From: Candidatus Zambryskiibacteriota bacterium | GTDB taxonomy: Bacteria > Patescibacteriota > Minisyncoccia > Phycocordibacterales > DATDWN01 | DNA length: 64,000 bases | Assembly: GCA_023267045.1 (NCBI GenBank) | Contig: JAHFOB010000002.1 | Coordinates: 2,032 to 66,031, forward strand | Reading direction: 5' to 3' | Part shown: piece by piece, positions 1 through 64,000 of the stretch | How the letters are laid out: the number at the start of each line of letters is the position of its first letter | Numbering within the stretch: position 1 is the stretch's first letter | The notes under the pieces: model-generated | What the model was told of the DNA's origin: nothing | The model's input: the letters and a program-made list of their open reading frames with translations, nothing else | Database searches by the model: none | Translations under genes and position numbers: made by a program

Positions 1-981
1 TTTAGCGATGTTATCGGGCAGGATCATGTTGTAAAAGTTCTAGAAGCGGAAGCAAAATCAGGCGAGATTTCTCACGCCTACCTTTTTGCTGGAACGCGTG
101 GAACTGGCAAAACTTCTGTGGCTCGAATTTTCGCCTCGGCCATCGGCACTTCCAAAAATGATATTTACGAAATAGATGCGGCAAGTAATACGTCTGTTGA
201 AGATATTCGAACGCTGAACGACTCTGTTTTCACACTACCTTTTGAATCAAAGTACAAAGTCTATATTTTGGACGAGGTGCACATGCTTTCCAAATCTGCT
301 TCAAATGCTCTTCTCAAAACTCTAGAAGAACCACCAGCACATGTTGTATTTATTTTGGCCACAACAGAAACACACAAAATTCCAGAAACAGTTTTATCGC
401 GATGCGAGGTATATACATTCAAAAAGCCGAGTCAAGAAATATTGAAAAAAGTTGTAATAAACATAGCAAAAAATGAAGGGTACACTATCGATGATGCCTC
501 GAGCGAACTGGTTGCACTTCTAGGAGACGGTTCCTTCCGTGACACACAAGGTATGCTTCAGAAAATTTTGTCGTACAGCAAAAACAAGACCATTTCAGAA
601 GATGAAGTGCGACTTGTTACCGGTGCGCCAAGTGTGGAGTTAGTTCACAATGTTATTACAAGTATTGCCACAAAGGACATAACACTGGGCCTTTCCAGTG
701 TGAAAAAAGCAGCCAGTCAAAATGTTGACATGACGGTGTTTTTGAAACTTGTGTTACATACGGCTCGAGCGGTTTTGCTTGTTCGTTTTGGAGCAGGGAA
801 TCTAGTCAAAGATGATTTGTCGCAAAAAGAATTTGAATTTGTTGAGAAACTTTCAAAAAGTGACGGAACTTTTTCTTCTCAAACCCTAGTCAAACTTTTG
901 ACTGCATACGAACGAACAGTCGGTTCATACATTCCGCAGTTGCCACTTGAACTAGTGCTGGTAAATATTATTCAAAAGTGA
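1..981 (+). CDS. dnaX: DNA polymerase III subunit gamma/tau; the 5' end lies outside the window (frame 1 is open from nt 1)
   Basis: Translation from nt 1 begins FSDVIGQDHVVKVLEAEAKSGEISHAYLFAGTRGTGKTSVARIF, which contains the Walker A motif. It continues into track ORF 118..981 with DEVHMLS (box B) and LATTE motifs typical of clamp-loader AAA+ proteins. Confidence 0.85.
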   Translation, partial: FSDVIGQDHVVKVLEAEAKSGEISHAYLFAGTRGTGKTSVARIFASAIGTSKNDIYEIDAASNTSVEDIRTLNDSVFTLPFESKYKVYILDEVHMLSKSASNALLKTLEEPPAHVVFILATTETHKIPETVLSRCEVYTFKKPSQEILKKVVINIAKNEGYTIDDASSELVALLGDGSFRDTQGMLQKILSYSKNKTISEDEVRLVTGAPSVELVHNVITSIATKDITLGLSSVKKAASQNVDMTVFLKLVLHTARAVLLVRFGAGNLVKDDLSQKEFEFVEKLSKSDGTFSSQTLVKLLTAYERTVGSYIPQLPLELVLVNIIQK

Positions 982-1004
982 TTTAAAAAGAAAAGGAGGT
1001 CGTC

Positions 1005-1045
1005 GTCCAAACGACAACCCCCAGTTTTTACTGCCACAGTTCAGA
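1005..1045. terminator. Bidirectional intrinsic terminator between dnaX (+) and ORF 1073..1423 (-)
   Basis: GGTCGTCGT/ACGACAACC hairpin flanked by A-runs upstream and a T-run downstream. Confidence 0.45.
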
Positions 1046-1072
1046 ATCGATTTCACTCCTAACCGATTCTGC

Positions 1073-1423
1073 CTAAGGCACTTTTTGCCGGTCTTTCGTC
1101 TCCACTTCAGTGTACTTTCTCGTGGCTTGACCACAGATCGATTTTGTAAGCCAAAGCAGAAGTTCCACCAAGATCAGATCCCTTTCTTCCACTGATCTGG
1201 CAAATTCCGAAAGTTCTACCAGAGTTTCTTTCAGAAATCTGACTTCAGGAGCATGTTCGTTGACCGGTAGATGTTTGTCTTGCAGGAAAATGAGCAGTGC
1301 TCTGATCAGAGCATAATCAAACTCACTTTCACCATGGATTTCCTCAAGCCCCACTACTTTTGAGTTCAAGGAATCAAGTACGTCATCTCTTTTTGAATTT
1401 CGCTTGATCTGATCTTCATTCAT
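1073..1423 (-). CDS. hypothetical protein (116 aa)
   Basis: ORF with terminator hairpins on both sides; no recognisable family. Confidence 0.4.
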   Translation of the reverse strand: MNEDQIKRNSKRDDVLDSLNSKVVGLEEIHGESEFDYALIRALLIFLQDKHLPVNEHAPEVRFLKETLVELSEFARSVEERDLILVELLLWLTKSICGQATRKYTEVETKDRQKVP

Positions 1424-1486
1424 CTCTGCCTCCGAGTGGAATAGTAATGAAATACTATAAGTAAGTCAATCAGAATTAGAAGACAA

Positions 1487-1530
1487 AAGAAAAGGAGGCT
1501 ATCGTTTGCGCGATAACCTCCTGGTGTTTA
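1487..1530 (-). terminator. Intrinsic terminator for ORF 1528..1953
   Basis: AGGAGGCTATCG...CGATAACCTCCT 12-bp stem followed on the minus strand by TTTTCTTTTG. Confidence 0.5.
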
Positions 1531-1953
1531 TTTGATGAAGTCGCTTGTCCTTCCTCGGGCTCTGTGATGAGCCTGACTGCGAAGGGATACTCGAGATTGA
1601 TTTTCTCGCAACAGTCCCCACGATATCTGCTTTCCATGCAATGCTCTGATGTGTGTATCATTTTCACGAGACGATACAAGCTTGTGTTTTGAGCATCTCC
1701 CTTTGATTCCGAGGTAGTAAATCGCTTTTTTACCACAGATTTCGCAGGTATTGACTAACTCTGGCAAAGCAACTGATAGAGATATTCGGGAGAGTCGACC
1801 AGCCTTGACCTCCAAGATCATGTTGGCGGCGTCTGCTTTTTCTTTACTTTTTTCTCGCCGTCTAGCTTTCACTATTTCCAGAACCTCAACTATCTGGTCA
1901 TCAGTCCACGGGATTTCTCTGCGCCAGAGAAAATAGCTGATTCGGTTTCCCAT
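1528..1953 (-). CDS. hypothetical protein (141 aa) with a CxxC...CxxH stretch
   Basis: ORF immediately followed by the minus-strand terminator; basic protein with CEICGKK...CSKH. Confidence 0.4.
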   Translation of the reverse strand: MGNRISYFLWRREIPWTDDQIVEVLEIVKARRREKSKEKADAANMILEVKAGRLSRISLSVALPELVNTCEICGKKAIYYLGIKGRCSKHKLVSSRENDTHIRALHGKQISWGLLRENQSRVSLRSQAHHRARGRTSDFIK

Positions 1954-2131
1954 TTTTACCTCATTCCATTGAAGGAACTTTTCTAAATTACAATATAATA
2001 AATGAGAAGGTTAGTCAATCTAAATATTTTCCTATCCTTCATCATCTCAACTACAATGGCAAAAAGTTAAAAAAAGCTAGTGTAACTATAAATTTAACCA
2101 TGAATCACAAAATAATTACGAGATTAATTAC

Positions 2132-2165
2132 ACACCTAATTTGTCTTATAGGACAAATTAGGTGT
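2132..2165. promoter_or_regulatory. Perfect 14-bp inverted repeat, operator-like, upstream of the PaaX/Cas2-like gene
   Basis: ACACCTAATTTGTC-ttatag-GACAAATTAGGTGT, ending 12 nt before the ATG at 2178 and overlapping the probable -10 region TATATGATAAAG. Confidence 0.5.
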
Positions 2166-2177
2166 ATATGATAAAGT

Positions 2178-2759
2178 GTGAATATGGTTAATCTGGAAAA
2201 AGAATCTAGTAAAAGAAGATCGAGAAATAACATGCAGAAAGCTATACTGGCTTCCGTAAAAATAGCGGGACTTTTGAGTTTCGCGGTTGTTGCACCAAAT
2301 TCAATTAAATATTTAAAATCATTCGGCGTAATTCCAGGCAAAAGACAAAAAGAAATTATGGCAAGATCTAGAGACCGTTTAATTCAAAATGGTTTATTAA
2401 AATATAAAAACGGATTCATAAGATTGACAGAAAAAGGACAAAAAAGATTAGATTCATTAGAAATTAAAAGTTGGAAATTTGATAAACCAAAGAAATGGGA
2501 CAGTAGATGGCGCATGCTTATATTTGATATACCAGAAAAAAGAAGATCGCTTCGTGCTAAAATTCGTCTGACACTTTTAGGTGTCGGATTTTCTAGACTT
2601 CAAGACAGTGTTTGGATTTATCCGTATGATTGTGAGGATTTCATCACTTTATTAAAAGCGGATTTCAGAGTAGGTAAAGACCTTCTGTACATTATTGTTG
2701 ATTCTATTGAAAACGACAAGAATCTTAGGAAATTATTTGGTTTACCATTGGAAAAATAA
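2178..2759 (+). CDS. PaaX-like transcriptional regulator with a Cas2-like C-terminal fold
   Basis: C-terminal RWRMLIFDIPEKRRSLRAKIRLTLLGVGFSRLQDSVWIYP matches the Cas2/PaaX-C pattern (YDV...RR...L...G.R.Q.SVF). N-terminal part is basic with a wHTH-like/hydrophobic segment. No CRISPR array nearby. Confidence 0.5.
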   Translation: MNMVNLEKESSKRRSRNNMQKAILASVKIAGLLSFAVVAPNSIKYLKSFGVIPGKRQKEIMARSRDRLIQNGLLKYKNGFIRLTEKGQKRLDSLEIKSWKFDKPKKWDSRWRMLIFDIPEKRRSLRAKIRLTLLGVGFSRLQDSVWIYPYDCEDFITLLKADFRVGKDLLYIIVDSIENDKNLRKLFGLPLEK

Positions 2760-2899
2760 ATAAGTACTACATACACTTAACCAATCCTATAGGGTTATTT
2801 AAGTGTGTAATGATATAGAGTATTAATTTTATTAACTGACAGAGAAGACGACTGGTGAAAAGTCAGAAAAAGTGTTAATATAATTTGCGTTTACTGTAT

Positions 2900-2970
2900 T
2901 GGGAGATCGTCTAACGGTAGGACAGGAGCCTTTGAAGCTTCTAATCTAGGTCCGATTCCTAGTCTCCCAG
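2900..2970 (+). tRNA. tRNA-Gln (anticodon UUG)
   Basis: Hand-folded cloverleaf: acceptor TGGGAGA/TCTCCCA, D-arm GTCT-AACGGTA-GGAC, anticodon stem GGAGC/GCTTC with loop CTTTGAA (UUG), T-arm CTAGG-TCCGATT-CCTAG, discriminator G. Followed by hairpin CTTCGATTTT...AAAATCGAAG. Confidence 0.8.
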
Positions 2971-3172
2971 CACTTCGATTTTAATGAAATGAAAATCGAA
3001 GTCACTGAGGAGTGAAACGACGAAGTGTCTCTTACATTTTACATTTCAATTCGTGTTAAAATCTCAGTGTCTTCGACCAAGCCCATGTCTTATTTCACCT
3101 ACATTCTCCAATGTTCTGATAAATCTTTTTATGTTGATTGCATAAATAGTTTTGTTCAAGGTTTCGCCTTGA

Positions 3173-3436
3173 ACAAAATTTAGTAAGGTTGATCAAGATG
3201 TTTGGGATAGCATTGAAGCTGTCAGAACGGTTGGTAATATTGGAGCACACATGGAAAAGGATATAAACATCATTGTTGATGTTGAGCCAGAAGAAGCGCA
3301 GTTACTTATCAGTCTAATCGAACAATTGATAGATGAGTGGTATGTTACTCGTAATGCACGTAAAGAAAGAACTGCAAGTTTGAAAAATCTTGTAGAAATT
3401 AAAAAGAATCAAACAACTATTGAAGCTGGGGAATAA
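3173..3436 (+). pseudogene. Truncated C-terminal remnant of a DUF4145-like protein
   Basis: Frame open from the stop at 3170-3172: TKFSKVDQDVWDSIEAVRTVGNIGAHMEKDINIIVDVEPEEAQLLISLIEQLIDEWY. There is no start codon before 3251. Sits downstream of tRNA-Gln. Confidence 0.4.
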
Positions 3437-3506
3437 GCTATACTTAGAGCCATAGCTGTTCCTATATCCAACCAAACTGTCAGCAATGTGAATAAAGAAT
3501 ACTCTC

Positions 3507-3836
3507 ATGTCCACCTCACCAGAAACAATTGAATTTATTTTAGAAAAACTAAATGATTATGATAGATTTTCTACCAGATCAATGTTTGGTGAGTATGCTC
3601 TGTACGCAGATGGAAAAGTTGTCGGCCTTGTTTGCGATGACCTTTTGTATGTAAAAATACTTCCCGAGAGTCACGAGCTTGAAAGTTTGTGTGAGAAAGG
3701 GGAACCGTATCCAAAAGCAAAACTATGGTATGTAGTTGAAGAAGATCAGCTGTCTAAAATAGAGAATTTGCCGGATATTCTATTTGCCGTCGCAGACTCT
3801 CTTCCAGCAAAGAAAAAGAAAACGAAGAAGAAATAA
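3507..3836 (+). CDS. TfoX N-terminal domain protein
   Basis: RSMFGEYALYADGKVVGLVCDDLLYVK matches the TfoX_N core (MFGGYGLY.DGKMFALI.DD.LYLK). Confidence 0.6.
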   Translation: MSTSPETIEFILEKLNDYDRFSTRSMFGEYALYADGKVVGLVCDDLLYVKILPESHELESLCEKGEPYPKAKLWYVVEEDQLSKIENLPDILFAVADSLPAKKKKTKKK

Positions 3837-3855
3837 CTTTGGTATAATCATTTTT

Positions 3856-4638
3856 ATGAAAATTCTTTCTCTGAATACCTGGGGAGCGAGAGCAGGGCAT
3901 GCTGATTTTTTGAATTTTATAAAAAGGCAGAGTAATTCGATTGACGTTTTTTGCTTTCAAGAGATTTGGCATGTAGATTCAGAAAATTTTGAGCATGCAA
4001 AACTTCAAATTGAAGATGCCGTAGCTGGTGGGGTTGTATTAAAAAATATGATGAAAGATTTATTTCCTCAAATTAGCAAAGTCCTTACTGATTACAAAGG
4101 ATTTTTCCGTCCCCACTATGGAACTCACTACGGACTAGCGATATTTGTCAAAAAAGATTTAGATTTAATAGAAGAAGGAGATATTTTTGTATTTAAGGAT
4201 CGAGATTTTGTTCCGACAGGCGATGTAGGTAATCACGCAAGAAATGTTCAATACGCGTGTATACAAACAGAAAAAGGTTTACAAACAATAGTTAATTTCC
4301 ATGGATTATGGAATGGCAAGGGTAAAACAGATACGGAAGATAGACTACTCCAGTCAGATAATATTATTAAATTTCTCAAAACCATAAAAAATCCCTTCAT
4401 TTTGGTTGGGGATTTTAATTTACTGCCAGATACAGAAAGTTTGAAAAAATTTGAAGAGTTTGGTTTGAGAAATCTCATAAAAGAAAATAACATAACTTCA
4501 ACACGAACAAGTTTATATAAAAAAGAACACAAATTTGCTGACTACGTTTTTGTCAGCAAAGGGATTGAAGTAAAAGATTTTAAAATTTTACCAGATGAGA
4601 TTTCGGATCATAATCCAATATTTTTAGAGATAAAATAA
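3856..4638 (+). CDS. Endonuclease/exonuclease/phosphatase (EEP) family protein
   Basis: LSLNTWG...FCFQEIW...VGDFNLLPDTES...SDHNPIFLEI are DNase I-like EEP motifs. The in-frame ATG at 3856 is preferred over the track start 3784, which overlaps the upstream gene. Extended -10 TGGTATAAT lies at 3839-3847. Confidence 0.75.
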   Translation: MKILSLNTWGARAGHADFLNFIKRQSNSIDVFCFQEIWHVDSENFEHAKLQIEDAVAGGVVLKNMMKDLFPQISKVLTDYKGFFRPHYGTHYGLAIFVKKDLDLIEEGDIFVFKDRDFVPTGDVGNHARNVQYACIQTEKGLQTIVNFHGLWNGKGKTDTEDRLLQSDNIIKFLKTIKNPFILVGDFNLLPDTESLKKFEEFGLRNLIKENNITSTRTSLYKKEHKFADYVFVSKGIEVKDFKILPDEISDHNPIFLEIK

Positions 4639-4696
4639 ATCTCACTCTTGTCTTTATTACACAATTGAGCTAAATTGGTTTGAGAAGGAGATATAT

Positions 4697-5056
4697 ATGT
4701 CAATTCCACTTCCAATGCCAAAGAGGGTTCCGGAAACTGGCCTCTACTACCACTACAAGCATGACCCAACTGGCACAGTCAACAACTACGCCTATGAAGT
4801 AGTCGGAGTTGGTTTTCACACAGAGGATAACTGTCGTCCTGGGGAACGGCATTTTCTGGTCTATCGTCCCTTGTACGAATCCAGGGAATATCGATTTTCA
4901 AAGTACGGAGGAATCCCTTGTTTTTACAGTAGGCCACTTGCAATGTGGATGGGAGAAGTGGAAAAGGACGGACAAGTTGTTCCGCGCTTCCAGAAAATCA
5001 CTGACCCAAAGGTTATCCGGAAACTGAAAAGAATCCGGAACAAGATGTACCCATGA
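4697..5056 (+). CDS. DUF1653 domain protein
   Basis: GLYYHYKHDPTGTVNNYAYEVVGVGFHTE resembles the DUF1653 core (YrHYKG..Y.V). Strong SD GAGAAGGAGATATATATG. Confidence 0.55.
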   Translation: MSIPLPMPKRVPETGLYYHYKHDPTGTVNNYAYEVVGVGFHTEDNCRPGERHFLVYRPLYESREYRFSKYGGIPCFYSRPLAMWMGEVEKDGQVVPRFQKITDPKVIRKLKRIRNKMYP

Positions 5057-5062
5057 CCGCCC

Positions 5063-5096
5063 AAGAGCCACCGTGCTTTTGGGTGGCTTTTGTTTA
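5063..5096 (+). terminator. Intrinsic terminator
   Basis: AGCCACC-gtgcttttg-GGTGGCT followed by TTTTGTTT. Confidence 0.5.
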
Positions 5097-5148
5097 TAAA
5101 ATAAAAGAGGATATCAACAGTTTATACACTTATCCACATCTAGAACAT

Positions 5149-5176
5149 TTGACATAAAATTTTTAGGGTATATACT
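5149..5176 (+). promoter_or_regulatory. Sigma70-like promoter (TTGACA, 16 bp, TATACT)
   Basis: TTGACAtaaaatttttagggtaTATACT. No ORF lies downstream. Confidence 0.35.
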
Positions 5177-5182
5177 CTTCGT

Positions 5183-5711
5183 CAGAGAGTTCGAAGGGTA
5201 CTAAAGGCTGTACTGGATTAGAGGATGAGAAGGAATATCTTATTCTTGGGTTAAAAGCCAATAATTCAGTGGGAGAGAAATCTTCCTTCAAAAGGTTCGC
5301 TGAAAGGCGGATCCCAAATACGAACAGTCATACGTATCATTGACCGACCTAATAATTGTGCAGGCAGGGGCAATCTCCGAATCCAAAGAGATTCTTGTCG
5401 GCACAAATGTCGTCTGGTGACGCGGGTAAGGATAAATCGCGTTAGGTTCAAAGCCACCAGAAGGCTAGGGAAGTTGATTCCACATCCTTGGATTACCGAA
5501 GGCGAATTCAATCGTCGAGGTAAAAATGGGTATCTGTGGGTGTTTAACAGAACAGCCACGTAGGTGCGACTGCATCAGGAAGATGGGGAAACTCACACAA
5601 TTTAGGTATGAAAGGTCTAACGACTGATCTGCCCAAATTGGGTGTATAACCCACTTCCTGATCTGAGCTAAGATCTGCGCACTCCGCGACGAAAAATCCG
5701 GGGTGTTTTTT
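5183..5711 (+). ncRNA. Candidate structured ncRNA; RNase P RNA is the leading hypothesis, identity not established
   Basis: About 530 nt with no credible ORF, visibly GC-richer than the flanks, between a consensus promoter and an intrinsic terminator.
- Many stable hairpins: TCTGGTG[ACGCG-GGTAAGGATAAAT-CGCGT...]CACCAGA; GAAGGAA...TTCCTTC; AATCTC...GAGATT.
- RNase P-like motifs: AAAG-GCUGU (5207) can pair with ACAGAA-CAGCC (5546), as in P4/J18-2.
- GGUG...CCACC-AGAAGGCUAGGGAAG resembles the P11/J11-12 consensus (CCACC.GGAGCAAGGCCAAAUAGG). Confidence 0.35.
5677..5711 (+). terminator. Intrinsic terminator (plus-strand)
   Basis: CACTCCG-cgacgaaaaatc-CGGGGTG, 7 bp including a G-U pair, followed by TTTTTT. 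Confidence 0.55.
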
Positions 5712-5727
5712 GTATCAGTTTATTTTT

Positions 5728-6627
5728 TTACTTAAAAAATTCCATAAATTTCATCGGGTCGATTGAGACTCCGTTTAGTCTGATACTCAAATGCAGATGT
5801 GGAGCGTCTGTGTAGCCAGTTTGACCAGAAAGTCCGATAATTTGCCCCGGTAAAACAAGTTCACCAACATTTACTTTTATTTTGGAGAGATGAAGGTAGA
5901 ACGTTTGCAATCCCAATCCGTGGTCGACAACGATCGTTTTGCCATAAGAAATACCAGTCCGAGCAATCCGAACAACTCCACGATTCATGGCCATGACAGG
6001 AGTGCCTTCGCTCGCTCTGAAGTCCGTGCCTTTGTGTGGGATAGTATATGCGCCAGTTTCGCGAGAATATCCATATGGGTCCGTCACGAAAATTTGTGAA
6101 AGAGGGAAGTGAAATGATTCTGTCCAAAAAGCTTTTTTGCCAGTGTACAGGTTGTTCAGTGTCGAATTTTCCGTCGCCAACACTGCGATCAAATTATTCT
6201 GACTTGCAGTTGTATTTCCGCCAAGTTTTTCTGGTATGCCGAGTGGTTCCTCGACTTTTTCTCTTTCTAAAACGGTAATAACTTTTTCTAGCGTTTGTCC
6301 GTTTGTTAATTTTACCTTCAGATTATAGTTCCCGGGTTTTTTACGAAGATCAACACCAATAAAAGCTGTGACTTTTTTGCCTGCCCCGTTGGAAGCTTGC
6401 TTTCCTTCGGGGCTGTACAAAAACACTGGCACATGAATGCCATCAAAAGTTATTTCTTTCACTTCAGAAATCTTTGTTAATCCAACCACGGTAATCATCA
6501 CAGGATCACCCCGCTGTATTTTTTCAGGAAAAGTAATCAGTGTAGGAGAAACAGCCCAAGTTATATTTGGGGTTAAAAAAGTTATACAAAATATCAAAAC
6601 AAAACCAAGCTTGAGCACTTTATTCAT
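5728..6627 (-). CDS. M23 family metallopeptidase (LytM-like) with a signal peptide
   Basis: HKGTDF...HxxxD and YLHLSKI...HLHLSI (HxH) motifs; N-terminal hydrophobic signal. Confidence 0.85.
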   Translation of the reverse strand: MNKVLKLGFVLIFCITFLTPNITWAVSPTLITFPEKIQRGDPVMITVVGLTKISEVKEITFDGIHVPVFLYSPEGKQASNGAGKKVTAFIGVDLRKKPGNYNLKVKLTNGQTLEKVITVLEREKVEEPLGIPEKLGGNTTASQNNLIAVLATENSTLNNLYTGKKAFWTESFHFPLSQIFVTDPYGYSRETGAYTIPHKGTDFRASEGTPVMAMNRGVVRIARTGISYGKTIVVDHGLGLQTFYLHLSKIKVNVGELVLPGQIIGLSGQTGYTDAPHLHLSIRLNGVSIDPMKFMEFFK

Positions 6628-6650
6628 GTCCCAATTGTACTACTTTTTGC

Positions 6651-7214
6651 TCAACTACTCTTTTTTCGCAAAATAAAAACAGTCATAGTTGTATTTGCCA
6701 TAATCATAACTATTGAATGTAGAGTTGTAGCGATGTTATATGTCTGCAGAGAAAAAAGAGCCAGAGCGTGACGTAGGACGTTTGTGCCGTAAAGCAGAGG
6801 AGTTTCAGTTTTTGGTTTGAGCCATGTTTTGCGCAAAGTCGGGATGAAAGCGATGAGATCAATCGATACGGCGATGATGACTGAAATAGTCGGGTCTTTT
6901 GTTAGTATCCAAGGAATAAGACCTAGCAGGGCAACGACTAGGAAAAATGTGTCGATTTTTTTAACATGCTTAAATCCATTTGGCAGGGAAAAGAAAAATA
7001 TAATAATAGTAAAAATTTCCGAGGCTCCAGTTGGTAGTGCACCGATGCCAGCGCCTTTTGACAACTGTCCGAAAAAAACAATACACGAAACAATGCTCCA
7101 AACGAACCATGTATATGCGTGCGGTTCTACTTTTCGTTTTATGACATCCCAGAGGTAAGGCAGATTTCCTACAACCGCAAGTATCGCAGCAATTATAGCG
7201 ATGTTTTCTTTCAT
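6651..7214 (-). CDS. polytopic membrane protein, function unknown
   Basis: Multiple hydrophobic segments. Confidence 0.5.
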   Translation of the reverse strand: MKENIAIIAAILAVVGNLPYLWDVIKRKVEPHAYTWFVWSIVSCIVFFGQLSKGAGIGALPTGASEIFTIIIFFFSLPNGFKHVKKIDTFFLVVALLGLIPWILTKDPTISVIIAVSIDLIAFIPTLRKTWLKPKTETPLLYGTNVLRHALALFSLQTYNIATTLHSIVMIMANTTMTVFILRKKSS

Positions 7215-7216
7215 GA

Positions 7217-7588
7217 CTAAAGAAAGTTTCGAACTTTTATTATTTGGTACAGATTAAATGTAACTCCAGAATTGACTACCAAAGCTCCCCAGACCAGAGA
7301 CCAGTCTTTATAATGAATACCTTTTACAAACAAGACGCATTGAATAAAAAAGACGGCGATGGGTAGGAAAACTGATACATTTTTGGCACTTTTTGAAGCG
7401 TGGACCAGCGAGCCCTGATTATAATAACCCAGCGAGACCACTAGCCATCCACAAGCTAGAATAATGCTCCAGATTGTTTGAGTATTCCAAAATCCTTGTC
7501 TGTCTAAAAGATAGTTATAAACAAAATAAGTCGGTACAAGAACAAGCGCGGCAGTAAGAAGTATTTCTAGAAATATTTTTTTACTCAT
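7217..7588 (-). CDS. small polytopic membrane protein, function unknown
   Basis: Four hydrophobic segments; adjacent to and co-oriented with 6651..7214. Confidence 0.5.
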   Translation of the reverse strand: MSKKIFLEILLTAALVLVPTYFVYNYLLDRQGFWNTQTIWSIILACGWLVVSLGYYNQGSLVHASKSAKNVSVFLPIAVFFIQCVLFVKGIHYKDWSLVWGALVVNSGVTFNLYQIIKVRNFL

Positions 7589-7841
7589 TACTAATTAAAT
7601 TACACTATAATTATAACACGTATGTATCTTCTAGACCAAAACTGCTCTTGGCAGTATACTTATGAAATATTGGTATTACTTTATAAATATAAAAAATGAC
7701 TATACAATGGAACAAAGTTACTTGGTATTCAAAACTAGTGGCAGTTATACTTTTTCTTCTTGTTTTTCTGGTGGCTTTTAAACTGGGCTATGGCTATGGT
7801 CAACTAAAAGGGTTATAATTATAAAAATTAATAACAAAAAC

Positions 7842-8030
7842 ATGCCACAAACAAAAATAGTAACAGGGATAGTTGTAGTGATAGCAGTTGCAGTTATTGC
7901 TTACTTTGGTTTTTATAGGTCTACCCCTTCAAACAGTGGGGAAGTTAAAGGAGAAACAACAAGTCAGGGCACAACTGGTCAAACGACAGACAATACAGCA
8001 CTCGGTGAGATGGGTGAACAGGCAAACTAA
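7842..8030 (+). CDS. small membrane-anchored protein (62 aa)
   Basis: N-terminal TM segment followed by a Thr/Gly-rich tail. Confidence 0.35.
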   Translation: MPQTKIVTGIVVVIAVAVIAYFGFYRSTPSNSGEVKGETTSQGTTGQTTDNTALGEMGEQAN

Positions 8031-8035
8031 TCAAG

Positions 8036-8497
8036 ATGAAAAATAAAAAACTTTGGTTATTTGTTGCCTTCATTTTTGTCGTGGCTATTTGCCTAGTATT
8101 TGCCTATGGTAAAAAAGCCGAGGCCCCTTTGCAGGAAAAATCAGAAAGCAAAATCAACTACACCAACTCTTCAGCTGACCTCATAGTAGTTGACCTACCG
8201 TATCCAGACGCGGTAACGGGCAAAGATTTTTCTGTTATAGGGAAGGCTCGCGGAACTTGGTTTTTTGAAGCGTCATTTCCTATAAAAGTTTTAGATAAAG
8301 ATGGAAATACACTAGCTACTGCCATAGCTCAAGCGCAAAGCGATTGGATGACAGAAAATTTTGTTCCGTTCAAGGCTGATGTTAAAATTCCACAGAGCTA
8401 CATAGGAAAAGCAACTTTAATTTTGAAAAAAGATAACCCCTCTGGTCTACCAGAGCACGACGCTTCAATTTCTTTTCCAATAAATATTGAGTATTAA
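8036..8497 (+). CDS. Gmad2 immunoglobulin-like domain protein, secreted
   Basis: Signal/TM segment, then ...GKARGTWFFEASFPIKVLDKDGNTLA... typical of Gmad2 domains. Confidence 0.55.
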   Translation: MKNKKLWLFVAFIFVVAICLVFAYGKKAEAPLQEKSESKINYTNSSADLIVVDLPYPDAVTGKDFSVIGKARGTWFFEASFPIKVLDKDGNTLATAIAQAQSDWMTENFVPFKADVKIPQSYIGKATLILKKDNPSGLPEHDASISFPINIEY

Positions 8498-8640
8498 ACT
8501 CTCTCCAAATAAGCCCCAAGGTTAGCCATATTTTGGTTGTTGCTATAGGTAATCTACAGGGGCTATACTTTACAGCCCTAGAGGGTGTATACTGTAGGGG
8601 AATCACATATTATAAATAACGTATAGATAGAATAAAAAAT

Positions 8641-8895
8641 ATGGCAAAAGAAAATTCTGCGTTTATGAAGCCAATGACAATTAGTAGCGATTTGGCAAAG
8701 GTAGTTGGCAGTGGTCCAATGCCTCGATCTGAAGTTGTTAAGAAGATTTGGATATATATAAAGAAGAACAATCTTCAAGACGCAAAAAATAAACGAAACA
8801 TCAATGCTGATGAAAATTTGAAGAAAGTTTTCGGAGGCAAGTCTATGGTAAATATGTTTGAGATGACAAAGCTTGTTTCAAAGCACCTAAGCTAA
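8641..8895 (+). CDS. SWIB/MDM2 domain protein
   Basis: RSEVVKKIWIYIKKNNLQDAKNKRNINADENLKKVFGG...MFEMTKLVSKHL matches the SWIB domain. Confidence 0.85.
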   Translation: MAKENSAFMKPMTISSDLAKVVGSGPMPRSEVVKKIWIYIKKNNLQDAKNKRNINADENLKKVFGGKSMVNMFEMTKLVSKHLS

Positions 8896-8915
8896 GATTT
8901 GAATAAAAAAGAAAC

Positions 8916-8955
8916 GACCCCGAGAATCCGCAAGGACCTCGGGGTTGTTTTTTTG
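8916..8955 (+). terminator. Intrinsic terminator
   Basis: ACCCCGAG...CTCGGGGT followed by TGTTTTTTT. Confidence 0.6.
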
Positions 8956-8986
8956 TATAATCATTTTGTCGTGGTATAATAAAGTG

Positions 8987-9529
8987 ATGAAAAAGTCACT
9001 TATTTATTTTATTTTATTTTCAGGTGTATTTGTTACTCTAACTTTTTTGTCGTATCTTCTTGTTCAACAGGATTTGCGAATGTCGGCTAACGATCCACAA
9101 ATACAGCTAGCAGAGGATGATGCACGAGCTCTTTCTCTTGGCGCAGTGCCAGCTTCTGTAGTTAGTCGTGGTAAAAGTATTAATATTTCAGAAAGTTTAG
9201 CTCCTTTTGTTATTGTCTATGATAACAAAGGCCTAGCTCTTGAATCTGAAGCAAAACTTCACAACTCTATTCCCATACCACCAAAAGGTGTTTTTGACTA
9301 CACCAGAACAAACGGCGAAGACAGAATAACTTGGCAACCAGAAGACGGTGTGCGTATGGCAACTGTCATAACTAGATGGCAATCCGGAAACAGTTCAGGT
9401 TTTGTTCTTGCCGGCAGGTCAATTCGAGAAGTTGAAAATAGAGCTCAAAATCTACTGCGGATTACTCTTGTCGTTACTCTCTGGCTTGTTGGTTTAAGTT
9501 TGATTTTGGCTATAGTTTTGCCGAAATAA
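8987..9529 (+). CDS. membrane-anchored hypothetical protein
   Basis: ATG at 8987 lies after the terminator and the extended -10 TGGTATAAT (8972-8980). The track start 8945 sits inside the terminator. Has N- and C-terminal TM segments. Confidence 0.5.
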   Translation: MKKSLIYFILFSGVFVTLTFLSYLLVQQDLRMSANDPQIQLAEDDARALSLGAVPASVVSRGKSINISESLAPFVIVYDNKGLALESEAKLHNSIPIPPKGVFDYTRTNGEDRITWQPEDGVRMATVITRWQSGNSSGFVLAGRSIREVENRAQNLLRITLVVTLWLVGLSLILAIVLPK

Positions 9530-9533
9530 TCAA

Positions 9534-10559
9534 ATGAACTTTGCAAAAAGAGAATGGATAATCACAGGGTCAGTCGTTGCTGTCGTTGTTCTCGCCTTTG
9601 GCATATATTTTTTTATAACTGGTAGCAAAACCCATCAACTCGTGGCAAAAAAAGATGCTGTACAGAAAGATCTAGAAAGTGCTAAACAGGTTTTGACTGA
9701 TGAAACTGAAACTCTGAACAACATGGTTATCGGTTTACGAAACTCTTTTTCTTTCGCCATGTCTATTCAGGATCAAATAAAGATAACTAAAGGTTTGGTG
9801 GCACAGACAGACTTTCTCTTCACCGGCCCAAACGGTAACAACCCAAAGATGATTTTTAAAAATTCAGACAGTGATATTTTAATAAACGCCGAAAGAAGAG
9901 ACATAAATATTATTTTGGAAGAGTGGCAGAAAAAAATCAGTCTTTCCGCACTTAACGACCTAGATGAACAAGAAGCTCGTTTGATAGAGGAACAGACTAG
10001 AATAGTACAGAGATATATAGAAGATATTACAGAAATAGTTAATACTTCAACTCCAGAAAACTCTGGTTTGACTGTGGCAAAAATAGAAGACTATAAATCC
10101 AAACTTCCTGGAGCAGATTCTGTTACCGATGTTATAACTTCTATAGCTCAAGCGGTTGTTGATAACCAGAATAAAAACACACAGAACAATACTTCTCCAG
10201 TTGTTGCCTATGTTCAAACCATATATCCAGAAATGCAGGCTTCGACCACAGGAAGCTTTACTCCACAAACACCTTCCATTACTCCAGAGGACGTTATTGC
10301 CCAACAAGCTATAGTTGATGCTGCTCAAGCGCAAGTTGACGCTCTGCAAAAACAGCTTGAACAAATAAACCAGCAGATAGCCGATCAAAATAAAACAAAT
10401 ACAGCTACAACCACAGTAGTAAATCAAAATCAGGATGGGCAAACTACTAATTACAACTACTCGAACTATAGTGGTAGTTACATATATAGTCAGGGGGAAT
10501 CAGGTTTTCAGGATCTTATTGCAAAACCTGGTGTGCCACAACCTCTCCAAGGAAATTAA
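9534..10559 (+). CDS. membrane-anchored coiled-coil, Q/N/T-rich hypothetical protein
   Basis: N-terminal TM, long charged helical region, Q/T/N-rich tail. Confidence 0.5.
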   Translation: MNFAKREWIITGSVVAVVVLAFGIYFFITGSKTHQLVAKKDAVQKDLESAKQVLTDETETLNNMVIGLRNSFSFAMSIQDQIKITKGLVAQTDFLFTGPNGNNPKMIFKNSDSDILINAERRDINIILEEWQKKISLSALNDLDEQEARLIEEQTRIVQRYIEDITEIVNTSTPENSGLTVAKIEDYKSKLPGADSVTDVITSIAQAVVDNQNKNTQNNTSPVVAYVQTIYPEMQASTTGSFTPQTPSITPEDVIAQQAIVDAAQAQVDALQKQLEQINQQIADQNKTNTATTTVVNQNQDGQTTNYNYSNYSGSYIYSQGESGFQDLIAKPGVPQPLQGN

Positions 10560-10564
10560 TAAAA

Positions 10565-10586
10565 GCCCCGGTTTCGGGGCTTTTAT
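10565..10586. terminator. Bidirectional intrinsic terminator
   Basis: AAAAGCCCCGgtttCGGGGCTTTT. Confidence 0.6.
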
Positions 10587-11365
10587 TATTTGTGATTCTG
10601 ACAATAAACATACATCGCATCTCGCATAAAGACAGCTAGTCCTTTTGCATATTTTTCGAAATATGCAGTGAAGCGTGGGTCGTCGACATACATTTGGGCA
10701 AGTCCACGGTACATTTCTATGTTTGGTTCATAAAATGTTCGCAGGTTGTTGTAGTGTCTGTCTATCAACTTCTGAACGTCACGACTTTCAGGACCTTTGT
10801 TCATATTTGCCACGATCTCTTTCATAAGTTCATCACCATTTTTTTTCATAGTAAACATGTCTTCTTTGGACATTTTCTTTACCTTTTCCTGTGACTGTTT
10901 ATAAGCTTCGGTATTTCCCCATCTCTCTTTTGCTTCTTTTGCATATTTTTTATCATGCTCTTTAAATGACTGGTATAATTCTTCATCTTTCATAGTAGTT
11001 TCTTTTTTGGTCATACGGCCACTGCTCGCTTGCAGCGGTTGTATTCTTTTAATTGTTTTATCAATTGTCTGAACAAGTTTTTCTAGCCTAATTTTTTTGA
11101 TTTCAATAAGTTTTTTGTGATCTCTCAAAGCTGCAGTCGTATCAAACTTTGGATCATCCATTATCTTCTTTATTTCTACGATAGGGAAGTCAAGCTCTCG
11201 AAAAAACATTATTTGCTGTAGTTTCAAAAGCTCTTTTTCCTCATAGAACCTATATCCATTATTTTTTACTCGGCTAGGTTCAAGAAGCCCGACTTCGTCA
11301 TAGTAGTGAAGCGTACGGACTGTAACTCCTGAAATATTGGCTAGTTTTTGAACTGTGTAAGACAT
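10586..11365 (-). CDS. MerR family transcriptional regulator with a TipAS-like C-terminal domain
   Basis: MSYTVQKLANISGVTVRTLHYYDEVGLL (MerR HTH); C-terminal ...YNNLRTFYEPNIEMYRGLAQMYVDDPRFTAYFEKY is TipAS-like. Confidence 0.85.
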   Translation of the reverse strand: MSYTVQKLANISGVTVRTLHYYDEVGLLEPSRVKNNGYRFYEEKELLKLQQIMFFRELDFPIVEIKKIMDDPKFDTTAALRDHKKLIEIKKIRLEKLVQTIDKTIKRIQPLQASSGRMTKKETTMKDEELYQSFKEHDKKYAKEAKERWGNTEAYKQSQEKVKKMSKEDMFTMKKNGDELMKEIVANMNKGPESRDVQKLIDRHYNNLRTFYEPNIEMYRGLAQMYVDDPRFTAYFEKYAKGLAVFMRDAMYVYCQNHK

Positions 11366-11554
11366 TAATAAAATTTTTAATTTCCAATTTTTAATTTTTA
11401 AACTAAGACCTTCGACCTAGGCTATCACACTATAAACTATGACGCAACGTCAGAGTCAAGAGATTTTACATAGATGATTTATTACTGTAGTCTTTAAAAT
11501 GGAGTCAACGTTTTTAACGAGGATCAGATCAATGATGCTTACTTGGGAGGTAAA

Positions 11555-12304
11555 ATGAAGAACTTTGACTTACACGAGAGATTAGCAATTGCGTGTGACT
11601 TTGAATCATTGCCTGGAGAAAATGCAGCAGCGGCAAAAGTTCGCCTGTTTCAGTTTCTCGAAAAAATTAGAGATTTTCGAGGTCACATTAAAGTTGAGTC
11701 TCTCTTGCGGCAGTGTGGCTATCCGTTCATCCAGGAAATTCAGAAAGCAGGCTTTCTCGTTTTTGCTGATCTCAAGCTTTATGGAACAAACAAAACGTTA
11801 AAGCTGGATGGGCAGTTTCTCTCCCTGTATGAGCCAGATATGTTGTCTGTGGCATGCTCGGTTGGAGTAGAATCGTTGAGGCTCTTGAAAGGCTTGTTGC
11901 CTCATACTGAGGTTGTTGGAATTACTTTTCCAACCAATCTAGATGAACAAGATGCAAGAGCTTTCCACTTACGCTCGATTGCAGAAACAGTAGATTTTTT
12001 CACCAAACTAGCTGATTTTGCAGGAATTGACGGGATTGTTTGCGGAGGCAAGGAAATCCCCATTGTCCCTGTAAATCTACACACGCTTTCTGTGAACGTC
12101 GTAAATGTACGACCGGATTGGGCAAAGGTAAGAGGGGATGATCAAAATTCTCTTCGATCTGTCACACCACGAGAAGCAATTCTGGGGTTTGCAGATAGAG
12201 TAATTGTTGGTCGCCCAATCACAGACGCCAAAAATCCAATGGATGCAATCAAGCGTATTCTCGATGAGATCAACTTAGCGTATGCAGACAGTTATTTAGG
12301 CTAA
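11555..12304 (+). CDS. pyrF: orotidine 5'-phosphate decarboxylase
   Basis: LAIACDF...ADLKLYGTNKT...VIVGRPITDAKNP resembles PyrF motifs. ATG at 11555 is preceded by SD GGGAGG; the track start 11543 lies inside that SD. Confidence 0.65.
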   Translation: MKNFDLHERLAIACDFESLPGENAAAAKVRLFQFLEKIRDFRGHIKVESLLRQCGYPFIQEIQKAGFLVFADLKLYGTNKTLKLDGQFLSLYEPDMLSVACSVGVESLRLLKGLLPHTEVVGITFPTNLDEQDARAFHLRSIAETVDFFTKLADFAGIDGIVCGGKEIPIVPVNLHTLSVNVVNVRPDWAKVRGDDQNSLRSVTPREAILGFADRVIVGRPITDAKNPMDAIKRILDEINLAYADSYLG

Positions 12305-12321
12305 AACAAGTTCGAAAATAG

Positions 12322-12358
12322 CTCGCACACTTCGGTGTTCGGGCTATTGCTTTATGTA
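12322..12358 (+). terminator. Terminator hairpin after pyrF
   Basis: AATAGCTCG-cacacttcggtgtt-CGGGCTATT followed by GCTTTATG. Confidence 0.45.
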
Positions 12359-12388
12359 AGAAATATTTTTGATAGTACATTGTATTAG

Positions 12389-12973
12389 ATGTATAGTAAA
12401 CAAATGAATAGCCATACGGATATCTCTGATGAGGAGCTAGCTAGGCTTGTCCAAAATGGGGATAAGGAAAAGTTCGGTGTACTTATGGAGCGTTATAGTA
12501 CAAAGCTTTTTCGTTATGGTAGAAAATTTATTTCTGGTGATGACAATATAGAAGATGTTGTTCAAGACGTATTCATAAAAACATATAAAAATATAAAAAG
12601 TTTTGATACATCGCAAAAATTTTCACCGTGGATTTATCGAATCGCTCACAACACATATATAAATGCTATAAAAAAGAATTCTCTGAACCCGATGTATCTT
12701 TTTGACTTCGACACACTGATTTCACATACAGTTGTTGAGGATCCAATAGTTCGTGAACGTGAACAGAAAGAAATGAAAGAGATTGTGGACAAGGGACTCT
12801 CTCAAATCGAGCCGAAATATCGAGAAATTCTAGTACTCTACTATATCGAAGAGTTAAGTTACAAAGAAATATCCGATATTCTGCACATTCCGATAGGTAC
12901 AGTAGGGGTAAGAATCATGAGAGCCAAGGAAATACTGAAAGGAAAATACAAAGAGATGAAAATAGAAATATAA
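12389..12973 (+). CDS. RNA polymerase sigma factor, ECF (sigma-70 group 4) family
   Basis: Region 2 (DVVQDVFIKTYKNIKSFD...WIYRIAHNTYINAIKK) and region 4 HTH (ELSYKEISDILHIPIGTVGVRIMRAKEIL). Confidence 0.85.
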   Translation: MYSKQMNSHTDISDEELARLVQNGDKEKFGVLMERYSTKLFRYGRKFISGDDNIEDVVQDVFIKTYKNIKSFDTSQKFSPWIYRIAHNTYINAIKKNSLNPMYLFDFDTLISHTVVEDPIVREREQKEMKEIVDKGLSQIEPKYREILVLYYIEELSYKEISDILHIPIGTVGVRIMRAKEILKGKYKEMKIEI

Positions 12974-12976
12974 AAC

Positions 12977-13705
12977 ATGGAACAAGAAAATAACACACAA
13001 AATAATAGTTTCAAACAAAAAATTCTAGAAAAGATAGAAACAGGGGAAGTGAAAATGAGATCAAAAACCTTTTTCTTTCTCAGAGTCTCTTTTCTAGTAG
13101 TTCTTGCTGTCATGGTTTTTGTTTTGTCAGTTCTTCTAGTCAGCTATATTCTGTTTAGTCTGAAAGCTGCTGGGCATTTGTATTTACTTGGTTTTGGTTT
13201 TCGCGGTTTTTATGAATTTTTACTTGTTTTTCCTTGGTTTGTCTTGATCATAGATATTTTACTTCTTGTCTTTTTTGATTGGTTGGTTAAGCGATGGAAG
13301 TTGGGCTATCATAGCCCGATTATTTACTTGTTTTCTGGGTCAGTTGTGCTCATTGTCCTACTTGGTTCTATTGTCGACAGAACTTCGTTTCACCAAAGTA
13401 TGATGTATAGAGCAGAAAATCGTAATTTACCAATGATGAGTAGTTTTTACAACGGTTTACGTAAATCACATAGAGAATACGGCATTTTCCGTGGTTTTGT
13501 CACGGCGATAGACATGAATACTTTCACTATAAAACACAGTGACTATGACATAGACAGTGATGACGGGTTGAGCAGAGTAGTTATGCCAACAAATTTTGAT
13601 GTTAGGGCTATTTTGCAAGTTGGAGATCAAGTTTTTATTGCTGGTGATGTTGTAAACGGCGAGATAAGAGCATACGGTATAAGGAAATTGAATCCAGATG
13701 AATAG
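12977..13705 (+). CDS. putative anti-sigma factor / membrane protein co-transcribed with the ECF sigma
   Basis: Starts 4 nt after the sigma gene stop; N-terminal cytoplasmic segment, four TM helices, C-terminal extracytoplasmic domain. Confidence 0.45.
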   Translation: MEQENNTQNNSFKQKILEKIETGEVKMRSKTFFFLRVSFLVVLAVMVFVLSVLLVSYILFSLKAAGHLYLLGFGFRGFYEFLLVFPWFVLIIDILLLVFFDWLVKRWKLGYHSPIIYLFSGSVVLIVLLGSIVDRTSFHQSMMYRAENRNLPMMSSFYNGLRKSHREYGIFRGFVTAIDMNTFTIKHSDYDIDSDDGLSRVVMPTNFDVRAILQVGDQVFIAGDVVNGEIRAYGIRKLNPDE

Positions 13706-13767
13706 CCAAATTTCGGTGAAATAAATTCTTTTTCTTGTTGTATCTATAGGGGTAGAGCCATAATACA

Positions 13768-14157
13768 ATGAAAGAAAAAAGATATAAAAGAATGAGAAAA
13801 GCCATTATAGCTTCGGCTGGGACCAGTATTGTCACAGGAATGCTTTTTTTTGGGGCAGGAAACACGGCTTTGGCTGAGAGTTCAGATCTTTCTGTAGCAC
13901 CGTATAGTCAAAATACCACTGCAAAAGGTATGCACATGATGCATCGTTGGAATTCTGTCGGTAGAGCTGGTAGTTTAGCAGTACATTTAGGCCTCGATCC
14001 AGAAAAAGTTAAAACTGAGCTAAAAGATGGTAAGACTCTAAAGCAAATTTTACAAGAGAACGGCATAGTGCCAGGTCAACTACAAAAAGCTTTTGAAAGC
14101 AAGAAAAGCTACAACAAAAGAATGTGGAAAAAAATGAATGGAACTGGTACACTATAA
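13768..14157 (+). CDS. secreted hypothetical protein
   Basis: Basic N-terminus plus hydrophobic signal (ASAGTSIVTGMLFFGAGNTALA). Confidence 0.5.
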   Translation: MKEKRYKRMRKAIIASAGTSIVTGMLFFGAGNTALAESSDLSVAPYSQNTTAKGMHMMHRWNSVGRAGSLAVHLGLDPEKVKTELKDGKTLKQILQENGIVPGQLQKAFESKKSYNKRMWKKMNGTGTL

Positions 14158-14189
14158 AAATAAATTCTATTATTAATATTCAGTAATTC

Positions 14190-14684
14190 ATGGAAGGACA
14201 AAAGAAAAGTAGATCGGTAGTATGGGTAGTTATCGCGCTTGTCGTTGCTGTAGCGACATACGGAGCTTTTAAGTATGTAAAAAGAAATAATACTATTGTT
14301 GATAATACAATCAATTTGCCACAAGCAACACCTACACCTACTCCGACTCCTGTCCCAGCAACACCAGCCCCAAAACCAATTTCATCTACATATAAAAATG
14401 GCAACTATTCAGCCAGTGGGTTTTATAACTCACCAGGTGGCACAGAACAAATAAATGTTAGTGTCACTTTGAAAGATGGTGTTATCACAGATGCCACGGT
14501 CACATCTCTAGCTCGTAGATCAGAAGCAAGGTTTTATCAAGGGGAGTTTATTTCTGGATTTAGTTCGTATGTTGTTGGTAAAAGTATAGATAATGTTGTT
14601 TTGTCAAAAGTTTCTGGTTCGTCACTTACACCAAGGGGTTGGAATAATGCGATAGCACAGATAAAAGTTCAGGCAAAGGCATAA
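14190..14684 (+). CDS. FMN-binding domain (NqrC/RnfG-like) membrane-anchored protein
   Basis: TM anchor, Pro/Thr linker, then YKNGNYSASGFYNSPGG...VTLKDGVITDATV...VSGSSLTPRGWNNAI. Resembles the FMN_bind domain with an S/TGAT-type flavinylation site. Confidence 0.65.
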   Translation: MEGQKKSRSVVWVVIALVVAVATYGAFKYVKRNNTIVDNTINLPQATPTPTPTPVPATPAPKPISSTYKNGNYSASGFYNSPGGTEQINVSVTLKDGVITDATVTSLARRSEARFYQGEFISGFSSYVVGKSIDNVVLSKVSGSSLTPRGWNNAIAQIKVQAKA

Positions 14685-14728
14685 AGAATAAATCTCTTAC
14701 TCTCGACGAGATTTATTCTTCAAAAAAT

Positions 14729-15592
14729 ATGACAAAATTTGAATTTGAGGCTATTGGGACTTCGTGGGTAATAGATATAGACAAAGATCTCTCGGATAAA
14801 GAGAAGGAAAATCTTTTGCTAAAAATAAAAGATAGAATAGATATTTTTGATATCGCATATTCGCGGTTCCGCGAAGATTCGCTTGTAACAAAAATGTCAA
14901 AAGAAGCGGGGGAATTTACTTTGCCGGATGATGCGGACAAAATGATTTCGCTTTATAAAAAAATGTATGACGTAACAGGTGGTTTGGTTACGCCACTTAT
15001 TGGTGATGTTTTGTCTGATGCTGGTTATGACGCAGACTATTCTCTTCAGCCGAAATCATTAAAAAAACCAAAAAGTTGGGATGAAGTTATAAAATGGCAA
15101 AACCCAAAACTAAAATTAAATTATCCGACGATTTTGGATTTTGGTGCAGGTGGTAAGGGTTATTTGGTAGATATTGTCTCTGAAATATTGGAAGAAAATG
15201 GAATAGATTCGTATTGTGTGGATGCCAGTGGTGACATGAAACGTAGAGGTCAAGAGGGATTACGTGTTGGTTTAGAACATCCAGAAGAGACAAATAAAGT
15301 TATTGGGGTTGTTACAATTTCAAATCAAAGTTTGTGTGGTTCTGCAGGCAATCGTCGAAAATGGGCCGATTTTCATCACATTATAAATCCAAAAACTCTT
15401 TCTTCACCAAAAAATATTTTGGCAGTTTGGATAGTTGCTGAAAACACATTACTCGCTGATCTTTTAACCACAGGATTATTTTTTGTCGAGCCGGAAATTT
15501 TGAAAAAACATTTTAATTTTGAATACATTATTTTGAAAAATGATTATTCTATAGAGAAATCAGGTGGATTAGAAGTGGAATTATTTACGTAA
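14729..15592 (+). CDS. apbE: FAD:protein FMN transferase (ApbE family)
   Basis: TGGLVTPLIGD...ILDFGAGGKGYLVD...CGSAGNRRKW...HIINPKT are ApbE signature regions. Confidence 0.8.
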   Translation: MTKFEFEAIGTSWVIDIDKDLSDKEKENLLLKIKDRIDIFDIAYSRFREDSLVTKMSKEAGEFTLPDDADKMISLYKKMYDVTGGLVTPLIGDVLSDAGYDADYSLQPKSLKKPKSWDEVIKWQNPKLKLNYPTILDFGAGGKGYLVDIVSEILEENGIDSYCVDASGDMKRRGQEGLRVGLEHPEETNKVIGVVTISNQSLCGSAGNRRKWADFHHIINPKTLSSPKNILAVWIVAENTLLADLLTTGLFFVEPEILKKHFNFEYIILKNDYSIEKSGGLEVELFT

Positions 15593-15611
15593 GAAAGTGG
15601 TAATATATAGG

Positions 15612-15720
15612 ATGAATCCCGTTAGAAATATCGGAGATTCAGTGTTACCACGGTCAGGTTAACTTTAATCATTAACATAAGGAGTTATTATTAAATATAT
15701 GATCTCCTATTTCTAACGGG
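15612..15720 (+). repeat. L-element copy 1: ~107-nt terminal-inverted-repeat element abutting the start codon of 15721
   Basis: ATGA|ATCCCGTTAGAAATATCGGAGAT...ATCTCCTATTTCTAACGGG|ATGAAG; -10-like TAATATATAG immediately upstream. Confidence 0.85.
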
Positions 15721-17253
15721 ATGAAGTTCATAGATAATTTTCTAAACGGCATAACCATGTACAAATTGGTTTTGTACGGACTTTTGGTTTTGGCCGTGTT
15801 TTCTATAGCTCTAAGTTTTGCAGGAATTTTATCGTACAGTCCTCAAAGTTTGTCCAGTTCTTTTATTATTTTGTTAATAGTTTGTTACATAACAAACTAT
15901 CTTTTTTCCAAAGTATTTAGAGTTTCTGTAAATAGTGAATCATATTTCATAACCAGTCTGATATTGTTTTTGATATTGTTTCCTGTAGGTAGTTTATCTC
16001 AACTATGGGTTTCTATTATTGTTGCCACTATAGCAATGGCTTCAAAATATCTTTTGGCAATAAATCAAAAGCATATTTTCAATCCTACCGCTATCGCAAT
16101 TTTTATCATTGGTTTTTTCGGTTATGGTTCGGCCATCTGGTGGATTGGTAGTTCCTATATGATTGTGCCAGTTGTCATTCTCGGTTTTCTAGTTATACGC
16201 AAAGTTCGCCGTTTTGCTTTGTTTTCTTCTTTTCTTCTGGCGGGTGTTGCCAGTATTTCTGTCTTTAGTTTATATCACGGTTTCAACCTAGTTGAAGTTT
16301 TGAAACAAACTTTTCTTTCAGGGCCGATACTTTTCTTCGGCAGTATTATGTTGACAGAACCACTAACGACTCCGCCAAGTGTTGGTCTTCAGGTAGCGTA
16401 TGGCGTTTTAGTCGGAATATTTTTTGGTGCAGAGTTTCAATTTGGCCCATTATATTCTTCACCAGCTCTAGCACTACTTATCGGTAATTTGTTTTCATAT
16501 ATTGTTAGTCCAAGAGCTCATTTAACATTGACTCTGCTTCGCAAAAATAAACTATCCCATGACGTCTATGACTTTGAGTGGAAAATATCTGGTCATAAAA
16601 CAGACAGAAAAATTGGCTTTATGGCGGGTCAGTATATGGAATGGACATTAGCTCACAAACATCCAGATATAAGAGGCAATCGGCGATTTTTTACTCTAGC
16701 TTCCTCTCCGACAGAAGAAAACTTACATCTTGGTATAAAGTTCTACAAAGACTCTAGTAGCTTCAAAAAAGCTCTAAATTCCATGGCTTTGGGTAGTAAA
16801 ATCGTGGCATCGCAAATAGCTGGGTCATTTACACTACCAAAAGACTCAAGCAAGAAGATGGTTTTTATTGCTGGTGGTATAGGTATTACACCGTTCAGAA
16901 GTATTATCAAATATCTGCTCGATAAAAAAGAGGATAGGGAGGCTGTACTTTTCTTTTCAAACAAAACAACAGAAGATATAGTTTACAAAGATATTTTTGA
17001 CGAAGCAGAAAATAAACTTGGGATAAAAACTATTTATGTCATAAACGATATGCAAGGCGGTGTTGAAACTTCAAAAATAAAAGCTGGAATTGTTACAAAA
17101 GAAATGATCGTAGCTGAAGCAACGGATTATAAAGATAGAATTTTCTATATTTCTGGTTCGCACGCGATGGTTGAATCTTTCAAAAACGTTTTACACAAAA
17201 TGGGTGTAAAAAGATCCCAAATCAAAACCGATTTTTTTCCGGGCTTTATGTAG
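15721..17253 (+). CDS. membrane oxidoreductase: polytopic N-terminal domain fused to a ferredoxin-NADP-reductase-type FAD/NAD(P)-binding domain
   Basis: C-terminal RRFFTLASSP (RxYS-type FAD motif), GGIGITPF (NAD-binding) and YISGSHAMV. N-terminal ~280 aa has 8-9 TM helices, with HIFNPTAIA reminiscent of NqrB/RnfD. Confidence 0.6.
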   Translation: MKFIDNFLNGITMYKLVLYGLLVLAVFSIALSFAGILSYSPQSLSSSFIILLIVCYITNYLFSKVFRVSVNSESYFITSLILFLILFPVGSLSQLWVSIIVATIAMASKYLLAINQKHIFNPTAIAIFIIGFFGYGSAIWWIGSSYMIVPVVILGFLVIRKVRRFALFSSFLLAGVASISVFSLYHGFNLVEVLKQTFLSGPILFFGSIMLTEPLTTPPSVGLQVAYGVLVGIFFGAEFQFGPLYSSPALALLIGNLFSYIVSPRAHLTLTLLRKNKLSHDVYDFEWKISGHKTDRKIGFMAGQYMEWTLAHKHPDIRGNRRFFTLASSPTEENLHLGIKFYKDSSSFKKALNSMALGSKIVASQIAGSFTLPKDSSKKMVFIAGGIGITPFRSIIKYLLDKKEDREAVLFFSNKTTEDIVYKDIFDEAENKLGIKTIYVINDMQGGVETSKIKAGIVTKEMIVAEATDYKDRIFYISGSHAMVESFKNVLHKMGVKRSQIKTDFFPGFM

Positions 17254-17540
17254 AAATAAATATTGACTCTATCACACTACTGTATTCTCGTGATGTTTTT
17301 CTTTTTTCTACAATAATATCTGTAAATAGTGAAATATGACTAAAATAGTCGCTTTTTTAGCGATTTTTCGTCTTTTTCTCGTTTCCTATCAATTTTTTTA
17401 TTAATAATTAGCAAAAATACATGATTTTGTGGTGGTCAAGTCTTGCACTTAAAATACTTGAGTGTTATTTTATTGTTAAGAGTGTGTCGTTTTTTTGATT
17501 TAAGTTTTAATAATAAATTTATAAATTAGTTTTTTATAAC

Positions 17541-20528
17541 ATGAAAAAAATATTTTCTTATTTGACTGTCCTATCAATGGTTATTTCCACTATAGGGGCT
17601 TTTCCGCTAACAGCAAGTGCACATCAGAATAAATTTGACTGGACACCACACTCCGTTTTTCATAATGGTCACGAACACGGAGATCAAGGTGATGATGAAA
17701 AAGGTGATAAAGATGATAATGAAGATCATGATGACCATGAGTCCAAAGGTTCAATCACAGTTTGTAAAATAATAATCAAACCAGATGGTACGACAGTAAC
17801 TGACGGAAGTGAATTATCGTCACCAACAAGTGTTACTGTCCCTGGGGGAACAGTCCCAAACAACTCTCACGGTTATGCTCTCTCTGTAACTACTTTCACT
17901 ACTCCTCTCTCAATGACAGACGGCTTTCTTGATTCCAGTGGGGAGGAAAATGACGCTCAATGTGTCACATATAGCGATTTGAAAATCGGAAGCTACTATT
18001 ACGGACAGGAAACAGCAACTGATCCTTCTCTATGGGATTCTACTATGTACAATGATCAGTTTTCTAACACAGTAAATGATGTTACTGATTTCTATTCATA
18101 TAATACTGACGGTACTCAAAACGGTTACAATTCCGACGGTGTTATTACACTTACAAAAAATAAACCAAATAGAACTCTTATTGTTCTAAACAAACTAAAA
18201 ACCCCACCCACCTCAACTATTGTTGCTACGAAAATCGTCTGTGATAATGAGTCCGACTTGCCAAACTGGGGTTCCGGCGGTCCTGATATAACAGATACAA
18301 CTGCTAGCACTTTCATATCTACCCACCCAAATTGTCATTTAGCATCTGATTGGCAATTCCAGTGGGTTAAGGATTCTGACTCAAATACAAACCCCGGAGA
18401 TAATGTACTGACTCCAGCTAGTTCTCCTTGGACAACAATGCCATCTACAAACGGTTCTGGACAAACTTCAGTCACGGTTCCAGCAGGTTCCAAAATATGG
18501 GTTCGTGAAGTTTTGAAAGACGGTTATGTTCCATTTACTTTCAACACAAATAATCAGACTAACGTAGATAACGTTTCCGCTGAAATTTACTGTAACACCG
18601 ACGTTTTGAATTATGATAACTGGGATTGGATTGATCCAGTCATAGCGGGACAGACTTACCAATGCGTTGCTTTCAACGCTCTAAAACAGGCTCCTCCGAC
18701 TCTAGATATACAAAGCTGTGGTGTTGTACAGTCACCATATCCACCTTCTGGTGAAATGTTATCTCCTACGACATACGACTATTCGGGCCCAAACGACCCA
18801 GGTGATTCTACATCAGGAAATCAAGTTGATCACAAATGGGTTCATGTACACCAAACTCCTGTAGTTTGGGATATGATAACTCCTACAGACACAGCTTATC
18901 TAGTTCCAAGTATTGATCACGATCCTTTCCCAGCCGAATCTCACGAAGCAACACTTTTCGGATCTGACAGTCCAACTGGTCCTTGGGTAGCCGGAATAGA
19001 AACAACAACTTTCCCTCTCGGTCCTACAAGTTGGATTTCTGATAACGACACAACTTCATGGAAATTTGGACAAGCATACAGATATATTTCTGCTACAGCC
19101 GGAGGAACATTGCAAAACGATGGTGATGCAGAGATTGACGCCGTTTGCAGTCCAGAAGTCATTCCTCCACCTATTTGTGACCCAGGGCAAGAGTTAATCC
19201 AGAATGGCTCGTTTGAAACACCAGCAGTTCCTTTGGCAAGTTGGGATATCTTTCCTTCAGGTGCGATTTCGCTTGATTGGGTTGTGTCATGGTTTGGTGG
19301 ATCAACAACCTTTGGTTCTGGAACAAGACCGACTGTTGCAAACCTTGAAATCCAGACTAATGGGCTAAATAGTTCAATTGCTTCAAATGGCACACAGTTT
19401 GCCGAACTTGATACTGATTGGGATGGACCTTCAGGATCACTAAACGGTGAACCAGCTTCTGTGGCAATATCTCAAAATATTACTACTGTTCCTGGAACAG
19501 ATTATAAATTGACTTATGATTTTTCACCTAGACCAAATACTGGTTCTTCAGAAAATAAACTGGAGGTTATTTGGGGTGGAGTACTTGGTGATACGGTTGG
19601 GCCTATAGTCGGAGGGGTTAGTACGATATGGTCATCACATACTCTAAACTTTACTGCAACAAGTACAAACACATTTATTACATTCCGTGATGCTGGGACG
19701 CCAGAGGATTCGCTCGGTACTTTGCTTGATAATGTAAGTCTACGATGTGTACCACCAGAAAATATTCCGGAATGTGATGAAGGTGAGCATCTAAATATAG
19801 ACAACGAATGCATAAGTGATGATGTTCCACCACCTACAGATGTTTGTCCAAATATAGACGGTAACCAGTCAACAGTTCCTGAAGGTAAACATCTAAATAA
19901 TGATGGCCAGTGTGTTCCTAACGGAGATGATAACGATGATGAGGATGAAAATACACCAACTGATGTTTGTCCAAATATAGACGGTAACCAGTCAGAAGTT
20001 CCAAGTGGAAAACATAAAAACGACGACGGTCAGTGCGTAGATAACACAACAACAGAATCTACAAATGACGAAAATAATGGCGGTGGCGGTGGAGGAGGTG
20101 GTGGCGGTAATGGTCCGGGTGGAAACAATGGCCCTATAAACTTCGGATTTGTTAATGGTGGAAATGGCGGTGGAGGCGGTAATGGTGCGCCACAGGGACA
20201 AGTTCTTGGTGCATCTTGCACACCTTATCTTGATTCATACATTGGTTTTGGAAAGAAAAATAATCCAGATCAGGTTAGGAAACTTCAAGAGTTCCTTAAT
20301 GAATATCTAGGTCTTCATATACCAGTTACAGGGTTCTTCGGGCCACTTACATATAACGCCGTAAAACAATTCCAGATACAAGAAAACATAGATATTATTG
20401 GTCCATGGTCAAAACTTGGGTTGCTCAAGGACAAAGAAGCAACCGGATATGTTTACAAGACAACAAAGAGAAAAATAAATCTGATAAAATGTTCTGAACT
20501 AGACATACCAATACCACAGTTACCTTAA
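17541..20528 (+). CDS. large secreted/surface protein (995 aa) with a C-terminal peptidoglycan-binding domain
   Basis: Signal peptide; His/Asp-rich stretch (HEHGDQGDDEKGDKDDNEDHDDHE); triplicated DVCPNIDGNQS.VP.GKH.N.DGQCV modules; poly-Gly tracts; C-terminal VRKLQEFLNEYLG...GFFGPLTYNAVKQFQ matches PG_binding_1. Confidence 0.6.
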   Translation: MKKIFSYLTVLSMVISTIGAFPLTASAHQNKFDWTPHSVFHNGHEHGDQGDDEKGDKDDNEDHDDHESKGSITVCKIIIKPDGTTVTDGSELSSPTSVTVPGGTVPNNSHGYALSVTTFTTPLSMTDGFLDSSGEENDAQCVTYSDLKIGSYYYGQETATDPSLWDSTMYNDQFSNTVNDVTDFYSYNTDGTQNGYNSDGVITLTKNKPNRTLIVLNKLKTPPTSTIVATKIVCDNESDLPNWGSGGPDITDTTASTFISTHPNCHLASDWQFQWVKDSDSNTNPGDNVLTPASSPWTTMPSTNGSGQTSVTVPAGSKIWVREVLKDGYVPFTFNTNNQTNVDNVSAEIYCNTDVLNYDNWDWIDPVIAGQTYQCVAFNALKQAPPTLDIQSCGVVQSPYPPSGEMLSPTTYDYSGPNDPGDSTSGNQVDHKWVHVHQTPVVWDMITPTDTAYLVPSIDHDPFPAESHEATLFGSDSPTGPWVAGIETTTFPLGPTSWISDNDTTSWKFGQAYRYISATAGGTLQNDGDAEIDAVCSPEVIPPPICDPGQELIQNGSFETPAVPLASWDIFPSGAISLDWVVSWFGGSTTFGSGTRPTVANLEIQTNGLNSSIASNGTQFAELDTDWDGPSGSLNGEPASVAISQNITTVPGTDYKLTYDFSPRPNTGSSENKLEVIWGGVLGDTVGPIVGGVSTIWSSHTLNFTATSTNTFITFRDAGTPEDSLGTLLDNVSLRCVPPENIPECDEGEHLNIDNECISDDVPPPTDVCPNIDGNQSTVPEGKHLNNDGQCVPNGDDNDDEDENTPTDVCPNIDGNQSEVPSGKHKNDDGQCVDNTTTESTNDENNGGGGGGGGGGNGPGGNNGPINFGFVNGGNGGGGGNGAPQGQVLGASCTPYLDSYIGFGKKNNPDQVRKLQEFLNEYLGLHIPVTGFFGPLTYNAVKQFQIQENIDIIGPWSKLGLLKDKEATGYVYKTTKRKINLIKCSELDIPIPQLP

Positions 20529-20602
20529 CGCTAAGATAAATTGTAAAAACACAGCTCCGAAAGGGGCTTTGTTTTTTACTATTTTTGTGATTTAATATTG
20601 TA

Positions 20603-21607
20603 ATGAAATGGTTTAAAAAGTACTTTGTCCCACATGACAATAATGACTTTAAACCTCATCTTTTCAGAGAAGCTGGAGCTACAGCTTTGTTCTCTGTAAT
20701 TTTCCTGCTTTTTCTTTTATCAGTTTCAGGAAAGCTTATCTTGATTAGAACGGATTTAACAGCTCTAGTTTTGCCAAAAGTTTTGGTTGATTATGCAAAC
20801 GAAGATCGAGCAACTCAAAACTTTGGACATTTAGCTATTAGTCCTGTGTTAGAGAAGGCTGCTCAATTGAAAGCTAATGACATGGCGATTAAAGGTTATT
20901 TTGCTCATAAAAGTCCGGACGGGCATTCTCCTTGGTATTGGTTTGGGCAAGTTGGATATGACTTTAGTTACGCTGGTGAAAATCTGGCTGTGAACTTTAC
21001 AGACTCTGTCGATGTTAATACTGCCTGGATGAATTCTCCAGGACACAAGGCTAACATAATGAATGGTAATTTTACGGAGATAGGAATTGCCACTGCTGAG
21101 GGTTTTTATCAGGGTAGGAGAACAGTTTTTGTTGTACAGCTTTTTGGTAGGCCATCAGAGGAGGAACCGATAACCGTTACAAAAAAATCGACGACTTCAA
21201 CATTAACAAAAACAGGCACCCAAACACCTTCAACTACGGTTAAATCAGCAACTACAGTATCAGAGACTGTTCTTTCTGAATCAGTCTCGACTGAAGTTTT
21301 GGCACAAAACGGCACGAATGAACTTTACGTTTCTGTACAGAAAAAAAGCAAAGCCACAACATCTACAGAAACTTCGAAATATTCAAATTATTTCTATAAA
21401 TTAGTTGTTTCACCAAACAAAGTTCTAAGATTTGTTTATATGATTCTTGCTTCTATGATTTCACTGACCCTTCTGATGATGATTTTCATAGAATCCAAGC
21501 GTAGACATCCACGCCATATACTGATGGCAATTGGATTTATAGTTATTATTTTAGGTTTACTTTATATTTATCAATCTCTCATTTTTGCTCCATTACTTAT
21601 TGTTTAA
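20603..21607 (+). CDS. CAP/SCP/PR1-like (YkwD family) domain protein with N- and C-terminal TM anchors
   Basis: YFAHKSPDGHSPWYW...GENLA...SPGHKANIMNGNFTEIGIA are CAP-domain motifs; Thr/Ser-rich linker; C-terminal TM. Confidence 0.75.
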   Translation: MKWFKKYFVPHDNNDFKPHLFREAGATALFSVIFLLFLLSVSGKLILIRTDLTALVLPKVLVDYANEDRATQNFGHLAISPVLEKAAQLKANDMAIKGYFAHKSPDGHSPWYWFGQVGYDFSYAGENLAVNFTDSVDVNTAWMNSPGHKANIMNGNFTEIGIATAEGFYQGRRTVFVVQLFGRPSEEEPITVTKKSTTSTLTKTGTQTPSTTVKSATTVSETVLSESVSTEVLAQNGTNELYVSVQKKSKATTSTETSKYSNYFYKLVVSPNKVLRFVYMILASMISLTLLMMIFIESKRRHPRHILMAIGFIVIILGLLYIYQSLIFAPLLIV

Positions 21608-21634
21608 TTTTTGATAAAGTAGGATAATACTTTT

Positions 21635-22192
21635 ATGAATGAACAAAAACTTGAAATCGCCGTGTTTGGGGGAGGATGTTTTTGGTGTACAGAGGCGGTT
21701 TTCAAAATGCTTAGGGGTGTAGCTACTGTTTTGCCTGGCTATGCTGGTGGTAGTATGGAAAATCCTAGTTATGAAAAAGTTAGTGGTGGCAATACTGGTC
21801 ATGCAGAGTGCGTCAAACTAGAATTTGATCCAAGAGAAATTTCATATAAGGATTTACTTACAGTTTTTTTTGGTTCCCATGATCCCACGACATTAAACAG
21901 ACAAGGTAACGATATTGGTACTCAATATCGCTCGGCTATTTTTTATACTACAGAAGATCAAAAAACTACAGCTCTGGATTTCATAAAAGACCTAAATCAA
22001 TCTAACGAAGATGGCAAGACAATAGTTACAGAAGTTGTGCCACTTGACAAGTTTTTTGTTGCAGAGAATTATCACAAAGATTATTATGAGAGAAATAAAG
22101 ATGCCGCATATTGTGAAATAATTATAAATCCAAAATTGGAAAAAGTTCAGAAAAAGTTTGCTAATTTATTAAAAGATCACCCAAAAAACTAA
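21635..22192 (+). CDS. msrA: peptide methionine sulfoxide reductase A
   Basis: AVFGGGCFWCTEAVF...GYAGG...NPSYEKVSGGNTGHAECV...GNDIGTQYRSAIFY. Confidence 0.9.
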   Translation: MNEQKLEIAVFGGGCFWCTEAVFKMLRGVATVLPGYAGGSMENPSYEKVSGGNTGHAECVKLEFDPREISYKDLLTVFFGSHDPTTLNRQGNDIGTQYRSAIFYTTEDQKTTALDFIKDLNQSNEDGKTIVTEVVPLDKFFVAENYHKDYYERNKDAAYCEIIINPKLEKVQKKFANLLKDHPKN

Positions 22193-22197
22193 AAAAT

Positions 22198-22596
22198 ATG
22201 GAAAAAATGGACATAAATGAAGAAGAATTGAAGAAAAAATTAACTCCCGAGGAGTATGCAGTTTTGAGAGGAAAGGGGACAGAAGCACCTTTTTCTGGAA
22301 AACTTTTACATGACAAACGTAACGGCATGTATACCTGCAAAGTTTGCGGGAACGAACTTTTTTCTTCGGATGCTAAGTTTGATTCTGGCACTGGATGGCC
22401 AAGCTTCGATAAAGCCATATCTGGAAGCATCGTAGAGACTCCAGACAACGATATGGGTATGCATAGGACAGAGATAACATGTGCTCGTTGTGGGTCGCAC
22501 CTAGGTCATGTTTTCAATGATGGACCTACTGATACTGGAATGCGATATTGTCTAAATTCAGTCTGTTTGGACCTCGAAGAAAAACCTAAAAATTAA
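22198..22596 (+). CDS. msrB: peptide methionine sulfoxide reductase B
   Basis: CxxC...CxxC zinc site and GWPSF...RTEITCARCGSHLGHVFNDGP...RYCLNS. Confidence 0.9.
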   Translation: MEKMDINEEELKKKLTPEEYAVLRGKGTEAPFSGKLLHDKRNGMYTCKVCGNELFSSDAKFDSGTGWPSFDKAISGSIVETPDNDMGMHRTEITCARCGSHLGHVFNDGPTDTGMRYCLNSVCLDLEEKPKN

Positions 22597-22597
22597 C

Positions 22598-23626
22598 ATG
22601 GATAAAGATTTACTTCAAAAATATTTCTTCGTTGGACTTCTACTTATAGTTTCAGTATTGGTTGGTTTCATTTTTCTTCCTTTTCTGAGTATTTTAGTCT
22701 TATCTTCAATTTTTGGTGTGATTTTAACCCCTCTTCATATAAAAATATCAAAATTTTTTGGTGGCAGAAAAGGTATATCGGCTTTTATTGTAGTTTTGCT
22801 TTTTTGTATAGTTGTTATAATTCCAATGTTTTTCATTTTTATGCAGGTTTTGGGTGAATCAAAAGATCTTTACAGTCAATTGGCAAATCACGATAGTATT
22901 GGATATATACAAAAAATAACTCTAGCCATAGAAAAACCGATACAAAAAATTTATCCGACATTTTCTATAGACCTGAACCAATTCGCCAGTTTTGGGGCAA
23001 ATTGGATTGCTCTGCACTTGAGTTCTATATTATCTAGTGCACTTTCAGTTCTTACCAGCATTGTTTTTATATTTATCTCACTATTCTTTTTCCTTAAAGA
23101 TGGTAGCAAGTTTAAAAAAATGCTAGTTAGCCTTTCGCCACTTCAAGATAAATACGACGAACAAATTTTTGATAAGCTTAAGCAAACAATTACATCCACA
23201 GTACGCGGGGTTTTGCTCGTAGCTATTATTCAAGGAGTTTTGGCTGGTCTAGGGCTTAAAATATTTCACGTTCCACAAGCAATACTGTGGGGGTGTATTG
23301 CTGCCGTAGCATCTGTTATACCTTTCGGCACACTTTCCGTTTATCTACTTTCTATCGCATATATGTATATAACGGGCAATATTCCGTACACTATAGGACT
23401 TGTTTTGTGGACAACTGTTGTTATAGGTCTTGTTGATAATTTTCTTGGTCCATATCTATATTCCAGGGGAGTTGAAATCCATCAACTTGTAATGCTTTTT
23501 GCTATTCTTGGTGGGCTTATAGTTTTTGGCCCGGTAGGATTTATTTTTGGCCCTATTGTTCTGTCTTTGTTTTTTACACTTATAAACATCTATCAGGGTG
23601 TCATTTTGAAAAAAACTTTGTTATAA
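22598..23626 (+). CDS. AI-2E family transporter (UPF0118/PerM-like)
   Basis: About 340 aa, 7-8 TM helices, typical size and topology. The 3' end overlaps the -10 box of the next transcription unit. Confidence 0.55.
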   Translation: MDKDLLQKYFFVGLLLIVSVLVGFIFLPFLSILVLSSIFGVILTPLHIKISKFFGGRKGISAFIVVLLFCIVVIIPMFFIFMQVLGESKDLYSQLANHDSIGYIQKITLAIEKPIQKIYPTFSIDLNQFASFGANWIALHLSSILSSALSVLTSIVFIFISLFFFLKDGSKFKKMLVSLSPLQDKYDEQIFDKLKQTITSTVRGVLLVAIIQGVLAGLGLKIFHVPQAILWGCIAAVASVIPFGTLSVYLLSIAYMYITGNIPYTIGLVLWTTVVIGLVDNFLGPYLYSRGVEIHQLVMLFAILGGLIVFGPVGFIFGPIVLSLFFTLINIYQGVILKKTLL

Positions 23627-23633
23627 TGAGACC

Positions 23634-23740
23634 ATGAATCCCGTTAGAGATTTCAGTTTATTGAAAATTCTTCGGGTAAAATAACATTATTAAATAATTT
23701 GTATATTCAGTAGTTAAAAGCTACTGGTATCTCTAACGGG
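23634..23740 (+). repeat. L-element copy 2 (divergent core) abutting the start codon of 23741
   Basis: ATGA|ATCCCGTTAGAGAT...ATCTCTAACGGG|ATGAAA; TATAAT box at 23622-23627. Confidence 0.8.
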
Positions 23741-24244
23741 ATGAAAACTCCAAAAATATTTGAATCAATTTATCAATTCTTGTTTTCTAATGTAAAGTTT
23801 TCTGTTTTCTGGTTAGTTGTTAGAATTTATTTAGGATGGGAGTGGTTACATGCGGGGTATGAAAAAGTTATAAATCCTATGTGGGTTGGTAAAACTGCGG
23901 GGGGAGCATTAACAGGTTTTATAAATGGCGCTTTAGCAAAAACCGCAGGAGCTCATCCTGATGTGTCTATGTGGTACGCTTGGTTTTTGAAGCACGCAGT
24001 TTTAACATACGTCGTTACTTGGTCAAATTTGGTAGCGTATGGTGAACTTCTTGTTGGTATTGGACTTATTTTGGGTGCTCTAACTTTCCTATCTGCATTT
24101 TTCGGATTCTTTATGAATTTGAATTATCTTTTAGCTGGTACTGTTAGTACGAACCCAGTCCTCTTAATTTTAGCCATTCTTATAATGCTTGCTCACAAAA
24201 CAGCAGGGTATATTGGACTTGATCGCTGGCTTGTTAAGAGTTAG
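23741..24244 (+). CDS. DoxX family membrane protein
   Basis: Four TM helices, RIYLGWEWLHAGYEK..., DoxX-like size and pattern. Confidence 0.55.
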   Translation: MKTPKIFESIYQFLFSNVKFSVFWLVVRIYLGWEWLHAGYEKVINPMWVGKTAGGALTGFINGALAKTAGAHPDVSMWYAWFLKHAVLTYVVTWSNLVAYGELLVGIGLILGALTFLSAFFGFFMNLNYLLAGTVSTNPVLLILAILIMLAHKTAGYIGLDRWLVKS

Positions 24245-24646
24245 TTATTTGTTTGTTGTAGTAGTTGCTTGGCGTATTTGAATCATCGAAGCGGTTAAAC
24301 TTCCGTCGGAGTTTGCTGTACCTGTTCCACTTATTTCTTTTCCGATTTCCAAATCAGTCAGTGTCCCATTTACTGACTTCATTACTGAAGTTGAACTCGA
24401 AAGTATTACTATTTTTGAGCTACCGTCACGCATTTTTATCGTTATACCATTTGGGTCTTTTGAAATTATTTCTCCACTGATTGCTCCGCCTCCTGTAAGG
24501 CCTCTTCCACCACCTTGACCTGGTGTAAAGTTTCCGTTTCTAAAATTTGCAATTATTGCGACTCTTTTACTTTCAGAATATTTCATACCACCATAAAATG
24601 CTATAACTACCAAGACTAATCCCCCTATTATTATTTTCGTATTCAT
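24245..24646 (-). CDS. secreted Gly/Thr-rich hypothetical protein, last gene of the export operon
   Basis: N-terminal TM/signal, GQGGGRGLTGGG. Confidence 0.45.
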   Translation of the reverse strand: MNTKIIIGGLVLVVIAFYGGMKYSESKRVAIIANFRNGNFTPGQGGGRGLTGGGAISGEIISKDPNGITIKMRDGSSKIVILSSSTSVMKSVNGTLTDLEIGKEISGTGTANSDGSLTASMIQIRQATTTTNK

Positions 24647-24669
24647 TTTATTTTTTATTAGTTAATTTT

Positions 24670-25899
24670 TTATTCGTATCTTAACGCATCAATCGGATTA
24701 AGCCCCGCCGCTCTCCTTGCTGGGTAATATCCGAAGATAACTCCTATAAAAGCTGAAACACCAAAAGCTAAAATAACCGATCCCCATGAAACACTGGTTG
24801 TGATAAGTCCGGACCAATTAACCAAAAAAGCTATAAGCCAGCCAAGAATTATCCCACCAGCTCCGCCAACTAAAGTTAAAATTATTGCTTCAATCAAAAA
24901 TTGTTTACTAATGTCAGATTTTTTTGCGCCGATAGCTTTACGTAGACCAATTTCACGGGTTCTTTCAGTTACCGTTGTTAGCATCATGTTCATAATTCCT
25001 ATTCCACCAACGATTAAAGAAATTCCAGCTACGGCCGCAAGTAGATAAGTCAAAGTGTTTGTGATAGATGATGCACTTGAAATAATATCGTTTTGGTTTA
25101 ATACGCTGAAGTCGGCTTGCGTTGAATCAGAGATTTTGTGTCTTGCCAATAAAATATCTGTGATATCTGTTTGAAGTTGTGTCATGACATTTGAATTTGT
25201 GGCCTCTATATCAATAGATGTTAAGTATTGATTACCTGACAAGAAACGTTGGGCGCTTTTTGTTGGCACGTAAATCATGTCGTCTTGGTTGTTAAACCCT
25301 GAACCACCTTTCGAAACTGTAACTCCAATAACTTTAAATTCCATACCCTTTATTCTAATTATTTGTCCTACTGCATCTGCAGGGAGAGCCGTATCGCCAA
25401 AAAGGTCCGTTACAACAGTTGGGCCAATGACAGCAACTTTAGAACTGGATTCATTTTGCGAGTCACTTATAAATGACCCTTGGTCGATTGTGACATTCCT
25501 AATTTCTGGATATGAAGAAGTCACACCGTCGACCGTGGTGTTTGTATTTGTGCCTTTTGCCGTGACCTGATAACGTCCTGAAACTTCTTCAGCCACGGCA
25601 TTTACATTTTGAAGAGTTCTTATGGCATCTGCATCACTCAAAGTCAAAGTTTTAGCTCCACCACGACCCAAACTCACCCCAAAACCCTGACCCCTTTGAG
25701 CTCCTGGAGTAACCATTATAAGGTTTGAGCCAAGAGCTTGAATGTTGGAAGAAATCGAGTTTGATGCTCCAGCGCCAATTGAGACCATGGCAATAACAGA
25801 TGATATTCCAATAACAATACCTAAAACCGTTAATCCCGATCGGACTTTATTTGCCGATAGGGCAGTATATGTTTCTTGTAATACATCAATTATTTTCAT
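24670..25899 (-). CDS. ABC transporter permease, MacB/FtsX family
   Basis: N-terminal TM, large periplasmic domain, C-terminal FtsX motif GIGIMNMMLTTVTERTREIGLRKAIGA. Confidence 0.85.
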   Translation of the reverse strand: MKIIDVLQETYTALSANKVRSGLTVLGIVIGISSVIAMVSIGAGASNSISSNIQALGSNLIMVTPGAQRGQGFGVSLGRGGAKTLTLSDADAIRTLQNVNAVAEEVSGRYQVTAKGTNTNTTVDGVTSSYPEIRNVTIDQGSFISDSQNESSSKVAVIGPTVVTDLFGDTALPADAVGQIIRIKGMEFKVIGVTVSKGGSGFNNQDDMIYVPTKSAQRFLSGNQYLTSIDIEATNSNVMTQLQTDITDILLARHKISDSTQADFSVLNQNDIISSASSITNTLTYLLAAVAGISLIVGGIGIMNMMLTTVTERTREIGLRKAIGAKKSDISKQFLIEAIILTLVGGAGGIILGWLIAFLVNWSGLITTSVSWGSVILAFGVSAFIGVIFGYYPARRAAGLNPIDALRYE

Positions 25900-26588
25900 T
25901 TTGTTTTACTCGTTGATCGATCACTCACTATGACCCCATCTTTTATAGTTATTACTCTTCTGGCATGTTCAGCAACTCCTAGTTCGTGAGTAATTAAAAT
26001 TATTGTTCGACCTTTTTCTTTATTAAGCTTTTCAAATGTTTCTAAAACTATTTCACCAGTTTTTGTGTCCAAATTTCCGGTCGGTTCGTCAGCTAAAATT
26101 AAAGTCGGCTCATTTACTAGTGCTCTAGCAATAGCCACACGCTGTATTTGTCCGCCAGAAATTTCATTCGAATGATGGTTATAATGAGTCTCACTAAGGC
26201 CTGCGGAAGTTAAAGCTTCTTTTGCCCTTCTTTCTCTCTCGTCCCCCTCTACTCCAGCGTAGACAAGGGGAAGCATGACATTTCTCAGGACAGTGGTTCG
26301 TGGAAGCAAGTTGAATGATTGAAAAACGAAACCGATTTTATCTTTACGTATGTCGGCCAGTTCCTCATCAGAAAATTTTGAGACATCTTTTCCATCAAGA
26401 AAATATGTTCCAGATGTTGGTGTATCTAAACAGCCAAGGATGTGCATTAAAGTTGATTTGCCGGAGCCAGAAGGCCCCATGATGGCCACAAACTCGCCAT
26501 CTCTAATTGTAAATGAAACTCCTTTTAACGCCGAGAATGCCGTTTCACCGGAGCCATATGTTTTGTTTATATTTTTTATTTCTATCAT
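25896..26588 (-). CDS. ABC transporter ATP-binding protein (MacB/LolD-like)
   Basis: Walker A GPSGSGKST, signature LSGGQ, Walker B ILADEPTGNLD. Confidence 0.9.
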   Translation of the reverse strand: MIEIKNINKTYGSGETAFSALKGVSFTIRDGEFVAIMGPSGSGKSTLMHILGCLDTPTSGTYFLDGKDVSKFSDEELADIRKDKIGFVFQSFNLLPRTTVLRNVMLPLVYAGVEGDERERRAKEALTSAGLSETHYNHHSNEISGGQIQRVAIARALVNEPTLILADEPTGNLDTKTGEIVLETFEKLNKEKGRTIILITHELGVAEHARRVITIKDGVIVSDRSTSKTK

Positions 26589-26602
26589 GCAGTATTTTAT
26601 TT

Positions 26603-28390
26603 CTAGAATCGTATTACATTAGTACCGCCAACGGTTCTCGTTCCCGTTGTTGTTGTGCGAGTCGTGCCAGTAGTTGCAGTTGTAGCTGTACCAGTAACAG
26701 TTCTTGATACCACCTGTTCTCCTTCTGTTAGGCCAGAAATAATTTCAATGTTGTTATCATCTGATATGCCGACAGTAACTTCTACTTGTTGTGGGGGAAT
26801 TGAAGATACAGTTCCAGATGTTCCGACTGTTTCAGGAAGTGGTGGAGTAAATATCTGAACACGACTTACACCACCTACTGTTTTTACAGAACTATTTGGG
26901 ACTGTCAAAACATCTGTATGAACATCAGTCTGTATCGTCGCGTTTACAGTCATTCCAGGTTTTATTCTCGAGTCTGCGGTGTCAAAAGTTATTTTTGCTA
27001 TATAACTAACAACACCTTGAGAAACTGTCCCGACAGGATCTATTTCCTCAACTGTTCCACTTAAACTCAAACCATCGATGGCATCAAAAGTAAGAGTAGC
27101 TTTCTGACCAGGTTTTATTTTGGCCGCATCAACTTCATTAAGAGACAGTTCAGCTATTTGCTCATTTGTTACAATAGTTGCAATAGTTGCTGCTGTTTGA
27201 CCAACTTTTGCGCTAACAGAAGCTACCGTTCCACCAAATGGTGCTACGACAGTGTAATAACTCAAAGTTCTTTTCAAATCCTCCAAATTTCTTTCTTGTT
27301 TGTTCAAATTACTTTGGGATATTTGGAGACTAATAGGATTATTACCATTATCATTTCCGACTTTTGATAGTTCAATATTTTGCTCATACGTTGTAATACT
27401 TTGTTTCGTTGTATCAATTGATTTCTTTTGAGATAAAAGTGAACTCAAATCTGAATTAACCGTCGAAAGTCTAGTCCGAGTGTTTGTTTGTAATGTTGTG
27501 ACGACACTAGATAAACTTATACTGTATTGATTTGCAATATCTATAGATGTACTCAAAAAATTCAGTTCGCTTTGTAGGGATTGGGCAGTGGCTGTGGTCA
27601 TGTCTATTGATTGTGCAAGAAGGGATTCCAACTGCTCTGGACTAGAAGTTCTGCTTATTTGTTTATAAATCACTAGAGCTGAGTCGTATTTGTCCCTAGC
27701 TATTTTATAATCACTTGTAGATTTCAAAGCAAAGTCTTGGACTTTTGCCAAAGATTCATCATGAAAAACATTTAATATGGCGTCATAGTTTACCTGAGTT
27801 TTACTTATATTTAGATCGTATCCGTATAGAGTGTTTTGTATTCCAACTATTATGTTTGGTAAATCTAGATATGTATTTGATAGCGTATTGAAAGTATCAT
27901 TGTATACACTAACTAAATCATTTTTTGCATTCTGGAGATTATCCAGATTTTTCTGATAGTCTATTGGTGCTTGAGCTTGGTCTTTTTGGAACTGAAGTTT
28001 TGCTTCAGCAAGTGAAGCTTCGGCATCAACAACAGCAGCCTTTGCATCTCTATTATCTAGTCCTGCCAAAGCTTGTCCGGCGTAAACCTTGTCTCCGGCT
28101 TTTACATTTACCCACGTCACGTCTCCAGAAACTTTCGCTTTGACGTCAAGCTGGTTTGTAGCTGAGACTTGGCCACTACCAGTTACGGTTGAAATTATTG
28201 TTTGTTTTTTTACTATGGCAGTGACATATTGTGTCTGACCGGTTGTTGATGTAGCTTTTTTGTATTCATAATATCCACCACCTACAATAATTATTATCAA
28301 ACCAGTGGTTACTACTTTATGGGCTAGTGCAAACTTTTTGACTTTCAAAAACGTTACATTTTGGGAGAGTTTAGTCAGGTAGTTTTTCAT
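26603..28390 (-). CDS. HlyD/MacA-type periplasmic adaptor with a long coiled coil and a T/G-rich tail
   Basis: TM anchor, biotinyl-lipoyl-like hairpin (VKAKVSGDVTWVNVKAGDKV), long alpha-helical segment, beta-barrel region, C-terminal low-complexity TGTATTATTG. Confidence 0.7.
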   Translation of the reverse strand: MKNYLTKLSQNVTFLKVKKFALAHKVVTTGLIIIIVGGGYYEYKKATSTTGQTQYVTAIVKKQTIISTVTGSGQVSATNQLDVKAKVSGDVTWVNVKAGDKVYAGQALAGLDNRDAKAAVVDAEASLAEAKLQFQKDQAQAPIDYQKNLDNLQNAKNDLVSVYNDTFNTLSNTYLDLPNIIVGIQNTLYGYDLNISKTQVNYDAILNVFHDESLAKVQDFALKSTSDYKIARDKYDSALVIYKQISRTSSPEQLESLLAQSIDMTTATAQSLQSELNFLSTSIDIANQYSISLSSVVTTLQTNTRTRLSTVNSDLSSLLSQKKSIDTTKQSITTYEQNIELSKVGNDNGNNPISLQISQSNLNKQERNLEDLKRTLSYYTVVAPFGGTVASVSAKVGQTAATIATIVTNEQIAELSLNEVDAAKIKPGQKATLTFDAIDGLSLSGTVEEIDPVGTVSQGVVSYIAKITFDTADSRIKPGMTVNATIQTDVHTDVLTVPNSSVKTVGGVSRVQIFTPPLPETVGTSGTVSSIPPQQVEVTVGISDDNNIEIISGLTEGEQVVSRTVTGTATTATTGTTRTTTTGTRTVGGTNVIRF

Positions 28391-28850
28391 GGTTTTTTGT
28401 TACTGTATGGTTTAATACAAGCCAAAGTAGCCTAATCTTTCATTGGCTCTATCATAGTAAATATAATGACAAACCTACAAAATCTGTATTGCAACAAAGC
28501 AGATGGAGTGATTTTGAGTATTTTACAAAAACAAAACCTCCGCACGTAGCGAGAGGTTTTGTTTTTGGCCGGTCACACTCATTTGTTAGAGAGGACATCC
28601 CATTTGTTATATTTTTTAGTCTCTAATGTCGGCTAGGCCGACATAAACGAGACAGGGTTTACAATTGAGGATGTTTCTCCTGTGAGCATGTACCTACTAT
28701 AATTCTGTGCCTCATACTAAAATTGTCAACAAAATTTCCGTGCAAATCCTGTTTATAAACTGTGCGAAACTTCCAAAAACTGTGGATAAAATATTTGTGG
28801 CACATATATGACGAACCGGCAAGTCACAATGACCTGCCGGTGTTTTGTTT

Positions 28851-29216
28851 TTACCAGAGCTTCACCCGAAGACGCTTTAACCCCTGGGTTTTATCCAAAC
28901 CTTCCCAACTGTCATTAACGTAGGTGGATTCTGGATCTCTCCTGTTTGGTCTGAAAATTCTTTTGGTCAATTTGACCAGAGGCTTCACCAATATTACGTA
29001 AAAGACAAAAAACAGGATGAGTGTCCCCGCAATTTTGGCCAGAGTCAAACACAGGAAATATATCTGATAAATCGCCGTAAAGGTCCAATCAAACAAATTT
29101 CCGACTACGTATCCGGCAAAACTGAAGATTGGAACGTATAGGTCTATTTGCACTACCGTATAACTCATAATGCAAACAAAAAGCAAAAAAAGTGCAATGC
29201 GAGATGATCTATTCAT
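28851..29216 (-). CDS. membrane hypothetical protein
   Basis: Three hydrophobic segments. Confidence 0.4.
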   Translation of the reverse strand: MNRSSRIALFLLFVCIMSYTVVQIDLYVPIFSFAGYVVGNLFDWTFTAIYQIYFLCLTLAKIAGTLILFFVFYVILVKPLVKLTKRIFRPNRRDPESTYVNDSWEGLDKTQGLKRLRVKLW

Positions 29217-29373
29217 GTAGACCTCACAATCTCTAAGATGTTACGTTTTGCAACATCTAAATCCAAAAGAAAAATAGCATATTTTTAGATTTCAGTCAAT
29301 TCCGGGTTTGACATATTCATTTATTAATATAAAGTAAGTAGATTGAGTTTTCTGACTATCTCAATCTAATTAA

Positions 29374-30591
29374 ATGGAAAGAAATACATATAGAAGTTCT
29401 GGGCCACGAAAATTTGGTCGACCATCTTTTTCTCATAACAGAGGTGGTTTTCGTGGTGGAAATCGCGGAGGTGGAAGATCTGGAAGCAAGCACATTGATC
29501 CGTCACGATTTATAAATAAAGCTGTTATCACTGAACAAGTTGAACATTTTGTACCAGAACACAAGTTTAGTGATTTTGCTGTGGACACTAGATTGTCAAA
29601 AAATATTATTGCTAAAGGCTATGTAGATCCGACTCCAATTCAAGATAAATCCATTCCACACATTTTGAAAGGAGAAGACGTGGTTGGTATCGCAAATACA
29701 GGCACTGGAAAAACAGCAGCCTTTCTTATTCCTCTTATAAACAAAGTTCTGAGTCATCAAAAAGAAAACGTTTTAATAATAGTTCCGACTCGTGAACTGG
29801 CTTTACAAATCGAAGAAGAATTAAACGGTTTTACTTTGGGTATGAAAATGTACTCCGTTTGTTGCGTTGGAGGTTCGTCTATTGGAAATCAAATCAGAGC
29901 TTTAAGATACAGAAACGAGTTTGTTATCGGTACTCCGGGAAGATTGAAGGATTTGATAGAAAAAAAAGTTTTGAATCTATCTCATTTCAAAACAGTTGTA
30001 CTCGACGAAGCTGACAGAATGCTAGATATGGGATTTATAAATGACATGAAGTTCATGATGGCTCTTATGCCGAAAAATCGTCACACACTTTTCTTTTCAG
30101 CTACACTTTCCCCAGAAATCTCTATACTCATCAAAGATTTTTTGAAAAATCCAGTAATGATTTCTGTTAAAACAGGGGATACGGCAAGAAATGTTGATCA
30201 AGATGTTGTTCGAGTAAACAGAGGAGAAAATAAACTAGATGTTTTACACAGTATGCTTATCAAACCAGATTTCAACAAAGTCTTAATTTTTGGACGGACA
30301 AAACACGGGGTGGAAAAATTGACTAAACTTCTGGTGGCTCGCGGATTTAGAGCAGAATCAATTCACGGAAATAAAAATCAGTCAGGTAGACAGAGATCAC
30401 TAAAACTTTTCAAGGAAGGCAAAGTTCAGGTTTTGGTTGCAACAGATGTTGCCGCGAGGGGACTAGACATCAGCGATGTTTCTCATGTCATCAACTTTGA
30501 TATTCCAGCGACATATGAGGATTATGTGCATAGAATAGGACGAACAGGACGGGCCGGCAAGAAAGGCAAGGCTCTTACCTTTGTTGAATAG
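29374..30591 (+). CDS. DEAD-box ATP-dependent RNA helicase with an N-terminal RGG-rich tail
   Basis: Q-motif, GTGKTAAF (motif I), DEAD (VLDEADRML), SAT, HRIGRTGRAG; N-terminal GGFRGGNRGGGRSG. Confidence 0.9.
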   Translation: MERNTYRSSGPRKFGRPSFSHNRGGFRGGNRGGGRSGSKHIDPSRFINKAVITEQVEHFVPEHKFSDFAVDTRLSKNIIAKGYVDPTPIQDKSIPHILKGEDVVGIANTGTGKTAAFLIPLINKVLSHQKENVLIIVPTRELALQIEEELNGFTLGMKMYSVCCVGGSSIGNQIRALRYRNEFVIGTPGRLKDLIEKKVLNLSHFKTVVLDEADRMLDMGFINDMKFMMALMPKNRHTLFFSATLSPEISILIKDFLKNPVMISVKTGDTARNVDQDVVRVNRGENKLDVLHSMLIKPDFNKVLIFGRTKHGVEKLTKLLVARGFRAESIHGNKNQSGRQRSLKLFKEGKVQVLVATDVAARGLDISDVSHVINFDIPATYEDYVHRIGRTGRAGKKGKALTFVE

Positions 30592-30631
30592 CTCAGGTCT
30601 TTTTACTAAATCTCTAACGTCTAACGTAAAT

Positions 30632-30755
30632 AAAATCTCTTTCTCATCACAACTTTTTCTAGTAACAGAATAATTTCTTGCTAGAAATTTTCTTTCTGCT
30701 CACCTTTTCACAGGTTCCGCAGATACTAGAAAAAGTTGTGATTCGACGAGATTTT
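30632..30755 (+). repeat. R-element copy A: REP-like palindromic element (124 nt) with ~32-bp imperfect terminal inverted repeats
   Basis: AAAATCTC...CACAACTTTTTCTAGTA...core...TACTAGAAAAAGTTGTG...GAGATTTT. Confidence 0.8.
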
Positions 30756-30814
30756 GTTTCTGAGCATTTTCTATAAATAGCAACGATAATATACTTTATG
30801 TTACAATAGCCCTC

Positions 30815-30921
30815 ATGGATCCCGTTAGAAATATCGGAGATCAATGTTACGATTATCAGGTTAATTTTAATTTTATAATAGGTCGTCATAGCAGAATGTA
30901 TGATCTCCTATTTCTAACGGG
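30815..30921 (+). repeat. L-element copy 3 abutting the start codon of dedA (30922)
   Basis: ATGG|ATCCCGTTAGAAATATCGGAGAT...ATCTCCTATTTCTAACGGG|ATGGAT. The duplicated hexamer ATGGAT matches this gene's own start; TACAAT box lies upstream. Confidence 0.85.
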
Positions 30922-31539
30922 ATGGATTATTTGATAAATAGCATAACTATACTTGGATATTTTGGCTATGGGCTTTTATTTATAATCATATTTTTTGAGT
31001 CTTTTCCACTAACATTTTTCTTGCCAGGAGACAGTTTGCTTTTTACATCTGGGTTTCTGGCTTCACAAGGGCACTTCAATCTTGCTCTACTTATCGCCAC
31101 ACTTTTTCTAGCAAGTATCGCCGGCTATCTTTTCAGCTATGCAATGGGGGAGAAACTTCGACAAATTATTTTGAAAAGTAACGACAAGTATTGGTTCAAA
31201 AAAAAGCACTTGGACTACACAGAAAAATTTTATGCAAAGTACGGCACAAAAACAGTAATTATCGGTCGCTTTGTTCCCATAGTCCGTTCTTTTAGTCCGA
31301 CATTGGCTGGAGCTGTAGATATGAACTTCAAAAAATTTCTAAAACTGACTATGCTTGGCGGATTTCTCTGGACGGTAGGAATAACTTCTGCCGGTTTTTA
31401 TTTGGGTAAAGCTATTCCTAGCGCTCATTTATATTTAACACCGATAATTCTCGGTATTATTTTTGTGTCACTTTTGCCAGCAATCATAGAATATATTCGT
31501 GATCAGGTTGCCAAAGGTAAAATAAATCCAAAAGTATAA
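30922..31539 (+). CDS. DedA family membrane protein
   Basis: LPGDSLLF...GRFVPIVRSFSPTLAG, DedA/SNARE-associated pattern. Confidence 0.8.
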   Translation: MDYLINSITILGYFGYGLLFIIIFFESFPLTFFLPGDSLLFTSGFLASQGHFNLALLIATLFLASIAGYLFSYAMGEKLRQIILKSNDKYWFKKKHLDYTEKFYAKYGTKTVIIGRFVPIVRSFSPTLAGAVDMNFKKFLKLTMLGGFLWTVGITSAGFYLGKAIPSAHLYLTPIILGIIFVSLLPAIIEYIRDQVAKGKINPKV

Positions 31540-31542
31540 ACT

Positions 31543-32715
31543 ATGAATTCTGAAAATATTATTTCGGTCAGCAAATATCTAGATAAACTAAACTCTACCC
31601 TCAAAACTGAAAGTGCAAAAATAATCGGCGAAGTTTCTGGACTGAAACTACATCAAAATGGCCACTATTATTTTTCTTTGTTAGACAAGACTGATCAAAG
31701 CAAGATAGACTGTGTTATTTGGAGATCAAATTATAAAATATTTGGGGTGGAGCTTGCTGATGGTTTGGAGGTTATTGTTTCTGCCTTACCAAATGTCTAC
31801 AAAATGAATGGCAGACTTAGTTTTATTGTAAATGCTGTTGAGCTGGTCGGCGAGGGAGCTTTGCAGATTGCATATGAAAAACTAAAAAAGAAACTAGAGT
31901 TGGAAGGACTTTTTGTTGAAAGTAGAAAAAAAGAAATACCTTTATATCCACAACGTATTGGTGTTATAACATCACGTAGTGGGGCTGTTATAAATGATTT
32001 TACGACAAACATAGGAAAGTTTGGTTTTGAAATTTTGTTTGTTGATTCAAAAGTTGAAGGTCAGGATGCAATAAAAGATTTGCTCTCGGCTATGGCTACT
32101 TTGAAAAATAAAAATTTAGACGTTCTTGTTATGATGCGCGGGGGAGGATCGCTTGAGTCTTTTCAAGCTTTCAACAACGAGACTCTTGTCCGAGTAGTTG
32201 CCGAATTTCCAGCGCCTGTTCTAACTGGTATTGGTCATGACAAAGACGTTTCACTTGTTTCTCTGGCTTCAGACAAAAATGTTTCTACTCCGACGGCGGT
32301 AGCAAACTTGCTAAACTCTGGTTTTCTAGAAGCTCGTGGTGAAATCAGATTTTTGGAAGAAAAAATTTTTTCCAATTTTCAATCGGCAATTTTTGATACT
32401 TTTCGTCGTGCTGAAGACACTTTATTTCGCGAGATGGATGGGGTAGAATTAAAACTGAAGCAGATTTCTGATATGATAATTTTACAAACAAGAGAACTAA
32501 TTCGTGGTTTTTCTGATCTTTCTGCAAATGCACTAGATTTTCTAGTTCAAAGTGGTAAAACTATACAACTTTCCAATCCCGAAAGACAACTTGCTTATGG
32601 CTATAGTATTATAAAATCCAAAGGCAAAGTGGTTAGATATACTAAAGACGTAAAAACGGATGACAATATTGAACTTATGGTTTCTGACGGTATAATAAAA
32701 TCAAAAGTAATATGA
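31543..32715 (+). CDS. xseA: exodeoxyribonuclease VII large subunit
   Basis: OB-fold N-terminus and catalytic region (QRIGVITSRSGAVINDF...MRGGGS); followed by an overlapping xseB. Confidence 0.85.
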   Translation: MNSENIISVSKYLDKLNSTLKTESAKIIGEVSGLKLHQNGHYYFSLLDKTDQSKIDCVIWRSNYKIFGVELADGLEVIVSALPNVYKMNGRLSFIVNAVELVGEGALQIAYEKLKKKLELEGLFVESRKKEIPLYPQRIGVITSRSGAVINDFTTNIGKFGFEILFVDSKVEGQDAIKDLLSAMATLKNKNLDVLVMMRGGGSLESFQAFNNETLVRVVAEFPAPVLTGIGHDKDVSLVSLASDKNVSTPTAVANLLNSGFLEARGEIRFLEEKIFSNFQSAIFDTFRRAEDTLFREMDGVELKLKQISDMIILQTRELIRGFSDLSANALDFLVQSGKTIQLSNPERQLAYGYSIIKSKGKVVRYTKDVKTDDNIELMVSDGIIKSKVI

Positions 32716-32933
32716 AAAAACAAAACGAAAAAACTGATGGTTCCAATCTAAACGAGACACTAAAAAAACTAAATCAAATAGTTTCTTGGTTTGAGTCACA
32801 ATCGGAACTAGATGTTGAGAAAGGTTTGGAATATGTCAAAGAGGGAGCTAAACTAATAAAATCATCAAGACAACGTCTAGGTGAAATCGAAAACGAATTT
32901 AAAGAAATCAAAAAAGAAATCAGTAGAAATTAG
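32712..32933 (+). CDS. xseB: exodeoxyribonuclease VII small subunit
   Basis: 73 aa helical protein overlapping the xseA stop; LEETLKKLNQIV..FE.....LE pattern. Confidence 0.75.
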   Translation: MKKQNEKTDGSNLNETLKKLNQIVSWFESQSELDVEKGLEYVKEGAKLIKSSRQRLGEIENEFKEIKKEISRN

Positions 32934-32935
32934 TA

Positions 32936-33688
32936 TTATTTCTCGACTTTTATACCGTGCTTTTCTAGCTCGTAACGATCAAACTTTATTCCGTTGTGTA
33001 TTGGAGCATTTCGTATTATATCTAGGATCTCATTCTCGTCATCAGTAATTTTGTAGAGAAGAATGTCTTCTGGGTCTATTGTCCCACGAGAAAGTAACTC
33101 TTTTTTCATCAGTTCATCAAGTGGTTCCCAAAAATAACTTCCGACCAAAATTATAGGTACTTTTTCTATCTTTTTAGTTTGTATTAGTGTCACTATTTCA
33201 AAAAACTCATCCAGCGTTCCGTATCCACCAGGGAAAAATATATATGCTTCTGCGGAGAAAGATAAACAAACCTTTCGACTGAAGAAATAATAAAAATCTA
33301 TATTTTTTGTCAGATAGTCGTTCTGTATTTGGTGTCTTGCCAGTTCTATAGTTAGTCCCAGTGAATCACCTCCTGACTCATATGCTCCACGATTTGCCGC
33401 TTCCATTATTCCAGGTCCACCACCTGTGAAAACTGCATATTTTAAATCTTTCACCACACGAGTCGCAAGTGATCGCGCTTTTTCATATTCAATATCAGTT
33501 TCTTTGAAATGGCTTCCACCAAAAATTGTTACTGATTTTGGATAGTGTCGAAGAAAATTAAATCCGTCAGTAAACTCTTTTGCAATAAGTGAAACTCGAT
33601 CAACAGATGTGTCGTGGAGCTCTCTTTTAGTAAGAGGTCTCATATCCAAACTTTTAAAAGGTAGATTGACTTTTTTCTTTTTCAGCAT
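32936..33688 (-). CDS. LOG family protein (TIGR00730; cytokinin riboside 5'-monophosphate phosphoribohydrolase-like)
   Basis: GGGPGIMEAANRGA...PGGYGTLDEFFE motifs. Confidence 0.8.
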   Translation of the reverse strand: MLKKKKVNLPFKSLDMRPLTKRELHDTSVDRVSLIAKEFTDGFNFLRHYPKSVTIFGGSHFKETDIEYEKARSLATRVVKDLKYAVFTGGGPGIMEAANRGAYESGGDSLGLTIELARHQIQNDYLTKNIDFYYFFSRKVCLSFSAEAYIFFPGGYGTLDEFFEIVTLIQTKKIEKVPIILVGSYFWEPLDELMKKELLSRGTIDPEDILLYKITDDENEILDIIRNAPIHNGIKFDRYELEKHGIKVEK

Positions 33689-33721
33689 TGCCTAATTGTA
33701 CTTTGAAAAACTTCCTATATC

Positions 33722-33755
33722 AAGATCAAAGGCCGGTAGCTACACTTGTAACTGC
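33722..33755 (-). terminator. Terminator hairpin for 33769..34158
   Basis: GGCCGGTAG...CTGCCGGCC followed (minus strand) by TTTGATCTTG. Confidence 0.4.
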
Positions 33756-33768
33756 CGGCCTCATGTGA

Positions 33769-34158
33769 TTACTGCGTGAGCTTTTCTCGGAGCTCTTTCG
33801 GAATTATTTTTGACCTTCCGTTTTCGTCCTGAAGAACGATCAGACGAGTGTGAGTGAGAATCAGTTTTTGCCTAACATTTTTTTCGAAGAGTTTGTGTTC
33901 GAAAATCATGCCAAGTTCTGTCAGGATCAACTGACTTTCCACAAGATAGGGCAACTTACAATCCCAACTAAAAGAGTTGTGTGAAGTGTGAGTTGATCTT
34001 ACTTCCGCTCGAACAGCATACTTTTTTTGAATTTCTTCCAGAGATGTGCCAGCTTTTAACAGCAAGTCATATTGAAAGAGATGAAAAAAGTATGGTGGCA
34101 TGGTTGCTGGACTTATGCCAGCCAATCTAAATCCCTGTAAATCTGATGTTATTTTCAC
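33769..34158 (-). CDS. hypothetical protein (GTG start)
   Basis: ORF followed by the terminator; no recognisable family. Confidence 0.4.
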   Translation of the reverse strand: MKITSDLQGFRLAGISPATMPPYFFHLFQYDLLLKAGTSLEEIQKKYAVRAEVRSTHTSHNSFSWDCKLPYLVESQLILTELGMIFEHKLFEKNVRQKLILTHTRLIVLQDENGRSKIIPKELREKLTQ

Positions 34159-34239
34159 GTCGGCACCTCTAGGCTAAAATTACTCTTATTTATAAAGTTG
34201 TCAATTTACAAATCGTCACAAAAATAATATAATTACGTC

Positions 34240-34346
34240 ATGAGTCCCGTTAGAAATAGCGGAGATCAATATTACCAGAGTCAGATAAGTTTAATAATTA
34301 AATAAGGAGTAATAGTTTTATACTAGATCTCCTATTTCTAAACGGG
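34240..34346 (+). repeat. L-element copy 4 abutting the start codon of the FKBP gene (34347)
   Basis: ATGA|GTCCCGTTAGAAATAGCGGAGAT...AGATCTCCTATTTCTAAACGGG|ATGAAA; TTTACA-17-TATAAT promoter directly upstream. Confidence 0.85.
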
Positions 34347-34802
34347 ATGAAAACATTAGATACAAATGAGTGGATAGCTGTCATAGTTTCTGTTTTTGTT
34401 GTTGGTTTCTTTTTTATATTTGGCCAAAGTCTTATTTCCTTATTTAATAACAGTAATTCAAAAAGTATGGTCACTACTCCACAAGTTATTTCAACAGATA
34501 CGGTTATAGGTGCAGGTCAAACGGCAACAGATGGCGATCGTGTAGTGGTTCATTACACCGGACATTTTGTTGATGGCAAAGTTTTTGATAGTTCTGTCAC
34601 TCGTGGCGAGCCATTTCAATTTGTCTTGGGCAGAGGACAAGTTATAAAAGGTTGGGATGAGGGTATAGTCGGTATGCGAGTTGGTGGCAAAAGAACTCTC
34701 TCAATCCCACCAGAACTTGGCTATGGGGCAAATGACTACGGACCGATTCCTGGCAGATCGACGCTTATCTTTGATGTTGAGTTATTGAAAGTGGAAAAAT
34801 AG
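34347..34802 (+). CDS. FKBP-type peptidyl-prolyl cis-trans isomerase, membrane-anchored
   Basis: N-terminal TM; VVVHYTGHFVDGKVFDSS...FQFVLGRGQVIKGWDEG..GM.VGG.R.L.IPPELGYG is the FKBP domain. Confidence 0.9.
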   Translation: MKTLDTNEWIAVIVSVFVVGFFFIFGQSLISLFNNSNSKSMVTTPQVISTDTVIGAGQTATDGDRVVVHYTGHFVDGKVFDSSVTRGEPFQFVLGRGQVIKGWDEGIVGMRVGGKRTLSIPPELGYGANDYGPIPGRSTLIFDVELLKVEK

Positions 34803-34814
34803 CCACTTGACAAT

Positions 34815-35185
34815 ATTTTGATATTAGTGTAGCCTAGTAAGTAGATATCTCCGACCCAAGGGTGGTCGAAGACAGCCAAGAGGACATGATAGGCAGTCCC
34901 TTGCTCTTGGTTGGTTCTTTTTACGGGATGCAGGATAAGTGTAGTGTTACACTTTTCCGAAGATGCTTCAGACGGTTGGTTGCTACTGGTTCCAAGGCAA
35001 CTGGGCGATGTGTGAACACTCACGTATCATTGCCCATTTCATTTTAGTTTTTCCGAGGTCGTTTCGGTGACTCCATCATTTAGTTGGGCACACACTGAAA
35101 CAACAAACGCCTTGCATCGTTGCTACTCCATACTGTCCGAAAGGATAGTGGTAAAGTAGTCGATGCAGGGCGTTAAAATTTTACA
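34815..35185 (+). ncRNA. Candidate structured ncRNA, identity unknown
   Basis: About 370 nt, GC-rich and ORF-free (only short overlapping frames), with TTGACA at ~34807.
- It ends in an extended ~30-bp hairpin with a GAAA tetraloop: CGCCUUGCAUCG-UUGCUACU...CUGUCC-GAAA-GGAUAG...AGUAGU-CGAUGCAGGGCG.
- The U-G wobbles in that stem only pair on the plus strand. A UUAAAAUUUU tract follows.
- Internal hairpin CCAAGAG...CUCUUGG. Confidence 0.3.
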
Positions 35186-35225
35186 AAATTTTCTTTTTCC
35201 TTTTTAAAATGCTAGTCTGATTTGA

Positions 35226-36476
35226 ATGAATAAATTTTCTTTTGAAATACATAAAGAATTTACAAATGGTTTGGGGAGAGTTGGTACAATACATACTCCG
35301 CACGGTGACATACTGACACCAGCTTTTGTAGCAGTTGGCACAAAAGGAACGGTCAAAGGCTTAACACCAGAACAAATAAAAAGTACAGGTGTACAAACGA
35401 TTATCGCAAACACATATCATTTGTATCTTGATCCGGGAGCAGAACAGGTCGAAAAAATGGGTGGATTGCACAAAGTCATGGGCTGGAACGGACCACTTTT
35501 AACTGACTCTGGAGGTTTTCAGGTTTTTTCTCTTGGTGTGGCGTATGGAAAAGGCATTAGTAAAGTTTCTCATGGAAAAATCGAAGAGTTGGTATTGTCG
35601 GAGCCAAGCGAAGATGCCGAGCAAAGCGAGGTGCCGAAAATCGCGAAGGTAGACGCAAATGGTGTTATGTTTCGAGCGCACGACAGCGGAGATGCACATT
35701 ATTTTACTCCAGAAAAATCAATCGATATTCAGTACAATCTTGGCGCAGATATTATTTTTGCTTTTGATGAATGCACTGCTCCAAATGAGTCAGATCATTA
35801 TCAAAAAGAAGCACTTGAGCGGACTCACAGATGGGCGAAGAGGTCATTAGAACATCATAAGAAATTACTCTTCCAAAAACAAAACATGTCAAAGATGCCC
35901 TTTGACATCTTTCCCGCGATATTTGGGGTAGTTCAAGGGGGGCGAGACGAAAAGCTAAGAAAGGAAAGTGCGGAATACATCGGCTCACTAGATTTTGATG
36001 GGTTCGGTATTGGTGGATCGTTTGAAAAAGAAGATATGGAAAAAGCAGTCGAGTGGGTCAATGGAATTTTACCAAAAGAAAAACCTAGACACTTGCTAGG
36101 AATCGGTGAGCCAATGGATTTATTTATGGCAGTTGAAAAAGGTTGTGACTTGTTTGACTGTGTTGCGCCGACACGACTTGGTAGAAACGGGGGGGTTTAC
36201 ACAAGTCATGGGAAAATAAATTTATTTAATAAAGAATTTCGGGATGACTTAAAACCACTTGATGAAAATTGTACTTGTTATGCGTGTAAAAACTTTTCTC
36301 GTGCCTACATTGCGCATCTGTTCCACGCAAAAGAAATGCTCGCAGGAACTCTGGCTTCCATTCACAATATTTATTTTATAACACACATGGTTTCCAAAAT
36401 GCGTGAAGAAATGTTAAACGGCGATTTTTTATCTTACAAAAAGGACTTTCTGAGTAAATATTATAGAAATCCCTAG
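35226..36476 (+). CDS. tgt: queuine/guanine tRNA-ribosyltransferase (TGT family)
   Basis: LTDSGGFQV, zinc site CTCYAC...H, with an acidic insert; TGT fold motifs throughout. Confidence 0.85.
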   Translation: MNKFSFEIHKEFTNGLGRVGTIHTPHGDILTPAFVAVGTKGTVKGLTPEQIKSTGVQTIIANTYHLYLDPGAEQVEKMGGLHKVMGWNGPLLTDSGGFQVFSLGVAYGKGISKVSHGKIEELVLSEPSEDAEQSEVPKIAKVDANGVMFRAHDSGDAHYFTPEKSIDIQYNLGADIIFAFDECTAPNESDHYQKEALERTHRWAKRSLEHHKKLLFQKQNMSKMPFDIFPAIFGVVQGGRDEKLRKESAEYIGSLDFDGFGIGGSFEKEDMEKAVEWVNGILPKEKPRHLLGIGEPMDLFMAVEKGCDLFDCVAPTRLGRNGGVYTSHGKINLFNKEFRDDLKPLDENCTCYACKNFSRAYIAHLFHAKEMLAGTLASIHNIYFITHMVSKMREEMLNGDFLSYKKDFLSKYYRNP

Positions 36477-36530
36477 AGACTTGCCGCCCTTTTTCTTTAT
36501 TCAAAAATATTGTATAGTACAAGGTCACTT

Positions 36531-36654
36531 AAAATATCTTTCTCGTCACAACTTTTTCTAGTAACAGAATAATTTTCTACTGAAAATTTTCTTTCTGCTC
36601 ACCTTTTCACAGGTTCCGCAGATACTAGAAAAATTTGTGACTCGACGATATTTT
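36531..36654 (+). repeat. R-element copy B, immediately upstream of the uvrB promoter
   Basis: AAAATATC...CACAACTTTTTCTAGTA...TACTAGAAAAATTTGTG...GATATTTT. Arm substitutions relative to copy A are mirrored on both arms. Confidence 0.8.
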
Positions 36655-36675
36655 GTGAGTTTTATAATCAAATTT

Positions 36676-38790
36676 ATGAAGTTCCAAATCAAAAGAGAGT
36701 TTGAACCAGCAGGCGATCAGCCAAAAGCGATCAAGAGTTTGGTAGAAGGTGTAAAAAAAGGTCTGAAGCACCAGACTCTTTTTGGCGTGACTGGAAGTGG
36801 AAAAACTTACACTGTTGCCAACGTCATCCAAGAAATTCAAAAACCAACTCTAGTCATTGCCCACAATAAAACACTCGCTGCTCAGCTGGCCCAAGAGTAT
36901 CGAGAATTTTTCCCAAACAACGCAGTACACTTTTTCGTTTCGTACTATGACTACTATCAACCAGAAGCTTATATGCCGGTTTCTGACACATACATAGAAA
37001 AGGAAGCAATGATAAACGAGGAGATTGAGCGACTTCGGCATGCATCAACACAGGCATTATTAACCAGAAATGATGTCATAATTGTCGCTTCAGTTTCCTG
37101 TATTTACGGTTTGGGTTCTCCAGTTGAATATGAAAAAGTTAATTTGAAAGTAAGTGTGAGTGAAAAAATATCACGGGCAGATTTTATACGAAACTTAATA
37201 GACATTCATTTTGAAAGAACAACAGCTGATCTGAAACCAGGAATGTTTCGAGCCATTGGAAATATGTTGGAAATTATGCCAGTGTCAGAAAAAGTAATTT
37301 ATAGGATAGAAATAGAAAATAATAAAATAGAAAATATAATAAAATTAAATGCAATAACAAGAGAAATTATAGAAAAAACCAACACATTTTTTCTTTTCCC
37401 GGCAAAACATTTTATTTCGACACCAGAACAAAGCCAGCGAGCATTCAAGACAATAAAAGCCGAGCTCGCCATGCGTTTAAAAGAACTCGAAAAAGAGGGC
37501 AAAAATCTGGAAGCAGAACGACTAAAACGTCGAACGACCTACGATTTGGCTTTGATACGAGAAATGGGATATTGCAACGGAATCGAAAACTACTCACGAC
37601 ATTTTTCTGGTAAAAAAGCAGGTGAAGCGCCAGACACATTACTTTCGTATTTTCCACACAAGGCTGATGGTAGTGCTGATTTTTTGACTATCATTGATGA
37701 AAGTCATGTCTCTGTTCCGCAGATCGGGGCAATGTATGCTGGGGACGCTTCTCGAAAACAAAGTTTGGTTGACTACGGATTTAGATTACCAAGTGCAAAA
37801 GATAATAGACCACTGAAGTTTGCCGAGTTTGAAGCACGTGTTGGACAGACTATATATACATCAGCAACACCAAGCGACTATGAAAGAGAACACAGTGAGC
37901 AAATAGTGGAGCAAGTTATACGACCAACAGGGCTTATCGATCCTGTTGTTGAGGTGCGTCCAATAGTAAGTAACTTAAAATCAAATGAGAATAAAAAACA
38001 TTCTAATATTCTCAAGAATACGAGAATAAGTGGATATCCTGGGCAGATAAAAGATTTTATCGAAGAGTCTCAAAAAGCAATCAAAGTTGGCGGGAGAGTT
38101 ATTGCCACGACGTTGACCAAAAAGATGGCAGAAGATTTAAGTGAATATCTCAAAGAGAAAAAGATCAAATCTGAATATTTGCATAGCGATATAAAAACAA
38201 TAGAAAGAATAGAAAGACTGACAGAATTTCGTCGAGGTACATTCGACGTTCTTGTTGGGGTAAATCTTTTGCGAGAGGGGTTGGATTTACCAGAAGTCAC
38301 TTTGATCGGAATTTTGGACGCTGATAAAGAAGGATTTTTGCGAAGTCAGACGAGTTTGATACAGATTATTGGTCGAGCGGCAAGAAATGTAGACGGCAAA
38401 GTTATTTTGTACGCCGACACCGTTACGGGTTCGATGAAATATGCTATAGACGAGACACAAAGACGTAGAGATCTACAGATGGCATATAACCAAAAACACG
38501 GTATCACGCCAAAAACAATCATAAAAAAAATTCAGGACATTACCGATCAGATGAAAACGGAACACGCAAAAACAGTTGGAGCTTTGATCGAGCTTGATAA
38601 ACGGATGATGGCAAAAGATCCACAAAAACTTATCGCTCAAAAAGAAAAACAAATGGATGGTGCGGTGAAGATTTTGGATTTTGAAACGGCGGCAATACTA
38701 CGGGACGAAATCGCAGCACTTTTGAAAATGATTGCACCGAAAAAAGAGAAAAAGATCAAAAATCCAAGAAACAAGGATTTATTGATGTAG
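36676..38790 (+). CDS. uvrB: excinuclease ABC subunit B
   Basis: MKFQIKREFEPAGDQPKAI N-terminus, GVTGSGKT, helicase motifs, C-terminal UVR domain. ATG at 36676 is preferred over track start 36637; TTTTATAAT box at 36660. Confidence 0.9.
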   Translation: MKFQIKREFEPAGDQPKAIKSLVEGVKKGLKHQTLFGVTGSGKTYTVANVIQEIQKPTLVIAHNKTLAAQLAQEYREFFPNNAVHFFVSYYDYYQPEAYMPVSDTYIEKEAMINEEIERLRHASTQALLTRNDVIIVASVSCIYGLGSPVEYEKVNLKVSVSEKISRADFIRNLIDIHFERTTADLKPGMFRAIGNMLEIMPVSEKVIYRIEIENNKIENIIKLNAITREIIEKTNTFFLFPAKHFISTPEQSQRAFKTIKAELAMRLKELEKEGKNLEAERLKRRTTYDLALIREMGYCNGIENYSRHFSGKKAGEAPDTLLSYFPHKADGSADFLTIIDESHVSVPQIGAMYAGDASRKQSLVDYGFRLPSAKDNRPLKFAEFEARVGQTIYTSATPSDYEREHSEQIVEQVIRPTGLIDPVVEVRPIVSNLKSNENKKHSNILKNTRISGYPGQIKDFIEESQKAIKVGGRVIATTLTKKMAEDLSEYLKEKKIKSEYLHSDIKTIERIERLTEFRRGTFDVLVGVNLLREGLDLPEVTLIGILDADKEGFLRSQTSLIQIIGRAARNVDGKVILYADTVTGSMKYAIDETQRRRDLQMAYNQKHGITPKTIIKKIQDITDQMKTEHAKTVGALIELDKRMMAKDPQKLIAQKEKQMDGAVKILDFETAAILRDEIAALLKMIAPKKEKKIKNPRNKDLLM

Positions 38791-38835
38791 TTGACTTTTA
38801 GTCAAATATATCATACATTATCGGTTGGAGGTAGT

Positions 38836-38928
38836 ATGCATCAAGCAGCCTTGTATGGGTTTATCATGGTCTTTTTAGGAGTTGCCCTCGGTTTGATACC
38901 AGTGATCTTGTATAGACCGAGGAAGTGA
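38836..38928 (+). CDS. small hydrophobic peptide (30 aa) with a strong SD
   Basis: GGAGGTAGTATG; MHQAALYGFIMVFLGVALGLIPVILYRPRK is a single TM helix. Confidence 0.35.
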   Translation: MHQAALYGFIMVFLGVALGLIPVILYRPRK

Positions 38929-39044
38929 TTTCCTGCCGGCAGATTCCATCGTGGGTCTGTCGGTTTGTCGTATATAGAAAGTATGATATTATCCCACATA
39001 CATGTATAGACCGAACGCGGTCTCTATTTGCGTGTATCTTTCAT

Positions 39045-41744
39045 ATGAATATGAAAAAAAACGAAGAAAAAATCATAGTTAAGGGCGCTCGAACCCACAA
39101 TCTGAAAAACATCACGGTAGAAATGCCACGTAATAAAATGGTCGTTTTTACAGGACTTTCAGGTTCTGGTAAGTCCTCTCTAGCTTTTGACACTATTTTT
39201 GCTGAAGGCCAACGTAGATACGTTGAGTCATTATCTTCATACGCTAGACAGTTCTTGCGCCAAATGCAAAAACCAGACGTCGATGAGATCGCCGGACTTT
39301 CTCCAGCAATTTCTATTGACCAAAAGTCTCGATCAAATAATCCAAGATCGACGGTTGCAACTATCACCGAGATTTATGACTATCTTCGAATATTATATTC
39401 ACGTATTGGTCATCCACACTGTCTGGTCTGTGGAGATGAAATAACAAAACTTTCAAACGAAGAAATAAAAAACTTCATTTTAGAGAAGATAGAAAATAGA
39501 AGATTAAATTCAAAAGAAGGAATTAAACCAAAAATTCCTCTACCAGTATATGTGGAGATCTTTGCTCCAGTGGTCAAGGGTCGGAAGGGTGAGTATTACC
39601 AGCTTCTTTATGATCTTTTAGGAAAAGGATTTTCACATATTTTGGTTGATGGTGTTCGCAAGTCACTCCGCGAGAGGATCGAACTTTCTAAAACAACTCG
39701 TCACAGTATCGATGTCCTCGTTGACTCGATTTCTCTTTTAGACTTTAATTCTGATCCGAAAAGTGCTGAAGAAAGACTGTCAGAAGATTTGGAAAAAGCT
39801 TTGCACGAATCCGATGGTCAAGTAAAGATTATTTTCCGGGACTTAGCAGAAGAAGGTCGGCAACCGCCGAAGGCGAGCAGTGGTCGTATGACCAACGAAT
39901 TTTTCATGTCCTCAAAACTTTCTTGTCCAAAGGATGGTTATTCCTATCCAGAAGTTGAACCACGACTTTTTTCTTTCAACTCTCCGTACGGTGCCTGTCC
40001 AGAATGTAATGGTTTGGGGACACGGCACTTTTTTGGAAGTGAACCGTGTCCAAAGTGCCACGGTGCCAGACTTCGAGAAGAGGCTCTACATGTGACCCTT
40101 GGAGATTCAACTCCAAGGAGTCATGCCGAAAGTAATTCTGAGGCATCAAAAAGAAAAGGAGAAAATATTGTGGATTTAACAGCTATGTCGATTAAAGACG
40201 TCTACGATTTTTTTCAGAAAGTAAAACTAACCGAGCGTGAGAAAAATATTTCTAAAGTAGTGATGAAAGAAATAGAATCAAGACTAATTTTCATGATAAA
40301 TGTCGGTATTGAATATTTGTCGCTCAATCGTCGAGCTCATACTCTCTCTGGTGGAGAAGCACAGAGAATTCGTCTTGCTTCACAACTTGGTTCAGGTCTT
40401 GTTGGCGCGCTGTATGTTCTAGATGAGCCTACGATCGGACTTCACTCACGCGATAACGACCGTCTGATCAAAACACTTTTAAATCTACGCGATCTAGGAA
40501 ACACCATAATCGTCGTGGAACATGATGAAGATACGATTTTTGCTTCGGATTATTTGGTTGATATTGGTCCAGGTGCTGGTGTTCATGGTGGATACGTTGT
40601 TGTTTCAGGAGATTTGGATGAACTGATCACTGCAAAGAAAAATACATCTGGTTCAGTGACGTTGGACTATTTGCGAGGTGACAAAGTTCTCGAAGTTCCA
40701 CAGGAGAGACGAGAAAGCGAAAAAGGTCAGTTGCAGATTAGGGGCGGAAAAATATTTAATATAAAAAACATGAACGTTGATATTCCACTCGGGCGATTTA
40801 TTGCTGTGACTGGAGTGTCAGGTTCTGGTAAATCATCTTTTGTTTACGAAATTTTGCACAGAAATTTGCAAGCTCGTTTTGAGAGAAAATATCGATCAGC
40901 CGAAATTTATAATTGTAAATCGTTTGCTGGCACAGAATATTTGGGTCGAGCAATACTGATAGATCAGTCACCGATCGGACGAACTCCACGCTCAAATCCA
41001 GCGACATACACGGGCTCATGGACTTTTATTCGAGATTTGTTTGCTGAAACTGTAGAGGCTCGTGCTCGTGGTTGGAAGTCAAACAGATTTTCTTTCAACG
41101 TCAAAGGTGGTCGATGCGAAACCTGCCAAGGAAACGGAATGATCGAAGTTGAAATGCACTTTTTGCCGACTGTTTATGTGCCTTGCGATGTCTGCAAAGG
41201 CAAGCGGTTTATGAAAGAAACCCTCGAAGTTCATTACAAAAAGAAAAATATTTATGATGTTTTGAAAATGACAGTTGAAGAAGCGCTGGCGTTTTTTGAA
41301 GATATTCCTGCTGTATCCGATCGTCTTAAATCCCTAGACGATGTAGGTCTGGGCTATCTCGAACTTGGCCAGTCAGCCACAACTCTTTCTGGTGGAGAAG
41401 CTCAACGTGTTAAAATATCTTCGGAACTATATCGACCACATTTGCAAAAAACTATCTACCTTTTGGACGAGCCGACTATTGGACTTCACTACGAAGACGT
41501 CAAAAAGTTAATCGAGATTTTGCAAAAACTTGTTGATAAAGGTAATACCGTTGTTGTTATTGAACACAACATGGATATTATAAAATCCACTGACTATATT
41601 TTAGACATCGGTCCAGAAGGTGGTGACGGAGGTGGTCAGCTCGTTGCAAAAGGAACGCCAGAAGAGATAGCAAATAATGATCGGTCATATACCGGCAAGT
41701 ATCTAAAGAAGGCACTTAAACAATACAGGGCTTATAGGAAGTAA
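39045..41744 (+). CDS. uvrA: excinuclease ABC subunit A
   Basis: Two ABC modules (GLSGSGKSS / [14 protein letters not shown] signatures) and zinc-finger Cys clusters. The start is at 39045 or 39051 ([20 protein letters not shown]); the track's N-terminal extension from 38925 is unlikely. Confidence 0.9.
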
Positions 41745-41942
41745 AGTTTCTTTTTCCTGATGATTTTTTCTAGTAACAGAATAATTTCTTGTTAGAAATT
41801 TTCTTTCTTCCTTACAGGAACTGTACACCTTTCGCATTCTGATTACAGAACGCTCAAGGTCTTGCGAAGTGATAACATCACTTCTCACTCACTTTCACAG
41901 GTTCCGCAGATACTAGAAAAAATCATAAGTCAACGAAACTTT
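41743..41942 (+). repeat. R-element copy C (200 nt, with an ~85-nt internal insertion), overlapping the uvrA stop codon
   Basis: AAAGTTTC...TGATTTTTTCTAGTA...core+insert...TACTAGAAAAAATCA...GAAACTTT. Both the inner and outer arm differences relative to copies A/B are compensatory. Confidence 0.75.
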
Positions 41943-41973
41943 AAAATGTTGTTTGTAATTTTGTGTAAAAGAA

Positions 41974-41998
41974 AACGGCGCCGATTTCTCGGCGCCTA
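41974..41998 (-). terminator. Terminator hairpin for 41996..42214
   Basis: GGCGCCGAgaaaTCGGCGCC followed on the minus strand by GTTTTCTTTT. Confidence 0.5.
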
Positions 41999-42214
41999 GC
42001 AAACACGTGATGAGATTACTTCCCAATGCAGATTAACCGCTTCAACTCCTGACCAGTTGTATTCCTCAAGCTCGTCTTCAAGGATATCAGCAACTGTCTT
42101 GAAAGTTATTTTATCGGAAGAATGTACACAGGGAAGATATAATTCTTCTGGCCCAATGTTTTTCAAGACATTACCTCTCAAATCCGTGTAGATCATTTTC
42201 AGAAGAATTGGCAT
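41996..42214 (-). CDS. hypothetical protein (72 aa)
   Basis: ORF with its own terminator; acidic C-terminal half. Confidence 0.4.
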   Translation of the reverse strand: MPILLKMIYTDLRGNVLKNIGPEELYLPCVHSSDKITFKTVADILEDELEEYNWSGVEAVNLHWEVISSRVC

Positions 42215-42246
42215 CAGTACCTCTATACTAATGATACAAAAATCAA

Positions 42247-43611
42247 ATGGATAATCAAGCCAAAAAAATATTAGCTAAATTACCAGATACTCCCGGGGTG
42301 TATATTTTTAAACATGCCGATAAAATTCTCTACATAGGCAAAGCCACATCTCTTCGCGATCGAGTCCGTAGCTATATGTCAAAGGGCACCTTTGACAGTA
42401 GAGGTCCGCTCATTACAAAAATGCTGGGAGAGTTTGACAATATTGAACATATTAAAACTGATTCTGTTTTGGAGGCACTTGTTTTAGAAGCTAGTCTTAT
42501 AAAAAAATATCAGCCCGAAGCAAATATAAAAGAAAAAGATAATAAAAGTTTTAATTTTGTTGTTATTACAAAAGAGGATTTTCCAAGAGTTTTGATTGTT
42601 CGTGGAAGGGAATTAATGGACTCAAATGTTAATACTTCATCTCTTTCGATATATCGAAAGAGATTAAATTCTACCGATTTTAAAATTCAATATTCGTTCG
42701 GACCATTTCCAAATGGAAACCAACTCAAAGAAGCTATGAAGATTGTTCGTAAAATGTTCCCTTTTCGCGATAAGTGTATTCCTTGTATTATTCAGCGTCA
42801 GTCTGTGAAAAGTCTGCATAAGTCTGCGACTTGCCGACCTTGCTTTAGTAGGCAAGTAGGTTTGTGTCCTGGAGTTTGTACTGGGGAGATTTCAAAAGAA
42901 GAATATGCCGAGCGAGTAAAAAACATCATTTTATTTTTTGAAGGAAATAAAAAGAAATTAATGAAGAACCTTGAGAAACAAATGCAAAGTTTCGCAAAAG
43001 ATAAACATTTTGAAGAAGCAAACATTGCTAAACGTACATTATTTACACTAAACCATATTCAAGATATATCACTCTTAAAAGATGATATCAGCCATGGCGT
43101 ATATCCCCTTGATGGCCGTCTTCAAGGGGGATCTCAAGTGAGACAAGTGGGAATTAGGATTGAAAGTTATGATATCGCTCATATGTCTGGTCAAAATGTT
43201 GTTGGTGTTATGACGGTGGTGGAGGGTGGGGAAGTTAAAAAGTCTGATTATAGAAAGTTCAAAATCAAGAATGATCCTGGAGTAAACGACACAAAAGCGT
43301 TGTCAGAAGTTTTGGAAAGACGACTGGCACATATTGAGTGGAAATTTCCGGATCTTATTGTTGTGGATGGTGGTATTGCACAAAAAAATGTCGTGGAAAA
43401 AATTCTTTCAAAAAATAATCTTAAAATCCTAGTCGTTTCAGTTGTAAAAGACGAGCGACATAGACCACGAGAAATTATTGGTGATCGTTCGATTGCACTG
43501 ACGACAGGCAAAAAGTGGTCTGAAATTGAAAAAGAGATTCTACTTTCGAACGCCGAAGCGCATCGATATGGTATCGCCTTTCATAAACAGCTTCGTGGAA
43601 AGATAAAATAA
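42247..43611 (+). CDS. uvrC: excinuclease ABC subunit C (short form, 454 aa)
   Basis: GIY-YIG N-terminus (PDTPGVYIFKHADKILYIGKATSLRDRV), UvrBC-interaction region, RNase H-like endonuclease domain. The C-terminal HhH region appears to be absent. Confidence 0.8.
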   Translation: MDNQAKKILAKLPDTPGVYIFKHADKILYIGKATSLRDRVRSYMSKGTFDSRGPLITKMLGEFDNIEHIKTDSVLEALVLEASLIKKYQPEANIKEKDNKSFNFVVITKEDFPRVLIVRGRELMDSNVNTSSLSIYRKRLNSTDFKIQYSFGPFPNGNQLKEAMKIVRKMFPFRDKCIPCIIQRQSVKSLHKSATCRPCFSRQVGLCPGVCTGEISKEEYAERVKNIILFFEGNKKKLMKNLEKQMQSFAKDKHFEEANIAKRTLFTLNHIQDISLLKDDISHGVYPLDGRLQGGSQVRQVGIRIESYDIAHMSGQNVVGVMTVVEGGEVKKSDYRKFKIKNDPGVNDTKALSEVLERRLAHIEWKFPDLIVVDGGIAQKNVVEKILSKNNLKILVVSVVKDERHRPREIIGDRSIALTTGKKWSEIEKEILLSNAEAHRYGIAFHKQLRGKIK

Positions 43612-43661
43612 ATCTTTCTCGACTTTTCGACATTGTGAGTGTACGGATGTATAATATTTCT

Positions 43662-44645
43662 ATGAATAATTTGTCTCGCTCTCTTCACATCGGTGTTATA
43701 CGAGGTGGACCATCTTCAGAATATGAAGTTTCGCTACAAACCGGTGGAAATGTTTTGAAAACTCTTTCAGAAACTCACAGTCCTGTAGATATTTTTATTT
43801 CTCGCGATGGTAAATGGCATATAAACGGTGTTGAGAGATCTCCGGAGAGAATTTTGAAAAATATCGACGTGGTTTTCAATGCTTTGCACGGAGAGTATGG
43901 TGAGGACGGTGGAGTTCAGGAAATTTTAGTTCATCACGGCGTGCCATTTACAGGTTCAGAAAGATATCCGTCGGCTATTGCAATGAACAAGTGGATGACA
44001 AAAGAACGTGCCAAAGCTATCGGTATAAAAACACCATTGGCAATGCTCGTTAGAAGGGAAGATTCTATAAATGAAAAAGCCAGAGAAATTTGGAGTGCAA
44101 TGCCACATCCTTTTATAGTTAAACCGACTTGTGGAGGATCATCCATCGGAGTATATATTGCAAATACTTTCAAAGAACTAGTTTCTTCACTTGAAAAAGT
44201 TTTAGAAATTCATGGTTCAGCTGTTGTTGAGGAGTATATTACTGGCAAAGAAGCGACATGCGGAGTAATAGATAATTTCCGTGAGCAGAAACTCTACGCT
44301 CTGCCGGTAGTAGAAATAATTCCACCAAAGAAAAGTAAATTTTTTGATAATGAATCAAAATACAATGGCCAAAGTAGGGAAGTTTGTCCTGGCAATTTTA
44401 GTGCAGAGGAAAAAACAGAAATGGAGAAAATCTCCAAAGAAATTCACGAAGTTCTCGGCCTTCGACACTATTCACGATCTGATTTCATCGTCTCACCTCG
44501 TCGCGGGATTTATTTTCTAGAAGTTAACACTCTTCCCGGTTTGACAAAAGAATCTCTTTTACCAAAATCTCTCCAAGCTGTAGGGGTATCTTTTATTGAT
44601 TTTATACATCACGTTTTAGGTTTGGCATTGAATAGAAACAATTAA
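43662..44645 (+). CDS. ddl: D-alanine--D-alanine ligase
   Basis: HIGVIRGGPSSEYEVSL..., HGEYGEDGGVQ, ATP-grasp motifs. The ATG at 43662 sits 6 nt after a TATAAT box (TCGACA-17-TATAAT), suggesting a leaderless mRNA. Alternative starts are GTG 43635 and ATG 43647. Confidence 0.8.
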   Translation: MNNLSRSLHIGVIRGGPSSEYEVSLQTGGNVLKTLSETHSPVDIFISRDGKWHINGVERSPERILKNIDVVFNALHGEYGEDGGVQEILVHHGVPFTGSERYPSAIAMNKWMTKERAKAIGIKTPLAMLVRREDSINEKAREIWSAMPHPFIVKPTCGGSSIGVYIANTFKELVSSLEKVLEIHGSAVVEEYITGKEATCGVIDNFREQKLYALPVVEIIPPKKSKFFDNESKYNGQSREVCPGNFSAEEKTEMEKISKEIHEVLGLRHYSRSDFIVSPRRGIYFLEVNTLPGLTKESLLPKSLQAVGVSFIDFIHHVLGLALNRNN

Positions 44646-44692
44646 TTGTTTAATTATTGACTTTTTGCTAGTCTTACTTCGGGAGGCTTAAA

Positions 44693-45007
44693 ATGCCTGA
44701 GCACAGGATTGCTATTGCTGAAGACATGGAACGGGATAAATCCAAGTTTCTCAAGTTACTTGAGAAACATGCTGTAGTGTGTCAGTATGATGGGCCGGAG
44801 GAATACATTCGATTTGTACTCGGCAAGTTCACCGACATTGATGTTGTCATTGCTCAACTCAAAGCGGAAGGGGTTTCGTTTGAAGAAGCTTACAACAAGT
44901 CCATGGTCTGGCCGAAGTTAACACCAGCTCCACCTAAGCTAAAGCCGACTCCGCCCAGAAGTTCTTGGTTCTCTAGATTTTTCGGCGCCTTTCATCTTCA
45001 CCGATGA
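44693..45007 (+). CDS. hypothetical protein (104 aa)
   Basis: SD GGGAGG; followed by a 12-bp terminator hairpin GGCGCCTTTCATC...GATGAAAGGCGC. Confidence 0.45.
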   Translation: MPEHRIAIAEDMERDKSKFLKLLEKHAVVCQYDGPEEYIRFVLGKFTDIDVVIAQLKAEGVSFEEAYNKSMVWPKLTPAPPKLKPTPPRSSWFSRFFGAFHLHR

Positions 45008-45054
45008 AAGGCGCTTGTCGTTTATCAAAATTTTTGTTATTATTTTTCTCGATT

Positions 45055-45093
45055 GGGCCCTTAGCTCATCTGGTAGAGCACCTCATTTGCAAT
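45055..45093 (+). other. Left junction (attL-like): 5' part of a disrupted tRNA-Ala(TGC) gene, ending in the core TTTGCAAT
   Basis: GGGCCCTTAGCTCATCTGGTAGAGCACCTCATTTGCAAT gives the acceptor 5' strand, a complete D-arm, the 5' anticodon stem and the anticodon loop UUUGCAA. The sequence after the core (AAATAGGTCTACCCC) cannot complete the tRNA. Confidence 0.75.
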
Positions 45094-45276
45094 AAATAGG
45101 TCTACCCCTTATTAATCAAATATCCCTTAGAATAAGGATAAAATTGATGTAAAACAGTCGACAAGACCACTTCTCTCACAAAACAGGTCACCGGCTCATT
45201 GAATTCATGTTGTTTTGACTCGTGTATTTTGACCAGGAATCCAATGAAATAATAACAACGGTAGGTTGTTATTATT

Positions 45277-46176
45277 ATGAATATACAAATATTGGCTCAG
45301 AAATTTTACGACTATTCATTGTATATGCGTGGTCGCAGACCAGCAACAATTAGACGATATAGACAGGCAATCAACTTGTACTCCAGACTGGCAGGAGTTT
45401 CAGAAATAGAACAAGTGACGGAAGACAATGTAAGACAATTCTTTTTTAATGGAAGAACTAAACGCAACTGGAAACCAAATTCGTTTATTTGTTTCTATCA
45501 TTCTCTGTTAGTATTTTTCAAATGGTGTCTGAATGAAAAGTATCTGACAAAAAATCCAATTGATGATCTTGAAATACCAAAGGTAGAAAAACGGTTGCCG
45601 GCCTGCCTTACCAAGCAGGATGCTTTCAAACTCATTGAAGTTGTTTATAACTATCCGTACGATTATAAATATTTGCGATACAGAAACCATGCTATATTTT
45701 CAACTTTTATTTTCTCTGGTTTAAGAAAGAAAGAGTTGTTGAAATTAAAATATACTGATATTGACCTGGAGAATCTAAGTATATTTGTTAATCAGGGCAA
45801 GGGTGGTAAAGATCGAATAATACCGATATGTAGCACTTTGGCCCAGAGCTTAAAACGTTACTTGGAGGAACGCAAACGACTCAACAAAACATGTCCAGAA
45901 TTCTTTGCATCTCTGAACCGAAATTGTGGATTTACTGATATGGGGCTCCGGGGGTTAGTCTTTAAGATAAGAAAGGCGTCTGGTATAAAATTCACAATTC
46001 ATAAACTCCGACACACCTTTGCAACATTAATGTTGGAAGGTGGTTGCGATATTTTTAGTTTGTCTAAAATGATGGGTCACAGTGACATCAAGACCACAAC
46101 AATTTATCTCTCAGCCAGTGCTAATCATTTAAGGTCGCAGATGATTAAACACCCGTTGAATGATTTGGTAACCTAG
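45277..46176 (+). CDS. tyrosine-type site-specific recombinase/integrase (int1)
   Basis: C-terminal catalytic region HKLRHTFATLMLEGGCDIFSLSKMMGHSDIKTTTIYL (R...HxxR...Y). Confidence 0.85.
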   Translation: MNIQILAQKFYDYSLYMRGRRPATIRRYRQAINLYSRLAGVSEIEQVTEDNVRQFFFNGRTKRNWKPNSFICFYHSLLVFFKWCLNEKYLTKNPIDDLEIPKVEKRLPACLTKQDAFKLIEVVYNYPYDYKYLRYRNHAIFSTFIFSGLRKKELLKLKYTDIDLENLSIFVNQGKGGKDRIIPICSTLAQSLKRYLEERKRLNKTCPEFFASLNRNCGFTDMGLRGLVFKIRKASGIKFTIHKLRHTFATLMLEGGCDIFSLSKMMGHSDIKTTTIYLSASANHLRSQMIKHPLNDLVT

Positions 46177-46192
46177 CTGTCTACTGTTTCTG

Positions 46193-46265
46193 TGGACCCT
46201 GCCGGATTCGGACCGGCGACCTCCGCATTGCAAATGCGGCGCTCTACCAACTAAGCTAAGGGCCC
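46193..46265 (-). tRNA. tRNA-Ala (anticodon UGC), intact, carried inside the island
   Basis: Reverse complement reads GGGCCCTTAGCTTAGTTGGTAGAGCGCCGCATTTGCAATGCGGAGGTCGCCGGTCCGAATCCGGCAGGGTCCA. G3:U70 acceptor pair; anticodon stem CCGCA/TGCGG with loop TTTGCAA. Confidence 0.85.
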
Positions 46266-46364
46266 TTCTTTCAGGACAAACTATAGCAGAATTACATGAA
46301 TTAAGCAAAATGAAAATTTTTACTTAATGCTTAAATATAATTCTATTTTGATAGTATCACTTAA

Positions 46365-46532
46365 TTAATTTTTGTCTTTATGGATTTTGATATACTTCTC
46401 AGTTTCTTCAAAGAGAATATCAAATGCCTTTTGTACTTTACGTTCCTGTTCTGCTTTTTCTTCCGGTGTCTTTGGCTCGACGTAGGTATACGTGATCTTT
46501 AGTCCGTCTGTTTTTGAGGTTCCTTTTTTCAT
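46365..46532 (-). CDS. small charged protein (55 aa), below the ORF-track cutoff
   Basis: MKKGTSKTDGLKITYTYVEPKTPEEKAEQERKVQKAFDILFEETEKYIKIHKDKN. Confidence 0.3.
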   Translation of the reverse strand: MKKGTSKTDGLKITYTYVEPKTPEEKAEQERKVQKAFDILFEETEKYIKIHKDKN

Positions 46533-46560
46533 AGACTGTTAAAGCTTGTAATGGCACCCA

Positions 46561-46974
46561 TCATGGATACACTGTTTTGTTTGGCCGCTCCAGGAGGTGC
46601 GGATTTTTAGTAATCATCTCGTTATAGATGGCCATATCCCGGTCGCAATTCTGTGCAAAGTGGCGTTGAATCTCTGCGGGTCCCATATCCTCTCCGCTAC
46701 CGGCCCCCGCTCCGTATTGCATGTAGTAGCTCAAAGTAATGATGGCGAGGTCCCAATCGATGCCATTTGCGGCGGGACACTCCGGAACTGTGCTCTCGAG
46801 TGCATACGAGTAGAAATAAACCGGTAGTATCACCCCGCTTGACTCCTCATCCGGGCTTGGTGATTCATTGGCTCGGGAGAGAGTTTCTGGAATAGACCCA
46901 TGTTTGAGAAGCAGGGTGCCAGCAACAAGTGCCACCGCAATAACCGCTATGAGAATGTAGGGGGCTTTGTTCAT
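46561..46974 (-). CDS. secreted hypothetical protein, GC-rich
   Basis: Signal peptide; composition differs from the host genes. Confidence 0.45.
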   Translation of the reverse strand: MNKAPYILIAVIAVALVAGTLLLKHGSIPETLSRANESPSPDEESSGVILPVYFYSYALESTVPECPAANGIDWDLAIITLSYYMQYGAGAGSGEDMGPAEIQRHFAQNCDRDMAIYNEMITKNPHLLERPNKTVYP

Positions 46975-46978
46975 GTTT

Positions 46979-47872
46979 TTATTTTTTGTATGCTGTTTTA
47001 TTATATTTTAATCTTATGGCCTTAAGCATTGATTCTGATTCGCCAATTATTCTTTCTGACGAATGAGTGATGGTACGATAATTCATTCTCTCCATCATTT
47101 CACTGTCTACTCCAATATATGAATCACGTTCAAGTATCCAACCAGCAAGAAGTAATCGATTCTTCGATAACGGCAAAGTCACATCAACATCTTTATATGC
47201 AAATCCCGGGAGACTCCCAAATGCATTTGGACCATATTTTTTAATTGCCTCTGGTCTTAACAAGACAATTGGATCATCAGATGTCACATAGCCTCCACTT
47301 GGGGATTCCCATATAGACCATTTCATATCAAATATTATTTGAGAGAGATGTGGAAGTTGGGCGAGGATACTCAATGCATGTTCTTCTTTGTAGTTCTCTA
47401 AATATTCTTCAATATCGCTCATGTGAATCGCTTTACCACTGCTTGGGGTTGCGGCTGCAATTCGCCTTGCTTCTGGGTTATCTTCGTATCGTTGTCTCCA
47501 TTCCTCCATACTTTTTTTCATGGATAAAACCATGCGATGCATACTCTCCCTATGTGGTCTTGTTCTAAGAAAAAGTGCTGCAATAAATACAGAAACTTTT
47601 GCTCGTTCTTCATCTGTCAGAAACAAATTTTTTGTTATCTTTTTTTCAAATATGGCCGCATAAGTACCCTCGATATTGGCTAATGTATCTTCAACAAATA
47701 AACTCTTATCACCGTTCTTTAATGTGACGGTATAGAAATGGCTTTCTACCAGAATGTTCTCGGGTTTTGTTTTGAAAATATTATCCTTCGTATCAAGCAC
47801 CCAAACGAAACCATCACTGTCAGTGAAATTTTGTAGGTAGCATCTTGGTATTGTGTGGTGACGTTTTTTCAT
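46979..47872 (-). CDS. DUF4238 domain protein
   Basis: N-terminal HHTIPRCYLQNF matches the DUF4238 signature (HxVPqfYLrxF). Confidence 0.55.
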   Translation of the reverse strand: MKKRHHTIPRCYLQNFTDSDGFVWVLDTKDNIFKTKPENILVESHFYTVTLKNGDKSLFVEDTLANIEGTYAAIFEKKITKNLFLTDEERAKVSVFIAALFLRTRPHRESMHRMVLSMKKSMEEWRQRYEDNPEARRIAAATPSSGKAIHMSDIEEYLENYKEEHALSILAQLPHLSQIIFDMKWSIWESPSGGYVTSDDPIVLLRPEAIKKYGPNAFGSLPGFAYKDVDVTLPLSKNRLLLAGWILERDSYIGVDSEMMERMNYRTITHSSERIIGESESMLKAIRLKYNKTAYKK

Positions 47873-47928
47873 ATAATTGAGATCATTTTACACTAAAATA
47901 GACCTCATTTAAGGTTACCAAAATATCA

Positions 47929-47957
47929 TTGACAGTATAGGTAAAAAGGTGTATAAT
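47929..47957 (+). promoter_or_regulatory. Consensus sigma70 promoter for 48036..48887
   Basis: TTGACAgtataggtaaaaaggtgTATAAT (17-bp spacer); SD CAAGGAGTAAGGAAATG further downstream. Confidence 0.6.
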
Positions 47958-48035
47958 TGTCAGCAGAAATTACCGTTCTCGTGAGTTATTCCGAGGACTA
48001 GAATCCCGTAACGATCTTTCACAAGGAGTAAGGAA

Positions 48036-48887
48036 ATGAAGATTCTCGCAGAAGCTGATACGGCACAGGTTCTTACTGGTCTGTTCCATCAGATCGGTGA
48101 CCAGAACTGCTACGTCGTGCAGATGGAACAAAGACGAGACACGTACGATACGTTGCAAAACGTGTCAGGACTCGACCTCGTTCTCAACGTCGCTCCGGAA
48201 GGTACACCCGTCGTCATGCTTGGATGGATGACGCCGAAAATGTATACCGACCTCAAGCCACAGGAGTGGTTCGCAGCGATGGGCTACCCGAACGTGATGT
48301 TCCGTCGCCTACCGGCAACACTGGAAGACGTTGTGAGTGCGCTTGAAGAAGTGAAGATTGGCAGTCGCCAGTCAGATCCTCTTGCAATTGCACTTCTCGG
48401 CGTCGATCAGATGAACTCGACTGTCAGAGTCCTTAACCACGATCTTTTGTCCGCTGAACGAGATTCAGAGCGGATGATTCGATGGGTTGAGCGAGCTCGG
48501 GCAGCATTCGGCGACAAGCCCCAAGCCGAACTGATTTCCTTGGTGAAAGATGCCGGGAAATTGGGAGGTCTTCCTGGTCCACTCACGGGTCAAATGTTCC
48601 CTGATGTCTGCGTGGATGTCGAGGGGACACTTCTGGTCGACGGGCAGATTCGTTCCGAAGTTATCGCTTTGGCACAAGAGAAAGCGAACGGCGGACCGAT
48701 CACTGTTTGGACTGGTGGGAACATCTACGACCTTACCAAGCAACTTCGTGGTTTGGGAGTGACCCACAAGATTACCTCCAAGCACACCATGAAGGATGCG
48801 ACTGTTCGAGTGGTGATCGACGACCAGCCGGAAGAAGCGTTCAAGAGCAACTACGGCGTCGGTTACGAAAAGTACATTCAGATCTAG
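48036..48887 (+). CDS. hypothetical protein, strongly GC-rich, with a possible C-terminal HAD-like phosphatase motif
   Basis: GC visibly ~55%. VCVDVEGTLLVDGQ resembles HAD motif I (DxDGT) and VVIDDQPEE motif IV; the N-terminal 170 aa are unknown. Followed by a bidirectional terminator (AGCCCCA...TGGGGCT, TTTTT). Confidence 0.45.
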   Translation: MKILAEADTAQVLTGLFHQIGDQNCYVVQMEQRRDTYDTLQNVSGLDLVLNVAPEGTPVVMLGWMTPKMYTDLKPQEWFAAMGYPNVMFRRLPATLEDVVSALEEVKIGSRQSDPLAIALLGVDQMNSTVRVLNHDLLSAERDSERMIRWVERARAAFGDKPQAELISLVKDAGKLGGLPGPLTGQMFPDVCVDVEGTLLVDGQIRSEVIALAQEKANGGPITVWTGGNIYDLTKQLRGLGVTHKITSKHTMKDATVRVVIDDQPEEAFKSNYGVGYEKYIQI

Positions 48888-48964
48888 TGTCTGCACTTAG
48901 TAGACACAAAAAGAAAGGAGAAAACACAAAGCCCCAAGCAAACACGCTGGGGCTTTTTCAATTA

Positions 48965-49729
48965 TTATTTAATACCAATTATTAAATCATCTCTTGTGTC
49001 ATCTGGTATTAGAATGTAAACATTTTTAAATCCAGCGACTTTCATTTGTTCAACAAGTTCTTCTTTTGTTATGAGATAACTTTTTCTTACTACCTCTCCT
49101 TCACTCAAATCACTTTCAACTCTCGTGGTCCATGTGTTTATTCTTTTACCCCAGTCAAATGTTGATTTCCAAATAGTGTGATATTGCTCACCATTTCTTT
49201 CTGAATCAAAAGTCCTATCAGAACCTTTGTAACTTGGTACATAATGTTTACCTAATCCTATGACAACGAGTCCATTATCCTTTGTAGCTTCAAAAAAACT
49301 TTTCAAACACATTTGTATTCTTGGAATAATGTTTTCTAATTTCTCCGGAGTTTCTCCACCCATCCAACCGTCCATATATACGAAGGAGTTATCTGCATTT
49401 ACAATCACATCAAATTTTTCAGATATTTTATTACCTAATTCCTGCCAAGAAGAATGATAAGCTGATATTTCCATTCCCTCTGATTTAAATTTCTCCTGTA
49501 ATTCCTTAGCGTATGTTTCGTTTCCATCGGTAACACTTAGATTTGTAAATCCTAACTTATATAAATCGAAGGTAGGAAAACCTGTGCCTCCAGCAGTATC
49601 CAGTATTTTAAGATTTTTATCTTTCAAAACAAAAGCTAGAGCTTTTGAATAATTAGTACGATACTGCTCGTCATGTAAAGCATTTCCTGCAATTTCCCAA
49701 ACTTGTGATTGTGTGAGTTCTTTTTTCAT
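48965..49729 (-). CDS. class I SAM-dependent methyltransferase
   Basis: Motif I ILDTAGGTGFPT, motif II/post-I acidic residue, VIVNADNSFVYM. Confidence 0.8.
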   Translation of the reverse strand: MKKELTQSQVWEIAGNALHDEQYRTNYSKALAFVLKDKNLKILDTAGGTGFPTFDLYKLGFTNLSVTDGNETYAKELQEKFKSEGMEISAYHSSWQELGNKISEKFDVIVNADNSFVYMDGWMGGETPEKLENIIPRIQMCLKSFFEATKDNGLVVIGLGKHYVPSYKGSDRTFDSERNGEQYHTIWKSTFDWGKRINTWTTRVESDLSEGEVVRKSYLITKEELVEQMKVAGFKNVYILIPDDTRDDLIIGIK

Positions 49730-49732
49730 AAT

Positions 49733-50263
49733 TTAATTGTTTTTAATAAATGGCTCTACATTCTTTATGATTTCTTGAATGTCATTATATTTGTGGTCTT
49801 CACCTGGTAATTCTAACAAATTATAATTTTTAACACCTGATTTATTTAACACTTCCCTTAAAACAGTAGAAGATGTTGTTCTATCATTTGTTTGTTGAAT
49901 AAAGAGACTCGGAATAGCAAAGTTATTTAATAACTCATCCATGTCCCACCCATTTTCCTTACTCCATTCATAAGCTGTGCCGGCAAAAATACATTTGATT
50001 GGTTTTATATACCCATTGCGTATAGCTTGAAGCGTAAGTGCGACTCCTACAGATTTGGCAAAAATTACAAGATCATTTTTTCCTTCCGCTAATTTTTTTA
50101 AGTTTTCTACTTCTGACCTAATATCAACATCTTCTTTATAATCTTTCCAATTTTCATAATAAAGAATCTCTACTGAATTGAACAAACCTCCGAATGTTTT
50201 TCGGATATTTTCTACCCATTCTTTATTATAATCACTGTAGCCCCCAAGGATAATAAGATTCAT
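49733..50263 (-). CDS. small alpha/beta-fold serine hydrolase-like protein (YdeN/RBBP9-like size)
   Basis: 176 aa; LVIFAKSVGVAL contains a G/A-x-S-x-G nucleophile elbow. It sits 4 nt from each neighbour in the operon. Confidence 0.4.
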   Translation of the reverse strand: MNLIILGGYSDYNKEWVENIRKTFGGLFNSVEILYYENWKDYKEDVDIRSEVENLKKLAEGKNDLVIFAKSVGVALTLQAIRNGYIKPIKCIFAGTAYEWSKENGWDMDELLNNFAIPSLFIQQTNDRTTSSTVLREVLNKSGVKNYNLLELPGEDHKYNDIQEIIKNVEPFIKNN

Positions 50264-50267
50264 GTAT

Positions 50268-52103
50268 TTAATTTAGAGTTGGGTTATACACCTTTTCAAA
50301 CGCATATATACCAATAATCTCCACCAAAACATCATTTATATTGCCATAAAATGCCTCTGTTTGCATTCTTGCTTCATCGTTACCCAAAAGACCTTCAATG
50401 AACTCTTTTTTGTATACACTCTGAAGAAGTGGTGATGACAACATACTTTCCTTATTTTTTTCAATGATGTCAAAAAGTTCCTCACTATAATTCTTCTTTT
50501 TTGGTCCAGGACTTTTTACTCTGTAGACAATCTCATGTGGTAATTTATCCTCCAACATTTTTCTGAATAAATGTCGTCCAGAAGTAGTAGATGCGATATG
50601 AGTTTTATAATCACATTTGTCCGCAAACTCTACGAGTAGTCTATTCACAGTAGGGACCCTGACCTCAATTCCTGAATGCATTCCGAATTTATCTTCACTC
50701 GCAAGCATTGTTGGTAACATATTCTCCCTTATAAATGCCGTGATAAGTTTCTGTTGATTTTCCTGCTGTCCGATGTCACCAAAAACACTTTTTACGTATT
50801 CTGTTGAAGTTAATTCTGCGTCCTTAGTAAATTGATCCGAAAGACCTGATAGTTTTAATGCGTTGAGTTTCTTAAAATAGTCTATGACATTTTCAGTGTT
50901 AAATACTCCTTCTCTGTAAAAAATGCTCATCCAATAATCGAGAGGATAATAACCATAAAAGACTTCGTCAGCACCTTGTCCATTAAAACAAACTTTCAAC
51001 CCAGCTTTTTTAACGGCTTGGTAGTTTTTTAGCTTGGTAATATAACGAATATCCACCACTGGTTCTTCTCTGGCAATAGTCGCTTCCATGAAATCCTCAA
51101 GAGTAAATGGGTCATCAAGGTTTAGTTCGTGCGGTTCAAAAACATTTCCGTATTTCTCAGAAAGAATTCCTAACAATTTTTGAGTATACTCTAAATCTGT
51201 CTTCTCACCTCGTTTATTAAAGTAGTATGTAAACGTTGGTATTATTTTCTCCTTCTCTACTAGGTATGGAGTAGCTAGTGTTGAAATAAAAGTACTGTCT
51301 ATACCACCAGAGAGAATCATTCCGATTGGTACATCACTTCGTGTTTCCCAATGAATAGCTTTGTCTGCAATAACACTGAAATCGTTCTCGATTTTTGAAA
51401 TATCTTCTGTAATGGACGTTTTAAAATCTGGAATGTAATAAGCCTCCTTATTTTTTACAGCTCCACTTGAATCTAAAATTAAATAATTACCTGGTTCTAA
51501 GCTCTGAATACTTTTGAAAAAAGACTTTGTTTTCTGACTACCAATAAAGCGATCGAGAAATAGGTGAGTCTGTAACATTGAATGATCCAGTTGTGCAGGA
51601 ACATAGTTCAGTATGGAAGCAATTTCAGATGAAAAAATAAACTTTTCTTTATCGTGATAATAGAAGAGGGGTTTTACACCAACTCTATCTCTAGCAACAA
51701 TATATTCTTTTTTCTGGGAGTCATAGAAACAGAAGCCGTATATTCCGTTTACTTCTTGCAAGAAATCAATTCCTTTATGGGTCAGTCCAGCAATTAAAAC
51801 CTCAGTGTCCCCAGTTGTTTTAAATTCATAGCCTTCTTTTCTCAAGTCCTCTCGTAATTCTATGAAGTTATATATTTCACCATTGAACACAAGCCAATTG
51901 TCATGATAATGGAATGGTTGCATAGCTTCAATTTTCAAATCTTGAATTGATAGCCAGTTAAAACCAAATAAACAGTTTTCGTTGATCTTCTCTACCAAAG
52001 AACCATCCGGACCCCTGTGTTTTGATTTTTCTAGAGCACGTTCAAATACCTCTTTGTCTAGGTTTGATTGGTTTTCTGAGATTATGCCGATTATTCCACA
52101 CAT
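50268..52103 (-). CDS. asparagine synthetase B-like glutamine amidotransferase (class-II GATase plus PP-loop synthetase)
   Basis: N-terminal MCGIIGII (Cys2 nucleophile); PP-loop ILSGGIDSTFIS. Confidence 0.8.
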   Translation of the reverse strand: MCGIIGIISENQSNLDKEVFERALEKSKHRGPDGSLVEKINENCLFGFNWLSIQDLKIEAMQPFHYHDNWLVFNGEIYNFIELREDLRKEGYEFKTTGDTEVLIAGLTHKGIDFLQEVNGIYGFCFYDSQKKEYIVARDRVGVKPLFYYHDKEKFIFSSEIASILNYVPAQLDHSMLQTHLFLDRFIGSQKTKSFFKSIQSLEPGNYLILDSSGAVKNKEAYYIPDFKTSITEDISKIENDFSVIADKAIHWETRSDVPIGMILSGGIDSTFISTLATPYLVEKEKIIPTFTYYFNKRGEKTDLEYTQKLLGILSEKYGNVFEPHELNLDDPFTLEDFMEATIAREEPVVDIRYITKLKNYQAVKKAGLKVCFNGQGADEVFYGYYPLDYWMSIFYREGVFNTENVIDYFKKLNALKLSGLSDQFTKDAELTSTEYVKSVFGDIGQQENQQKLITAFIRENMLPTMLASEDKFGMHSGIEVRVPTVNRLLVEFADKCDYKTHIASTTSGRHLFRKMLEDKLPHEIVYRVKSPGPKKKNYSEELFDIIEKNKESMLSSPLLQSVYKKEFIEGLLGNDEARMQTEAFYGNINDVLVEIIGIYAFEKVYNPTLN

Positions 52104-52107
52104 ATAT

Positions 52108-54252
52108 TTATATAATTTTAATTACACCTGAGTCTGCATTTACTTCTACCTTATCTCCATCTTTTAAAACTTTTGTCGCTATTTTTGTCGCAATGATACA
52201 GGGTTTATTAAGCTCTCGAGCAATTATGGCCGCATGACAGGTAACACCTCCTTCATTAGTGATTATAGCAGAAACTTTAGATAGGATCTGAGTAAATTCT
52301 GGTCGTGTCATAGATGTAACCAATATATCTCCATCAACTATTTTATGAAAATCATTTCGAGATAATACTATCTTTACTGGACCAACTACTTTCCCAGGCA
52401 TCGCAGAGACGCCTTTTATTGTTTTTACATTGTCGCCAACTTCAACATTTTTAACAATTGCTTTCCATTCATCGTGAGATATATCTATCAAGCCATCATG
52501 AGTTACTTCGGCAAATCTTACACCCCCATAGTTTTTTAATGTCTCATTCTTATTCTGTTCAAACTCCTCTACAGTAGACATCACCGCTGTTTCTCGAGAA
52601 ATTTTATACTTACTACACTCTTGAATAAGATAGCGATCTAATAAACCATCAACAATTAAATTAGACTTCTTCCGTTCGTCTCGCATCATGGTCAAAAAGT
52701 CTATCCATTCCAACATAGTGTTTGGTTCCTGTAATTCAACCTCAGAATAACTAACATCTTCCTTCAAAATCTCGTTTTTTCTTTTTATAAAATCTTCTTC
52801 GGTCGTTCTGTATTCTCCAGAGTAGTCATTTTGAAGCCATGAATACTTGAGAGTATGCTCAGTTACTTTATCTTCAAAAGACTCCGACTCATTAAAAATC
52901 TGCTTCAACTCATACTTCTCTTTTTGTGCAAAAGAAAAGTATTTCTTTTCGAGTGTAGAAATATTAATTCCTTCATTTTTGATGTATTTGTCAAAAGCAT
53001 AATCCAATGAGTAACCAATACCTATGGCAACACTATAAATCGCATCAAATTCTTGGTAAAAATCTTTTATATCACTAACAGTTTTATTTTTCAGGTCCTT
53101 GTAGTTTCTCTTCTCGAGTCTTTTATTTAACTCCAAGAGTTTTTGAGCTAAATCAAAAAGATAATTTTCAAATACGTGATCATTTTTCAGTAACAAATCA
53201 AAAAAGAAATCACCGTATTCTTCAAATGAGCTTTCAGGGGCATCAACGATCGTTGTCGTTCCATAACGAAATTTTACAAACCAACCACCCATTAAATACT
53301 TGTTATTATATTTTTGTTTTGGAGCATTTGCGGTAGAAGAATAGAAAAACGGGTATATTGGATTTTCAAAAGAAACAAACTTTTCTAAAGTTGTAATAGG
53401 TCTACTCTGTAGAATATAAAACTTGTCTTTTTCAAAAGCCCATTCAATATCACATGGAAAACCGAAATGGTTTTCAATTTGAATGACGATATCAGACAAC
53501 TCCATGATTTGTTCATCAGTTAGAGTTGGTTTATCAATAGGATTACTTTCGAGAATAGTTTTTGTATCTTTTTTTACCACATAACTATCGGGAGTAACCG
53601 ACCCAGATACGATAGCTTCACCAAGTCCATGCACTGCCTCTATAATGAGTTGATTTTTATCTTGCGTAACTGGGTGAACAGAGAAAGCAACGCCAGATAC
53701 AACGCTCTGTATCATTTTTTGTACGACAACGGCTACTGATATTTGAGTAGTGTGTAAACCTTTTTCAAAACGATAGAAAATGGCACGAGGAGTAAAAAGC
53801 GATGCCCAGCAATGCTGTATTTTTTCCACTAGATCTTTCTCGCTGATATTTAGAAAACTATCAAGTTGTCCTGCCCATGCATGTTCCTGACCATCTTCAC
53901 TTGTAGCTGAAGAACGAACGGCAACATATTCCGCATTGAGATTTTTGAATTGTTCTATAACCTCTGTTGCTATGTCCTCAGGTATTACAGCATTTTTAAT
54001 TAAACCTTGGATTTTCTCCGAAGCATTCTCGACTGCATGTATTTCTTTGTGATTAACAGCATCTAGAATTGAATCTATTTTTTGAGTTAAATCTGTCTCG
54101 TTGAGGAAGCGATCAAAAGTGCTGGAAAGCACAACAAAACCTTCTGGGACAGAAATGCCTAGTTGGACCATCTCGCCCAAAGAAGAACCTTTTCCGCCAG
54201 CGATATCAACATCATTTTTGTTAATCTTTTGGAATGGTCGAATTAGCTCCAT
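52108..54252 (-). CDS. PEP-utilising enzyme family protein: PPDK/PEP-synthase N-terminal ATP-grasp domain plus phospho-His swivel domain (rifampicin-phosphotransferase-like architecture)
   Basis: N-terminal GGKGSSLGEM..GISVPEGFVV (PPDK_N). C-terminal TNEGGVTCHAAIIARELNKPCII is the PEP-utilisers mobile-domain His motif. No C-terminal TIM-barrel domain is present. Confidence 0.7.
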   Translation of the reverse strand: MELIRPFQKINKNDVDIAGGKGSSLGEMVQLGISVPEGFVVLSSTFDRFLNETDLTQKIDSILDAVNHKEIHAVENASEKIQGLIKNAVIPEDIATEVIEQFKNLNAEYVAVRSSATSEDGQEHAWAGQLDSFLNISEKDLVEKIQHCWASLFTPRAIFYRFEKGLHTTQISVAVVVQKMIQSVVSGVAFSVHPVTQDKNQLIIEAVHGLGEAIVSGSVTPDSYVVKKDTKTILESNPIDKPTLTDEQIMELSDIVIQIENHFGFPCDIEWAFEKDKFYILQSRPITTLEKFVSFENPIYPFFYSSTANAPKQKYNNKYLMGGWFVKFRYGTTTIVDAPESSFEEYGDFFFDLLLKNDHVFENYLFDLAQKLLELNKRLEKRNYKDLKNKTVSDIKDFYQEFDAIYSVAIGIGYSLDYAFDKYIKNEGINISTLEKKYFSFAQKEKYELKQIFNESESFEDKVTEHTLKYSWLQNDYSGEYRTTEEDFIKRKNEILKEDVSYSEVELQEPNTMLEWIDFLTMMRDERKKSNLIVDGLLDRYLIQECSKYKISRETAVMSTVEEFEQNKNETLKNYGGVRFAEVTHDGLIDISHDEWKAIVKNVEVGDNVKTIKGVSAMPGKVVGPVKIVLSRNDFHKIVDGDILVTSMTRPEFTQILSKVSAIITNEGGVTCHAAIIARELNKPCIIATKIATKVLKDGDKVEVNADSGVIKII

Positions 54253-54344
54253 AATTAAGCAAATTTTAACACATTTTCAACCTTTTTGTCCCAACAAAAA
54301 ATGGCGGTAACCCATGACGGGACCGCCGTTTAATGTTATCTCCT

Positions 54345-55040
54345 CTATCTCCGTGATGTCATAAGAAATGACGATATCAGTTCCGATGCATCAAATTTGG
54401 AACATGACTCTGCTTCCTGTAGCCATCGTTCTCGTTCAGTTGGACTGGCAATACGTTCGAATATAAGGGACGTCAGCAAATCCTTTTGTTTTGCTGTAAT
54501 TGGTTCATCTTCACCACCTTCGTATTTCTTGGGAAAGAAATTGCTGGAGCCATTGTTTACACTCTGGACCGTTTCCTCCTGAATTACTTCAGGTGAAATG
54601 TCTTCGAGATCGCTAGTAAAGATGTCTGAGAGTCCTGTGGAGCGAATGACGGCATCTATGAAAGCTGATTTTTGCGCCATCTTCACTGTCTTGTTGGCAT
54701 CGTTGCCATGACTCTTTAGCACTGCCGCACCACGACCCTGACCTACCGTTTCCCCGGACCGAGTGAGTGTGCAGACATATGCTAACAACCCCTCTACACT
54801 CCTAAATGACTCTATGGTATCGGCATCCTTTGTGAATGTGGCAACTAGCGAGTATATCGTGGCTAGTTTCTCTGCACCGGCTTTGCCGAGCGACTGACGA
54901 CCCTTGATAGTGTAGTAGTCTCGATTCTCCACAAGCTTTGGGAGTATCTTCTGAATGAAGTAATCCCGTTTCTGCAACAGTGAATCAACTCCAGTTTTGA
55001 ATTGGGCGATGCTATCTGAAGCAATGAGTGCTGTATTCAT
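54345..55040 (-). CDS. hypothetical protein, possibly a phage-type ssDNA-annealing/recombination protein (weak)
   Basis: 231 aa; overlaps the upstream gene by ATGA and has a terminator at 54262-54300. Its resemblance to RecT/Rad52-like annealing proteins is uncertain. Confidence 0.35.
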   Translation of the reverse strand: MNTALIASDSIAQFKTGVDSLLQKRDYFIQKILPKLVENRDYYTIKGRQSLGKAGAEKLATIYSLVATFTKDADTIESFRSVEGLLAYVCTLTRSGETVGQGRGAAVLKSHGNDANKTVKMAQKSAFIDAVIRSTGLSDIFTSDLEDISPEVIQEETVQSVNNGSSNFFPKKYEGGEDEPITAKQKDLLTSLIFERIASPTERERWLQEAESCSKFDASELISSFLMTSRR

Positions 55041-55354
55041 GATGTTTTATTCTTTTCAACTTGTTTGTAATAGAACAGGAACACGTTTCGCTTAATGCGT
55101 TTGACGATATTCCCGTTATTGTCCTTCACTTCGACAAAAGTGACGGATCGAATAGCTCTCTCTCCTTTACGAACTACATAACCAAGAGATAGCCATTTAG
55201 CGAACGTAAGAGTGTTGTGGTGTGGGTCGTACTTTTCGACCTCGTCATCACCCCAGCGACTCTTTATTTCCGAAGCGACCAGATCGTAGGTAGTTTCGGA
55301 GCCGGTATAGCCTGAGATTGGCGGACCAGCCATTATTTGCTTGAAACTTTTCAT
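55037..55354 (-). CDS. ArdC N-terminal-like (DUF1738) ssDNA-binding domain protein
   Basis: FAKWLSLGYVVRKGERAIRSVTF matches the ArdC_N core (W...GY.V+KGEKG). Confidence 0.45.
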   Translation of the reverse strand: MKSFKQIMAGPPISGYTGSETTYDLVASEIKSRWGDDEVEKYDPHHNTLTFAKWLSLGYVVRKGERAIRSVTFVEVKDNNGNIVKRIKRNVFLFYYKQVEKNKTS

Positions 55355-55625
55355 GTATGTCTATGCATGTGCAACGCATACCTCGACTATGGAATGCAAA
55401 GGGCTTGTGTTGTGTTAGTAATTAAGTCCTTCATAAATCAAAGTGGTAATGAGTTGTGGGGTGGCTGGAGGGGTGATTTGTCATTTTTAAGGACAGAGAT
55501 AGGGACCGTATGATAAGGGACTCGAATGGGTCCCTTTTTGGTTTCAGAAATCAATGGTCATAAAAAATTTTCTGCAAAAAATTCCAAAATGAGTAAGTCA
55601 TAAAGGACTGAGATACGATTGAGGT

Positions 55626-56192
55626 ATGACTACTAAAGAAAGACATTTCGTAGAAGACTGCTTTTTTCTTAGGCCTAAGGATGCCTTAATGGGCCTTAGG
55701 GTAGATAAGATAGTGGGAAAAGAGAATACTAATACTACTAATAAGCCGGGAGAGCTCTATCTATGGTTTGAAGAGGACCTAATTGATCCAAATATTGTAC
55801 ATGTCAGCGTGAATGGCAATGAGCCCCAGAAGCTTGTTCTGGAGTACATTAATGCTACTTATGGTCAAAGATGCTATCTCATTTGTAATTGTGGTCACAG
55901 AGTCGCCAAATTGCATTTAACGCCACATGGTAAAGAATTTCGCTGCAGAGTATGTCTAAATTTGAGATACCGGATTTCAGTAACAAACTCTAGGTCTATT
56001 GCTGGTGGAGCTTTACATAACTTCAGCAGGATAAGTAAGTTAATGGAAATGCGAGAAAGAATCGATAGGATATTTTACAGAGGTCGTTTTACTAAGAGAT
56101 ACAAGCGTTTTTTGATGTTGTGCGGTAAGGCAGGGCTCAATAGTGAGGTTGATCGTGCGCAAAATCTACTTGAAACAATCAAATCTCATTAG
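55626..56192 (+). CDS. zinc-ribbon containing hypothetical protein
   Basis: CNCGHRV...CRVC 4-Cys cluster. Confidence 0.45.
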   Translation: MTTKERHFVEDCFFLRPKDALMGLRVDKIVGKENTNTTNKPGELYLWFEEDLIDPNIVHVSVNGNEPQKLVLEYINATYGQRCYLICNCGHRVAKLHLTPHGKEFRCRVCLNLRYRISVTNSRSIAGGALHNFSRISKLMEMRERIDRIFYRGRFTKRYKRFLMLCGKAGLNSEVDRAQNLLETIKSH

Positions 56193-56740
56193 ATTAATAC
56201 AAAGCCAGTAGATTACCGATTTTTATAATGTGTAGAACTACCAAAAGGTCTATTTGAGGGGTAAAAGACCCAACCCAGCCGGACGTTTTCTATTTTCTAG
56301 AATATTTTCTCTCTATTTCGGGTTATTTCCCTTGACAAATGGAAAAGAAGGGAGTACATTTATCAGCAGGAGGAGCAAAGGTTTCTCCGGCAGAACAATA
56401 AAATCTGGTTTTATGGAGGGCAGGAGGTTAAATCAATTACCTCGCCCCGGTAGCACTTATAAGCAAGCTACTTAAATTGATTTCTATCATAAGAGGCCTA
56501 CATACTCTTACGGTTAGTAACGAAAGCGACCCTTTGAGACGTTAGTCGGGTCAAAGCGTAGTAGGCAACGCAAACAATGTCCCCAGAAGTGATGTGTTTA
56601 TGAGTTAATCTCGTAAATAGATCATTAAGCGGGGACTTTTTCATTTCCGCATATATTGCATTGTCGGTGAAGTCATTATCACCAATGCAGTCGCCTCAGT
56701 CTGAAGCGGCTCCTCTACTGTAAACCAAGGGTCACTACAC

Positions 56741-57748
56741 TTGGTAAATGAGACATACATGCGAACTAAAAAGAAGGATGTAGCTGTTATCCAAAAAGAT
56801 CCGCTGAATTCGCTAAATCCAGATCGTCTGGATGAGCTTTTTGATCAGTTTATGACGGAAAAGAAATATGTGACACTACTTCGCCCTGCTACCTTGATTG
56901 GGTATAGAGCATCGTATGACCTTTTTAGAAAACTCTCGTATGTCACAATTGATTCACTCACCACAAAATCGCTGACTAATTTTTTCAAGGAGATGCAAAC
57001 CAGAACTAGAATTGTTGGTAAGGGGGTTGAGAAAATTGGTGTTAAGGATTCAACCATAGCAACATATGCTATGAAGCTTAATGTATTTTTTGAGTGGTTA
57101 GTTCAAGAAAAACATATCATTGAAAATCCAATCAAAAAATTGCCAAAATACAGACCAGTCTATGATGACAAAAGAGCCTTACGCAAAGGAGATATCGAAT
57201 ATATCAGAACAGCAATTGAAAACCACTCCACTACTTTGCTACAAAAGAAGAGAGATCAAACGATGCTCGCTGTACTTCTGTTTTGTGGGATAAGAAGAGG
57301 AGAACTACTTGGCTTGAAAGTGACTGATATCGACCTGGAAAAAAGGCAACTGATAATTAGAGGCGAAACATCGAAATCAAAGCGTACGAAAATTTTACCG
57401 ATTACCAATAAAATATTAGCAATGGCTTTACAAGATTATTTGAATGAGAGAAAAAATTACAAAACTCCGCAATTATTTGTTTCGTTAAATACTGACAAAG
57501 GACTAAGCTACGAAGGATTCAAACATTGGATTGACAGGTTGGAACTATTGTCTGGTGTAAAATTTCATTCGCATCGATTTCGTCATACCTTTGCTACAAA
57601 TCTTGAAGCTAACGATGTTGGCATTATAAAGATTTCAAAACTTATGGGTCATAAAGATACAAGAATGACTCAAGTGTATCTTCGCTCGATGGGATCAGAG
57701 GACTTAGGACCAGAGATGAGTACCCTGACATTTGACAACTTGATATAA
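56741..57748 (+). CDS. tyrosine-type site-specific recombinase/integrase (int2), reading toward the right junction
   Basis: HSHRFRHTFATNLEANDVGIIKISKLMGHKDTRMTQVYL catalytic motif. Confidence 0.85.
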   Translation: MVNETYMRTKKKDVAVIQKDPLNSLNPDRLDELFDQFMTEKKYVTLLRPATLIGYRASYDLFRKLSYVTIDSLTTKSLTNFFKEMQTRTRIVGKGVEKIGVKDSTIATYAMKLNVFFEWLVQEKHIIENPIKKLPKYRPVYDDKRALRKGDIEYIRTAIENHSTTLLQKKRDQTMLAVLLFCGIRRGELLGLKVTDIDLEKRQLIIRGETSKSKRTKILPITNKILAMALQDYLNERKNYKTPQLFVSLNTDKGLSYEGFKHWIDRLELLSGVKFHSHRFRHTFATNLEANDVGIIKISKLMGHKDTRMTQVYLRSMGSEDLGPEMSTLTFDNLI

Positions 57749-57930
57749 GTCTAATTTTTTAATATAATATGAGCACATTATTAGTTAATTTGCAGTCTGT
57801 TGTTGTAAATATTTCATGGACTTTCCTAGGTAGGAAACAGGTCATTGCAACGGTATGAATTTAAGGAACCAAATCACAATTTTACCGCTTAAATAAAGGA
57901 TATTTCAAGAGAAATAGGGGTACTAGTTTC

Positions 57931-57972
57931 TTTGCAATGAGGGGGTGGCAGGTTCGAGTCCTGTAGGGTCCA
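57931..57972 (+). other. Right junction (attR-like): 3' part of the disrupted tRNA-Ala gene, beginning with the core TTTGCAAT
   Basis: TTTGCAATGAGGGGGTGGCAGGTTCGAGTCCTGTAGGGTCCA gives the 3' anticodon stem, variable loop, T-arm GCAGG-TTCGAGT-CCTGT and acceptor AGGGTCC-A. Confidence 0.75.
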
Positions 57973-57984
57973 CTGACAACACAA

Positions 57985-58010
57985 ACTATCCCGCCTGCGC
58001 GGGATTTTGT
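57985..58010 (+). terminator. Terminator of the ancestral tRNA-Ala gene
   Basis: CCCGCctgcGCGGG followed by ATTTTGTG. Confidence 0.45.
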
Positions 58011-58373
58011 GCGTCAGTGGAAGACAGAGTCATGTTTTTATACCAATAAAAACGGACGAGTCAGGGTCGTGGAAATTTTGTTTTGACGAAAATAAAATTA
58101 TTCCTGACCACAAAATGTATTAGGAAAATAGTGGCTGACCCCATTTTCCCTGACCCCATTTTCCCCATCTTCTAAATAAATCATTGCTATGGTATTGTTT
58201 TGTTACAACTAAATAAGTTAAAGTAGCCTAAACCAAGTAATTGGCATGGTGAAAAGCCCAGTAACGAATAAAAAACCCATCATGCGGGCTTGTCGTTACT
58301 GGCCATATCGGGAAACCGGTATGGGGAGCTTCGGCTCCCACCCTGTGGTGGGCTTTTTGTATAAATAAAAAAT

Positions 58374-58661
58374 ATGGAAAACGAATCTATTGAAAAAGAT
58401 GTATCTATTGTATCCAAGAAAGATAAGTGGTTTGCTGGTTATATAGTAACAGGATTAATTTTTAATGCGTCACAAATTTTTGACAGAACAACATATGACG
58501 GGTTCTTTATTATTGTAGTATCAATAATGTGTGGGTATTTTTATCACAGATTAAAGAATAAAATAAAATTAAAAAATGAGGGAAATAGAATTATTGTTAC
58601 CTTCTTGATTCTTGAATTAATTGCTGGTTTTTTAATAGGAGCTATAACACGTTTTTTCTAA
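58374..58661 (+). CDS. small membrane protein (95 aa)
   Basis: Three TM segments. Confidence 0.4.
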   Translation: MENESIEKDVSIVSKKDKWFAGYIVTGLIFNASQIFDRTTYDGFFIIVVSIMCGYFYHRLKNKIKLKNEGNRIIVTFLILELIAGFLIGAITRFF

Positions 58662-58662
58662 A

Positions 58663-59451
58663 ATGAAAAAACTCTCAAAAACTTATGTATTCATCGGGCT
58701 GATAGTTTCATTGGTAATTTTACTTGGAATATTTTATAAAAAAAATGATTGCAATGTATATGGCATCAATATTCATGGAGATATTGTTACCTACAACGGA
58801 AACGATTCTTATAATGATCAGAATAAGTTAATTTACGATCAAACTTCTGCGGATGACGTTTTAAATCTCATAAAAGATGCTAATAGTAATAATGATATAA
58901 AGGCTATAACCATAGAAATTGACTCAAGTGGTGGTTCTCCTGTGGCAGGAGAAGAAATAATGAGGGCTTTAAAGGACTCTGGTAAGCCAACAGTAGCCTT
59001 TATCCGTAACAGGGGGCTATCCTCTGCATATCTCATTGCTACTGGGGTAGAAACTATATTCGCCTCTCAATTCTCGGATGTAGGAAGTATAGGTATTACA
59101 ATGTCTTATTTACAAAATACAGAAAAAAATAAAAAAGATGGACTGACATATATAGACTTGAGTTCAGGAAAATATAAAGATTCTGGCAATCCAAACAGAT
59201 CTCTGACTGAAGAAGAAAAACAAATTTTCATGCGTGATGTAAAAATATCACATGATTATTTTGTAGGCCTTGTATCTGAGAATCGTAACTTAGATATTGA
59301 AATGGTAAAAAAACTAGCAGACGGTTCAAGTATTAATGGAATGGGAGCATTAAAAGAAGGTCTTATAGATAAGATCGGTATACTACCCGATGTGGAGAAT
59401 TTTCTCGCAGAAAAAATTGGAACAACAGCAGAGATATGTTGGCAAAATTAA
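58663..59451 (+). CDS. signal peptide peptidase SppA-like S49 family protease (short form)
   Basis: N-terminal TM; ITIEIDSSGGSPVAGEEIMRAL...SSAYLIATG...SDVGSIGI are ClpP/crotonase-fold S49 motifs. Confidence 0.75.
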   Translation: MKKLSKTYVFIGLIVSLVILLGIFYKKNDCNVYGINIHGDIVTYNGNDSYNDQNKLIYDQTSADDVLNLIKDANSNNDIKAITIEIDSSGGSPVAGEEIMRALKDSGKPTVAFIRNRGLSSAYLIATGVETIFASQFSDVGSIGITMSYLQNTEKNKKDGLTYIDLSSGKYKDSGNPNRSLTEEEKQIFMRDVKISHDYFVGLVSENRNLDIEMVKKLADGSSINGMGALKEGLIDKIGILPDVENFLAEKIGTTAEICWQN

Positions 59452-59455
59452 TTAT

Positions 59456-59746
59456 ATGAAAAAATTTATCAACGAAAATTGGTTCAAAATAATAGTAGTT
59501 GGTGTGTTAATTGGAGCATTAGGAACTCATCCTTACTCATACTATCAATTTACTAGATGGGCTATGACTATTTGTAGTGTCTACCTTGCATATCACTACG
59601 CAGAAAAAGAGAAAAAGGGTTGGATGTGGATATTTATCGCCCTTACGATTTTATTTAATCCGATTTTCCCATTTTATTTTGCAAAAAACACATGGCAGGT
59701 GTTTGACTTACTTGGAACTATTTTACTCTTTACAACATTTTTCTAA
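59456..59746 (+). CDS. small membrane protein
   Basis: ATG at 59456 lies just after the SppA stop; the track ORF 59390 overlaps SppA. Confidence 0.4.
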   Translation: MKKFINENWFKIIVVGVLIGALGTHPYSYYQFTRWAMTICSVYLAYHYAEKEKKGWMWIFIALTILFNPIFPFYFAKNTWQVFDLLGTILLFTTFF

Positions 59747-59748
59747 AT

Positions 59749-59979
59749 ATGAAAATAATTCTAGACCGATTACTAGATGTGTTTATATGGGTGTATGGAA
59801 TCTTTTTGTATTCTCTGGTTCTACCATTAACTCTTGGTGTCATTTTGATTTTTATTGTGCCAATAGCAGATTGGTTTAATGAAATACCTATAATTATAAA
59901 AATCCCTTCTTTTATTCTTATTGGTGCTGGTTTGAAATTTTTACACACCAAAAAGAACATATTTAATGTTTATAAATAA
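59749..59979 (+). CDS. small membrane protein (76 aa)
   Basis: Two TM segments. Confidence 0.35.
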   Translation: MKIILDRLLDVFIWVYGIFLYSLVLPLTLGVILIFIVPIADWFNEIPIIIKIPSFILIGAGLKFLHTKKNIFNVYK

Positions 59980-60145
59980 GGAAAAATGGTGTCTAACCCC
60001 ATTTTCCATTTTCCCCAAGAAAAACTACCGATGCTACTTACAAACAAGTATCAGTCACTAGAAGACGCTAAGGATGTTTTAGGAGAAGCAAAAGGTATAA
60101 GCTCTCTATTTTTCAACTTCCAAAAGTATCTATACCAAAAATAGA

Positions 60146-60598
60146 TTAATATCTTTTATAACTTTTACTCGTATCAATGTGAGTATTTTTGAAAGCAATA
60201 AAGTAAAATATCTTTTGACTATCAACGGTAAAAAAGAACAGTCTACCTTTTTCGCTGTAACCACCACTTAAATAAGCTTCTTCTACTTGCACACCATCGT
60301 CTAGTCCTGTATACAAATCAGAATAATCACCATCATTTACAACAGGTTTTATTGTTACTCCCAACTTAGAAATATCGCTCTTAACAAAAACTTTAGTGCC
60401 TATTTGTTTTATCAGTTTCAGACTATTTTTTCTTTGTTTATCATCAAAGCTTCCTTCCAACTGACACATCTTGTCATTGTAATTTAAAAAAGAAATTAGA
60501 TATGGCTGTGTCTCCGGTTCTATTTCTTCAGACAATTCTGCGAGTGAGTTTGGTAAAACGCCTTTCTCCTCATTTATTCCGGGTTCGGGAACATCCAT
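60146..60598 (-). CDS. candidate toxin partner of the Panacea-domain antitoxin (uncharacterised, 150 aa)
   Basis: Lies immediately downstream (11-nt gap) of the Panacea gene on the same strand; acidic N-terminus, no recognisable toxin family. Confidence 0.4.
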   Translation of the reverse strand: MDVPEPGINEEKGVLPNSLAELSEEIEPETQPYLISFLNYNDKMCQLEGSFDDKQRKNSLKLIKQIGTKVFVKSDISKLGVTIKPVVNDGDYSDLYTGLDDGVQVEEAYLSGGYSEKGRLFFFTVDSQKIFYFIAFKNTHIDTSKSYKRY

Positions 60599-60609
60599 AA
60601 TAGTAGTTT

Positions 60610-61095
60610 TTATTTTGCAGTAGCTTCCTCCATCTTTCTAGTGTAAAAATCCATCATAGACTTACGAGTAATTTCTTGTTCAGAATTTTCACTCGCTTCT
60701 AATCCAGCTCTAGCGTCTTGCCATGGTGCTTCAGAGTGAGTAAGCATTTCTAAATATGAAGAATCATATTTACCATAAAGCTTCCAGACTTGTTCCAACA
60801 GATTTTTATCAATATCTGATATTTTGTTAATTAATTCTATATCGGGCTCCTTTTTAATTGGGTTAAATCCGAACTCCTTATATTTAGCATAAACACTTTT
60901 TATTGCTGGACCATGAACCCATGCTTCAATTTTTTCTTTGAAAAGAGGTTTTTTGTTTACTACAAGAGACCATGCTTGTGCATAATAAACAAGTTTCTGA
61001 ATCTTCTTATTGGTTATAACCTTTCCAGATAGATTAGCCTTCTGAATGAAAAATTCAGCTATAGAACTAGCTGAAACTGTCTTTGCGACTTTCAT
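60610..61095 (-). CDS. Panacea domain (DUF4065/SocA-like) antitoxin
   Basis: GKVITNKKIQKLVYYAQAWSLVVNKKPLFKEKIEAWVHGPAIKSVYAKYKEFG matches DUF4065. The start is probably at the internal MKVAKTVSASSIAEF (61095) rather than 61155. Confidence 0.6.
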   Translation of the reverse strand: MKVAKTVSASSIAEFFIQKANLSGKVITNKKIQKLVYYAQAWSLVVNKKPLFKEKIEAWVHGPAIKSVYAKYKEFGFNPIKKEPDIELINKISDIDKNLLEQVWKLYGKYDSSYLEMLTHSEAPWQDARAGLEASENSEQEITRKSMMDFYTRKMEEATAK

Positions 61096-61405
61096 ATAGT
61101 AAGTATACAACACTATTGCGAATTTTTTCGCAAGTTTTCCACTATCCAAGAACATACAAGCATATTTTATAAAACAGACCCGGGTCCATAAGGAAGGGCA
61201 ACCCCCTACTGTCTATGCCGAAATTTTTGCGAAATTAGCTTTATATTCAATAATTATTTTGCTATTGTCCAATTTAGTAAGTTATAAGTCTCTAAAACCC
61301 AGCTTTCGACTTGGTTCCAACTTTTACTTACCAACTTCACCTTTGTAATATCTTTTCCTCTTTCACTGTATAATACCTATACAATTACAAATTAAATTAA
61401 ATAAT

Positions 61406-61648
61406 ATGATGTATAACTACGGTTATTATAGTCCTTTTAGTGCATTGTTCGGTATTCTAGGCTGGGTTATTTTTGCACTTATTATAGTTTGGATTTTGAA
61501 ACTTGGACGGAGAGATCATTGGATGGATAAAATGGGGAAGCATGGCTTTATGAAAGATAGCGCTATGGAGATTTTGAGAGAAAAATATGCAAAAGGTGAA
61601 ATATCAAAGGAGGAGTTTGAAGCAAAGAAAAAAGATTTGAGTCAATAG
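61406..61648 (+). CDS. SHOCT domain membrane protein
   Basis: N-terminal TM; C-terminal LREKYAKGEISKEEFEAKKKDL is SHOCT. Confidence 0.65.
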   Translation: MMYNYGYYSPFSALFGILGWVIFALIIVWILKLGRRDHWMDKMGKHGFMKDSAMEILREKYAKGEISKEEFEAKKKDLSQ

Positions 61649-61732
61649 CTCTCTTCTAGCGTATTTTTATTGCTATGATAGAATAGCCGGTATATCATAA
61701 TATCAGCAATTAAAAATTTAAAATAAAAATAA

Positions 61733-62419
61733 ATGACTAAAGAAAAGATTTTTCAGATTGTCGGTATAGTTGTGGTGGTTGGGGTAGTCGGGGGACTTGC
61801 TTTTTTTGGTGCTAATAAGTGGCATAAACAACCTGTGGCAGAGAAATCTCCTTCTGTTGCTACTGTAAACGGAGTGGTTTTGACACAGGCAGACTTTGAT
61901 ACTCAGCTCGCTACTACTTTGACCACTCTGAAATCACAAGGCGTTAATACAGAAGACCCTACTAAACTTGCAGAAGTTAAAGCTCAAGTTCTGAACGACA
62001 TGATAAGTAACGAGCTTGTTGCAGAAGAAATAGCAAAAGAAGGAATAAAAACTACTGACTCCGATGTGGAAACACAGTACCAGACGATATTGACTCAAGT
62101 CGGCGGCGCAGATCAGCTCAAGACTCAACTTGCTTCTGCAAATATGACAGATACACAGCTTCGAACTAATATATCAAAACAACTAACAATCAAGGCTTAT
62201 CTCTTGAAACACATAGATATGAATACAGCTACTGCAAGTCCAACAGAGATTTCTAAGTTTTATGACGATAATGTTAAGGGTCAGAAAGGCGCGCCAACTC
62301 TGAAAGACATAACTGATCAGATAAAACAACAGATAATAAACACTAAACAGCAACTTCTAATAAATACTTTCATAGCTTCTCTACGCGAAAAAGCTAAAGT
62401 CGAAACGACACTGAAGTAG
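61733..62419 (+). CDS. SurA N-terminal-like chaperone domain protein, membrane-anchored
   Basis: TM anchor; VATVNGVVLTQADFDTQL... resembles SurA_N. Confidence 0.5.
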   Translation: MTKEKIFQIVGIVVVVGVVGGLAFFGANKWHKQPVAEKSPSVATVNGVVLTQADFDTQLATTLTTLKSQGVNTEDPTKLAEVKAQVLNDMISNELVAEEIAKEGIKTTDSDVETQYQTILTQVGGADQLKTQLASANMTDTQLRTNISKQLTIKAYLLKHIDMNTATASPTEISKFYDDNVKGQKGAPTLKDITDQIKQQIINTKQQLLINTFIASLREKAKVETTLK

Positions 62420-62446
62420 TATTTTCTCAGTAGTGTGCTATTCTAG

Positions 62447-62671
62447 TTGGTGGAAAAGGGGTGGATTATGATGCCGCTCAATTACCTTGACTGGCCTGTA
62501 ACTTCCGTGGCACTAGCAATCTTTCTCGTCGTCTGGCGACTACTTCTCAATGTCAAAGGAGACAAAGCTATTCGCTGGACATTCTCTCCATTTGGAGGTC
62601 TGTACGCCGCTCTAATCTTTTTCTGTCTCTACGTTTCCATCAAGATGTTTGTCGAGTGGCTATCGCGGTGA
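62447..62671 (+). CDS. small membrane protein
   Basis: Two TM segments. Confidence 0.35.
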   Translation: MVEKGWIMMPLNYLDWPVTSVALAIFLVVWRLLLNVKGDKAIRWTFSPFGGLYAALIFFCLYVSIKMFVEWLSR

Positions 62672-62739
62672 GGGGGGTGTCATGCAATGCAGACACCTCC
62701 CTTTTTGTGTCTCTGAAAAGGTTTTGGTTCGACGAGATT

Positions 62740-63534
62740 TTAATAATACTTATCAATATTTTTCAAATGACCTTCGTATGTTGCTGAACAATGAATATTT
62801 CCTTTTTTGTCGTGAAGGTAGAAAAGACAGTTTGTTTTTTGAGGATTGTAAGCGGCGTCGATAGCTGCTAGACCTGGATTGGCGATAGGAGTCGGTGGAA
62901 GTCCAACATGCAGATATGTATTGTAGAGTGAGTTTATGCTTTTGTCTTTTGGATAAACTTTTGACCACCAACCATCTTCTTCTGAACCTTTGGCGTATTG
63001 CAGCGTGGCGTCTATTTGTAGTTTCATACCGTTGAAAAGGCGATTCCAAATAATTCCGGAAATTAATTTCATATCATTTTTTCCGCCGGCTTCACGCTGG
63101 ATGATGGAGGCGATAGTCAGAGCTGTTTCTGGGTTGATTATTTTTGCCGTTTTTGGTTTTTTAATTGCGGATGTTTGTGTGCTGAACTGGTGAAGCATTA
63201 TACTGGTTACTCCAAGCGGGTTTTCATCTTTCAGTAAAATATAAGTTTTTGGAAAATATTTTCCTTCCAAGTCGTCTGTGTTCAGTGCTAAATGTGCATT
63301 TATAAACTGGCTTTTTTCTGAATCACCCCAACCTAGTTTACTTCCAACAAGATCAGCGATCTCTTCTTTACGCAGTCCCTCTCTGACTTGAACTATACGA
63401 GCGTCTGGGTTGGCCAAACTCTGGTAGAAAGAAAGGTCAGCCAACAGAGAAAAATCTAACCTATAGTGATACATCATTCCCAAAAGAGTTCCGAAAGATA
63501 AAACAAAGAGTGTAGCAATGTATCTTAACTTCAT
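62740..63534 (-). CDS. mltG: endolytic murein transglycosylase MltG/YceG family
   Basis: N-terminal TM; YceG-like domain pattern (NTYLHVGLPPTPIANPGLAAIDAA). Confidence 0.8.
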   Translation of the reverse strand: MKLRYIATLFVLSFGTLLGMMYHYRLDFSLLADLSFYQSLANPDARIVQVREGLRKEEIADLVGSKLGWGDSEKSQFINAHLALNTDDLEGKYFPKTYILLKDENPLGVTSIMLHQFSTQTSAIKKPKTAKIINPETALTIASIIQREAGGKNDMKLISGIIWNRLFNGMKLQIDATLQYAKGSEEDGWWSKVYPKDKSINSLYNTYLHVGLPPTPIANPGLAAIDAAYNPQKTNCLFYLHDKKGNIHCSATYEGHLKNIDKYY

Positions 63535-63641
63535 CCCGTTAGAAGTACCAGTAATTTGAATATTAAAGGTATAAAAATTAACTTAATTTTTAAATTATTC
63601 TCAAAAGAAGATTTTCGACTGAAACTTCTAACGGGATTCAT
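63535..63641 (-). repeat. L-element copy 5 (minus-strand orientation, divergent core) abutting the start codon of mltG
   Basis: The minus strand reads ATGA|ATCCCGTTAGAAGT...ACTTCTAACGGG|ATGAAG; a -10-like TATGATATAG lies upstream. Confidence 0.8.
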
Positions 63642-63724
63642 TTCTAAACTATATCATATTTGAAAATATTTCTTTTGTTTTTTCCACATGGACTTATAGA
63701 TTGATTCTGATAAAATAGAGTCTA

Positions 63725-64000
63725 ATGTCGAGAAAAATTTTTGTTCTAGTTGGGCATCCCGATACGGAAAGCATGTGTCGAGAGTTTGGCATGGCTTATG
63801 CCGATGGTGCGCGTGGGGGTGGTAATGAAGTCAGGTTTACAAACCTTGGTGATATGAAATTTGACCCGATACTTCATCATGGTTACAAAGTCATACAGGA
63901 GCTTGAACCAGATTTGAAAAAATTTCAAGAGGATGTCAGGTGGTGTGATCATTTTGTTATCATTTATCCATCATGGTGGTCAACTATGCCAGCTCTTCTC
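63725..64000 (+). CDS. flavodoxin-like fold NAD(P)H dehydrogenase (quinone) family protein; 3' end outside the window
   Basis: MSRKIFVLVGHPDTES...HFVIIYPSWW matches the Flavodoxin_2/NQO-like N-terminus. Confidence 0.55.
   Translation, partial: MSRKIFVLVGHPDTESMCREFGMAYADGARGGGNEVRFTNLGDMKFDPILHHGYKVIQELEPDLKKFQEDVRWCDHFVIIYPSWWSTMPALL

Follow-up and report, generated by a model that had tools for sequence, protein, structure and literature searches.

ERIC elements (IRUs) are imperfect palindromes of about 125–127 bp that are found in transcribed intergenic regions in either orientation, often at the 3′ ends of genes. They occur at low to moderate copy number and can carry internal insertions of ~70 bp at a fixed position, and we know of no transposase for them. 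REP units are imperfect palindromes of about 20–40 nt with a GTAG-type head; they are mobilized by RAYT, a Y1 transposase of the IS200/IS605-like type whose gene usually has REPs on its flanks, and they stabilize the mRNA upstream of them. Genomes of the candidate phyla radiation (CPR) are tiny, and the common view is that they hold few repeats. Effects of ERIC on mRNA have been reported to act via the RNA hairpin, and the effects of both Correia and ERIC elements have been attributed to RNase III or RNase E (PMC10969869). In the gonococcus, uvrB can draw its promoter from a Correia copy located upstream, and the palindromic elements of Rickettsia (RPE) are repeats that lie in frame in coding genes without disrupting the reading frame, the host protein tolerating the added peptide (PMC10969869). 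A full-text literature search returned no dispersed palindromic or MITE family described in CPR/Patescibacteria. Here we describe what appears from sequence comparison to be a previously undescribed family, of the palindromic MITE-like kind already known and the first found for CPR bacteria. Its closest analogues are ERIC and RPE, and it is homologous to neither.

The starting point is the window, by which we mean the whole 64,000-nt stretch of DNA that was analyzed (37.6% G+C). An earlier note on this DNA had described three copies of a palindromic element, all on the plus strand, and a reading of the window together with a repeat finder returned them at exactly those positions. The features are as follows, with the structure of copy A given as predicted.

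30632–30755, plus strand: copy A, short form of 124 nt (160 bits with the covariance model)
30631–30639, plus strand: copy A, 5′ half of the outer stem, AAAATCTC, pairing with 30748–30756
30640–30645, plus strand: copy A, conserved 5′ internal-loop motif TTTCTC, directly after the 5′ half of the outer stem
30646–30664, plus strand: copy A, 5′ arm of the 19-bp inner stem, pairing with 30724–30742 (alignment columns 21–39 with 99–117)
30667–30693, plus strand: copy A, core hairpin 1, AGAA-U-AAUUUCU / AGAAAUU-UUCU (predicted fold, columns 42–68)
30695–30723, plus strand: copy A, core hairpin 2, UCUGC-UC-ACCU UUUCAC AGGU-UCC-GCAGA (predicted fold)
30724–30756, plus strand: copy A, 3′ arm, comprising the inner stem, the conserved loop motif TTCGAC and the outer stem GAGATTTT
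36531–36654, plus strand: copy B, short form of 124 nt (151.8 bits)
41743–41942, plus strand: copy C, long form of 200 nt (101.3 bits)
41812–41887, plus strand: copy C, extra module of 76 nt in hairpin 2, with three further small hairpins

Two blocks are invariant among these copies, the 29-mer TTTCACAGGTTCCGCAGATACTAGAAAAA and the 23-mer TTTTTCTAGTAACAGAATAATTT, each of which occurs exactly three times in the window (0/100 shuffles). When folded as single strands, the three copies reach −51 (A), −41.9 (B), and −59.2 kcal/mol (C), with respective z-scores of −10.5, −8.6, and −7.2 against dinucleotide shuffles. With neighbors assigned by Pfam, copy A lies 41 nt past the stop codon of a DEAD-box helicase gene (29374–30591) and 167 nt before dedA/VTT (30922). 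Copy B follows the stop codon of the tRNA-guanine transglycosylase gene (TGT; 35226–36476) by 55 nt and precedes the uvrB ATG (36676) by 21 nt; its distance from the uvrB −10 box (TATAAT, 36663–36668) is 8 nt rather than the 6 nt first proposed. Copy C does overlap the uvrA stop codon as claimed, as it starts inside the TAA at 41742–41744, and it is followed at 41977–41996 by a canonical terminator for the converging minus strand. Its extra segment measures 76 nt (about 41812–41887), not ~85 nt. The element had been presented as flanking uvrB and uvrA; copies are indeed found there, however, the association is incidental, with other copies following unrelated genes.

The architecture of the family is that of a branched palindrome. 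Its ends are imperfect but conserved terminal inverted repeats, AAAATCTCTTWCTC on the 5′ side and TCRACGAGATTTT on the 3′ side, and together these form a bulged stem of ~30 bp, which is interrupted by one conserved asymmetric internal loop and closes a three-way junction with hairpins 1 and 2. The paired differences between the outer arms that the earlier note had reported are real, with AAAATCTC/GAGATTTT in copy A, AAAATATC/GATATTTT in copy B, and AAAGTTTC/GAAACTTT in copy C, and a further paired change is present in an inner hairpin, AATTTCT/AGAAATT in copy A vs. AATTTTC/GAAAATT in copy B. Eight of the ten substitutions between copies A and B form four compensatory pairs, two of them in hairpin 1. 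The outer pairs of copy A covary strongly in the alignment (columns 6–14 with 123–131), and the outermost pairs stay complementary, out into the variable flanks (columns 4–7 with 130–133), even though their sequence is not fixed. In hairpin 1 the AUAA bulge region is conserved while the tip pairs covary among copies (T-A, C-G, G-C), and covariation is also seen at its base in divergent copies.

This covariation persists once more copies are aligned. Twelve distinct short copies from several genomes form a gap-free alignment in which 93% of cells are paired, compared with 85% in shuffles and 39–50% when partners are slid by 1–3 columns, and 19 pairs are changed on both sides, a result matched by 0/500 shuffles. 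Variation per column is ~13% in the arms vs. ~1% in the core at core positions outside the search key; these 35 positions hold 6 differences, against ~55 predicted from the rate in the arms. That the 59-nt core hardly varies in the short copies is partly ascertainment, as retrieval used an exact 19-mer from the core. Divergent copies differ in hairpin 2, and in some subfamilies this hairpin is replaced wholesale.

A covariance model (R1) was used to find divergent and long copies, and units of 124, about 180, or about 200 nt are now seen, the longer forms arising from modules in hairpin 2. One long form shares the 76-nt module of copy C and is represented by copy C itself and by L003b, L024x, and L027h (copies outside the window are cited by locus handle); the module is ~90% identical among them, and its three extra hairpins carry compensatory changes. 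A second long form, in L004b and L029r, has a different module at the same place, and L003c and L025h are diverged short copies. Across these three structural subfamilies the terminal repeats can be recognized, allowing for substitutions, in nearly every one of the 24 listed copies, L027h being a clear exception, and the parts shared most widely are the terminal inverted repeats and the AUAA bulge of hairpin 1.

The earlier note had likened the element to REP and Correia repeats. It is a dispersed palindromic repeat but falls outside REP in the narrow sense, on account of its length, its branched core, and the lack of a GTAG head. What it shares with REP/BIME is the position of extragenic palindromes at gene 3′ ends and, at one site, a tail-to-tail doublet (L004a/L004b, between nusA and infB); it differs from REP/REPIN-RAYT systems in its three- to fivefold greater length and its branched core, in having the ends AAAATCTCTTWCTC ... 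TCRACGAGATTTT in place of a GTAG head, and in having no RAYT in the window. The likeness to ERIC goes further, with a short form of 124 nt that is found past stop codons and in both orientations, and with long forms made by modules at a fixed internal site (hairpin 2). The two nevertheless differ in sequence (no similarity across 5,426 E. coli genomes), in host (CPR rather than Gammaproteobacteria), in the three-way-junction core, and in the one in-frame coding copy of the present family that is conserved across species.

The expectation that further copies exist was borne out, with about 20 independent copies recovered from related CPR genomes by scans of sequence collections and by the covariance model. 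Exact-pattern scans of species-representative genomes and JGI metagenomes gave 21 loci. Two of the 16 metagenome matches (L016 and L021) were dropped, since in them the 19-mer had matched unrelated coding sequence by chance, and the remaining five genome and 14 genuine metagenome loci collapse to ten further distinct copies. All carrier contigs have 37–42% G+C. The named carriers are Candidatus Zambryskibacteria RIFCSPLOWO2_02_FULL_39_26, Parcubacteria SF2_12, and one "Nitrospira" MAG contig, which is probably misbinned given its 38% G+C and groES–groEL context. Among the collections scanned the family is limited to Parcubacteria/Zambryskibacteria-like (CPR) contigs. The UvrB of the window is at most 85% identical to any other database protein, and its best named matches are from Parcubacteria, Minisyncoccia, and Zambryskibacteria. 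Viral contigs scanned with three different conserved blocks contained no element, blastn against phages and plasmids gave no match, and neither did blastn of copy A (word size 11) against 5,426 complete E. coli genomes.

Comparison with structured RNAs and other palindromic sites returned no known class. Rfam had no family at the elements at the gathering threshold, with only noise such as snoRNA and lncRNA models of 10–20 bits at E ≤ 10, and ARAGORN detected no tRNA-like gene at them. The integron attC site (R″/R′, RYYYAAC ... GTTRRRY, with a variable centre) was considered and rejected: only copy A reads CACAAC...GTTGTG whereas others read CATAAT and similar, the centre here is conserved while the outermost pairs vary, and the neighbors are housekeeping genes rather than cassettes. 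Resemblances to parS, IHF sites, and anti-Shine-Dalgarno sequences involve letters that are not conserved among copies. The consensus sequences of the hammerhead, twister, pistol, hatchet, and hairpin ribozymes were also used for comparison. A hammerhead does not fit, as the junction strands are just AC, U, and none and there is no CUGANGA/GAAA core; there is no resemblance to the other four, and the absence of an Rfam match agrees. A riboswitch reading fails on position, as the genes to which the copies lie 3′ have no function in common.

Most copies are found shortly after a stop codon, at a distance of a few to about 55 nt, and almost every copy is within a transcription unit. The genes they follow include those for the DEAD-box helicase, TGT, uvrA, rpoD, nusA, groES, a UvrD-like helicase, dsbA, and an ABC ATPase, among others, and one copy (L005) lies between groES and groEL. 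The proposed placement in 3′UTRs or between operons thus holds for most copies, which come after stops, but not for one that lies in frame inside uppP. Orientation was tallied against whichever gene ends immediately before the copy or encloses it. Of 20 events, the in-frame uppP insertion among them, 16 were scored as sense and 4 as antisense (two-sided binomial p about 0.012). The four antisense copies count against a reading at the level of RNA.

Comparison of syntenic sites shows that the element is present in some genomes and absent from others. Three relatives (L022, L023, and L024) share the gene order DEAD helicase, exonuclease VII, FKBP, TGT, uvrB, uvrA, uvrC, with dedA too in L022, and have no element at the sites of copies A, B, or C; in L024 the TGT–uvrB spacer, which is where copy B sits in the window, is only 12 nt. 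In the nearest relatives, with UvrB 80–85% identical, the spacers cannot be aligned with the window sites. At a convergent helicase/dsbA junction the empty state is a 12-nt gene overlap in L026 and L029 and a separation of 18 nt in L003, while in the filled state L025 has a short copy in antisense and L027 a long one in sense, the latter followed by a canonical bidirectional terminator. The copy in L025 (L025h) has the 12-nt gene-overlap segment CTNCTNAAGTAA on both of its sides, a possible target duplication and the sole hint of one. No TA or other target-site duplication is common to the copies, and their flanking bases are complementary rather than direct repeats. Copies within a genome are 82–92% identical and copies across genomes up to 95%, without clustering by genome. 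Pfam searches of about 60 ORFs in the window, which is a genome fragment, identified no transposase and no RAYT/Y1/HUH protein; two tyrosine recombinases are encoded there (45277–46173 and 56741–57745). HMM and covariance-model searches of all fetched loci returned no split copy enclosing an ORF. In its terminal inverted repeats, which are conserved and can fold as an RNA hairpin, its placement beside genes, and its presence or absence at syntenic sites (the helicase/dsbA junction, window sites A–C, and uppP), the family resembles Correia elements (CREE/NEMIS) and other MITEs. It departs from them in the lack of a TA or clear target-site duplication and of an identified parent insertion sequence, and in an internal structure that is conserved and covarying, rather than the ends alone. 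Overall, we are confident that this is a family of mobile palindromic repeats.

The most informative copy is one within a gene. In L003 the covariance model matches positions 2172–2302, inside a 300-aa uppP/bacA ORF whose frame stays open. Alignment of the product to E. coli UppP (5oon) splits exactly at the element, into query residues 10–75 and 126–300, and at the break 50 query residues (76–125) stand against 20 residues of the chain (83–102). In the frame used by uppP the only stops of the element consensus are the TAGTAA of the inner stem, and the uppP copy has GGAGCA instead, with the opposite arm altered to match. The insert is common to five UppP homologues from five species that are 62–79% identical, whereas a 264-aa homologue (79% identical) and nearly all other listed homologues, mostly of about 264 aa, are without it. 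That five homologues share the insert and others lack it points to one old insertion, which was probably then inherited by at least five species. A phmmer search with the 45-aa peptide of the element against 1.84 billion representatives gave one chance match, to a repetitive protein, and a word-index protein search with the in-frame peptide yielded no candidates; because no other protein family with the peptide was recovered, in-frame insertion is documented once only. The parallel with RPE lies in palindromic repeats of 100–150 bp in a reduced, host-dependent genome, found both between genes and in frame in a housekeeping gene. The differences are that the in-frame event is single here (uppP) while RPE have entered many genes, and that the lineages are unrelated with no known relationship in sequence.

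These orthologous copies allow selection on the element to be followed in place. Across the five, pairing extends to 96.2% of cells, and compensatory double changes are seen in 15 of 47 pairs, against 0–1 with slid partners, a result matched by 0/500 shuffles. At the level of codons, where one arm has ATC replaced by GTT or GTC (Ile to Val), the other shows a synonymous change of GAT to GAC; likewise, an Arg to His change (CGC to CAT) is accompanied by a Cys to Tyr change (TGC to TAT). Nucleotide identity among the five genes is 81% in the element vs. 69% in the rest of the gene and third-codon identity is 72% vs. 45%, whereas amino-acid identity is 69% vs. 70%. The unpaired junction letters GGAGCACGCATAAAT are conserved at synonymous positions and invariant in four of the five species. 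Selection for pairing, which had been offered as the cause of the covarying arms, is supported in that orthologous copies descended from one insertion covary too, and it is very likely that the fold is under selection in situ. Template-switch correction between arms could keep pairing alone; since unpaired and synonymous positions are conserved as well, these alignments record long-lasting purifying selection that acts at one fixed site on the nucleic acid as such and has kept the fold and part of the sequence.

On balance, we favor the view that these are non-coding, non-autonomous, MITE-like small palindromic repeats of the Parcubacteria/Zambryskibacteria clade whose fold is under purifying selection, and we consider this explanation reasonably probable. 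Whether selection sees the RNA or the DNA is a separate matter, for which we infer, with a comparable leaning, that it is the RNA. The lean toward the transcript comes from the 16:4 sense bias, the position of copies inside transcription units, and the excess of G-U over A-C among mismatches on the sense strand (20 vs. 11), although the last is not significant (p about 0.15). In a transcript the element would form a 3′-terminal or intercistronic RNA hairpin, which would act as an obstacle to 3′ exonucleases and/or as a substrate of RNase III. Such a hairpin would set the stability and segmental expression of the flanking genes, by analogy with REP, ERIC, and Correia elements. A specific role of this kind in stabilization or processing may be proposed only tentatively, and we hold it to be possible though somewhat doubtful.

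It has also to be considered that the repeat, instead of being selfish DNA, is a domesticated, sequence-specific RNA module, with its junction and loops (the AUAA bulge and the internal loop of CUUWCUC and UCRACGAG) recognized by a CPR-specific protein or RNA. The core bound by such a factor may be a platform for protein, a fold with catalytic or ligand-binding activity, or a small RNA released by RNase III; in the latter variant the long stem would be the processing signal, and mobility would only spread the module. Several features are in keeping with this, including the preservation of the unpaired GGAGCACGCATAAAT at synonymous sites in four of five uppP species, the elevated third-codon identity (72 vs. 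45%), core positions outside the search key that vary at ~1% per column against 13% in the arms, the 16:4 sense bias, and the multi-hairpin long forms that are conserved and covary across genomes. Were it true, the value to the host would be enough to conserve synonymous sites in an essential gene among UppP proteins that are only 62–79% identical. The proposal is nevertheless rather unlikely, as Rfam gives no match even at E ≤ 10, there is no conserved promoter or dedicated terminator, the neighboring genes are functionally unrelated and include no co-occurring partner gene at the loci examined, four copies are antisense, and hairpin 2 can be swapped wholesale.

A DNA-level element seems improbable to us. 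Here the hairpin or cruciform would form in single-stranded DNA, recognized for example by a Y1/HUH or other transposase, and the paired changes would stem from the needs of the transposase or from arm-to-arm template-switch correction in a quasi-palindrome. The occurrence of copies in both orientations relative to genes suits such an element, as do the near-equal counts of G-U and A-C (10 vs. 12) on the element plus strand, the continuation of the stem into variable and still complementary flanks (columns 4–7 with 130–133), and the wide conservation of the terminal inverted repeats across subfamilies, and the sense bias could equally mirror the co-orientation of genes with replication. Template switching, however, would not conserve synonymous and unpaired positions across species, no HUH/RAYT transposase is encoded among the about 60 ORFs of the window, itself a fragment of the genome, and there is neither a GTAG-type head nor a conserved flanking target tetranucleotide.

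Long bidirectional intrinsic terminators that are alike through being copied along with genes fit poorly and are very unlikely: although nearly all intergenic copies lie just past a stop codon, with an A tract (AAAAT) before the stem and a U tract (ATTTT) after it that give a hairpin and U run on either strand, and although, where two genes converge, a canonical terminator serves the opposing gene whereas none serves the one that precedes the element, the elements are not flagged by a terminator scan, the A/U-rich base of the stem is weak (3 bp and then the internal loop) around an interior of 59–135 nt, the U4 run is itself paired in the fold, a copy lies between groES and groEL (L005) and another precedes a canonical terminator (L027), the uppP copies keep the fold with no U tract inside an essential gene, and termination leaves the conserved core and loops unexplained.

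On the reading we prefer, that of mobile palindromic repeats with a selected fold, the family indicates that small repeats do move in CPR genomes and can split genes that are tightly packed or overlapping. Insertion can lengthen UppP, an essential membrane enzyme, by about 36 residues. The orthologous in-frame copies offer an unusually clear case of a repeat that is kept by selection on its nucleic-acid fold and not just by recent copying, which has been a long-standing question for RPE and ERIC elements. The covariance model provides a marker for this CPR clade, and the copies themselves form a list of sites at which metatranscriptomes could probe 3′-end formation and mRNA processing in organisms that are not cultured alone.

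The spacers in which the palindromic element occurs also hold other sequences in related genomes. In L022, a syntenic relative that does not have the element at the window sites, unrelated G+C-rich segments of 290-900 nt (4038-4331, 9527-10001 and 12061-12962) occupy the spacers corresponding to the element-bearing ones of the window, and the same spacers are likewise filled with unrelated G+C-rich segments in a second such relative, Parcubacteria bacterium C7867-006 (L023). Hairpins and possible small ORFs lie within these segments, which suggests that the same hot spots between genes have taken up other insertions as well. The spacer between rpoD and the helicase gene carries the long form of the element in two of the fetched loci (L003 and L029). 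In a third (L025, 5610-6190) it contains other sequence, ~580 nt long, in which there are several canonical terminators and two small ORFs, both only possible, that are Cys-rich (zinc-ribbon-like).

One further fetched locus, L005 (contig JBEBJM010000001.1), is labelled Nitrospira sp. SF2_9. An 8-kb stretch of this contig has 38% G+C, and a copy of the CPR element separates groES from groEL there. Given this base composition, the presence of the element and the fact that Parcubacteria SF2_12 belongs to the same series of samples, the label is probably a binning error.

The window itself has a probable integrated island at ~45277-57745, which is delimited by two recombinases:

45277-46173, XerC/D-like tyrosine recombinase, adjoining tRNA-Ala
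46192-46265, minus strand, tRNA-Ala, beside the XerC/D-like tyrosine recombinase
56741-57745, second integrase, phage-type, at the other end of the island

The genes between the two recombinases encode a DUF4238 protein, a methyltransferase, an asparagine synthase, a PPDK-like enzyme and a weak ArdC-N-like ORF. Two other features of the window were also recorded:

58225-58339, plus strand, full-length LOOT RNA (Rfam RF03000; score 80.7 bits, gathering threshold 46.4)
17541-20528, gene for a 995-aa secreted/cell-wall protein with DUF642 and peptidoglycan-binding domains

Directly downstream of the LOOT RNA are a 95-aa ORF (58374-58661) and an S49 peptidase gene. The cell-wall protein gene contains internal direct repeats at 19831-20185 with a 123-nt period (78% identity) and Gly-rich GGT/GGC runs.

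Another repeat family of ~105 nt, unrelated to the palindromic element, is present in the window in three copies, all on the plus strand:

15608-15723, plus strand, 3' end at the ATG (15721) of an NQR/RnfD-like oxidoreductase gene
30812-30924, plus strand, 3' end at the ATG (30922) of dedA/VTT
34237-34349, plus strand, 3' end at the ATG (34347) of an FKBP gene

The ATG of the downstream gene forms the exact 3' end of every copy (3/3). No match to this repeat was found in Rfam and no copies were detected among the 29 fetched loci. Its arms, CCCGUUAGAAAUAUCGGAGAUCA ... UGAUCUCCUAUUUCUAACGGG, form a stem of 21-23 bp enclosing a ~55-nt loop in which AAGGAG is present, with RNA-fold z-scores of -4 to -5.9. 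The family may act as a module of the 5' leader or of translational control, or it may be a further mobile repeat.

Follow-up and report, generated by a model that had tools for sequence, protein, structure and literature searches.

Actinobacteriophages such as Fionnbharth/K4, the Cluster L phages and Gaia lysogenize by a route in which a tyrosine integrase joins attP to attB within a host tRNA gene (Guerrero-Bustamante & Hatfull, mBio 2024, PMC10865867), and the same work cites the Lactobacillus johnsonii prophage Lj965 as an earlier case. Because the common core is only 8–10 bp long, neither attL nor attR of these phages encodes a functional tRNA, and the loss is made good by a phage-encoded tRNA of matching anticodon; Gaia has an 8-bp core, with the tRNA placed downstream of int (PMC10865867). 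Classical islands and prophages also occupy tRNA genes, including the anticodon-loop sublocation (Williams 2002; Islander, PMC4383910; review PMC8371274). Cargo islands at tRNA genes further comprise the 37-kb and 10-kb elements in tRNA-Cys of Anabaena variabilis (bioRxiv 10.64898/2025.12.09.693284) and the tycheposons (bioRxiv 10.1101/2020.12.28.424599). At the tRNA-Thr(GGU) locus of Caldiarchaeum subterraneum, an orphan 5' piece of a tRNA precedes a short insert that encodes a recombinase and an intact tRNA-Thr(GGU) with introns, and the authors saw in this arrangement a way by which introns are gained and genes become split (Sugahara et al. 2012, PMC3293823).

The DNA analysed here, a stretch of 64 kb from a Patescibacterium referred to as the window, holds a tRNA-Ala(UGC) gene that is split in two. 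We estimate at about 80% the probability that a tyrosine recombinase integrated a 12,837-bp non-viral island at the anticodon loop of this gene and that the island supplies its own replacement tRNA. The 5' part (45055–45085, plus strand) comprises the acceptor strand, D-arm and 5' strand of the anticodon stem and is 100% identical to intact genes elsewhere. It runs into the left core copy TTTGCAAT (45086–45093, plus strand), the attL crossover region, which covers the anticodon loop and the first base of the 3' stem. The right copy of the same 8-bp core, in attR (57931–57938, plus strand), leads into the 3' part (57939–57972, plus strand) with the rest of the 3' anticodon stem, variable loop, T-arm, acceptor strand and discriminator A, leaving 12,837 bp (45094–57930) between the halves. 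Joined, 45055–45085 and 57931–57972 give 73 nt that ARAGORN calls tRNA-Ala(tgc), with a perfect cloverleaf, the G3:U70 pair and 73/73 identity to the intact tRNA-Ala genes of 12 or more further Patescibacteria genomes, as expected from the original prediction that they are halves of one gene sharing a core. BLAST against tRNAs of other loci aligned 45054–45093 with tRNA positions 1–40 and 57931–57973 with positions 32–74, both at 100% identity, a match that, judged from the alignments, cannot be attributed to chance. The 8-mer TTTGCAAT by itself is not rare in the window (six occurrences on the plus and four on the minus strand), and the case for a split gene therefore rests on the tRNA match. 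The central TTGCAA is palindromic.

A tRNA is rebuilt at neither junction; the left core is followed by AAATAGGTCTACCCC, with which an anticodon stem is impossible, as originally described. Of the 119 genome loci that have this tRNA 5' half, 113 hold an intact gene and lack a nearby integrase, five are truncated at the locus edge, and the remaining one is split and has homologues of int1 and int2. A Logan contig of run SRR14366760 (L124) and ENA contig ERZ27297709 both show the left junction together with int1 and the inverted tRNA, and the right flank was found in L210, L211 and L212. Searches for an empty site of this particular island (an intact gene with identical flanks) and for its circular form found neither. 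A consensus scan located a promoter-like site of the host tRNA gene (TTGTCG-17-TATTAT with TG; 45015–45043, plus strand) that now reads towards the 5' half, J1 and int1, and int1 may be transcribed from it. Downstream of the 3' part, a GC-rich hairpin ATCCCGCCTGCGCGGGAT followed by TTTT (57988–58005, plus strand; flagged by the terminator scan on the minus strand only) is probably the former terminator of the host gene.

Like the actinobacteriophages, the island sits in a host tRNA gene, has a short core and carries its own tRNA with the same anticodon; both the core length of 8 bp and the position of the tRNA downstream of int agree with Gaia. This intact tRNA-Ala(UGC) (46193–46265, minus strand; Rfam, 70.5 bits) lies 16 nt beyond the end of int1, on the other strand, has G3:U70 and an unusual T-loop, UCCGAAU, and is identical to the split host tRNA at 60 of 73 positions. 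ARAGORN reported it as the one intact tRNA-Ala(tgc) (46192–46265, minus strand), in line with expectation; the two half-hits also expected went unreported. A promoter-like TTGCTT-17-TATAGT upstream (46280–46308, minus strand), read from the sequence and too weak to pass the cut-off used in the consensus scan, is kept in L209 as TTGCTT-17-TATATT. Across the element tRNAs compared, 100% of cells are paired, five pairs show compensatory double changes and G3:U70 never varies, and the molecules look functional by these features. The C at T-loop position 55 of the element tRNA, found in only 4 of 122 collected tRNA-Ala(UGC) sequences (two of the four being this element's own tRNA), could impair function.

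Two Xer-like tyrosine recombinases lie at opposite ends of the island; the original prediction passed over what the right-hand one signifies. The first, int1 (45277–46176, plus strand; 299 aa; Pfam PF00589 and PF13495), has the catalytic residues R150, K175, H242, R245, H268 and Y277 and more than 2200 homologues, and its NCBIfam matches are XerA/XerC/XerD-like, all of them scoring lower than the curated cut-offs. The second, int2 (56741–57748, plus strand; 329–335 aa), is 31% identical to int1 and has R185, H278, R281, H304 and Y313; R...HxxR...H...Y is thus kept in both, and the lysine motif is unambiguous in int1 only. The pair occurs in at least 13 loci. It has the same orientation and ends in the window, L125, L127, L131, L135 (where the int2 orthologue, at the same end, is 50% identical), L231, L234 and L236, and is adjacent across attP in L128, L140, L143 and L147. 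XerC/XerD and TnpA/TnpB of Tn554 are paired tyrosine recombinases, and int1 and int2 resemble them in being paralogous and co-inherited with complete active sites; by analogy, this pairing suggests a heteromeric reaction. Unlike the housekeeping XerC/XerD pair, they score far under the XerC and XerD equivalog cut-offs, lie at the ends of a mobile island and target a tRNA anticodon loop instead of dif.

The arms between the cores and these genes have the organization of attachment sites. J1, the left or P' arm (45094–45276, plus strand), starts with AAATAGGTC touching the left core (45094–45102) and is conserved in relatives (86% identity in L205–L208, 77–85% in L209 and L233). In J2, the right or P arm (57749–57930, plus strand), GGGGTACTAGTTTC touches the right core; together with the start of J1 it makes an imperfect dyad. 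The motif AAACAGGTC has two copies only in the 64 kb, and the distance to the core is exactly 87 nt for both: 45181–45189 in J1, embedded in the conserved block GACCACTTCTC..AAACAGGTC..GGCTC, and 57835–57843 in J2. The corresponding spacing in L135, L125 and L127 is 86–90 nt. The reconstructed attP reads J2-TTTGCAAT-J1, with imperfect inverted core-type sites, GTACTAGTTTC and AAATAGGTCTAC, on either side of the core, and overlaps the host gene in the 7–8-nt anticodon-loop core only. As in classical tRNA islands, a recombinase gene lies beside att, a copy of the core stands at each end, and the crossover falls in a 7-nt anticodon loop within a symmetric stem; unlike in those islands, overlap with the host is limited to the core.

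Loci of this design occur in many metagenomes, with tRNA-Ala(UGC), tRNA-Ala(GGC) and tRNA-Thr(GGU) as targets. Both junctions are present in L135, where the target is tRNA-Ala(GGC), the core is ATGGCAT and the internal tRNA is again inverted, and in L127, L125, L231 and L234, which have the same architecture in tRNA-Thr(GGU). L209 and L233 (int1 identity 96% and 85%) share the tRNA-Ala(UGC) left junction and inverted tRNA in different host contexts. At the site occupied by a single element copy in L231, L232 has a tandem array whose repeat unit includes both int genes and whose middle junction, J2-TTGGTAAT-J1, is the predicted attP; attP-like un-integrated forms occur in L130 and L134. Since int1 is 93% identical (J1 86%) between hosts whose UvrC and Ddl are only 44–50% identical, the element has moved horizontally. 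The same integrase family includes relatives that restore the tRNA (L140, L143); in all non-restoring loci with sufficient sequence, covering three target tRNAs, a tRNA of the same anticodon travels with the element. Nested remnants indicate that earlier element tRNAs persisted and then served as the next target. Anabaena elements and tycheposons likewise have the anticodon loop as probable crossover and pile up orphan 5' and 3' tRNA pieces through successive integrations, but they carry partial tRNAs and their integration yields a functional hybrid gene. The Caldiarchaeum locus resembles L125, L127 and L131 and differs in being archaeal, with protein-spliced introns and a pNOB8-like recombinase (PMC3293823).

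The cargo region (46365–56475) encodes a DUF4238 protein (a PADLOC candidate defence protein), a methyltransferase, a hydrolase-like protein, an asparagine-synthase-like amidotransferase, a PEP-synthase/Rph-like phosphotransferase, an ArdC-N-like fragment and several unknowns. No phage structural genes were found among it, and IMG/VR yielded no close int1 relatives. Judged by its gene content, the island is a non-viral mobile element, and it belongs to a large, previously undescribed family of such islands. It differs from the actinobacteriophages in lacking phage genes, in its Xer-like integrases without the lambda-type arm-binding domain (absent from both int1 and int2), in having two paralogous recombinases at opposite ends and in its Patescibacterium host.

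The inverted repeat that the original prediction placed around int1 is real (48 nt of the host 5' half and the element tRNA, 81% complementary) and, with the palindromic TTGCAA, would fit a classical tRNA-restoring integration followed by int1-mediated inversion, the alternative raised in the original prediction, with the core of the restored tRNA recombining with another core in inverted orientation. Relatives do have tRNA pieces in both orientations beside int1 (an inverted 3' half in L128 and L129, an inverted 5' half in L144, a further arrangement in L048). Yet the 5' and 3' halves of the element tRNA are matched by compensatory changes, as are those of the host, and a hybrid of host 5' and element 3' halves would have a U-C mismatch in the anticodon stem. 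The junction of 5' half, core, AAAYAGGTCTAC and int1 is also kept in relatives with a directly oriented replacement tRNA, the L232 array identifies J2-core-J1 as attP, and a single orientation is seen in all contigs read with int1 at 85% identity or more (L124, L205–L209, L233 and the ENA contig, the last judged from gene layout only). Such an inversion is unneeded, and we regard it as very improbable. Integrase genes at both ends, uneven GC across the island (0.32–0.51) and an int1 in L130 with no detectable int2 within 13 kb could instead point to a small int1-plus-tRNA module and a larger, unrelated int2 island in one tRNA gene. This composite origin is improbable too: the pair recurs in the configurations given above, the L232 unit holds both genes, and no third, non-tRNA core junction occurs within the island.

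More weight is due to the possibility, still unlikely, that a genuine insertion brought in a dispensable tRNA, another tRNA-Ala(UGC) gene lying elsewhere in the genome, e.g., in an rRNA spacer. The visible genome amounts to 64 kb only and the T-loop is atypical; against this stand the same-anticodon tRNA of every sufficiently covered non-restoring element, the compensatory evolution of these tRNAs, their persistence in nested remnants and the experimental requirement for the cognate tRNA in mycobacteriophages (PMC10865867). We give almost no credence to an assembly chimera or to a Nanoarchaeum-type gene with separately transcribed, trans-spliced halves, although tRNA sequences are places where metagenome assemblies break (as some contig ends do here) and the sequence after the 5' half shows 7-bp complementarity to that before the 3' half (UACCCCU/AGGGGUA). 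The junctions are found again in independent assemblies of several samples, the design reappears in unrelated samples, and the flanks are recombinase arms conserved together with the integrase genes; moreover, the host is a bacterium and an intact gene of the same anticodon is present.

Tyrosine-recombinase integration, as originally proposed and now strengthened by the comparative data, would proceed by site-specific recombination at the single crossover site in the anticodon loop of Patescibacteria tRNA-Ala(UGC). One or both of the co-inherited recombinases, each with its catalytic residues, would catalyse the reaction, leaving attL (5' half-core-J1-int1) and attR (int2-J2-core-3' half). Because attP has no tRNA sequence beyond the core, neither junction encodes a tRNA, and the element tRNA, with its own promoter-like site, would take over decoding. 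We infer that it is expressed and needed; an experimental precedent for such a need comes from the mycobacteriophages. Precise excision would restore the host gene, regenerating one identical to wild-type genes elsewhere. The element is thus not addictive in the sense that it is hard to lose, as had been suggested; dependence would arise only if the island were lost imprecisely or the orphan halves decayed. The principle has already been published as "tRNA-dependent lysogeny" in actinobacteriophages (mBio 2024, PMC10865867), and the island is therefore a variant of it, non-viral, with dual recombinases and in CPR bacteria, by which a strategy of mycobacterial phages would be extended to non-viral islands of Patescibacteria.

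The two pieces of tRNA-Ala(UGC) sequence bordering the 12,837-bp island (45094-57930) belong to one host gene. Joined via the shared TTTGCAAT, the 5' half at 45055-45093 (GGGCCCTTAGCTCATCTGGTAGAGCACCTCATTTGCAAT) and the 3' part at 57931-57972 (TTTGCAATGAGGGGGTGGCAGGTTCGAGTCCTGTAGGGTCCA) give 73 nt that ARAGORN calls as tRNA-Ala(tgc), with all stems paired and the G3:U70 pair. BLAST with tRNAs from other loci recovered both pieces at 100% identity (tRNA positions 1-40 and 32-74), and the joined gene is identical at 73 of 73 positions to intact tRNA-Ala genes of at least 12 other Patescibacteria genomes; this match cannot be chance. The 8-bp core, TTTGCAAT, is present at both ends of the island, with the crossover in the anticodon loop. 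As this 8-mer is not rare in the window, the case rests on the tRNA match and not on the repeat. After the core the left junction (attL) continues AAATAGGTCTACCCC, and the right junction (attR) reads GGGGTACTAGTTTC before the core; neither flank is able to complete a tRNA, and none was found at attL or attR by ARAGORN or Rfam. One of the two tRNA genes that ARAGORN reports in the window is an intact tRNA-Ala(tgc) on the minus strand (46192-46265), on which Rfam agrees (70.5 bits, 46193-46265). The original prediction, i.e., a split gene forming a perfect cloverleaf, a left junction that rebuilds no tRNA, and a single intact, inverted tRNA with the same anticodon inside the island, is thus confirmed as an observation and supported in its main interpretation, except that the half-genes, expected as two partial hits, were reported by neither program.

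Each end of the island carries a tyrosine recombinase gene on the plus strand, int1 (45277-46176) on the left and int2 (56741-57748) on the right. The two proteins share 31% identity, and neither has lost the catalytic R, HxxR, H or Y. int1 scores 166.7 and 166.2 bits against the NCBIfam XerC and XerD equivalogs, for which the cut-offs are 335 and 330, and int2 scores about 100 bits; both are Xer-like yet far under the cut-offs, which separates them from the XerC/XerD dimer resolvases. The non-coding arms are near-equal in length: the left arm (J1), between core and int1, measures 183 nt, and the right arm (J2), between int2 and core, 182 nt. The motif AAACAGGTC occurs exactly twice in the 64 kb, at 45181 and 57835, both copies having one orientation and each being 87 nt away from a core copy, and a near copy, AAATAGGTC, directly adjoins the left core. 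The attP reconstructed as J2-core-J1 contains imperfect inverted core-type sites (GTACTAGTTTC / AAATAGGTCTAC) and symmetric distal sites; the predicted attP sequence GGGGTACTAGTTTCTTTGCAATAAATAGGTCTACCCC is absent from the window at up to 3 mismatches. Just upstream of the orphan 5' half, a promoter-like site is directed into int1. Palindromic cores (TTGCAA, CTTAAG, CCATGG) were considered as a rule of the family and rejected, because their position relative to the loop varies between tRNAs and may be coincidence.

The island's own tRNA (element tRNA, 46193-46265) is identical to the split gene at 60 of 73 positions and has matched stems of its own, its distinguishing features being the stem CCGCA/UGCGG and C55. 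Across three Ala(UGC) element tRNAs and the host gene, all pair cells are paired (84/84), with compensatory double changes at 5 pairs and an invariant G3:U70. A promoter-like TTGCTT-17-TATAGT of the element tRNA is kept in a related locus, L209 (L numbers denote the genome and metagenome loci or contigs compared with the window). A caveat to reading the element tRNA as a working gene is its T-loop UCCGAAU, carrying C55, which occurs in only 4 of 122 tRNA-Ala(UGC) sequences, two of the four being the element's own tRNA. More broadly, a TCCGA T-loop (C55, not TTCGA or TTCAA) was noted in element-borne or integrase-adjacent tRNAs at window 46193-46265, L231 9895-9967 and L141 100-172.

Independent contigs reproduce parts of this arrangement, which is thus no product of faulty assembly. 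A 1202-nt Logan contig (L124, run SRR14366760) starts within the 5' half, covers J1 and int1 and stops where the inverted tRNA ends, an ENA contig from a separate assembly spans the left flank through the DUF4238 gene, and the right side of the island is reproduced in L210, L211 and L212. The samples sharing DNA with the window were Logan runs SRR14366760 and SRR14366756 and ENA assemblies ERZ27279563 and ERZ27297709. That the short contigs stop within tRNA sequence is expected, since tRNA sequences are common to community members. For the empty site, the predicted attB reads ...GGTAGAGCACCTCATTTGCAATGAGGGGGTGGCAGG... A scan for the 5' half, restricted to one genome per species, returned 119 loci, nearly all labelled Patescibacteria, Paceibacteria or Parcubacteria; the gene was intact in 113, cut off at the locus end in 5 and split in one (L048), which alone among the 119 has int1/int2 homologues nearby. 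The intact gene is thus the normal state and occupancy is rare. Searches with the flanks returned no empty site for the right-flank protein (58374-58661), which was found only on island-bearing or truncated contigs, and no exact match on record for the left-flank ORF (44693-45007) or int2. No genome locus has close flanks, the best, L046, being rearranged and reaching 68-73% nucleotide identity. Among viral contigs, matches to the 5'-half pattern were unrelated tRNA arrays only. L046 (334-4900) is the closest genome relative found (UvrC 72%, Ddl 67% identical); compared with the window, its uvrC-ddl pair is inverted and sits at the opposite side of the tRNA-Ala gene, which is intact there. This suggests rearrangement around the tRNA-Ala gene in one lineage.

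The design recurs at other tRNA genes. Homologues of int1 number more than 2200 at E < 1e-20, many about 70% identical and many on contigs of 1.1-1.4 kb; in metagenome loci the family lies beside tRNAs of many identities, and IMG/VR holds no relative above 30% identity. In L135, a 7.7-kb element with a right-end int2 orthologue (50%) splits tRNA-Ala(GGC) at the core ATGGCAT and carries an intact tRNA-Ala(GGC) on the opposite strand. The target is tRNA-Thr(GGU) in L127 and L125 (core ATGGTAA) and in L231 and L234 (core TTGGTAA(T)). The orphan halves of all five loci form a cloverleaf, its sole flaw being one C-A mismatch in L234, and each element contains an intact gene with the same anticodon. 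L209 and L233, whose int1 proteins are 96% and 85% identical to that of the window, likewise carry an element tRNA of the same isotype and anticodon and present, in other host contexts, the 5' half, TTTGCAAT, AAAT(A/G)GGTCTA, int1 and the inverted tRNA. The spacing of the distal motif is kept at 86-90 nt among relatives. L140 and L143 are restoring relatives whose attP includes a 3' tRNA half, so that the non-restoring form is a variant in a family that also contains the classical one. Pairs of int1 and int2 were also seen in non-Patescibacteria bins, namely L048 (JAEUVX010000015.1, 'Flavipsychrobacter sp.'), where the layout differs, with a terminator-like hairpin after the 5' half and a divergent orientation of the 5' half and int1, L238 (QQUB01000620.1, 'Bacteroidetes bacterium') and L236/L237 ('Simkania sp.'). 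As L238 also encodes a Por_Secre_tail protein, the family may truly extend to Bacteroidota, while the 'Simkania sp.' label may be a binning error, given that the genes around the L236 pair are arranged much like those of L131 and L231, both Patescibacteria loci.

Evidence of recent element activity comes from L231 and L232, which derive from the same study and share a chromosomal site at which the 9.4-kb element is present as a single copy (L231 10001-18943) or as a tandem duplicate (L232 621-18943). The middle junction of the tandem array, J2-TTGGTAAT-J1, is exactly the predicted attP, and an equivalent un-integrated arrangement with tRNA-Lys(CUU) is present in L130 and L134. In L205-L208, from four samples, int1 and J1 are 93% and 86% identical to the window and UvrC and Ddl just 44-50%, a disparity that points to horizontal transfer.

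The cargo of the island comprises DUF4238 (a PADLOC candidate defence protein), a methyltransferase, an asparagine-synthase-like enzyme, a PEP-synthase/Rph-like enzyme and several unknowns. PADLOC and PHROGs matched only DUF4238 and two families of unknown function, and no phage structural or replication families were found on the island. A 283-aa ORF without family match (48036-48887) lies within a 1-kb stretch at 51% GC, far above the remainder of the island and the host (32-43%). The cargo of related elements is often defence-like (L238 11744-14162; L236 11825-12358; L231 10975-17054; window 46979-47872), the types being OLD-family nuclease with UvrD helicase (Gabija-like), HEPN_AbiV, KAP NTPase, Imm_superinfect, SocA_Panacea and DUF4238. 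To the right of the island, a non-coding stretch just downstream of the host 3' half (57995-58115) has no Rfam match and is 74-91% similar to tRNA-Ala-adjacent sequence in L073, L086, L046, L017, L122 and L082, being duplicated in L046 and L073. Between this conserved region and a LOOT RNA (RF03000; window 58225-58339, 253 nt right of the island) lies a short direct repeat, two copies of CTGACCCCATTTTCCC (58137-58170). LOOT RNAs also occur inside two related elements (L127 11226-11348; L131 13975-14098), with scores of 80-87 bits across the three copies. LOOT was rejected as a usual tRNA-Ala neighbour, being absent from 17 empty-site loci, and as a leader of ORF95/S49 genes, none of which follows it in L127 or L131; it may move along with these islands or with what is left of them.

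The arrangement is best explained by site-specific integration at the anticodon loop of the host tRNA-Ala gene that restores the gene at neither end, with the island's tRNA replacing the lost host gene. Precise excision would return the wild-type gene, and the original claim that the island is hard to lose needs qualifying on this account: nested remnants in relatives suggest that dependence on the island tRNA would arise only after the orphan halves decay. An origin by int1-mediated inversion, also proposed originally, takes its appeal from a 48-nt inverted repeat (45055-45102 / 46218-46265, 81%) around a segment with or adjoining a recombinase gene, as in an invertible switch, and predicts an inverted-form junction of host 5' half-TTTGCAAT-GCGGAGGTCGCCGG... 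Inversion is both disfavoured and unneeded, as the two host halves have stems that match one another and so do the two element halves, relatives with a direct-orientation replacement tRNA retain the core-AAAYAGGTCTAC junction, and a single orientation was seen in the few contigs available. The presence of two recombinases could also reflect two independent elements in one tRNA gene; this reading is disfavoured by the conserved pairing of int1 with int2. A split tRNA of the Nanoarchaeum type was rejected, as complementarity is just 7 bp and the window also has an intact gene for that anticodon.

Relatives of the non-restoring island contain remnants of older insertions. L125 has two 5' halves and two 3' pieces around its current element (9418-9565 and 13290-13385), L205 (3770-3930) and L236 (6550-6650) each hold two nested orphan 5' halves, and the older 5' halves of L205/L208 and L236 have a palindromic hairpin insert in the D-loop. 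The nested halves point to successive insertions in which the tRNA of an earlier element outlived that element and became the next target, supporting serial tRNA replacement. In many relatives an insert of roughly 190-220 nt separates anticodon positions 36 and 37 of the replacement tRNA-Thr(GGU) (L125 9685-9953; L127 9692-9962; L131 9685-9955; L137; L138; L152; L236 about 6780-7050; L238 about 6325-6590). Checked by hand, the insert has a compact group-I-like consensus fold; the U that precedes its 5' splice site is conserved, and a G at its 3' end is shared by all 6 aligned cases. Searched with Rfam, the inserts of about 220 nt had no group I match even at E <= 1. Because the insert interrupts the ATGGTAA core, the gene would be a non-target for the same integrases. 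We tentatively propose, with a probability of roughly one in three, that the island is one of a very large family of non-viral islands with two recombinases, spread through Patescibacteria and perhaps Bacteroidota, which systematically kill resident tRNA genes and install their own, leading to serial replacement in these small genomes, and that some element tRNAs carry a core-interrupting group I intron that would protect them from further insertion.

According to reviews and the Islander paper, elements that integrate into a tRNA gene rebuild it (PMC8371274; PMC4383910). Like the class I islands of Williams, the present island has an anticodon-loop crossover and a core duplicated at both ends, but it supplies no segment regenerating an intact gene at a junction. 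The exception is tRNA-dependent lysogeny, described in 2024 for actinobacteriophages only. There the shared core measures 8-10 bp, integration does not rebuild a tRNA, and lysogeny depends on a phage-encoded tRNA that has the anticodon of the lost one (PMC10865867). Phage Gaia, for instance, has an 8-bp core and a tRNA downstream of int; the authors mention a Lactobacillus case, Lj965, and raise the question of how frequent such lysogeny is (PMC10865867). At the sequence level the island agrees with this system on three counts: tyrosine-integrase insertion at an attB overlapping the host tRNA gene, with the attP junction seen in L232; a short core (here the 8-bp TTTGCAAT) with no tRNA rebuilt at attL or attR; and an element tRNA with the isotype and anticodon of the disrupted gene. 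That the integrant would also need this tRNA to survive, the host gene being single-copy and essential, has indirect support from the compensatory changes in element tRNAs and from the L125 and L127 relatives. It differs in being no prophage, though working alike, in its paired Xer-like recombinases and in its Patescibacterium host. Our literature search found no paper describing the island family. The non-restoring principle is already known, and the family behind the island is unexpectedly large.

Genomes of candidate-phyla bacteria are generally small, with few tRNA genes. The tRNA-dependent logic appears here in a new setting, i.e., in such bacteria, on non-viral cargo islands, several with defence-type genes, with pairs of Xer-like recombinases and at least three target tRNAs for the non-restoring form. 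The compact attP/integrase pair is a possible genetic tool for organisms that now have few or none. For the biology of the family, these islands would offer a concrete route for the horizontal replacement of tRNA genes and a setting in nature in which to test the long-standing proposal that introns shield tRNA genes from integrases.

Follow-up and report, generated by a model that had tools for sequence, protein, structure and literature searches.

A conserved operon with an AsnB-type amidotransferase and methyltransferase core, often linked to purD

Four minus-strand genes in the 64-kb stretch of Patescibacteria (CPR) DNA analysed here (the window) encode a phosphotransferase (K), an AsnB-type amidotransferase (A), an alpha/beta-hydrolase (H) and a SAM-dependent methyltransferase (M). 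Do they constitute a dedicated pathway, and if so, on what kind of molecule would it act? Here, we describe using sequence reads, profile searches, a structure model and genome neighbourhoods that K-A-H-M is assembled from already known enzyme families into an arrangement that is kept in related uncultured bacteria.

Operon structure

The four open reading frames (Table 1) are confirmed exactly as first given. They are separated by gaps of 4, 4 and 3 nt (K-A, TAA-atat-ATG; A-H, TAA-atac-ATG; H-M, TAA-att-ATG) and have hairpin terminators on either side, from which we conclude that K-A-H-M is a single operon, in agreement with the first-pass annotation. Both flanking terminators of that annotation exist, but their positions needed correction: the upstream hairpin, which belongs to the preceding gene, lies at ~54303-54327 with its T-run at 54294-54302, not at 54262-54300, and the downstream one at 48930-48954, not 48925-48955. 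The downstream hairpin, missed by the pattern scanner because its loop is longer than 8 nt, has a plus-strand T-run and a T-rich stretch on the minus strand, and is plausibly a bidirectional terminator common to the operon and the convergent ORF 48036-48887. The promoter suggested previously, TTGAAA-17-TAATTA, reaches into the K start codon, whose A is its last base, and hence cannot drive a transcript with the given K start. As a candidate promoter GGGACA-18-TAAAAT at 54292-54263, a match at the consensus level only, fits better and would produce an almost leaderless K mRNA, although promoter-like matches in the consensus scan were not above shuffle expectation (26 found versus 21.9 expected).

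Table 1. Features of the K-A-H-M locus in the window.
Feature	Position	Strand	Basis
K, 714-aa phosphotransferase	52108..54252	-	ATP-grasp, helical and swivel domains
A, 611-aa AsnB-type enzyme	50268..52103	-	Pfam, NCBIfam, homologue list
H, 176-aa lid-less alpha/beta-hydrolase	49733..50263	-	Alignments, AF2, Foldseek
M, 254-aa class-I SAM-dependent methyltransferase	48965..49729	-	PDB profile matches, NCBIfam
3' hairpin AGCCCCA-11 nt-TGGGGCT	48930-48954 within 48930..48959	.	Direct sequence read
Upstream control region	54263..54327	-	Sequence read and consensus scan

The four encoded proteins

K matches PPDK_N (299.5 bits) and the PEP-utilizers mobile domain (81.6 bits) in Pfam, and the same search finds no PEP/pyruvate TIM barrel. 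An N-terminal PPDK-type ATP-grasp domain (residues ~1-290) is followed by a helical centre (~300-600); the C-terminus is a phospho-histidine swivel domain whose catalytic His673, in a GGVTCH motif, is invariant across 14 K orthologues. In NCBIfam K scores far under every PEP-synthase and rph cut-off, with the rph model NF041857 among its better matches (309.5 bits versus a cut-off of 999), a score owed to two generic domains, ATP-grasp and swivel. The order of ATP-grasp, substrate domain and C-terminal swivelling His domain is shared with rifampicin phosphotransferase (RPH; PDB 5hv1/5fbs), which together with the L-glutamine kinase Cj1418, TalE and PigC/RedH forms the wider group of PPDK-like small-molecule kinases without TIM barrel that is nearest to K. 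The same chemistry is predicted for K, i.e. conversion of ATP to AMP and Pi with a small molecule receiving the beta-phosphate by way of His~P. Kinases of this architecture phosphorylate rifampicin, the amide nitrogen of L-Gln and the amine of a dipeptide (PMC6482885). Unlike RPH, however, K has a helical centre of ~300 aa that shows no detectable resemblance to the RIF-binding domain in sequence and no clear one in structure, and among proteins of known substrate this centre has no recognisable relative. The nearest relatives of K are CPR/DPANN proteins of 1000-1250 aa with duplicated units of helical and swivel domains.

A starts with MCGIIG, carries an SGGIDS motif and matches GATase_6/7 and Asn_synthase in Pfam, as a class-II (Ntn, Cys2) glutamine amidotransferase joined to a PP-loop adenylating synthetase. 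The Cys2 Ntn glutaminase and the PP-loop (SGGxDS) synthetase are shared with AsnB and its paralogues (TsnB9, DdaH, LtsA/AsnB1, AsnO of NAGGN synthesis, beta-lactam synthetase), and A aligns over its full length with the hydroxyamidotransferase TsnB9 (7ylz; E = 4.9e-35). Formally A exceeds the cut-off of the asparagine synthase model TIGR01536 (313.9 versus 267.1 bits). Nonetheless, A is a specialised AsnB-type enzyme of a rare separate clade and not a common AsnB, because among 5.8 billion proteins its clade comprises 25 clusters at 42-90% identity, followed by a drop to at most 33%, with homologue scores jumping from 531 to 258 bits at the clade edge, and because the GEGSDE of E. coli AsnB is GQGADE in A. 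This places a Gln at the position of E. coli Glu348, a residue essential for forming the aspartyl-AMP intermediate. A further difference from the paralogues is that a GSMT-like methyltransferase is the obligate partner of A and purD a frequent one, an association not known for any characterised AsnB paralogue. The match of A to TIGR01134 is confined to the class-II Ntn glutaminase domain, a domain type that is also present in PurF.

H has only a faint Pfam match. Its AlphaFold (AF2) model (pLDDT 91.6) and the invariance of Ser71, Asp127 and His157 among 52 diverse homologues show it to be a lid-less alpha/beta-hydrolase with a Ser71-Asp127-His157 triad, and Foldseek matches include LipS (4fbl), a YdeN-like hydrolase (3bdv) and monoglyceride lipases. 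Distant homologues of H in some cases carry a fused MobA-like nucleotidyltransferase domain, and distant homologues also lie between miaA-like and miaB-like tRNA-modification genes, identities that were assigned by eye.

M carries SAM-methyltransferase motifs, including SAM motif I. GNMT/GSMT account for almost all of its PDB profile matches (best E = 6.7e-9, covering the NSFxY motif region), and NCBIfam GlySarMtaseBact is the top match not only for M but also for the M homologues of two distant loci (L055 and L056, see below), M itself reaching 38.7 bits against a cut-off of 350. By these matches M belongs, as a remote member, to the glycine/sarcosine N-methyltransferase lineage. SAM motif I and the NSFxH/Y-L/M motif are shared with GSMT/SDMT (PDB 5h02, 5gwx) and GNMT, whereas the substrate-binding residues of these enzymes are not alignable with M, and M is linked to an amidotransferase, not to osmolyte genes. 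The architectures first assigned to all four proteins are correct.

Conservation and genomic setting of the gene set

Mining of genome neighbourhoods, as the first-pass annotation had proposed, recovers K-A-H-M in the same order in at least eight other contigs with unrelated flanks (loci L003, L004, L005, L007, L008/9, L029 and L030; L028 holds K-A only, at a contig end), a conserved recurrence that is more than chance. Order and adjacency hold while identity falls to 55-75% for K and 73-90% for A. In six of these loci M is followed after 0-14 nt by a bona fide purD (463-480 bits on TIGR00877, cut-off 288). The native form is a five-gene operon closing with purD, and the window holds a four-gene version, with no purD within its 64 kb. 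The purD linkage could partly be inherited synteny within a single lineage. A Tag-like (methyl-adenine glycosylase) gene takes the place of purD in L004, and in L003 K is preceded, at a distance of 9 nt, by a NUDIX+HD_4 gene. Pyrimidine genes are present as well (pyrD and pyrG in L003, pyrF in the window); no other pur gene is found in any flank inspected (window, K-A-H-M loci and the distant loci L054-L056).

The three distant loci of the A clade lack both K and H. In L054 (A 42% identical) A is followed after 9 nt by purD (405 bits) and then by a convergent M fragment; in L055 (46%) two tandem M paralogues, recalling the GSMT/SDMT pair, are divergent from A and precede ABC-2 exporter genes; in L056 (51%) M is convergent with A. 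Every one of the 11 loci thus links A with M, in four arrangements overall, and seven also have purD, the pair being co-transcribed with it in most genomes; beside the module of the other four, window included, purD is missing. These counts identify A and M, often with purD, as the evolutionary core instead of K, and K and H as later additions to it in one sub-lineage.

Could these be ordinary housekeeping genes (asparagine synthetase, PEP-synthase-like, esterase, methyltransferase) that became adjacent merely through CPR compactness? CPR operons often mix functions, and the TIGR01536 score of A would fit, but we find this scarcely credible, as the conserved linkage already contradicts it: gene order persists at the above identities amid unrelated flanks, and A and M stay linked in differing orientations down to 42% identity of A. 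The rarity of the A clade and the absence from K of the catalytic TIM barrel of PpsA argue in the same direction. The earlier proposal of a dedicated module instead of housekeeping PpsA and AsnB therefore stands; its counter-case, full PpsA/AsnB profiles without conserved linkage, fails on both counts.

In the window, the operon lies beside tRNA-Ala, in a region of mosaic composition with an integrase (tyrosine-recombinase) gene on either side. With its mosaic GC this makes the mobile-element setting, described earlier as an island, plausible for the window copy; most copies are chromosomal, in ordinary neighbourhoods. Such a setting, the rph domain order of K and mosaic gene trees pointing to lateral exchange would be expected of a cassette inactivating xenobiotics or antibiotics, in which K phosphorylates a drug like RPH, the esterase H and methylation by M detoxify, and a mobile element spreads the genes. 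This is improbable in view of the generic origin of the rph score, the dissimilar centre of K and the chromosomal position of most copies, and a glutamine amidotransferase and purD would be senseless for resistance.

The same integrase-flanked region contains two neighbours noted previously, of which the DUF4238 gene is solid (141 bits, matching the PADLOC model DUF4238-Pers) and the ArdC_N-like gene weak (20.2 bits, under the Pfam cut-off of 22.6). Together with the Tag-like gene in L004 and the miaA/miaB-like surroundings of distant H homologues, they might suggest nucleic-acid (DNA or tRNA) base modification or anti-phage defence, a role that the first-pass annotation had entertained and that we now regard as highly improbable. 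K, A, H and M have no PADLOC match, relatives of the A clade are absent from IMG/VR viral contigs at >30% identity, and the relatives of K or A in phage records are all distant (<38% identity). The module has no nuclease, glycosylase, transglycosylase or DNA-binding component, defence genes are not beside most copies, and no defence, phage, plasmid or riboswitch matches were found for it.

Possible substrates and products

What would a pathway centred on A and M make? PurD is phosphoribosylamine-glycine ligase, and in a reduced genome the module could be housekeeping that fills gaps in early purine synthesis. A might replace PurF (phosphoribosylamine for PurD), PurL (amide to amidine) or PurC/PurB (CAIR carboxylate to AICAR carboxamide), and K an ATP-dependent O-activation step, e.g. 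PurM. A directly adjoins purD in L054 and purD ends the operon in six other loci; the glutaminase domain type is that of PurF; PP-loop enzymes can adenylate carbonyl or lactam oxygens; the reversed order purD-M-H-A-K parallels pathway steps 2 to 5; and the pyrimidine genes show that these lineages make some nucleotides. Phosphoribosylamine is unstable, a good reason to couple PurD to the enzyme that produces it, and the A-purD pair resembles the PurF-PurD step pair. In A, however, a PP-loop adenylating domain stands where PurF has a phosphoribosyltransferase domain, and the constant partner is a methyltransferase. Neither M, the tightest partner of A, nor H has a role in purine synthesis, purD does not travel with the module in the integrase-flanked mosaic region, the ABC-2 exporter coupled to A and M in L055 suggests an exported product, and the other pur genes are missing from all flanks. 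Gap-filling is therefore unlikely.

Phosphoramidate (N-P) chemistry, modelled on Campylobacter O-methyl phosphoramidate or agrocin 84, is quite unlikely too. Here A would convert a carboxylate to a primary amide, K phosphorylate an amide or amine nitrogen, M O-methylate the phosphoramidate or N-methylate the compound, and H release the final group. The Campylobacter jejuni pathway (Cj1415-Cj1420) takes nitrogen from glutamine for a small molecule and, like K-A-H-M, unites SAM methyltransferases and a hydrolase with a kinase of PPDK-like type; methyltransferases and a hydrolase are reportedly also part of the MeOPN pathway in work of the Raushel laboratory. K-A-H-M differs in having no cytidylyltransferase and no Cj1415-type kinase, in H being an alpha/beta-hydrolase and not a GATase-1-type enzyme, and in carrying an AsnB-type enzyme and purD instead. 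Like K, the known N-P-bond formers Cj1418 and TalE are PPDK-like kinases without TIM barrel, and the clusters for agrocin 84 and phaseolotoxin likewise encode PPDK homologues (PMC6482885). The agrocin plasmid pAgK84 encodes a split PPDK-like pair beside a nucleotidyltransferase and a methyltransferase, and nucleotidyltransferase domains recur in the MobA-like fusions of distant H homologues; the window operon, however, has no nucleotidyltransferase, and identity between K and the pAgK84 protein is only 29% and confined to the generic domains. Sequence cannot place K with either Cj1418 or TalE, as these are <20% identical to each other (PMC6482885). Moreover, A and M occur without K in L054-L056, so that the substrate of M is not a K-made phosphate.

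Tentatively, as a possibility more than an expectation, we prefer that the module makes or tailors a small molecule derived from glycine or a nucleotide precursor, likely of ribonucleotide type, and does not serve asparagine or PEP synthesis. Beyond purD, other neighbours are purine- or nucleotide-related (Tag-like in L004, NUDIX+HD_4 in L003). Against this reading, canonical purine synthesis has no place for a SAM methyltransferase, purD is absent beside the module in four of 11 loci and A lies above the TIGR01536 cut-off. Glycinamide ribonucleotide (GAR) has no carboxylate and is no direct fit to the canonical AsnB reaction, and A would therefore need either a place ahead of PurD in the pathway or an amide or different oxygen function as its target. 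The preferred pathway would act on a glycine-derived, probably ribonucleotide-type intermediate, such as GAR or a close analogue. In A, the glutaminase domain would supply NH3 and the PP-loop domain would adenylate an oxygen function, so that glutamine-derived nitrogen either forms the amine glycylated by PurD or amidates the product. M may N-methylate a free glycyl-type amino group. K would move the ATP beta-phosphate onto His673 and then to the metabolite held by the helical domain, and H may cleave an ester or amide for release, proof-reading or self-protection.

Operon layout and a possible mobile setting

Here, we show that four minus-strand genes of the window form one operon, that all four encoded proteins can be placed in enzyme classes and carry recognisable catalytic motifs, and that the amidotransferase and methyltransferase genes make up a core that is frequently joined by purD, the phosphoribosylamine-glycine ligase gene. 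The operon is classed here as small-molecule biosynthetic or tailoring and draws on known enzyme superfamilies: a phosphotransferase (K), an AsnB-type amidotransferase (A), a hydrolase (H) and a SAM methyltransferase (M).

The K/A, A/H and H/M junctions read TAA-atat-ATG, TAA-atac-ATG and TAA-att-ATG, and these gaps of 4, 4 and 3 nt confirm the tight packing, with spacing of 3-4 nt, described in the first-pass annotation. The bidirectional terminator proposed downstream of M was likewise recovered, as a hairpin (AGCCCCA-(11 nt)-TGGGGCT, 48930-48954) with T-rich runs on both strands that is common to the operon and the convergent ORF 48036-48887. Upstream of K, the preceding gene ends in a terminator-like hairpin at about 54303-54327 with a T-run at 54294-54302, about 30 nt from the position assigned to the terminator before. 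Both hairpins were overlooked by the pattern scanner because their loops are longer than 8 nt. The TTGAAA-17-TAATTA sequence described as promoter-like has the first base of the K start codon as its last, and therefore cannot serve that start. A candidate promoter, GGGACA-18-TAAAAT (54292-54263), would yield a nearly leaderless K mRNA; the number of promoter-like matches in the region does not exceed chance (26 versus 21.9 in shuffles). Rfam searches of 11 module loci and of window positions 44-60 kb revealed no riboswitch upstream of the operon.

Operon genes and integration-associated features, in window coordinates
Feature	Position	Strand	Remark
K	52108-54252	-	714 aa ORF
A	50268-52103	-	611 aa ORF
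H	49733-50263	-	176 aa ORF
M	48965-49729	-	254 aa ORF
Tyrosine-recombinase gene 1	45277-46176	+	
tRNA-Ala(tgc)	46192-46265	-	16 nt from end of recombinase gene 1
Tyrosine-recombinase gene 2	56741-57748		

The module lies between the two tyrosine-recombinase genes, and the tRNA-Ala gene beside the first of these is a classic integration-site arrangement. No att-like repeats, including a copy of the tRNA-Ala 3' end, were found within 44.6-58.5 kb. The GC content of genes in the region ranges from 31 to 53%, with the module at 31-35% and the whole window at 37.6%. Well above both are ORFs of the putative island without family assignment, namely 46561-46974 and 48036-48887 (52-53% GC) and those at 54345-55354 (43-46% GC). 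The ORF 48036-48887 (283 aa, 53% GC) has no relative in Pfam or PDB, and a HAD-phosphatase assignment made by eye from a DVEGT motif was dropped as unsupported in these searches. A DUF4238 gene (46979-47872, minus strand; 141 bits) corresponds to DUF4238-Pers, a candidate defence model of PADLOC (E = 6.7e-17), and is the only defence-related match in the stretch bounded by the integrase genes. A strong match to the LOOT RNA motif (RF03000; 58225-58339, plus strand; 80.7 bits versus a gathering score of 46.4) follows shortly after the second of these genes; it adjoins a tandem repeat of two identical 15-nt units (58135-58164), and is possibly an element boundary. The window also contains ordinary chromosomal genes, such as uvrABC, tgt, pyrF and ddl, and these, together with the names of homologues, mark the host as a member of the Patescibacteria (CPR). 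At 10586-11365 on the minus strand it encodes a regulator of the MerR/TipAS type whose antibiotic-recognition domain scores 128 bits, unusual cargo in a reduced CPR genome.

Does the operon itself belong to a defence or nucleic-acid modification system, as had been suggested? We consider this highly improbable. PADLOC-DB v2 holds no match for K, A, H or M, a profile of the A clade retrieved nothing above 30% identity from IMG/VR, and tblastn against phage and plasmid records returned nothing closer than distant relatives of PpsA, rph or AsnB, several of the phage-record matches being probably host DNA; PADLOC, IMG/VR, Rfam and the phage and plasmid records name no system. The PHROGs matches were confined to generic families, of kinases and of AsnB-like proteins. 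Searches of the literature on this gene combination, or on purD/purF in CPR, yielded nothing relevant, and the earlier remark that the gene set could not be matched to a named system stands, as no described one was found.

Enzyme classes and catalytic motifs

K combines a PPDK_N domain (299.5 bits) with a PEP-utilizers mobile domain (81.6 bits) at its extreme C-terminus. It has no PEP-utilizers_C match, i.e. no PEP/pyruvate TIM barrel, and hence is not a full three-domain PpsA, as was read from the sequence before. Similar to PpsA and PPDK, K contains an ATP-grasp domain and a phospho-carrier His in a GGxTxH motif, of which G668, G669, T671 and H673 do not vary among 14 orthologues. In PpsA, however, the swivel domain is central (ATP-grasp, swivel, TIM barrel), whereas in K it is C-terminal. 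When the 14 orthologues are used as a profile, both PEP synthase and Listeria rifampicin phosphotransferase (RPH) are matched only over positions ~3-300 and ~606-724, and in the PDB profile alignment with 5fbs, over residues 4-294 and 619-724, a block of ~320 residues between the two aligned parts is left unaligned, in agreement with the AF2 model. Alignment at both ends only places the swivel domain at the C-terminus, as in RPH. The RPH domain order of ATP-grasp, substrate-binding domain and C-terminal swivel His is also that of K, but the rifampicin-binding central domain and an above-cut-off family score are both absent. K scores 408 bits against NF005057 (cut-off 598) and 394 bits against TIGR01418 (cut-off 740), and is far below the cut-off of all curated PEP-synthase, PPDK, rph and PigC models. 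It is built like an RPH-type phosphotransferase and predicted to work like one, while lying outside the RPH family by the features that define it. For a protein that has the RPH domain order but lacks this central domain, drug inactivation is a very unlikely role.

Phosphoramidate (N-P) chemistry like that of Cj1418, TalE and agrocin (PMC6482885) could also employ a PPDK-like enzyme such as K, yet we regard it as rather unlikely. The domain types of the Campylobacter MeOPN set (the Cj1416 cytidylyltransferase, GATase-1-type Cj1417 and APS-kinase-like Cj1415) are absent from the operon and its flanks. The agrocin 84 plasmid pAgK84 encodes a split PPDK-like pair to which K is only 29% identical, and no AsnB-like neighbour of this pair was found within the 20 kb inspected.

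Relatives of K at or below 50% identity belong to a very large family found in CPR and DPANN, whose members are 1000-1250 aa long and have no A, H or M nearby. These 'PEP/pyruvate-binding' proteins (P0013-P0120; loci L010 and L026) consist of one ATP-grasp domain followed by two units, each a helical domain with a swivel His, and in L026 extra units of this kind are separate genes of 486 and 497 aa. Such PPDK-like proteins of Patescibacteria and DPANN are commonly mis-annotated as PEP synthase.

The assignment of A as an AsnB-like fusion of a class-II amidotransferase and a PP-loop synthetase is upheld by its N-terminal MCGIIG, its PP-loop SGGIDS, matches to GATase_6/7 and Asn_synthase (GATase_7 122 bits, Asn_synthase 133 bits) and a TIGR01536 score of 313.9 bits, above the cut-off of 267.1. 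A thereby shares with asparagine synthetase B the Cys2 class-II GATase, the SGGxDS PP-loop and a family-model score above cut-off. The asnB equivalog NF006949 is not reached (214.6 bits versus 499), and among solved structures the hydroxyamidotransferase TsnB9 is the closest match. Homologues of A form 25 clusters at 42-90% identity (531-1258 bits), after which none exceeds 33% (at most 258 bits). Glu348 of Escherichia coli AsnB, within the GEGSDE motif, is needed for beta-aspartyl-AMP formation; at this position the window A and all 25 homologues listed carry Gln (GQG[AS]DE), as do 60 of 95 other AsnB-like matches. This Gln, together with the rarity of the A clade, argues against plain asparagine synthesis. 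Judged from its sequence, A is an AsnB-type enzyme that departs from the canonical AsnB.

M is a class-I SAM methyltransferase whose PDB profile matches are nearly all glycine or glycine/sarcosine N-methyltransferases (GNMT/GSMT; E = 6.7e-9 to 3e-4), with alignments spanning DTAGGTGF and NADNSFVYM. The class-I SAM fold, motif I and an NSFxHL-type motif are shared with these enzymes; the substrate residues of M are not alignable. Against NF051855, M scores 38.7 bits and its homologues in loci L055 and L056 score 32-46 bits, versus a cut-off of 350. By these profile comparisons, M belongs to the GSMT lineage but lies far under its cut-off.

H has no significant family match. Its model is a lid-less alpha/beta-hydrolase (AF2 pLDDT 91.6), for which Foldseek returned 4fbl, 3bdv and 3rm3 at probability 1.00, with YdeN-like, LipS and monoglyceride-lipase neighbours. 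The fold, nucleophile elbow and Ser-Asp-His triad of the serine alpha/beta-hydrolases are all present, and the triad of Ser71 (KSxG), Asp127 and His157 is invariant in 52 homologues. An exhaustive profile search gave 989 representatives of the family. H was tried and rejected as a marker for widening the module, as homologues at or below 45% identity (14 genome loci and ~20 metagenome loci, in WWE3, Saccharibacteria, Roizmanbacteria and DPANN archaea) occur without K, A, M or purD alongside. Homologues 33-38% identical (L016-L018, L035, L036, L038 and L039, from WWE3 and Saccharibacteria genomes and metagenome contigs) are single genes between divergent miaA- and miaB-like genes, which were identified by eye from the sequences. 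In some family members the hydrolase is joined to a MobA-like nucleotidyltransferase, a dTMP-kinase-like or a prephenate-dehydratase domain. With relatives elsewhere between mia-like genes or in fusions, H is a member of a general small hydrolase family that was recruited into the module here.

Conserved linkage and the purD neighbour

In L003, L004, L005/6, L007, L008/9, L029 and L030, orthologues 55-75% identical to K precede A, H and M with the gene order unchanged, and L028 has K-A at its contig end. The flanks of the K-A-H-M loci are mutually unrelated. The co-occurrence that the first-pass annotation had named as support for a dedicated system is thus evident in other contigs, and with gene order kept amid unrelated flanks it is hardly credible that these are housekeeping genes adjacent by chance.

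In six K-A-H-M loci, purD starts 0-14 nt after M (TIGR00877 463-480 bits, cut-off 288). The window contains neither purD nor a remnant of it, including downstream of M. In L004, purD is replaced after M by a truncated Tag-like gene (3-methyladenine glycosylase I family, 5769-6281), and in L003 a NUDIX + HD_4 (RelA/SpoT-hydrolase-like) fusion gene (6948-7991) ends 9 nt before K. Three distant A-clade members were looked up, none with K or H: L054 (A 42% identical) has A-purD (405 bits) and then a convergent M fragment, L055 (46%) has two tandem M paralogues divergent from A and then ABC-2 exporter genes, and L056 (51%) has M convergent with A. The exporter genes of L055 (ABC_tran + ABC2_membrane) are on the same strand as the M paralogues, the two sets together spanning 6406-9895, which suggests that the product of A and M is exported there. 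Both L055 and L028 have DUF3800 genes in the vicinity of the module.

A is linked to M at every one of the 11 loci, in four arrangements, and K and H are confined to a sub-clade in which A is at least 73% identical. Linkage of A and M that is independent of gene order is strong evidence that the two act in one common pathway. The link to purD (7 of 11 loci, the window not among them; two arrangements; 405-480 bits versus 288) is good but not conclusive evidence of a functional connection. Gap-filling of the canonical purine steps by the module would account for purD, but seems unlikely; no pur gene other than purD was found in any flank of the loci.

The identity matrices of the five genes K, A, H, M and purD disagree with one another (window, L003, L004, L005, L007, L009, L029, L030). 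For instance, the window A is 90% identical to A of L009 and L029, whereas K, H and M are only 73-77% identical (K versus L009, 75%), and between L007 and L009 K is 59% but purD 84% identical. This incongruence indicates that lineages have exchanged parts of the module by recombination, in keeping with lateral mobility.

A possible pathway and its meaning

What could the module make? Tentatively, we place glycine and glycinamide ribonucleotide (GAR) at the centre of the pathway, which would act on a glycine-derived, probably ribonucleotide-type intermediate. What weight is left by this and the rival readings goes to some other function. The proposal is suggested by two independent glycine-associated families, PurD and, as a GSMT relative, M; occasional neighbours, the NUDIX + HD_4 fusion and the Tag-like gene, are nucleotide-related. 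A would transfer glutamine nitrogen onto an adenylated oxygen function, either before PurD, to give the amine for glycylation by that enzyme, or in an amidation of the product. M may N-methylate a glycyl-type amine, K may phosphorylate the product via His673 with conversion of ATP to AMP + Pi, and H would hydrolyse an ester or amide.

There is a small chance that the A-M-purD core represents a new branch or variant of the first purine-precursor steps. In one version, A would be a PurF-independent, ATP/PP-loop-dependent amidotransferase for phosphoribosylamine or another pur intermediate and would feed PurD; in the other, GAR would be converted to a new N-methylated, phosphorylated nucleotide-like metabolite, such as an antimetabolite, signal or cofactor. 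Either version would make the substrate of K a new class for RPH-type phosphotransferases.

In conclusion, this conserved, laterally exchanged and unnamed operon ties a rare AsnB-type clade, a glycine-methyltransferase-like enzyme and an RPH-type phosphotransferase to purD. Patescibacteria are very abundant, uncultured and metabolically reduced, few of their accessory pathways are understood, and they are thought to depend on hosts for nucleotides. If the purD link is functional, the operon would provide a non-canonical route to an early purine intermediate or a new GAR-derived metabolite, and it offers a first genomic handle on the very large CPR/DPANN family of PPDK-like proteins.
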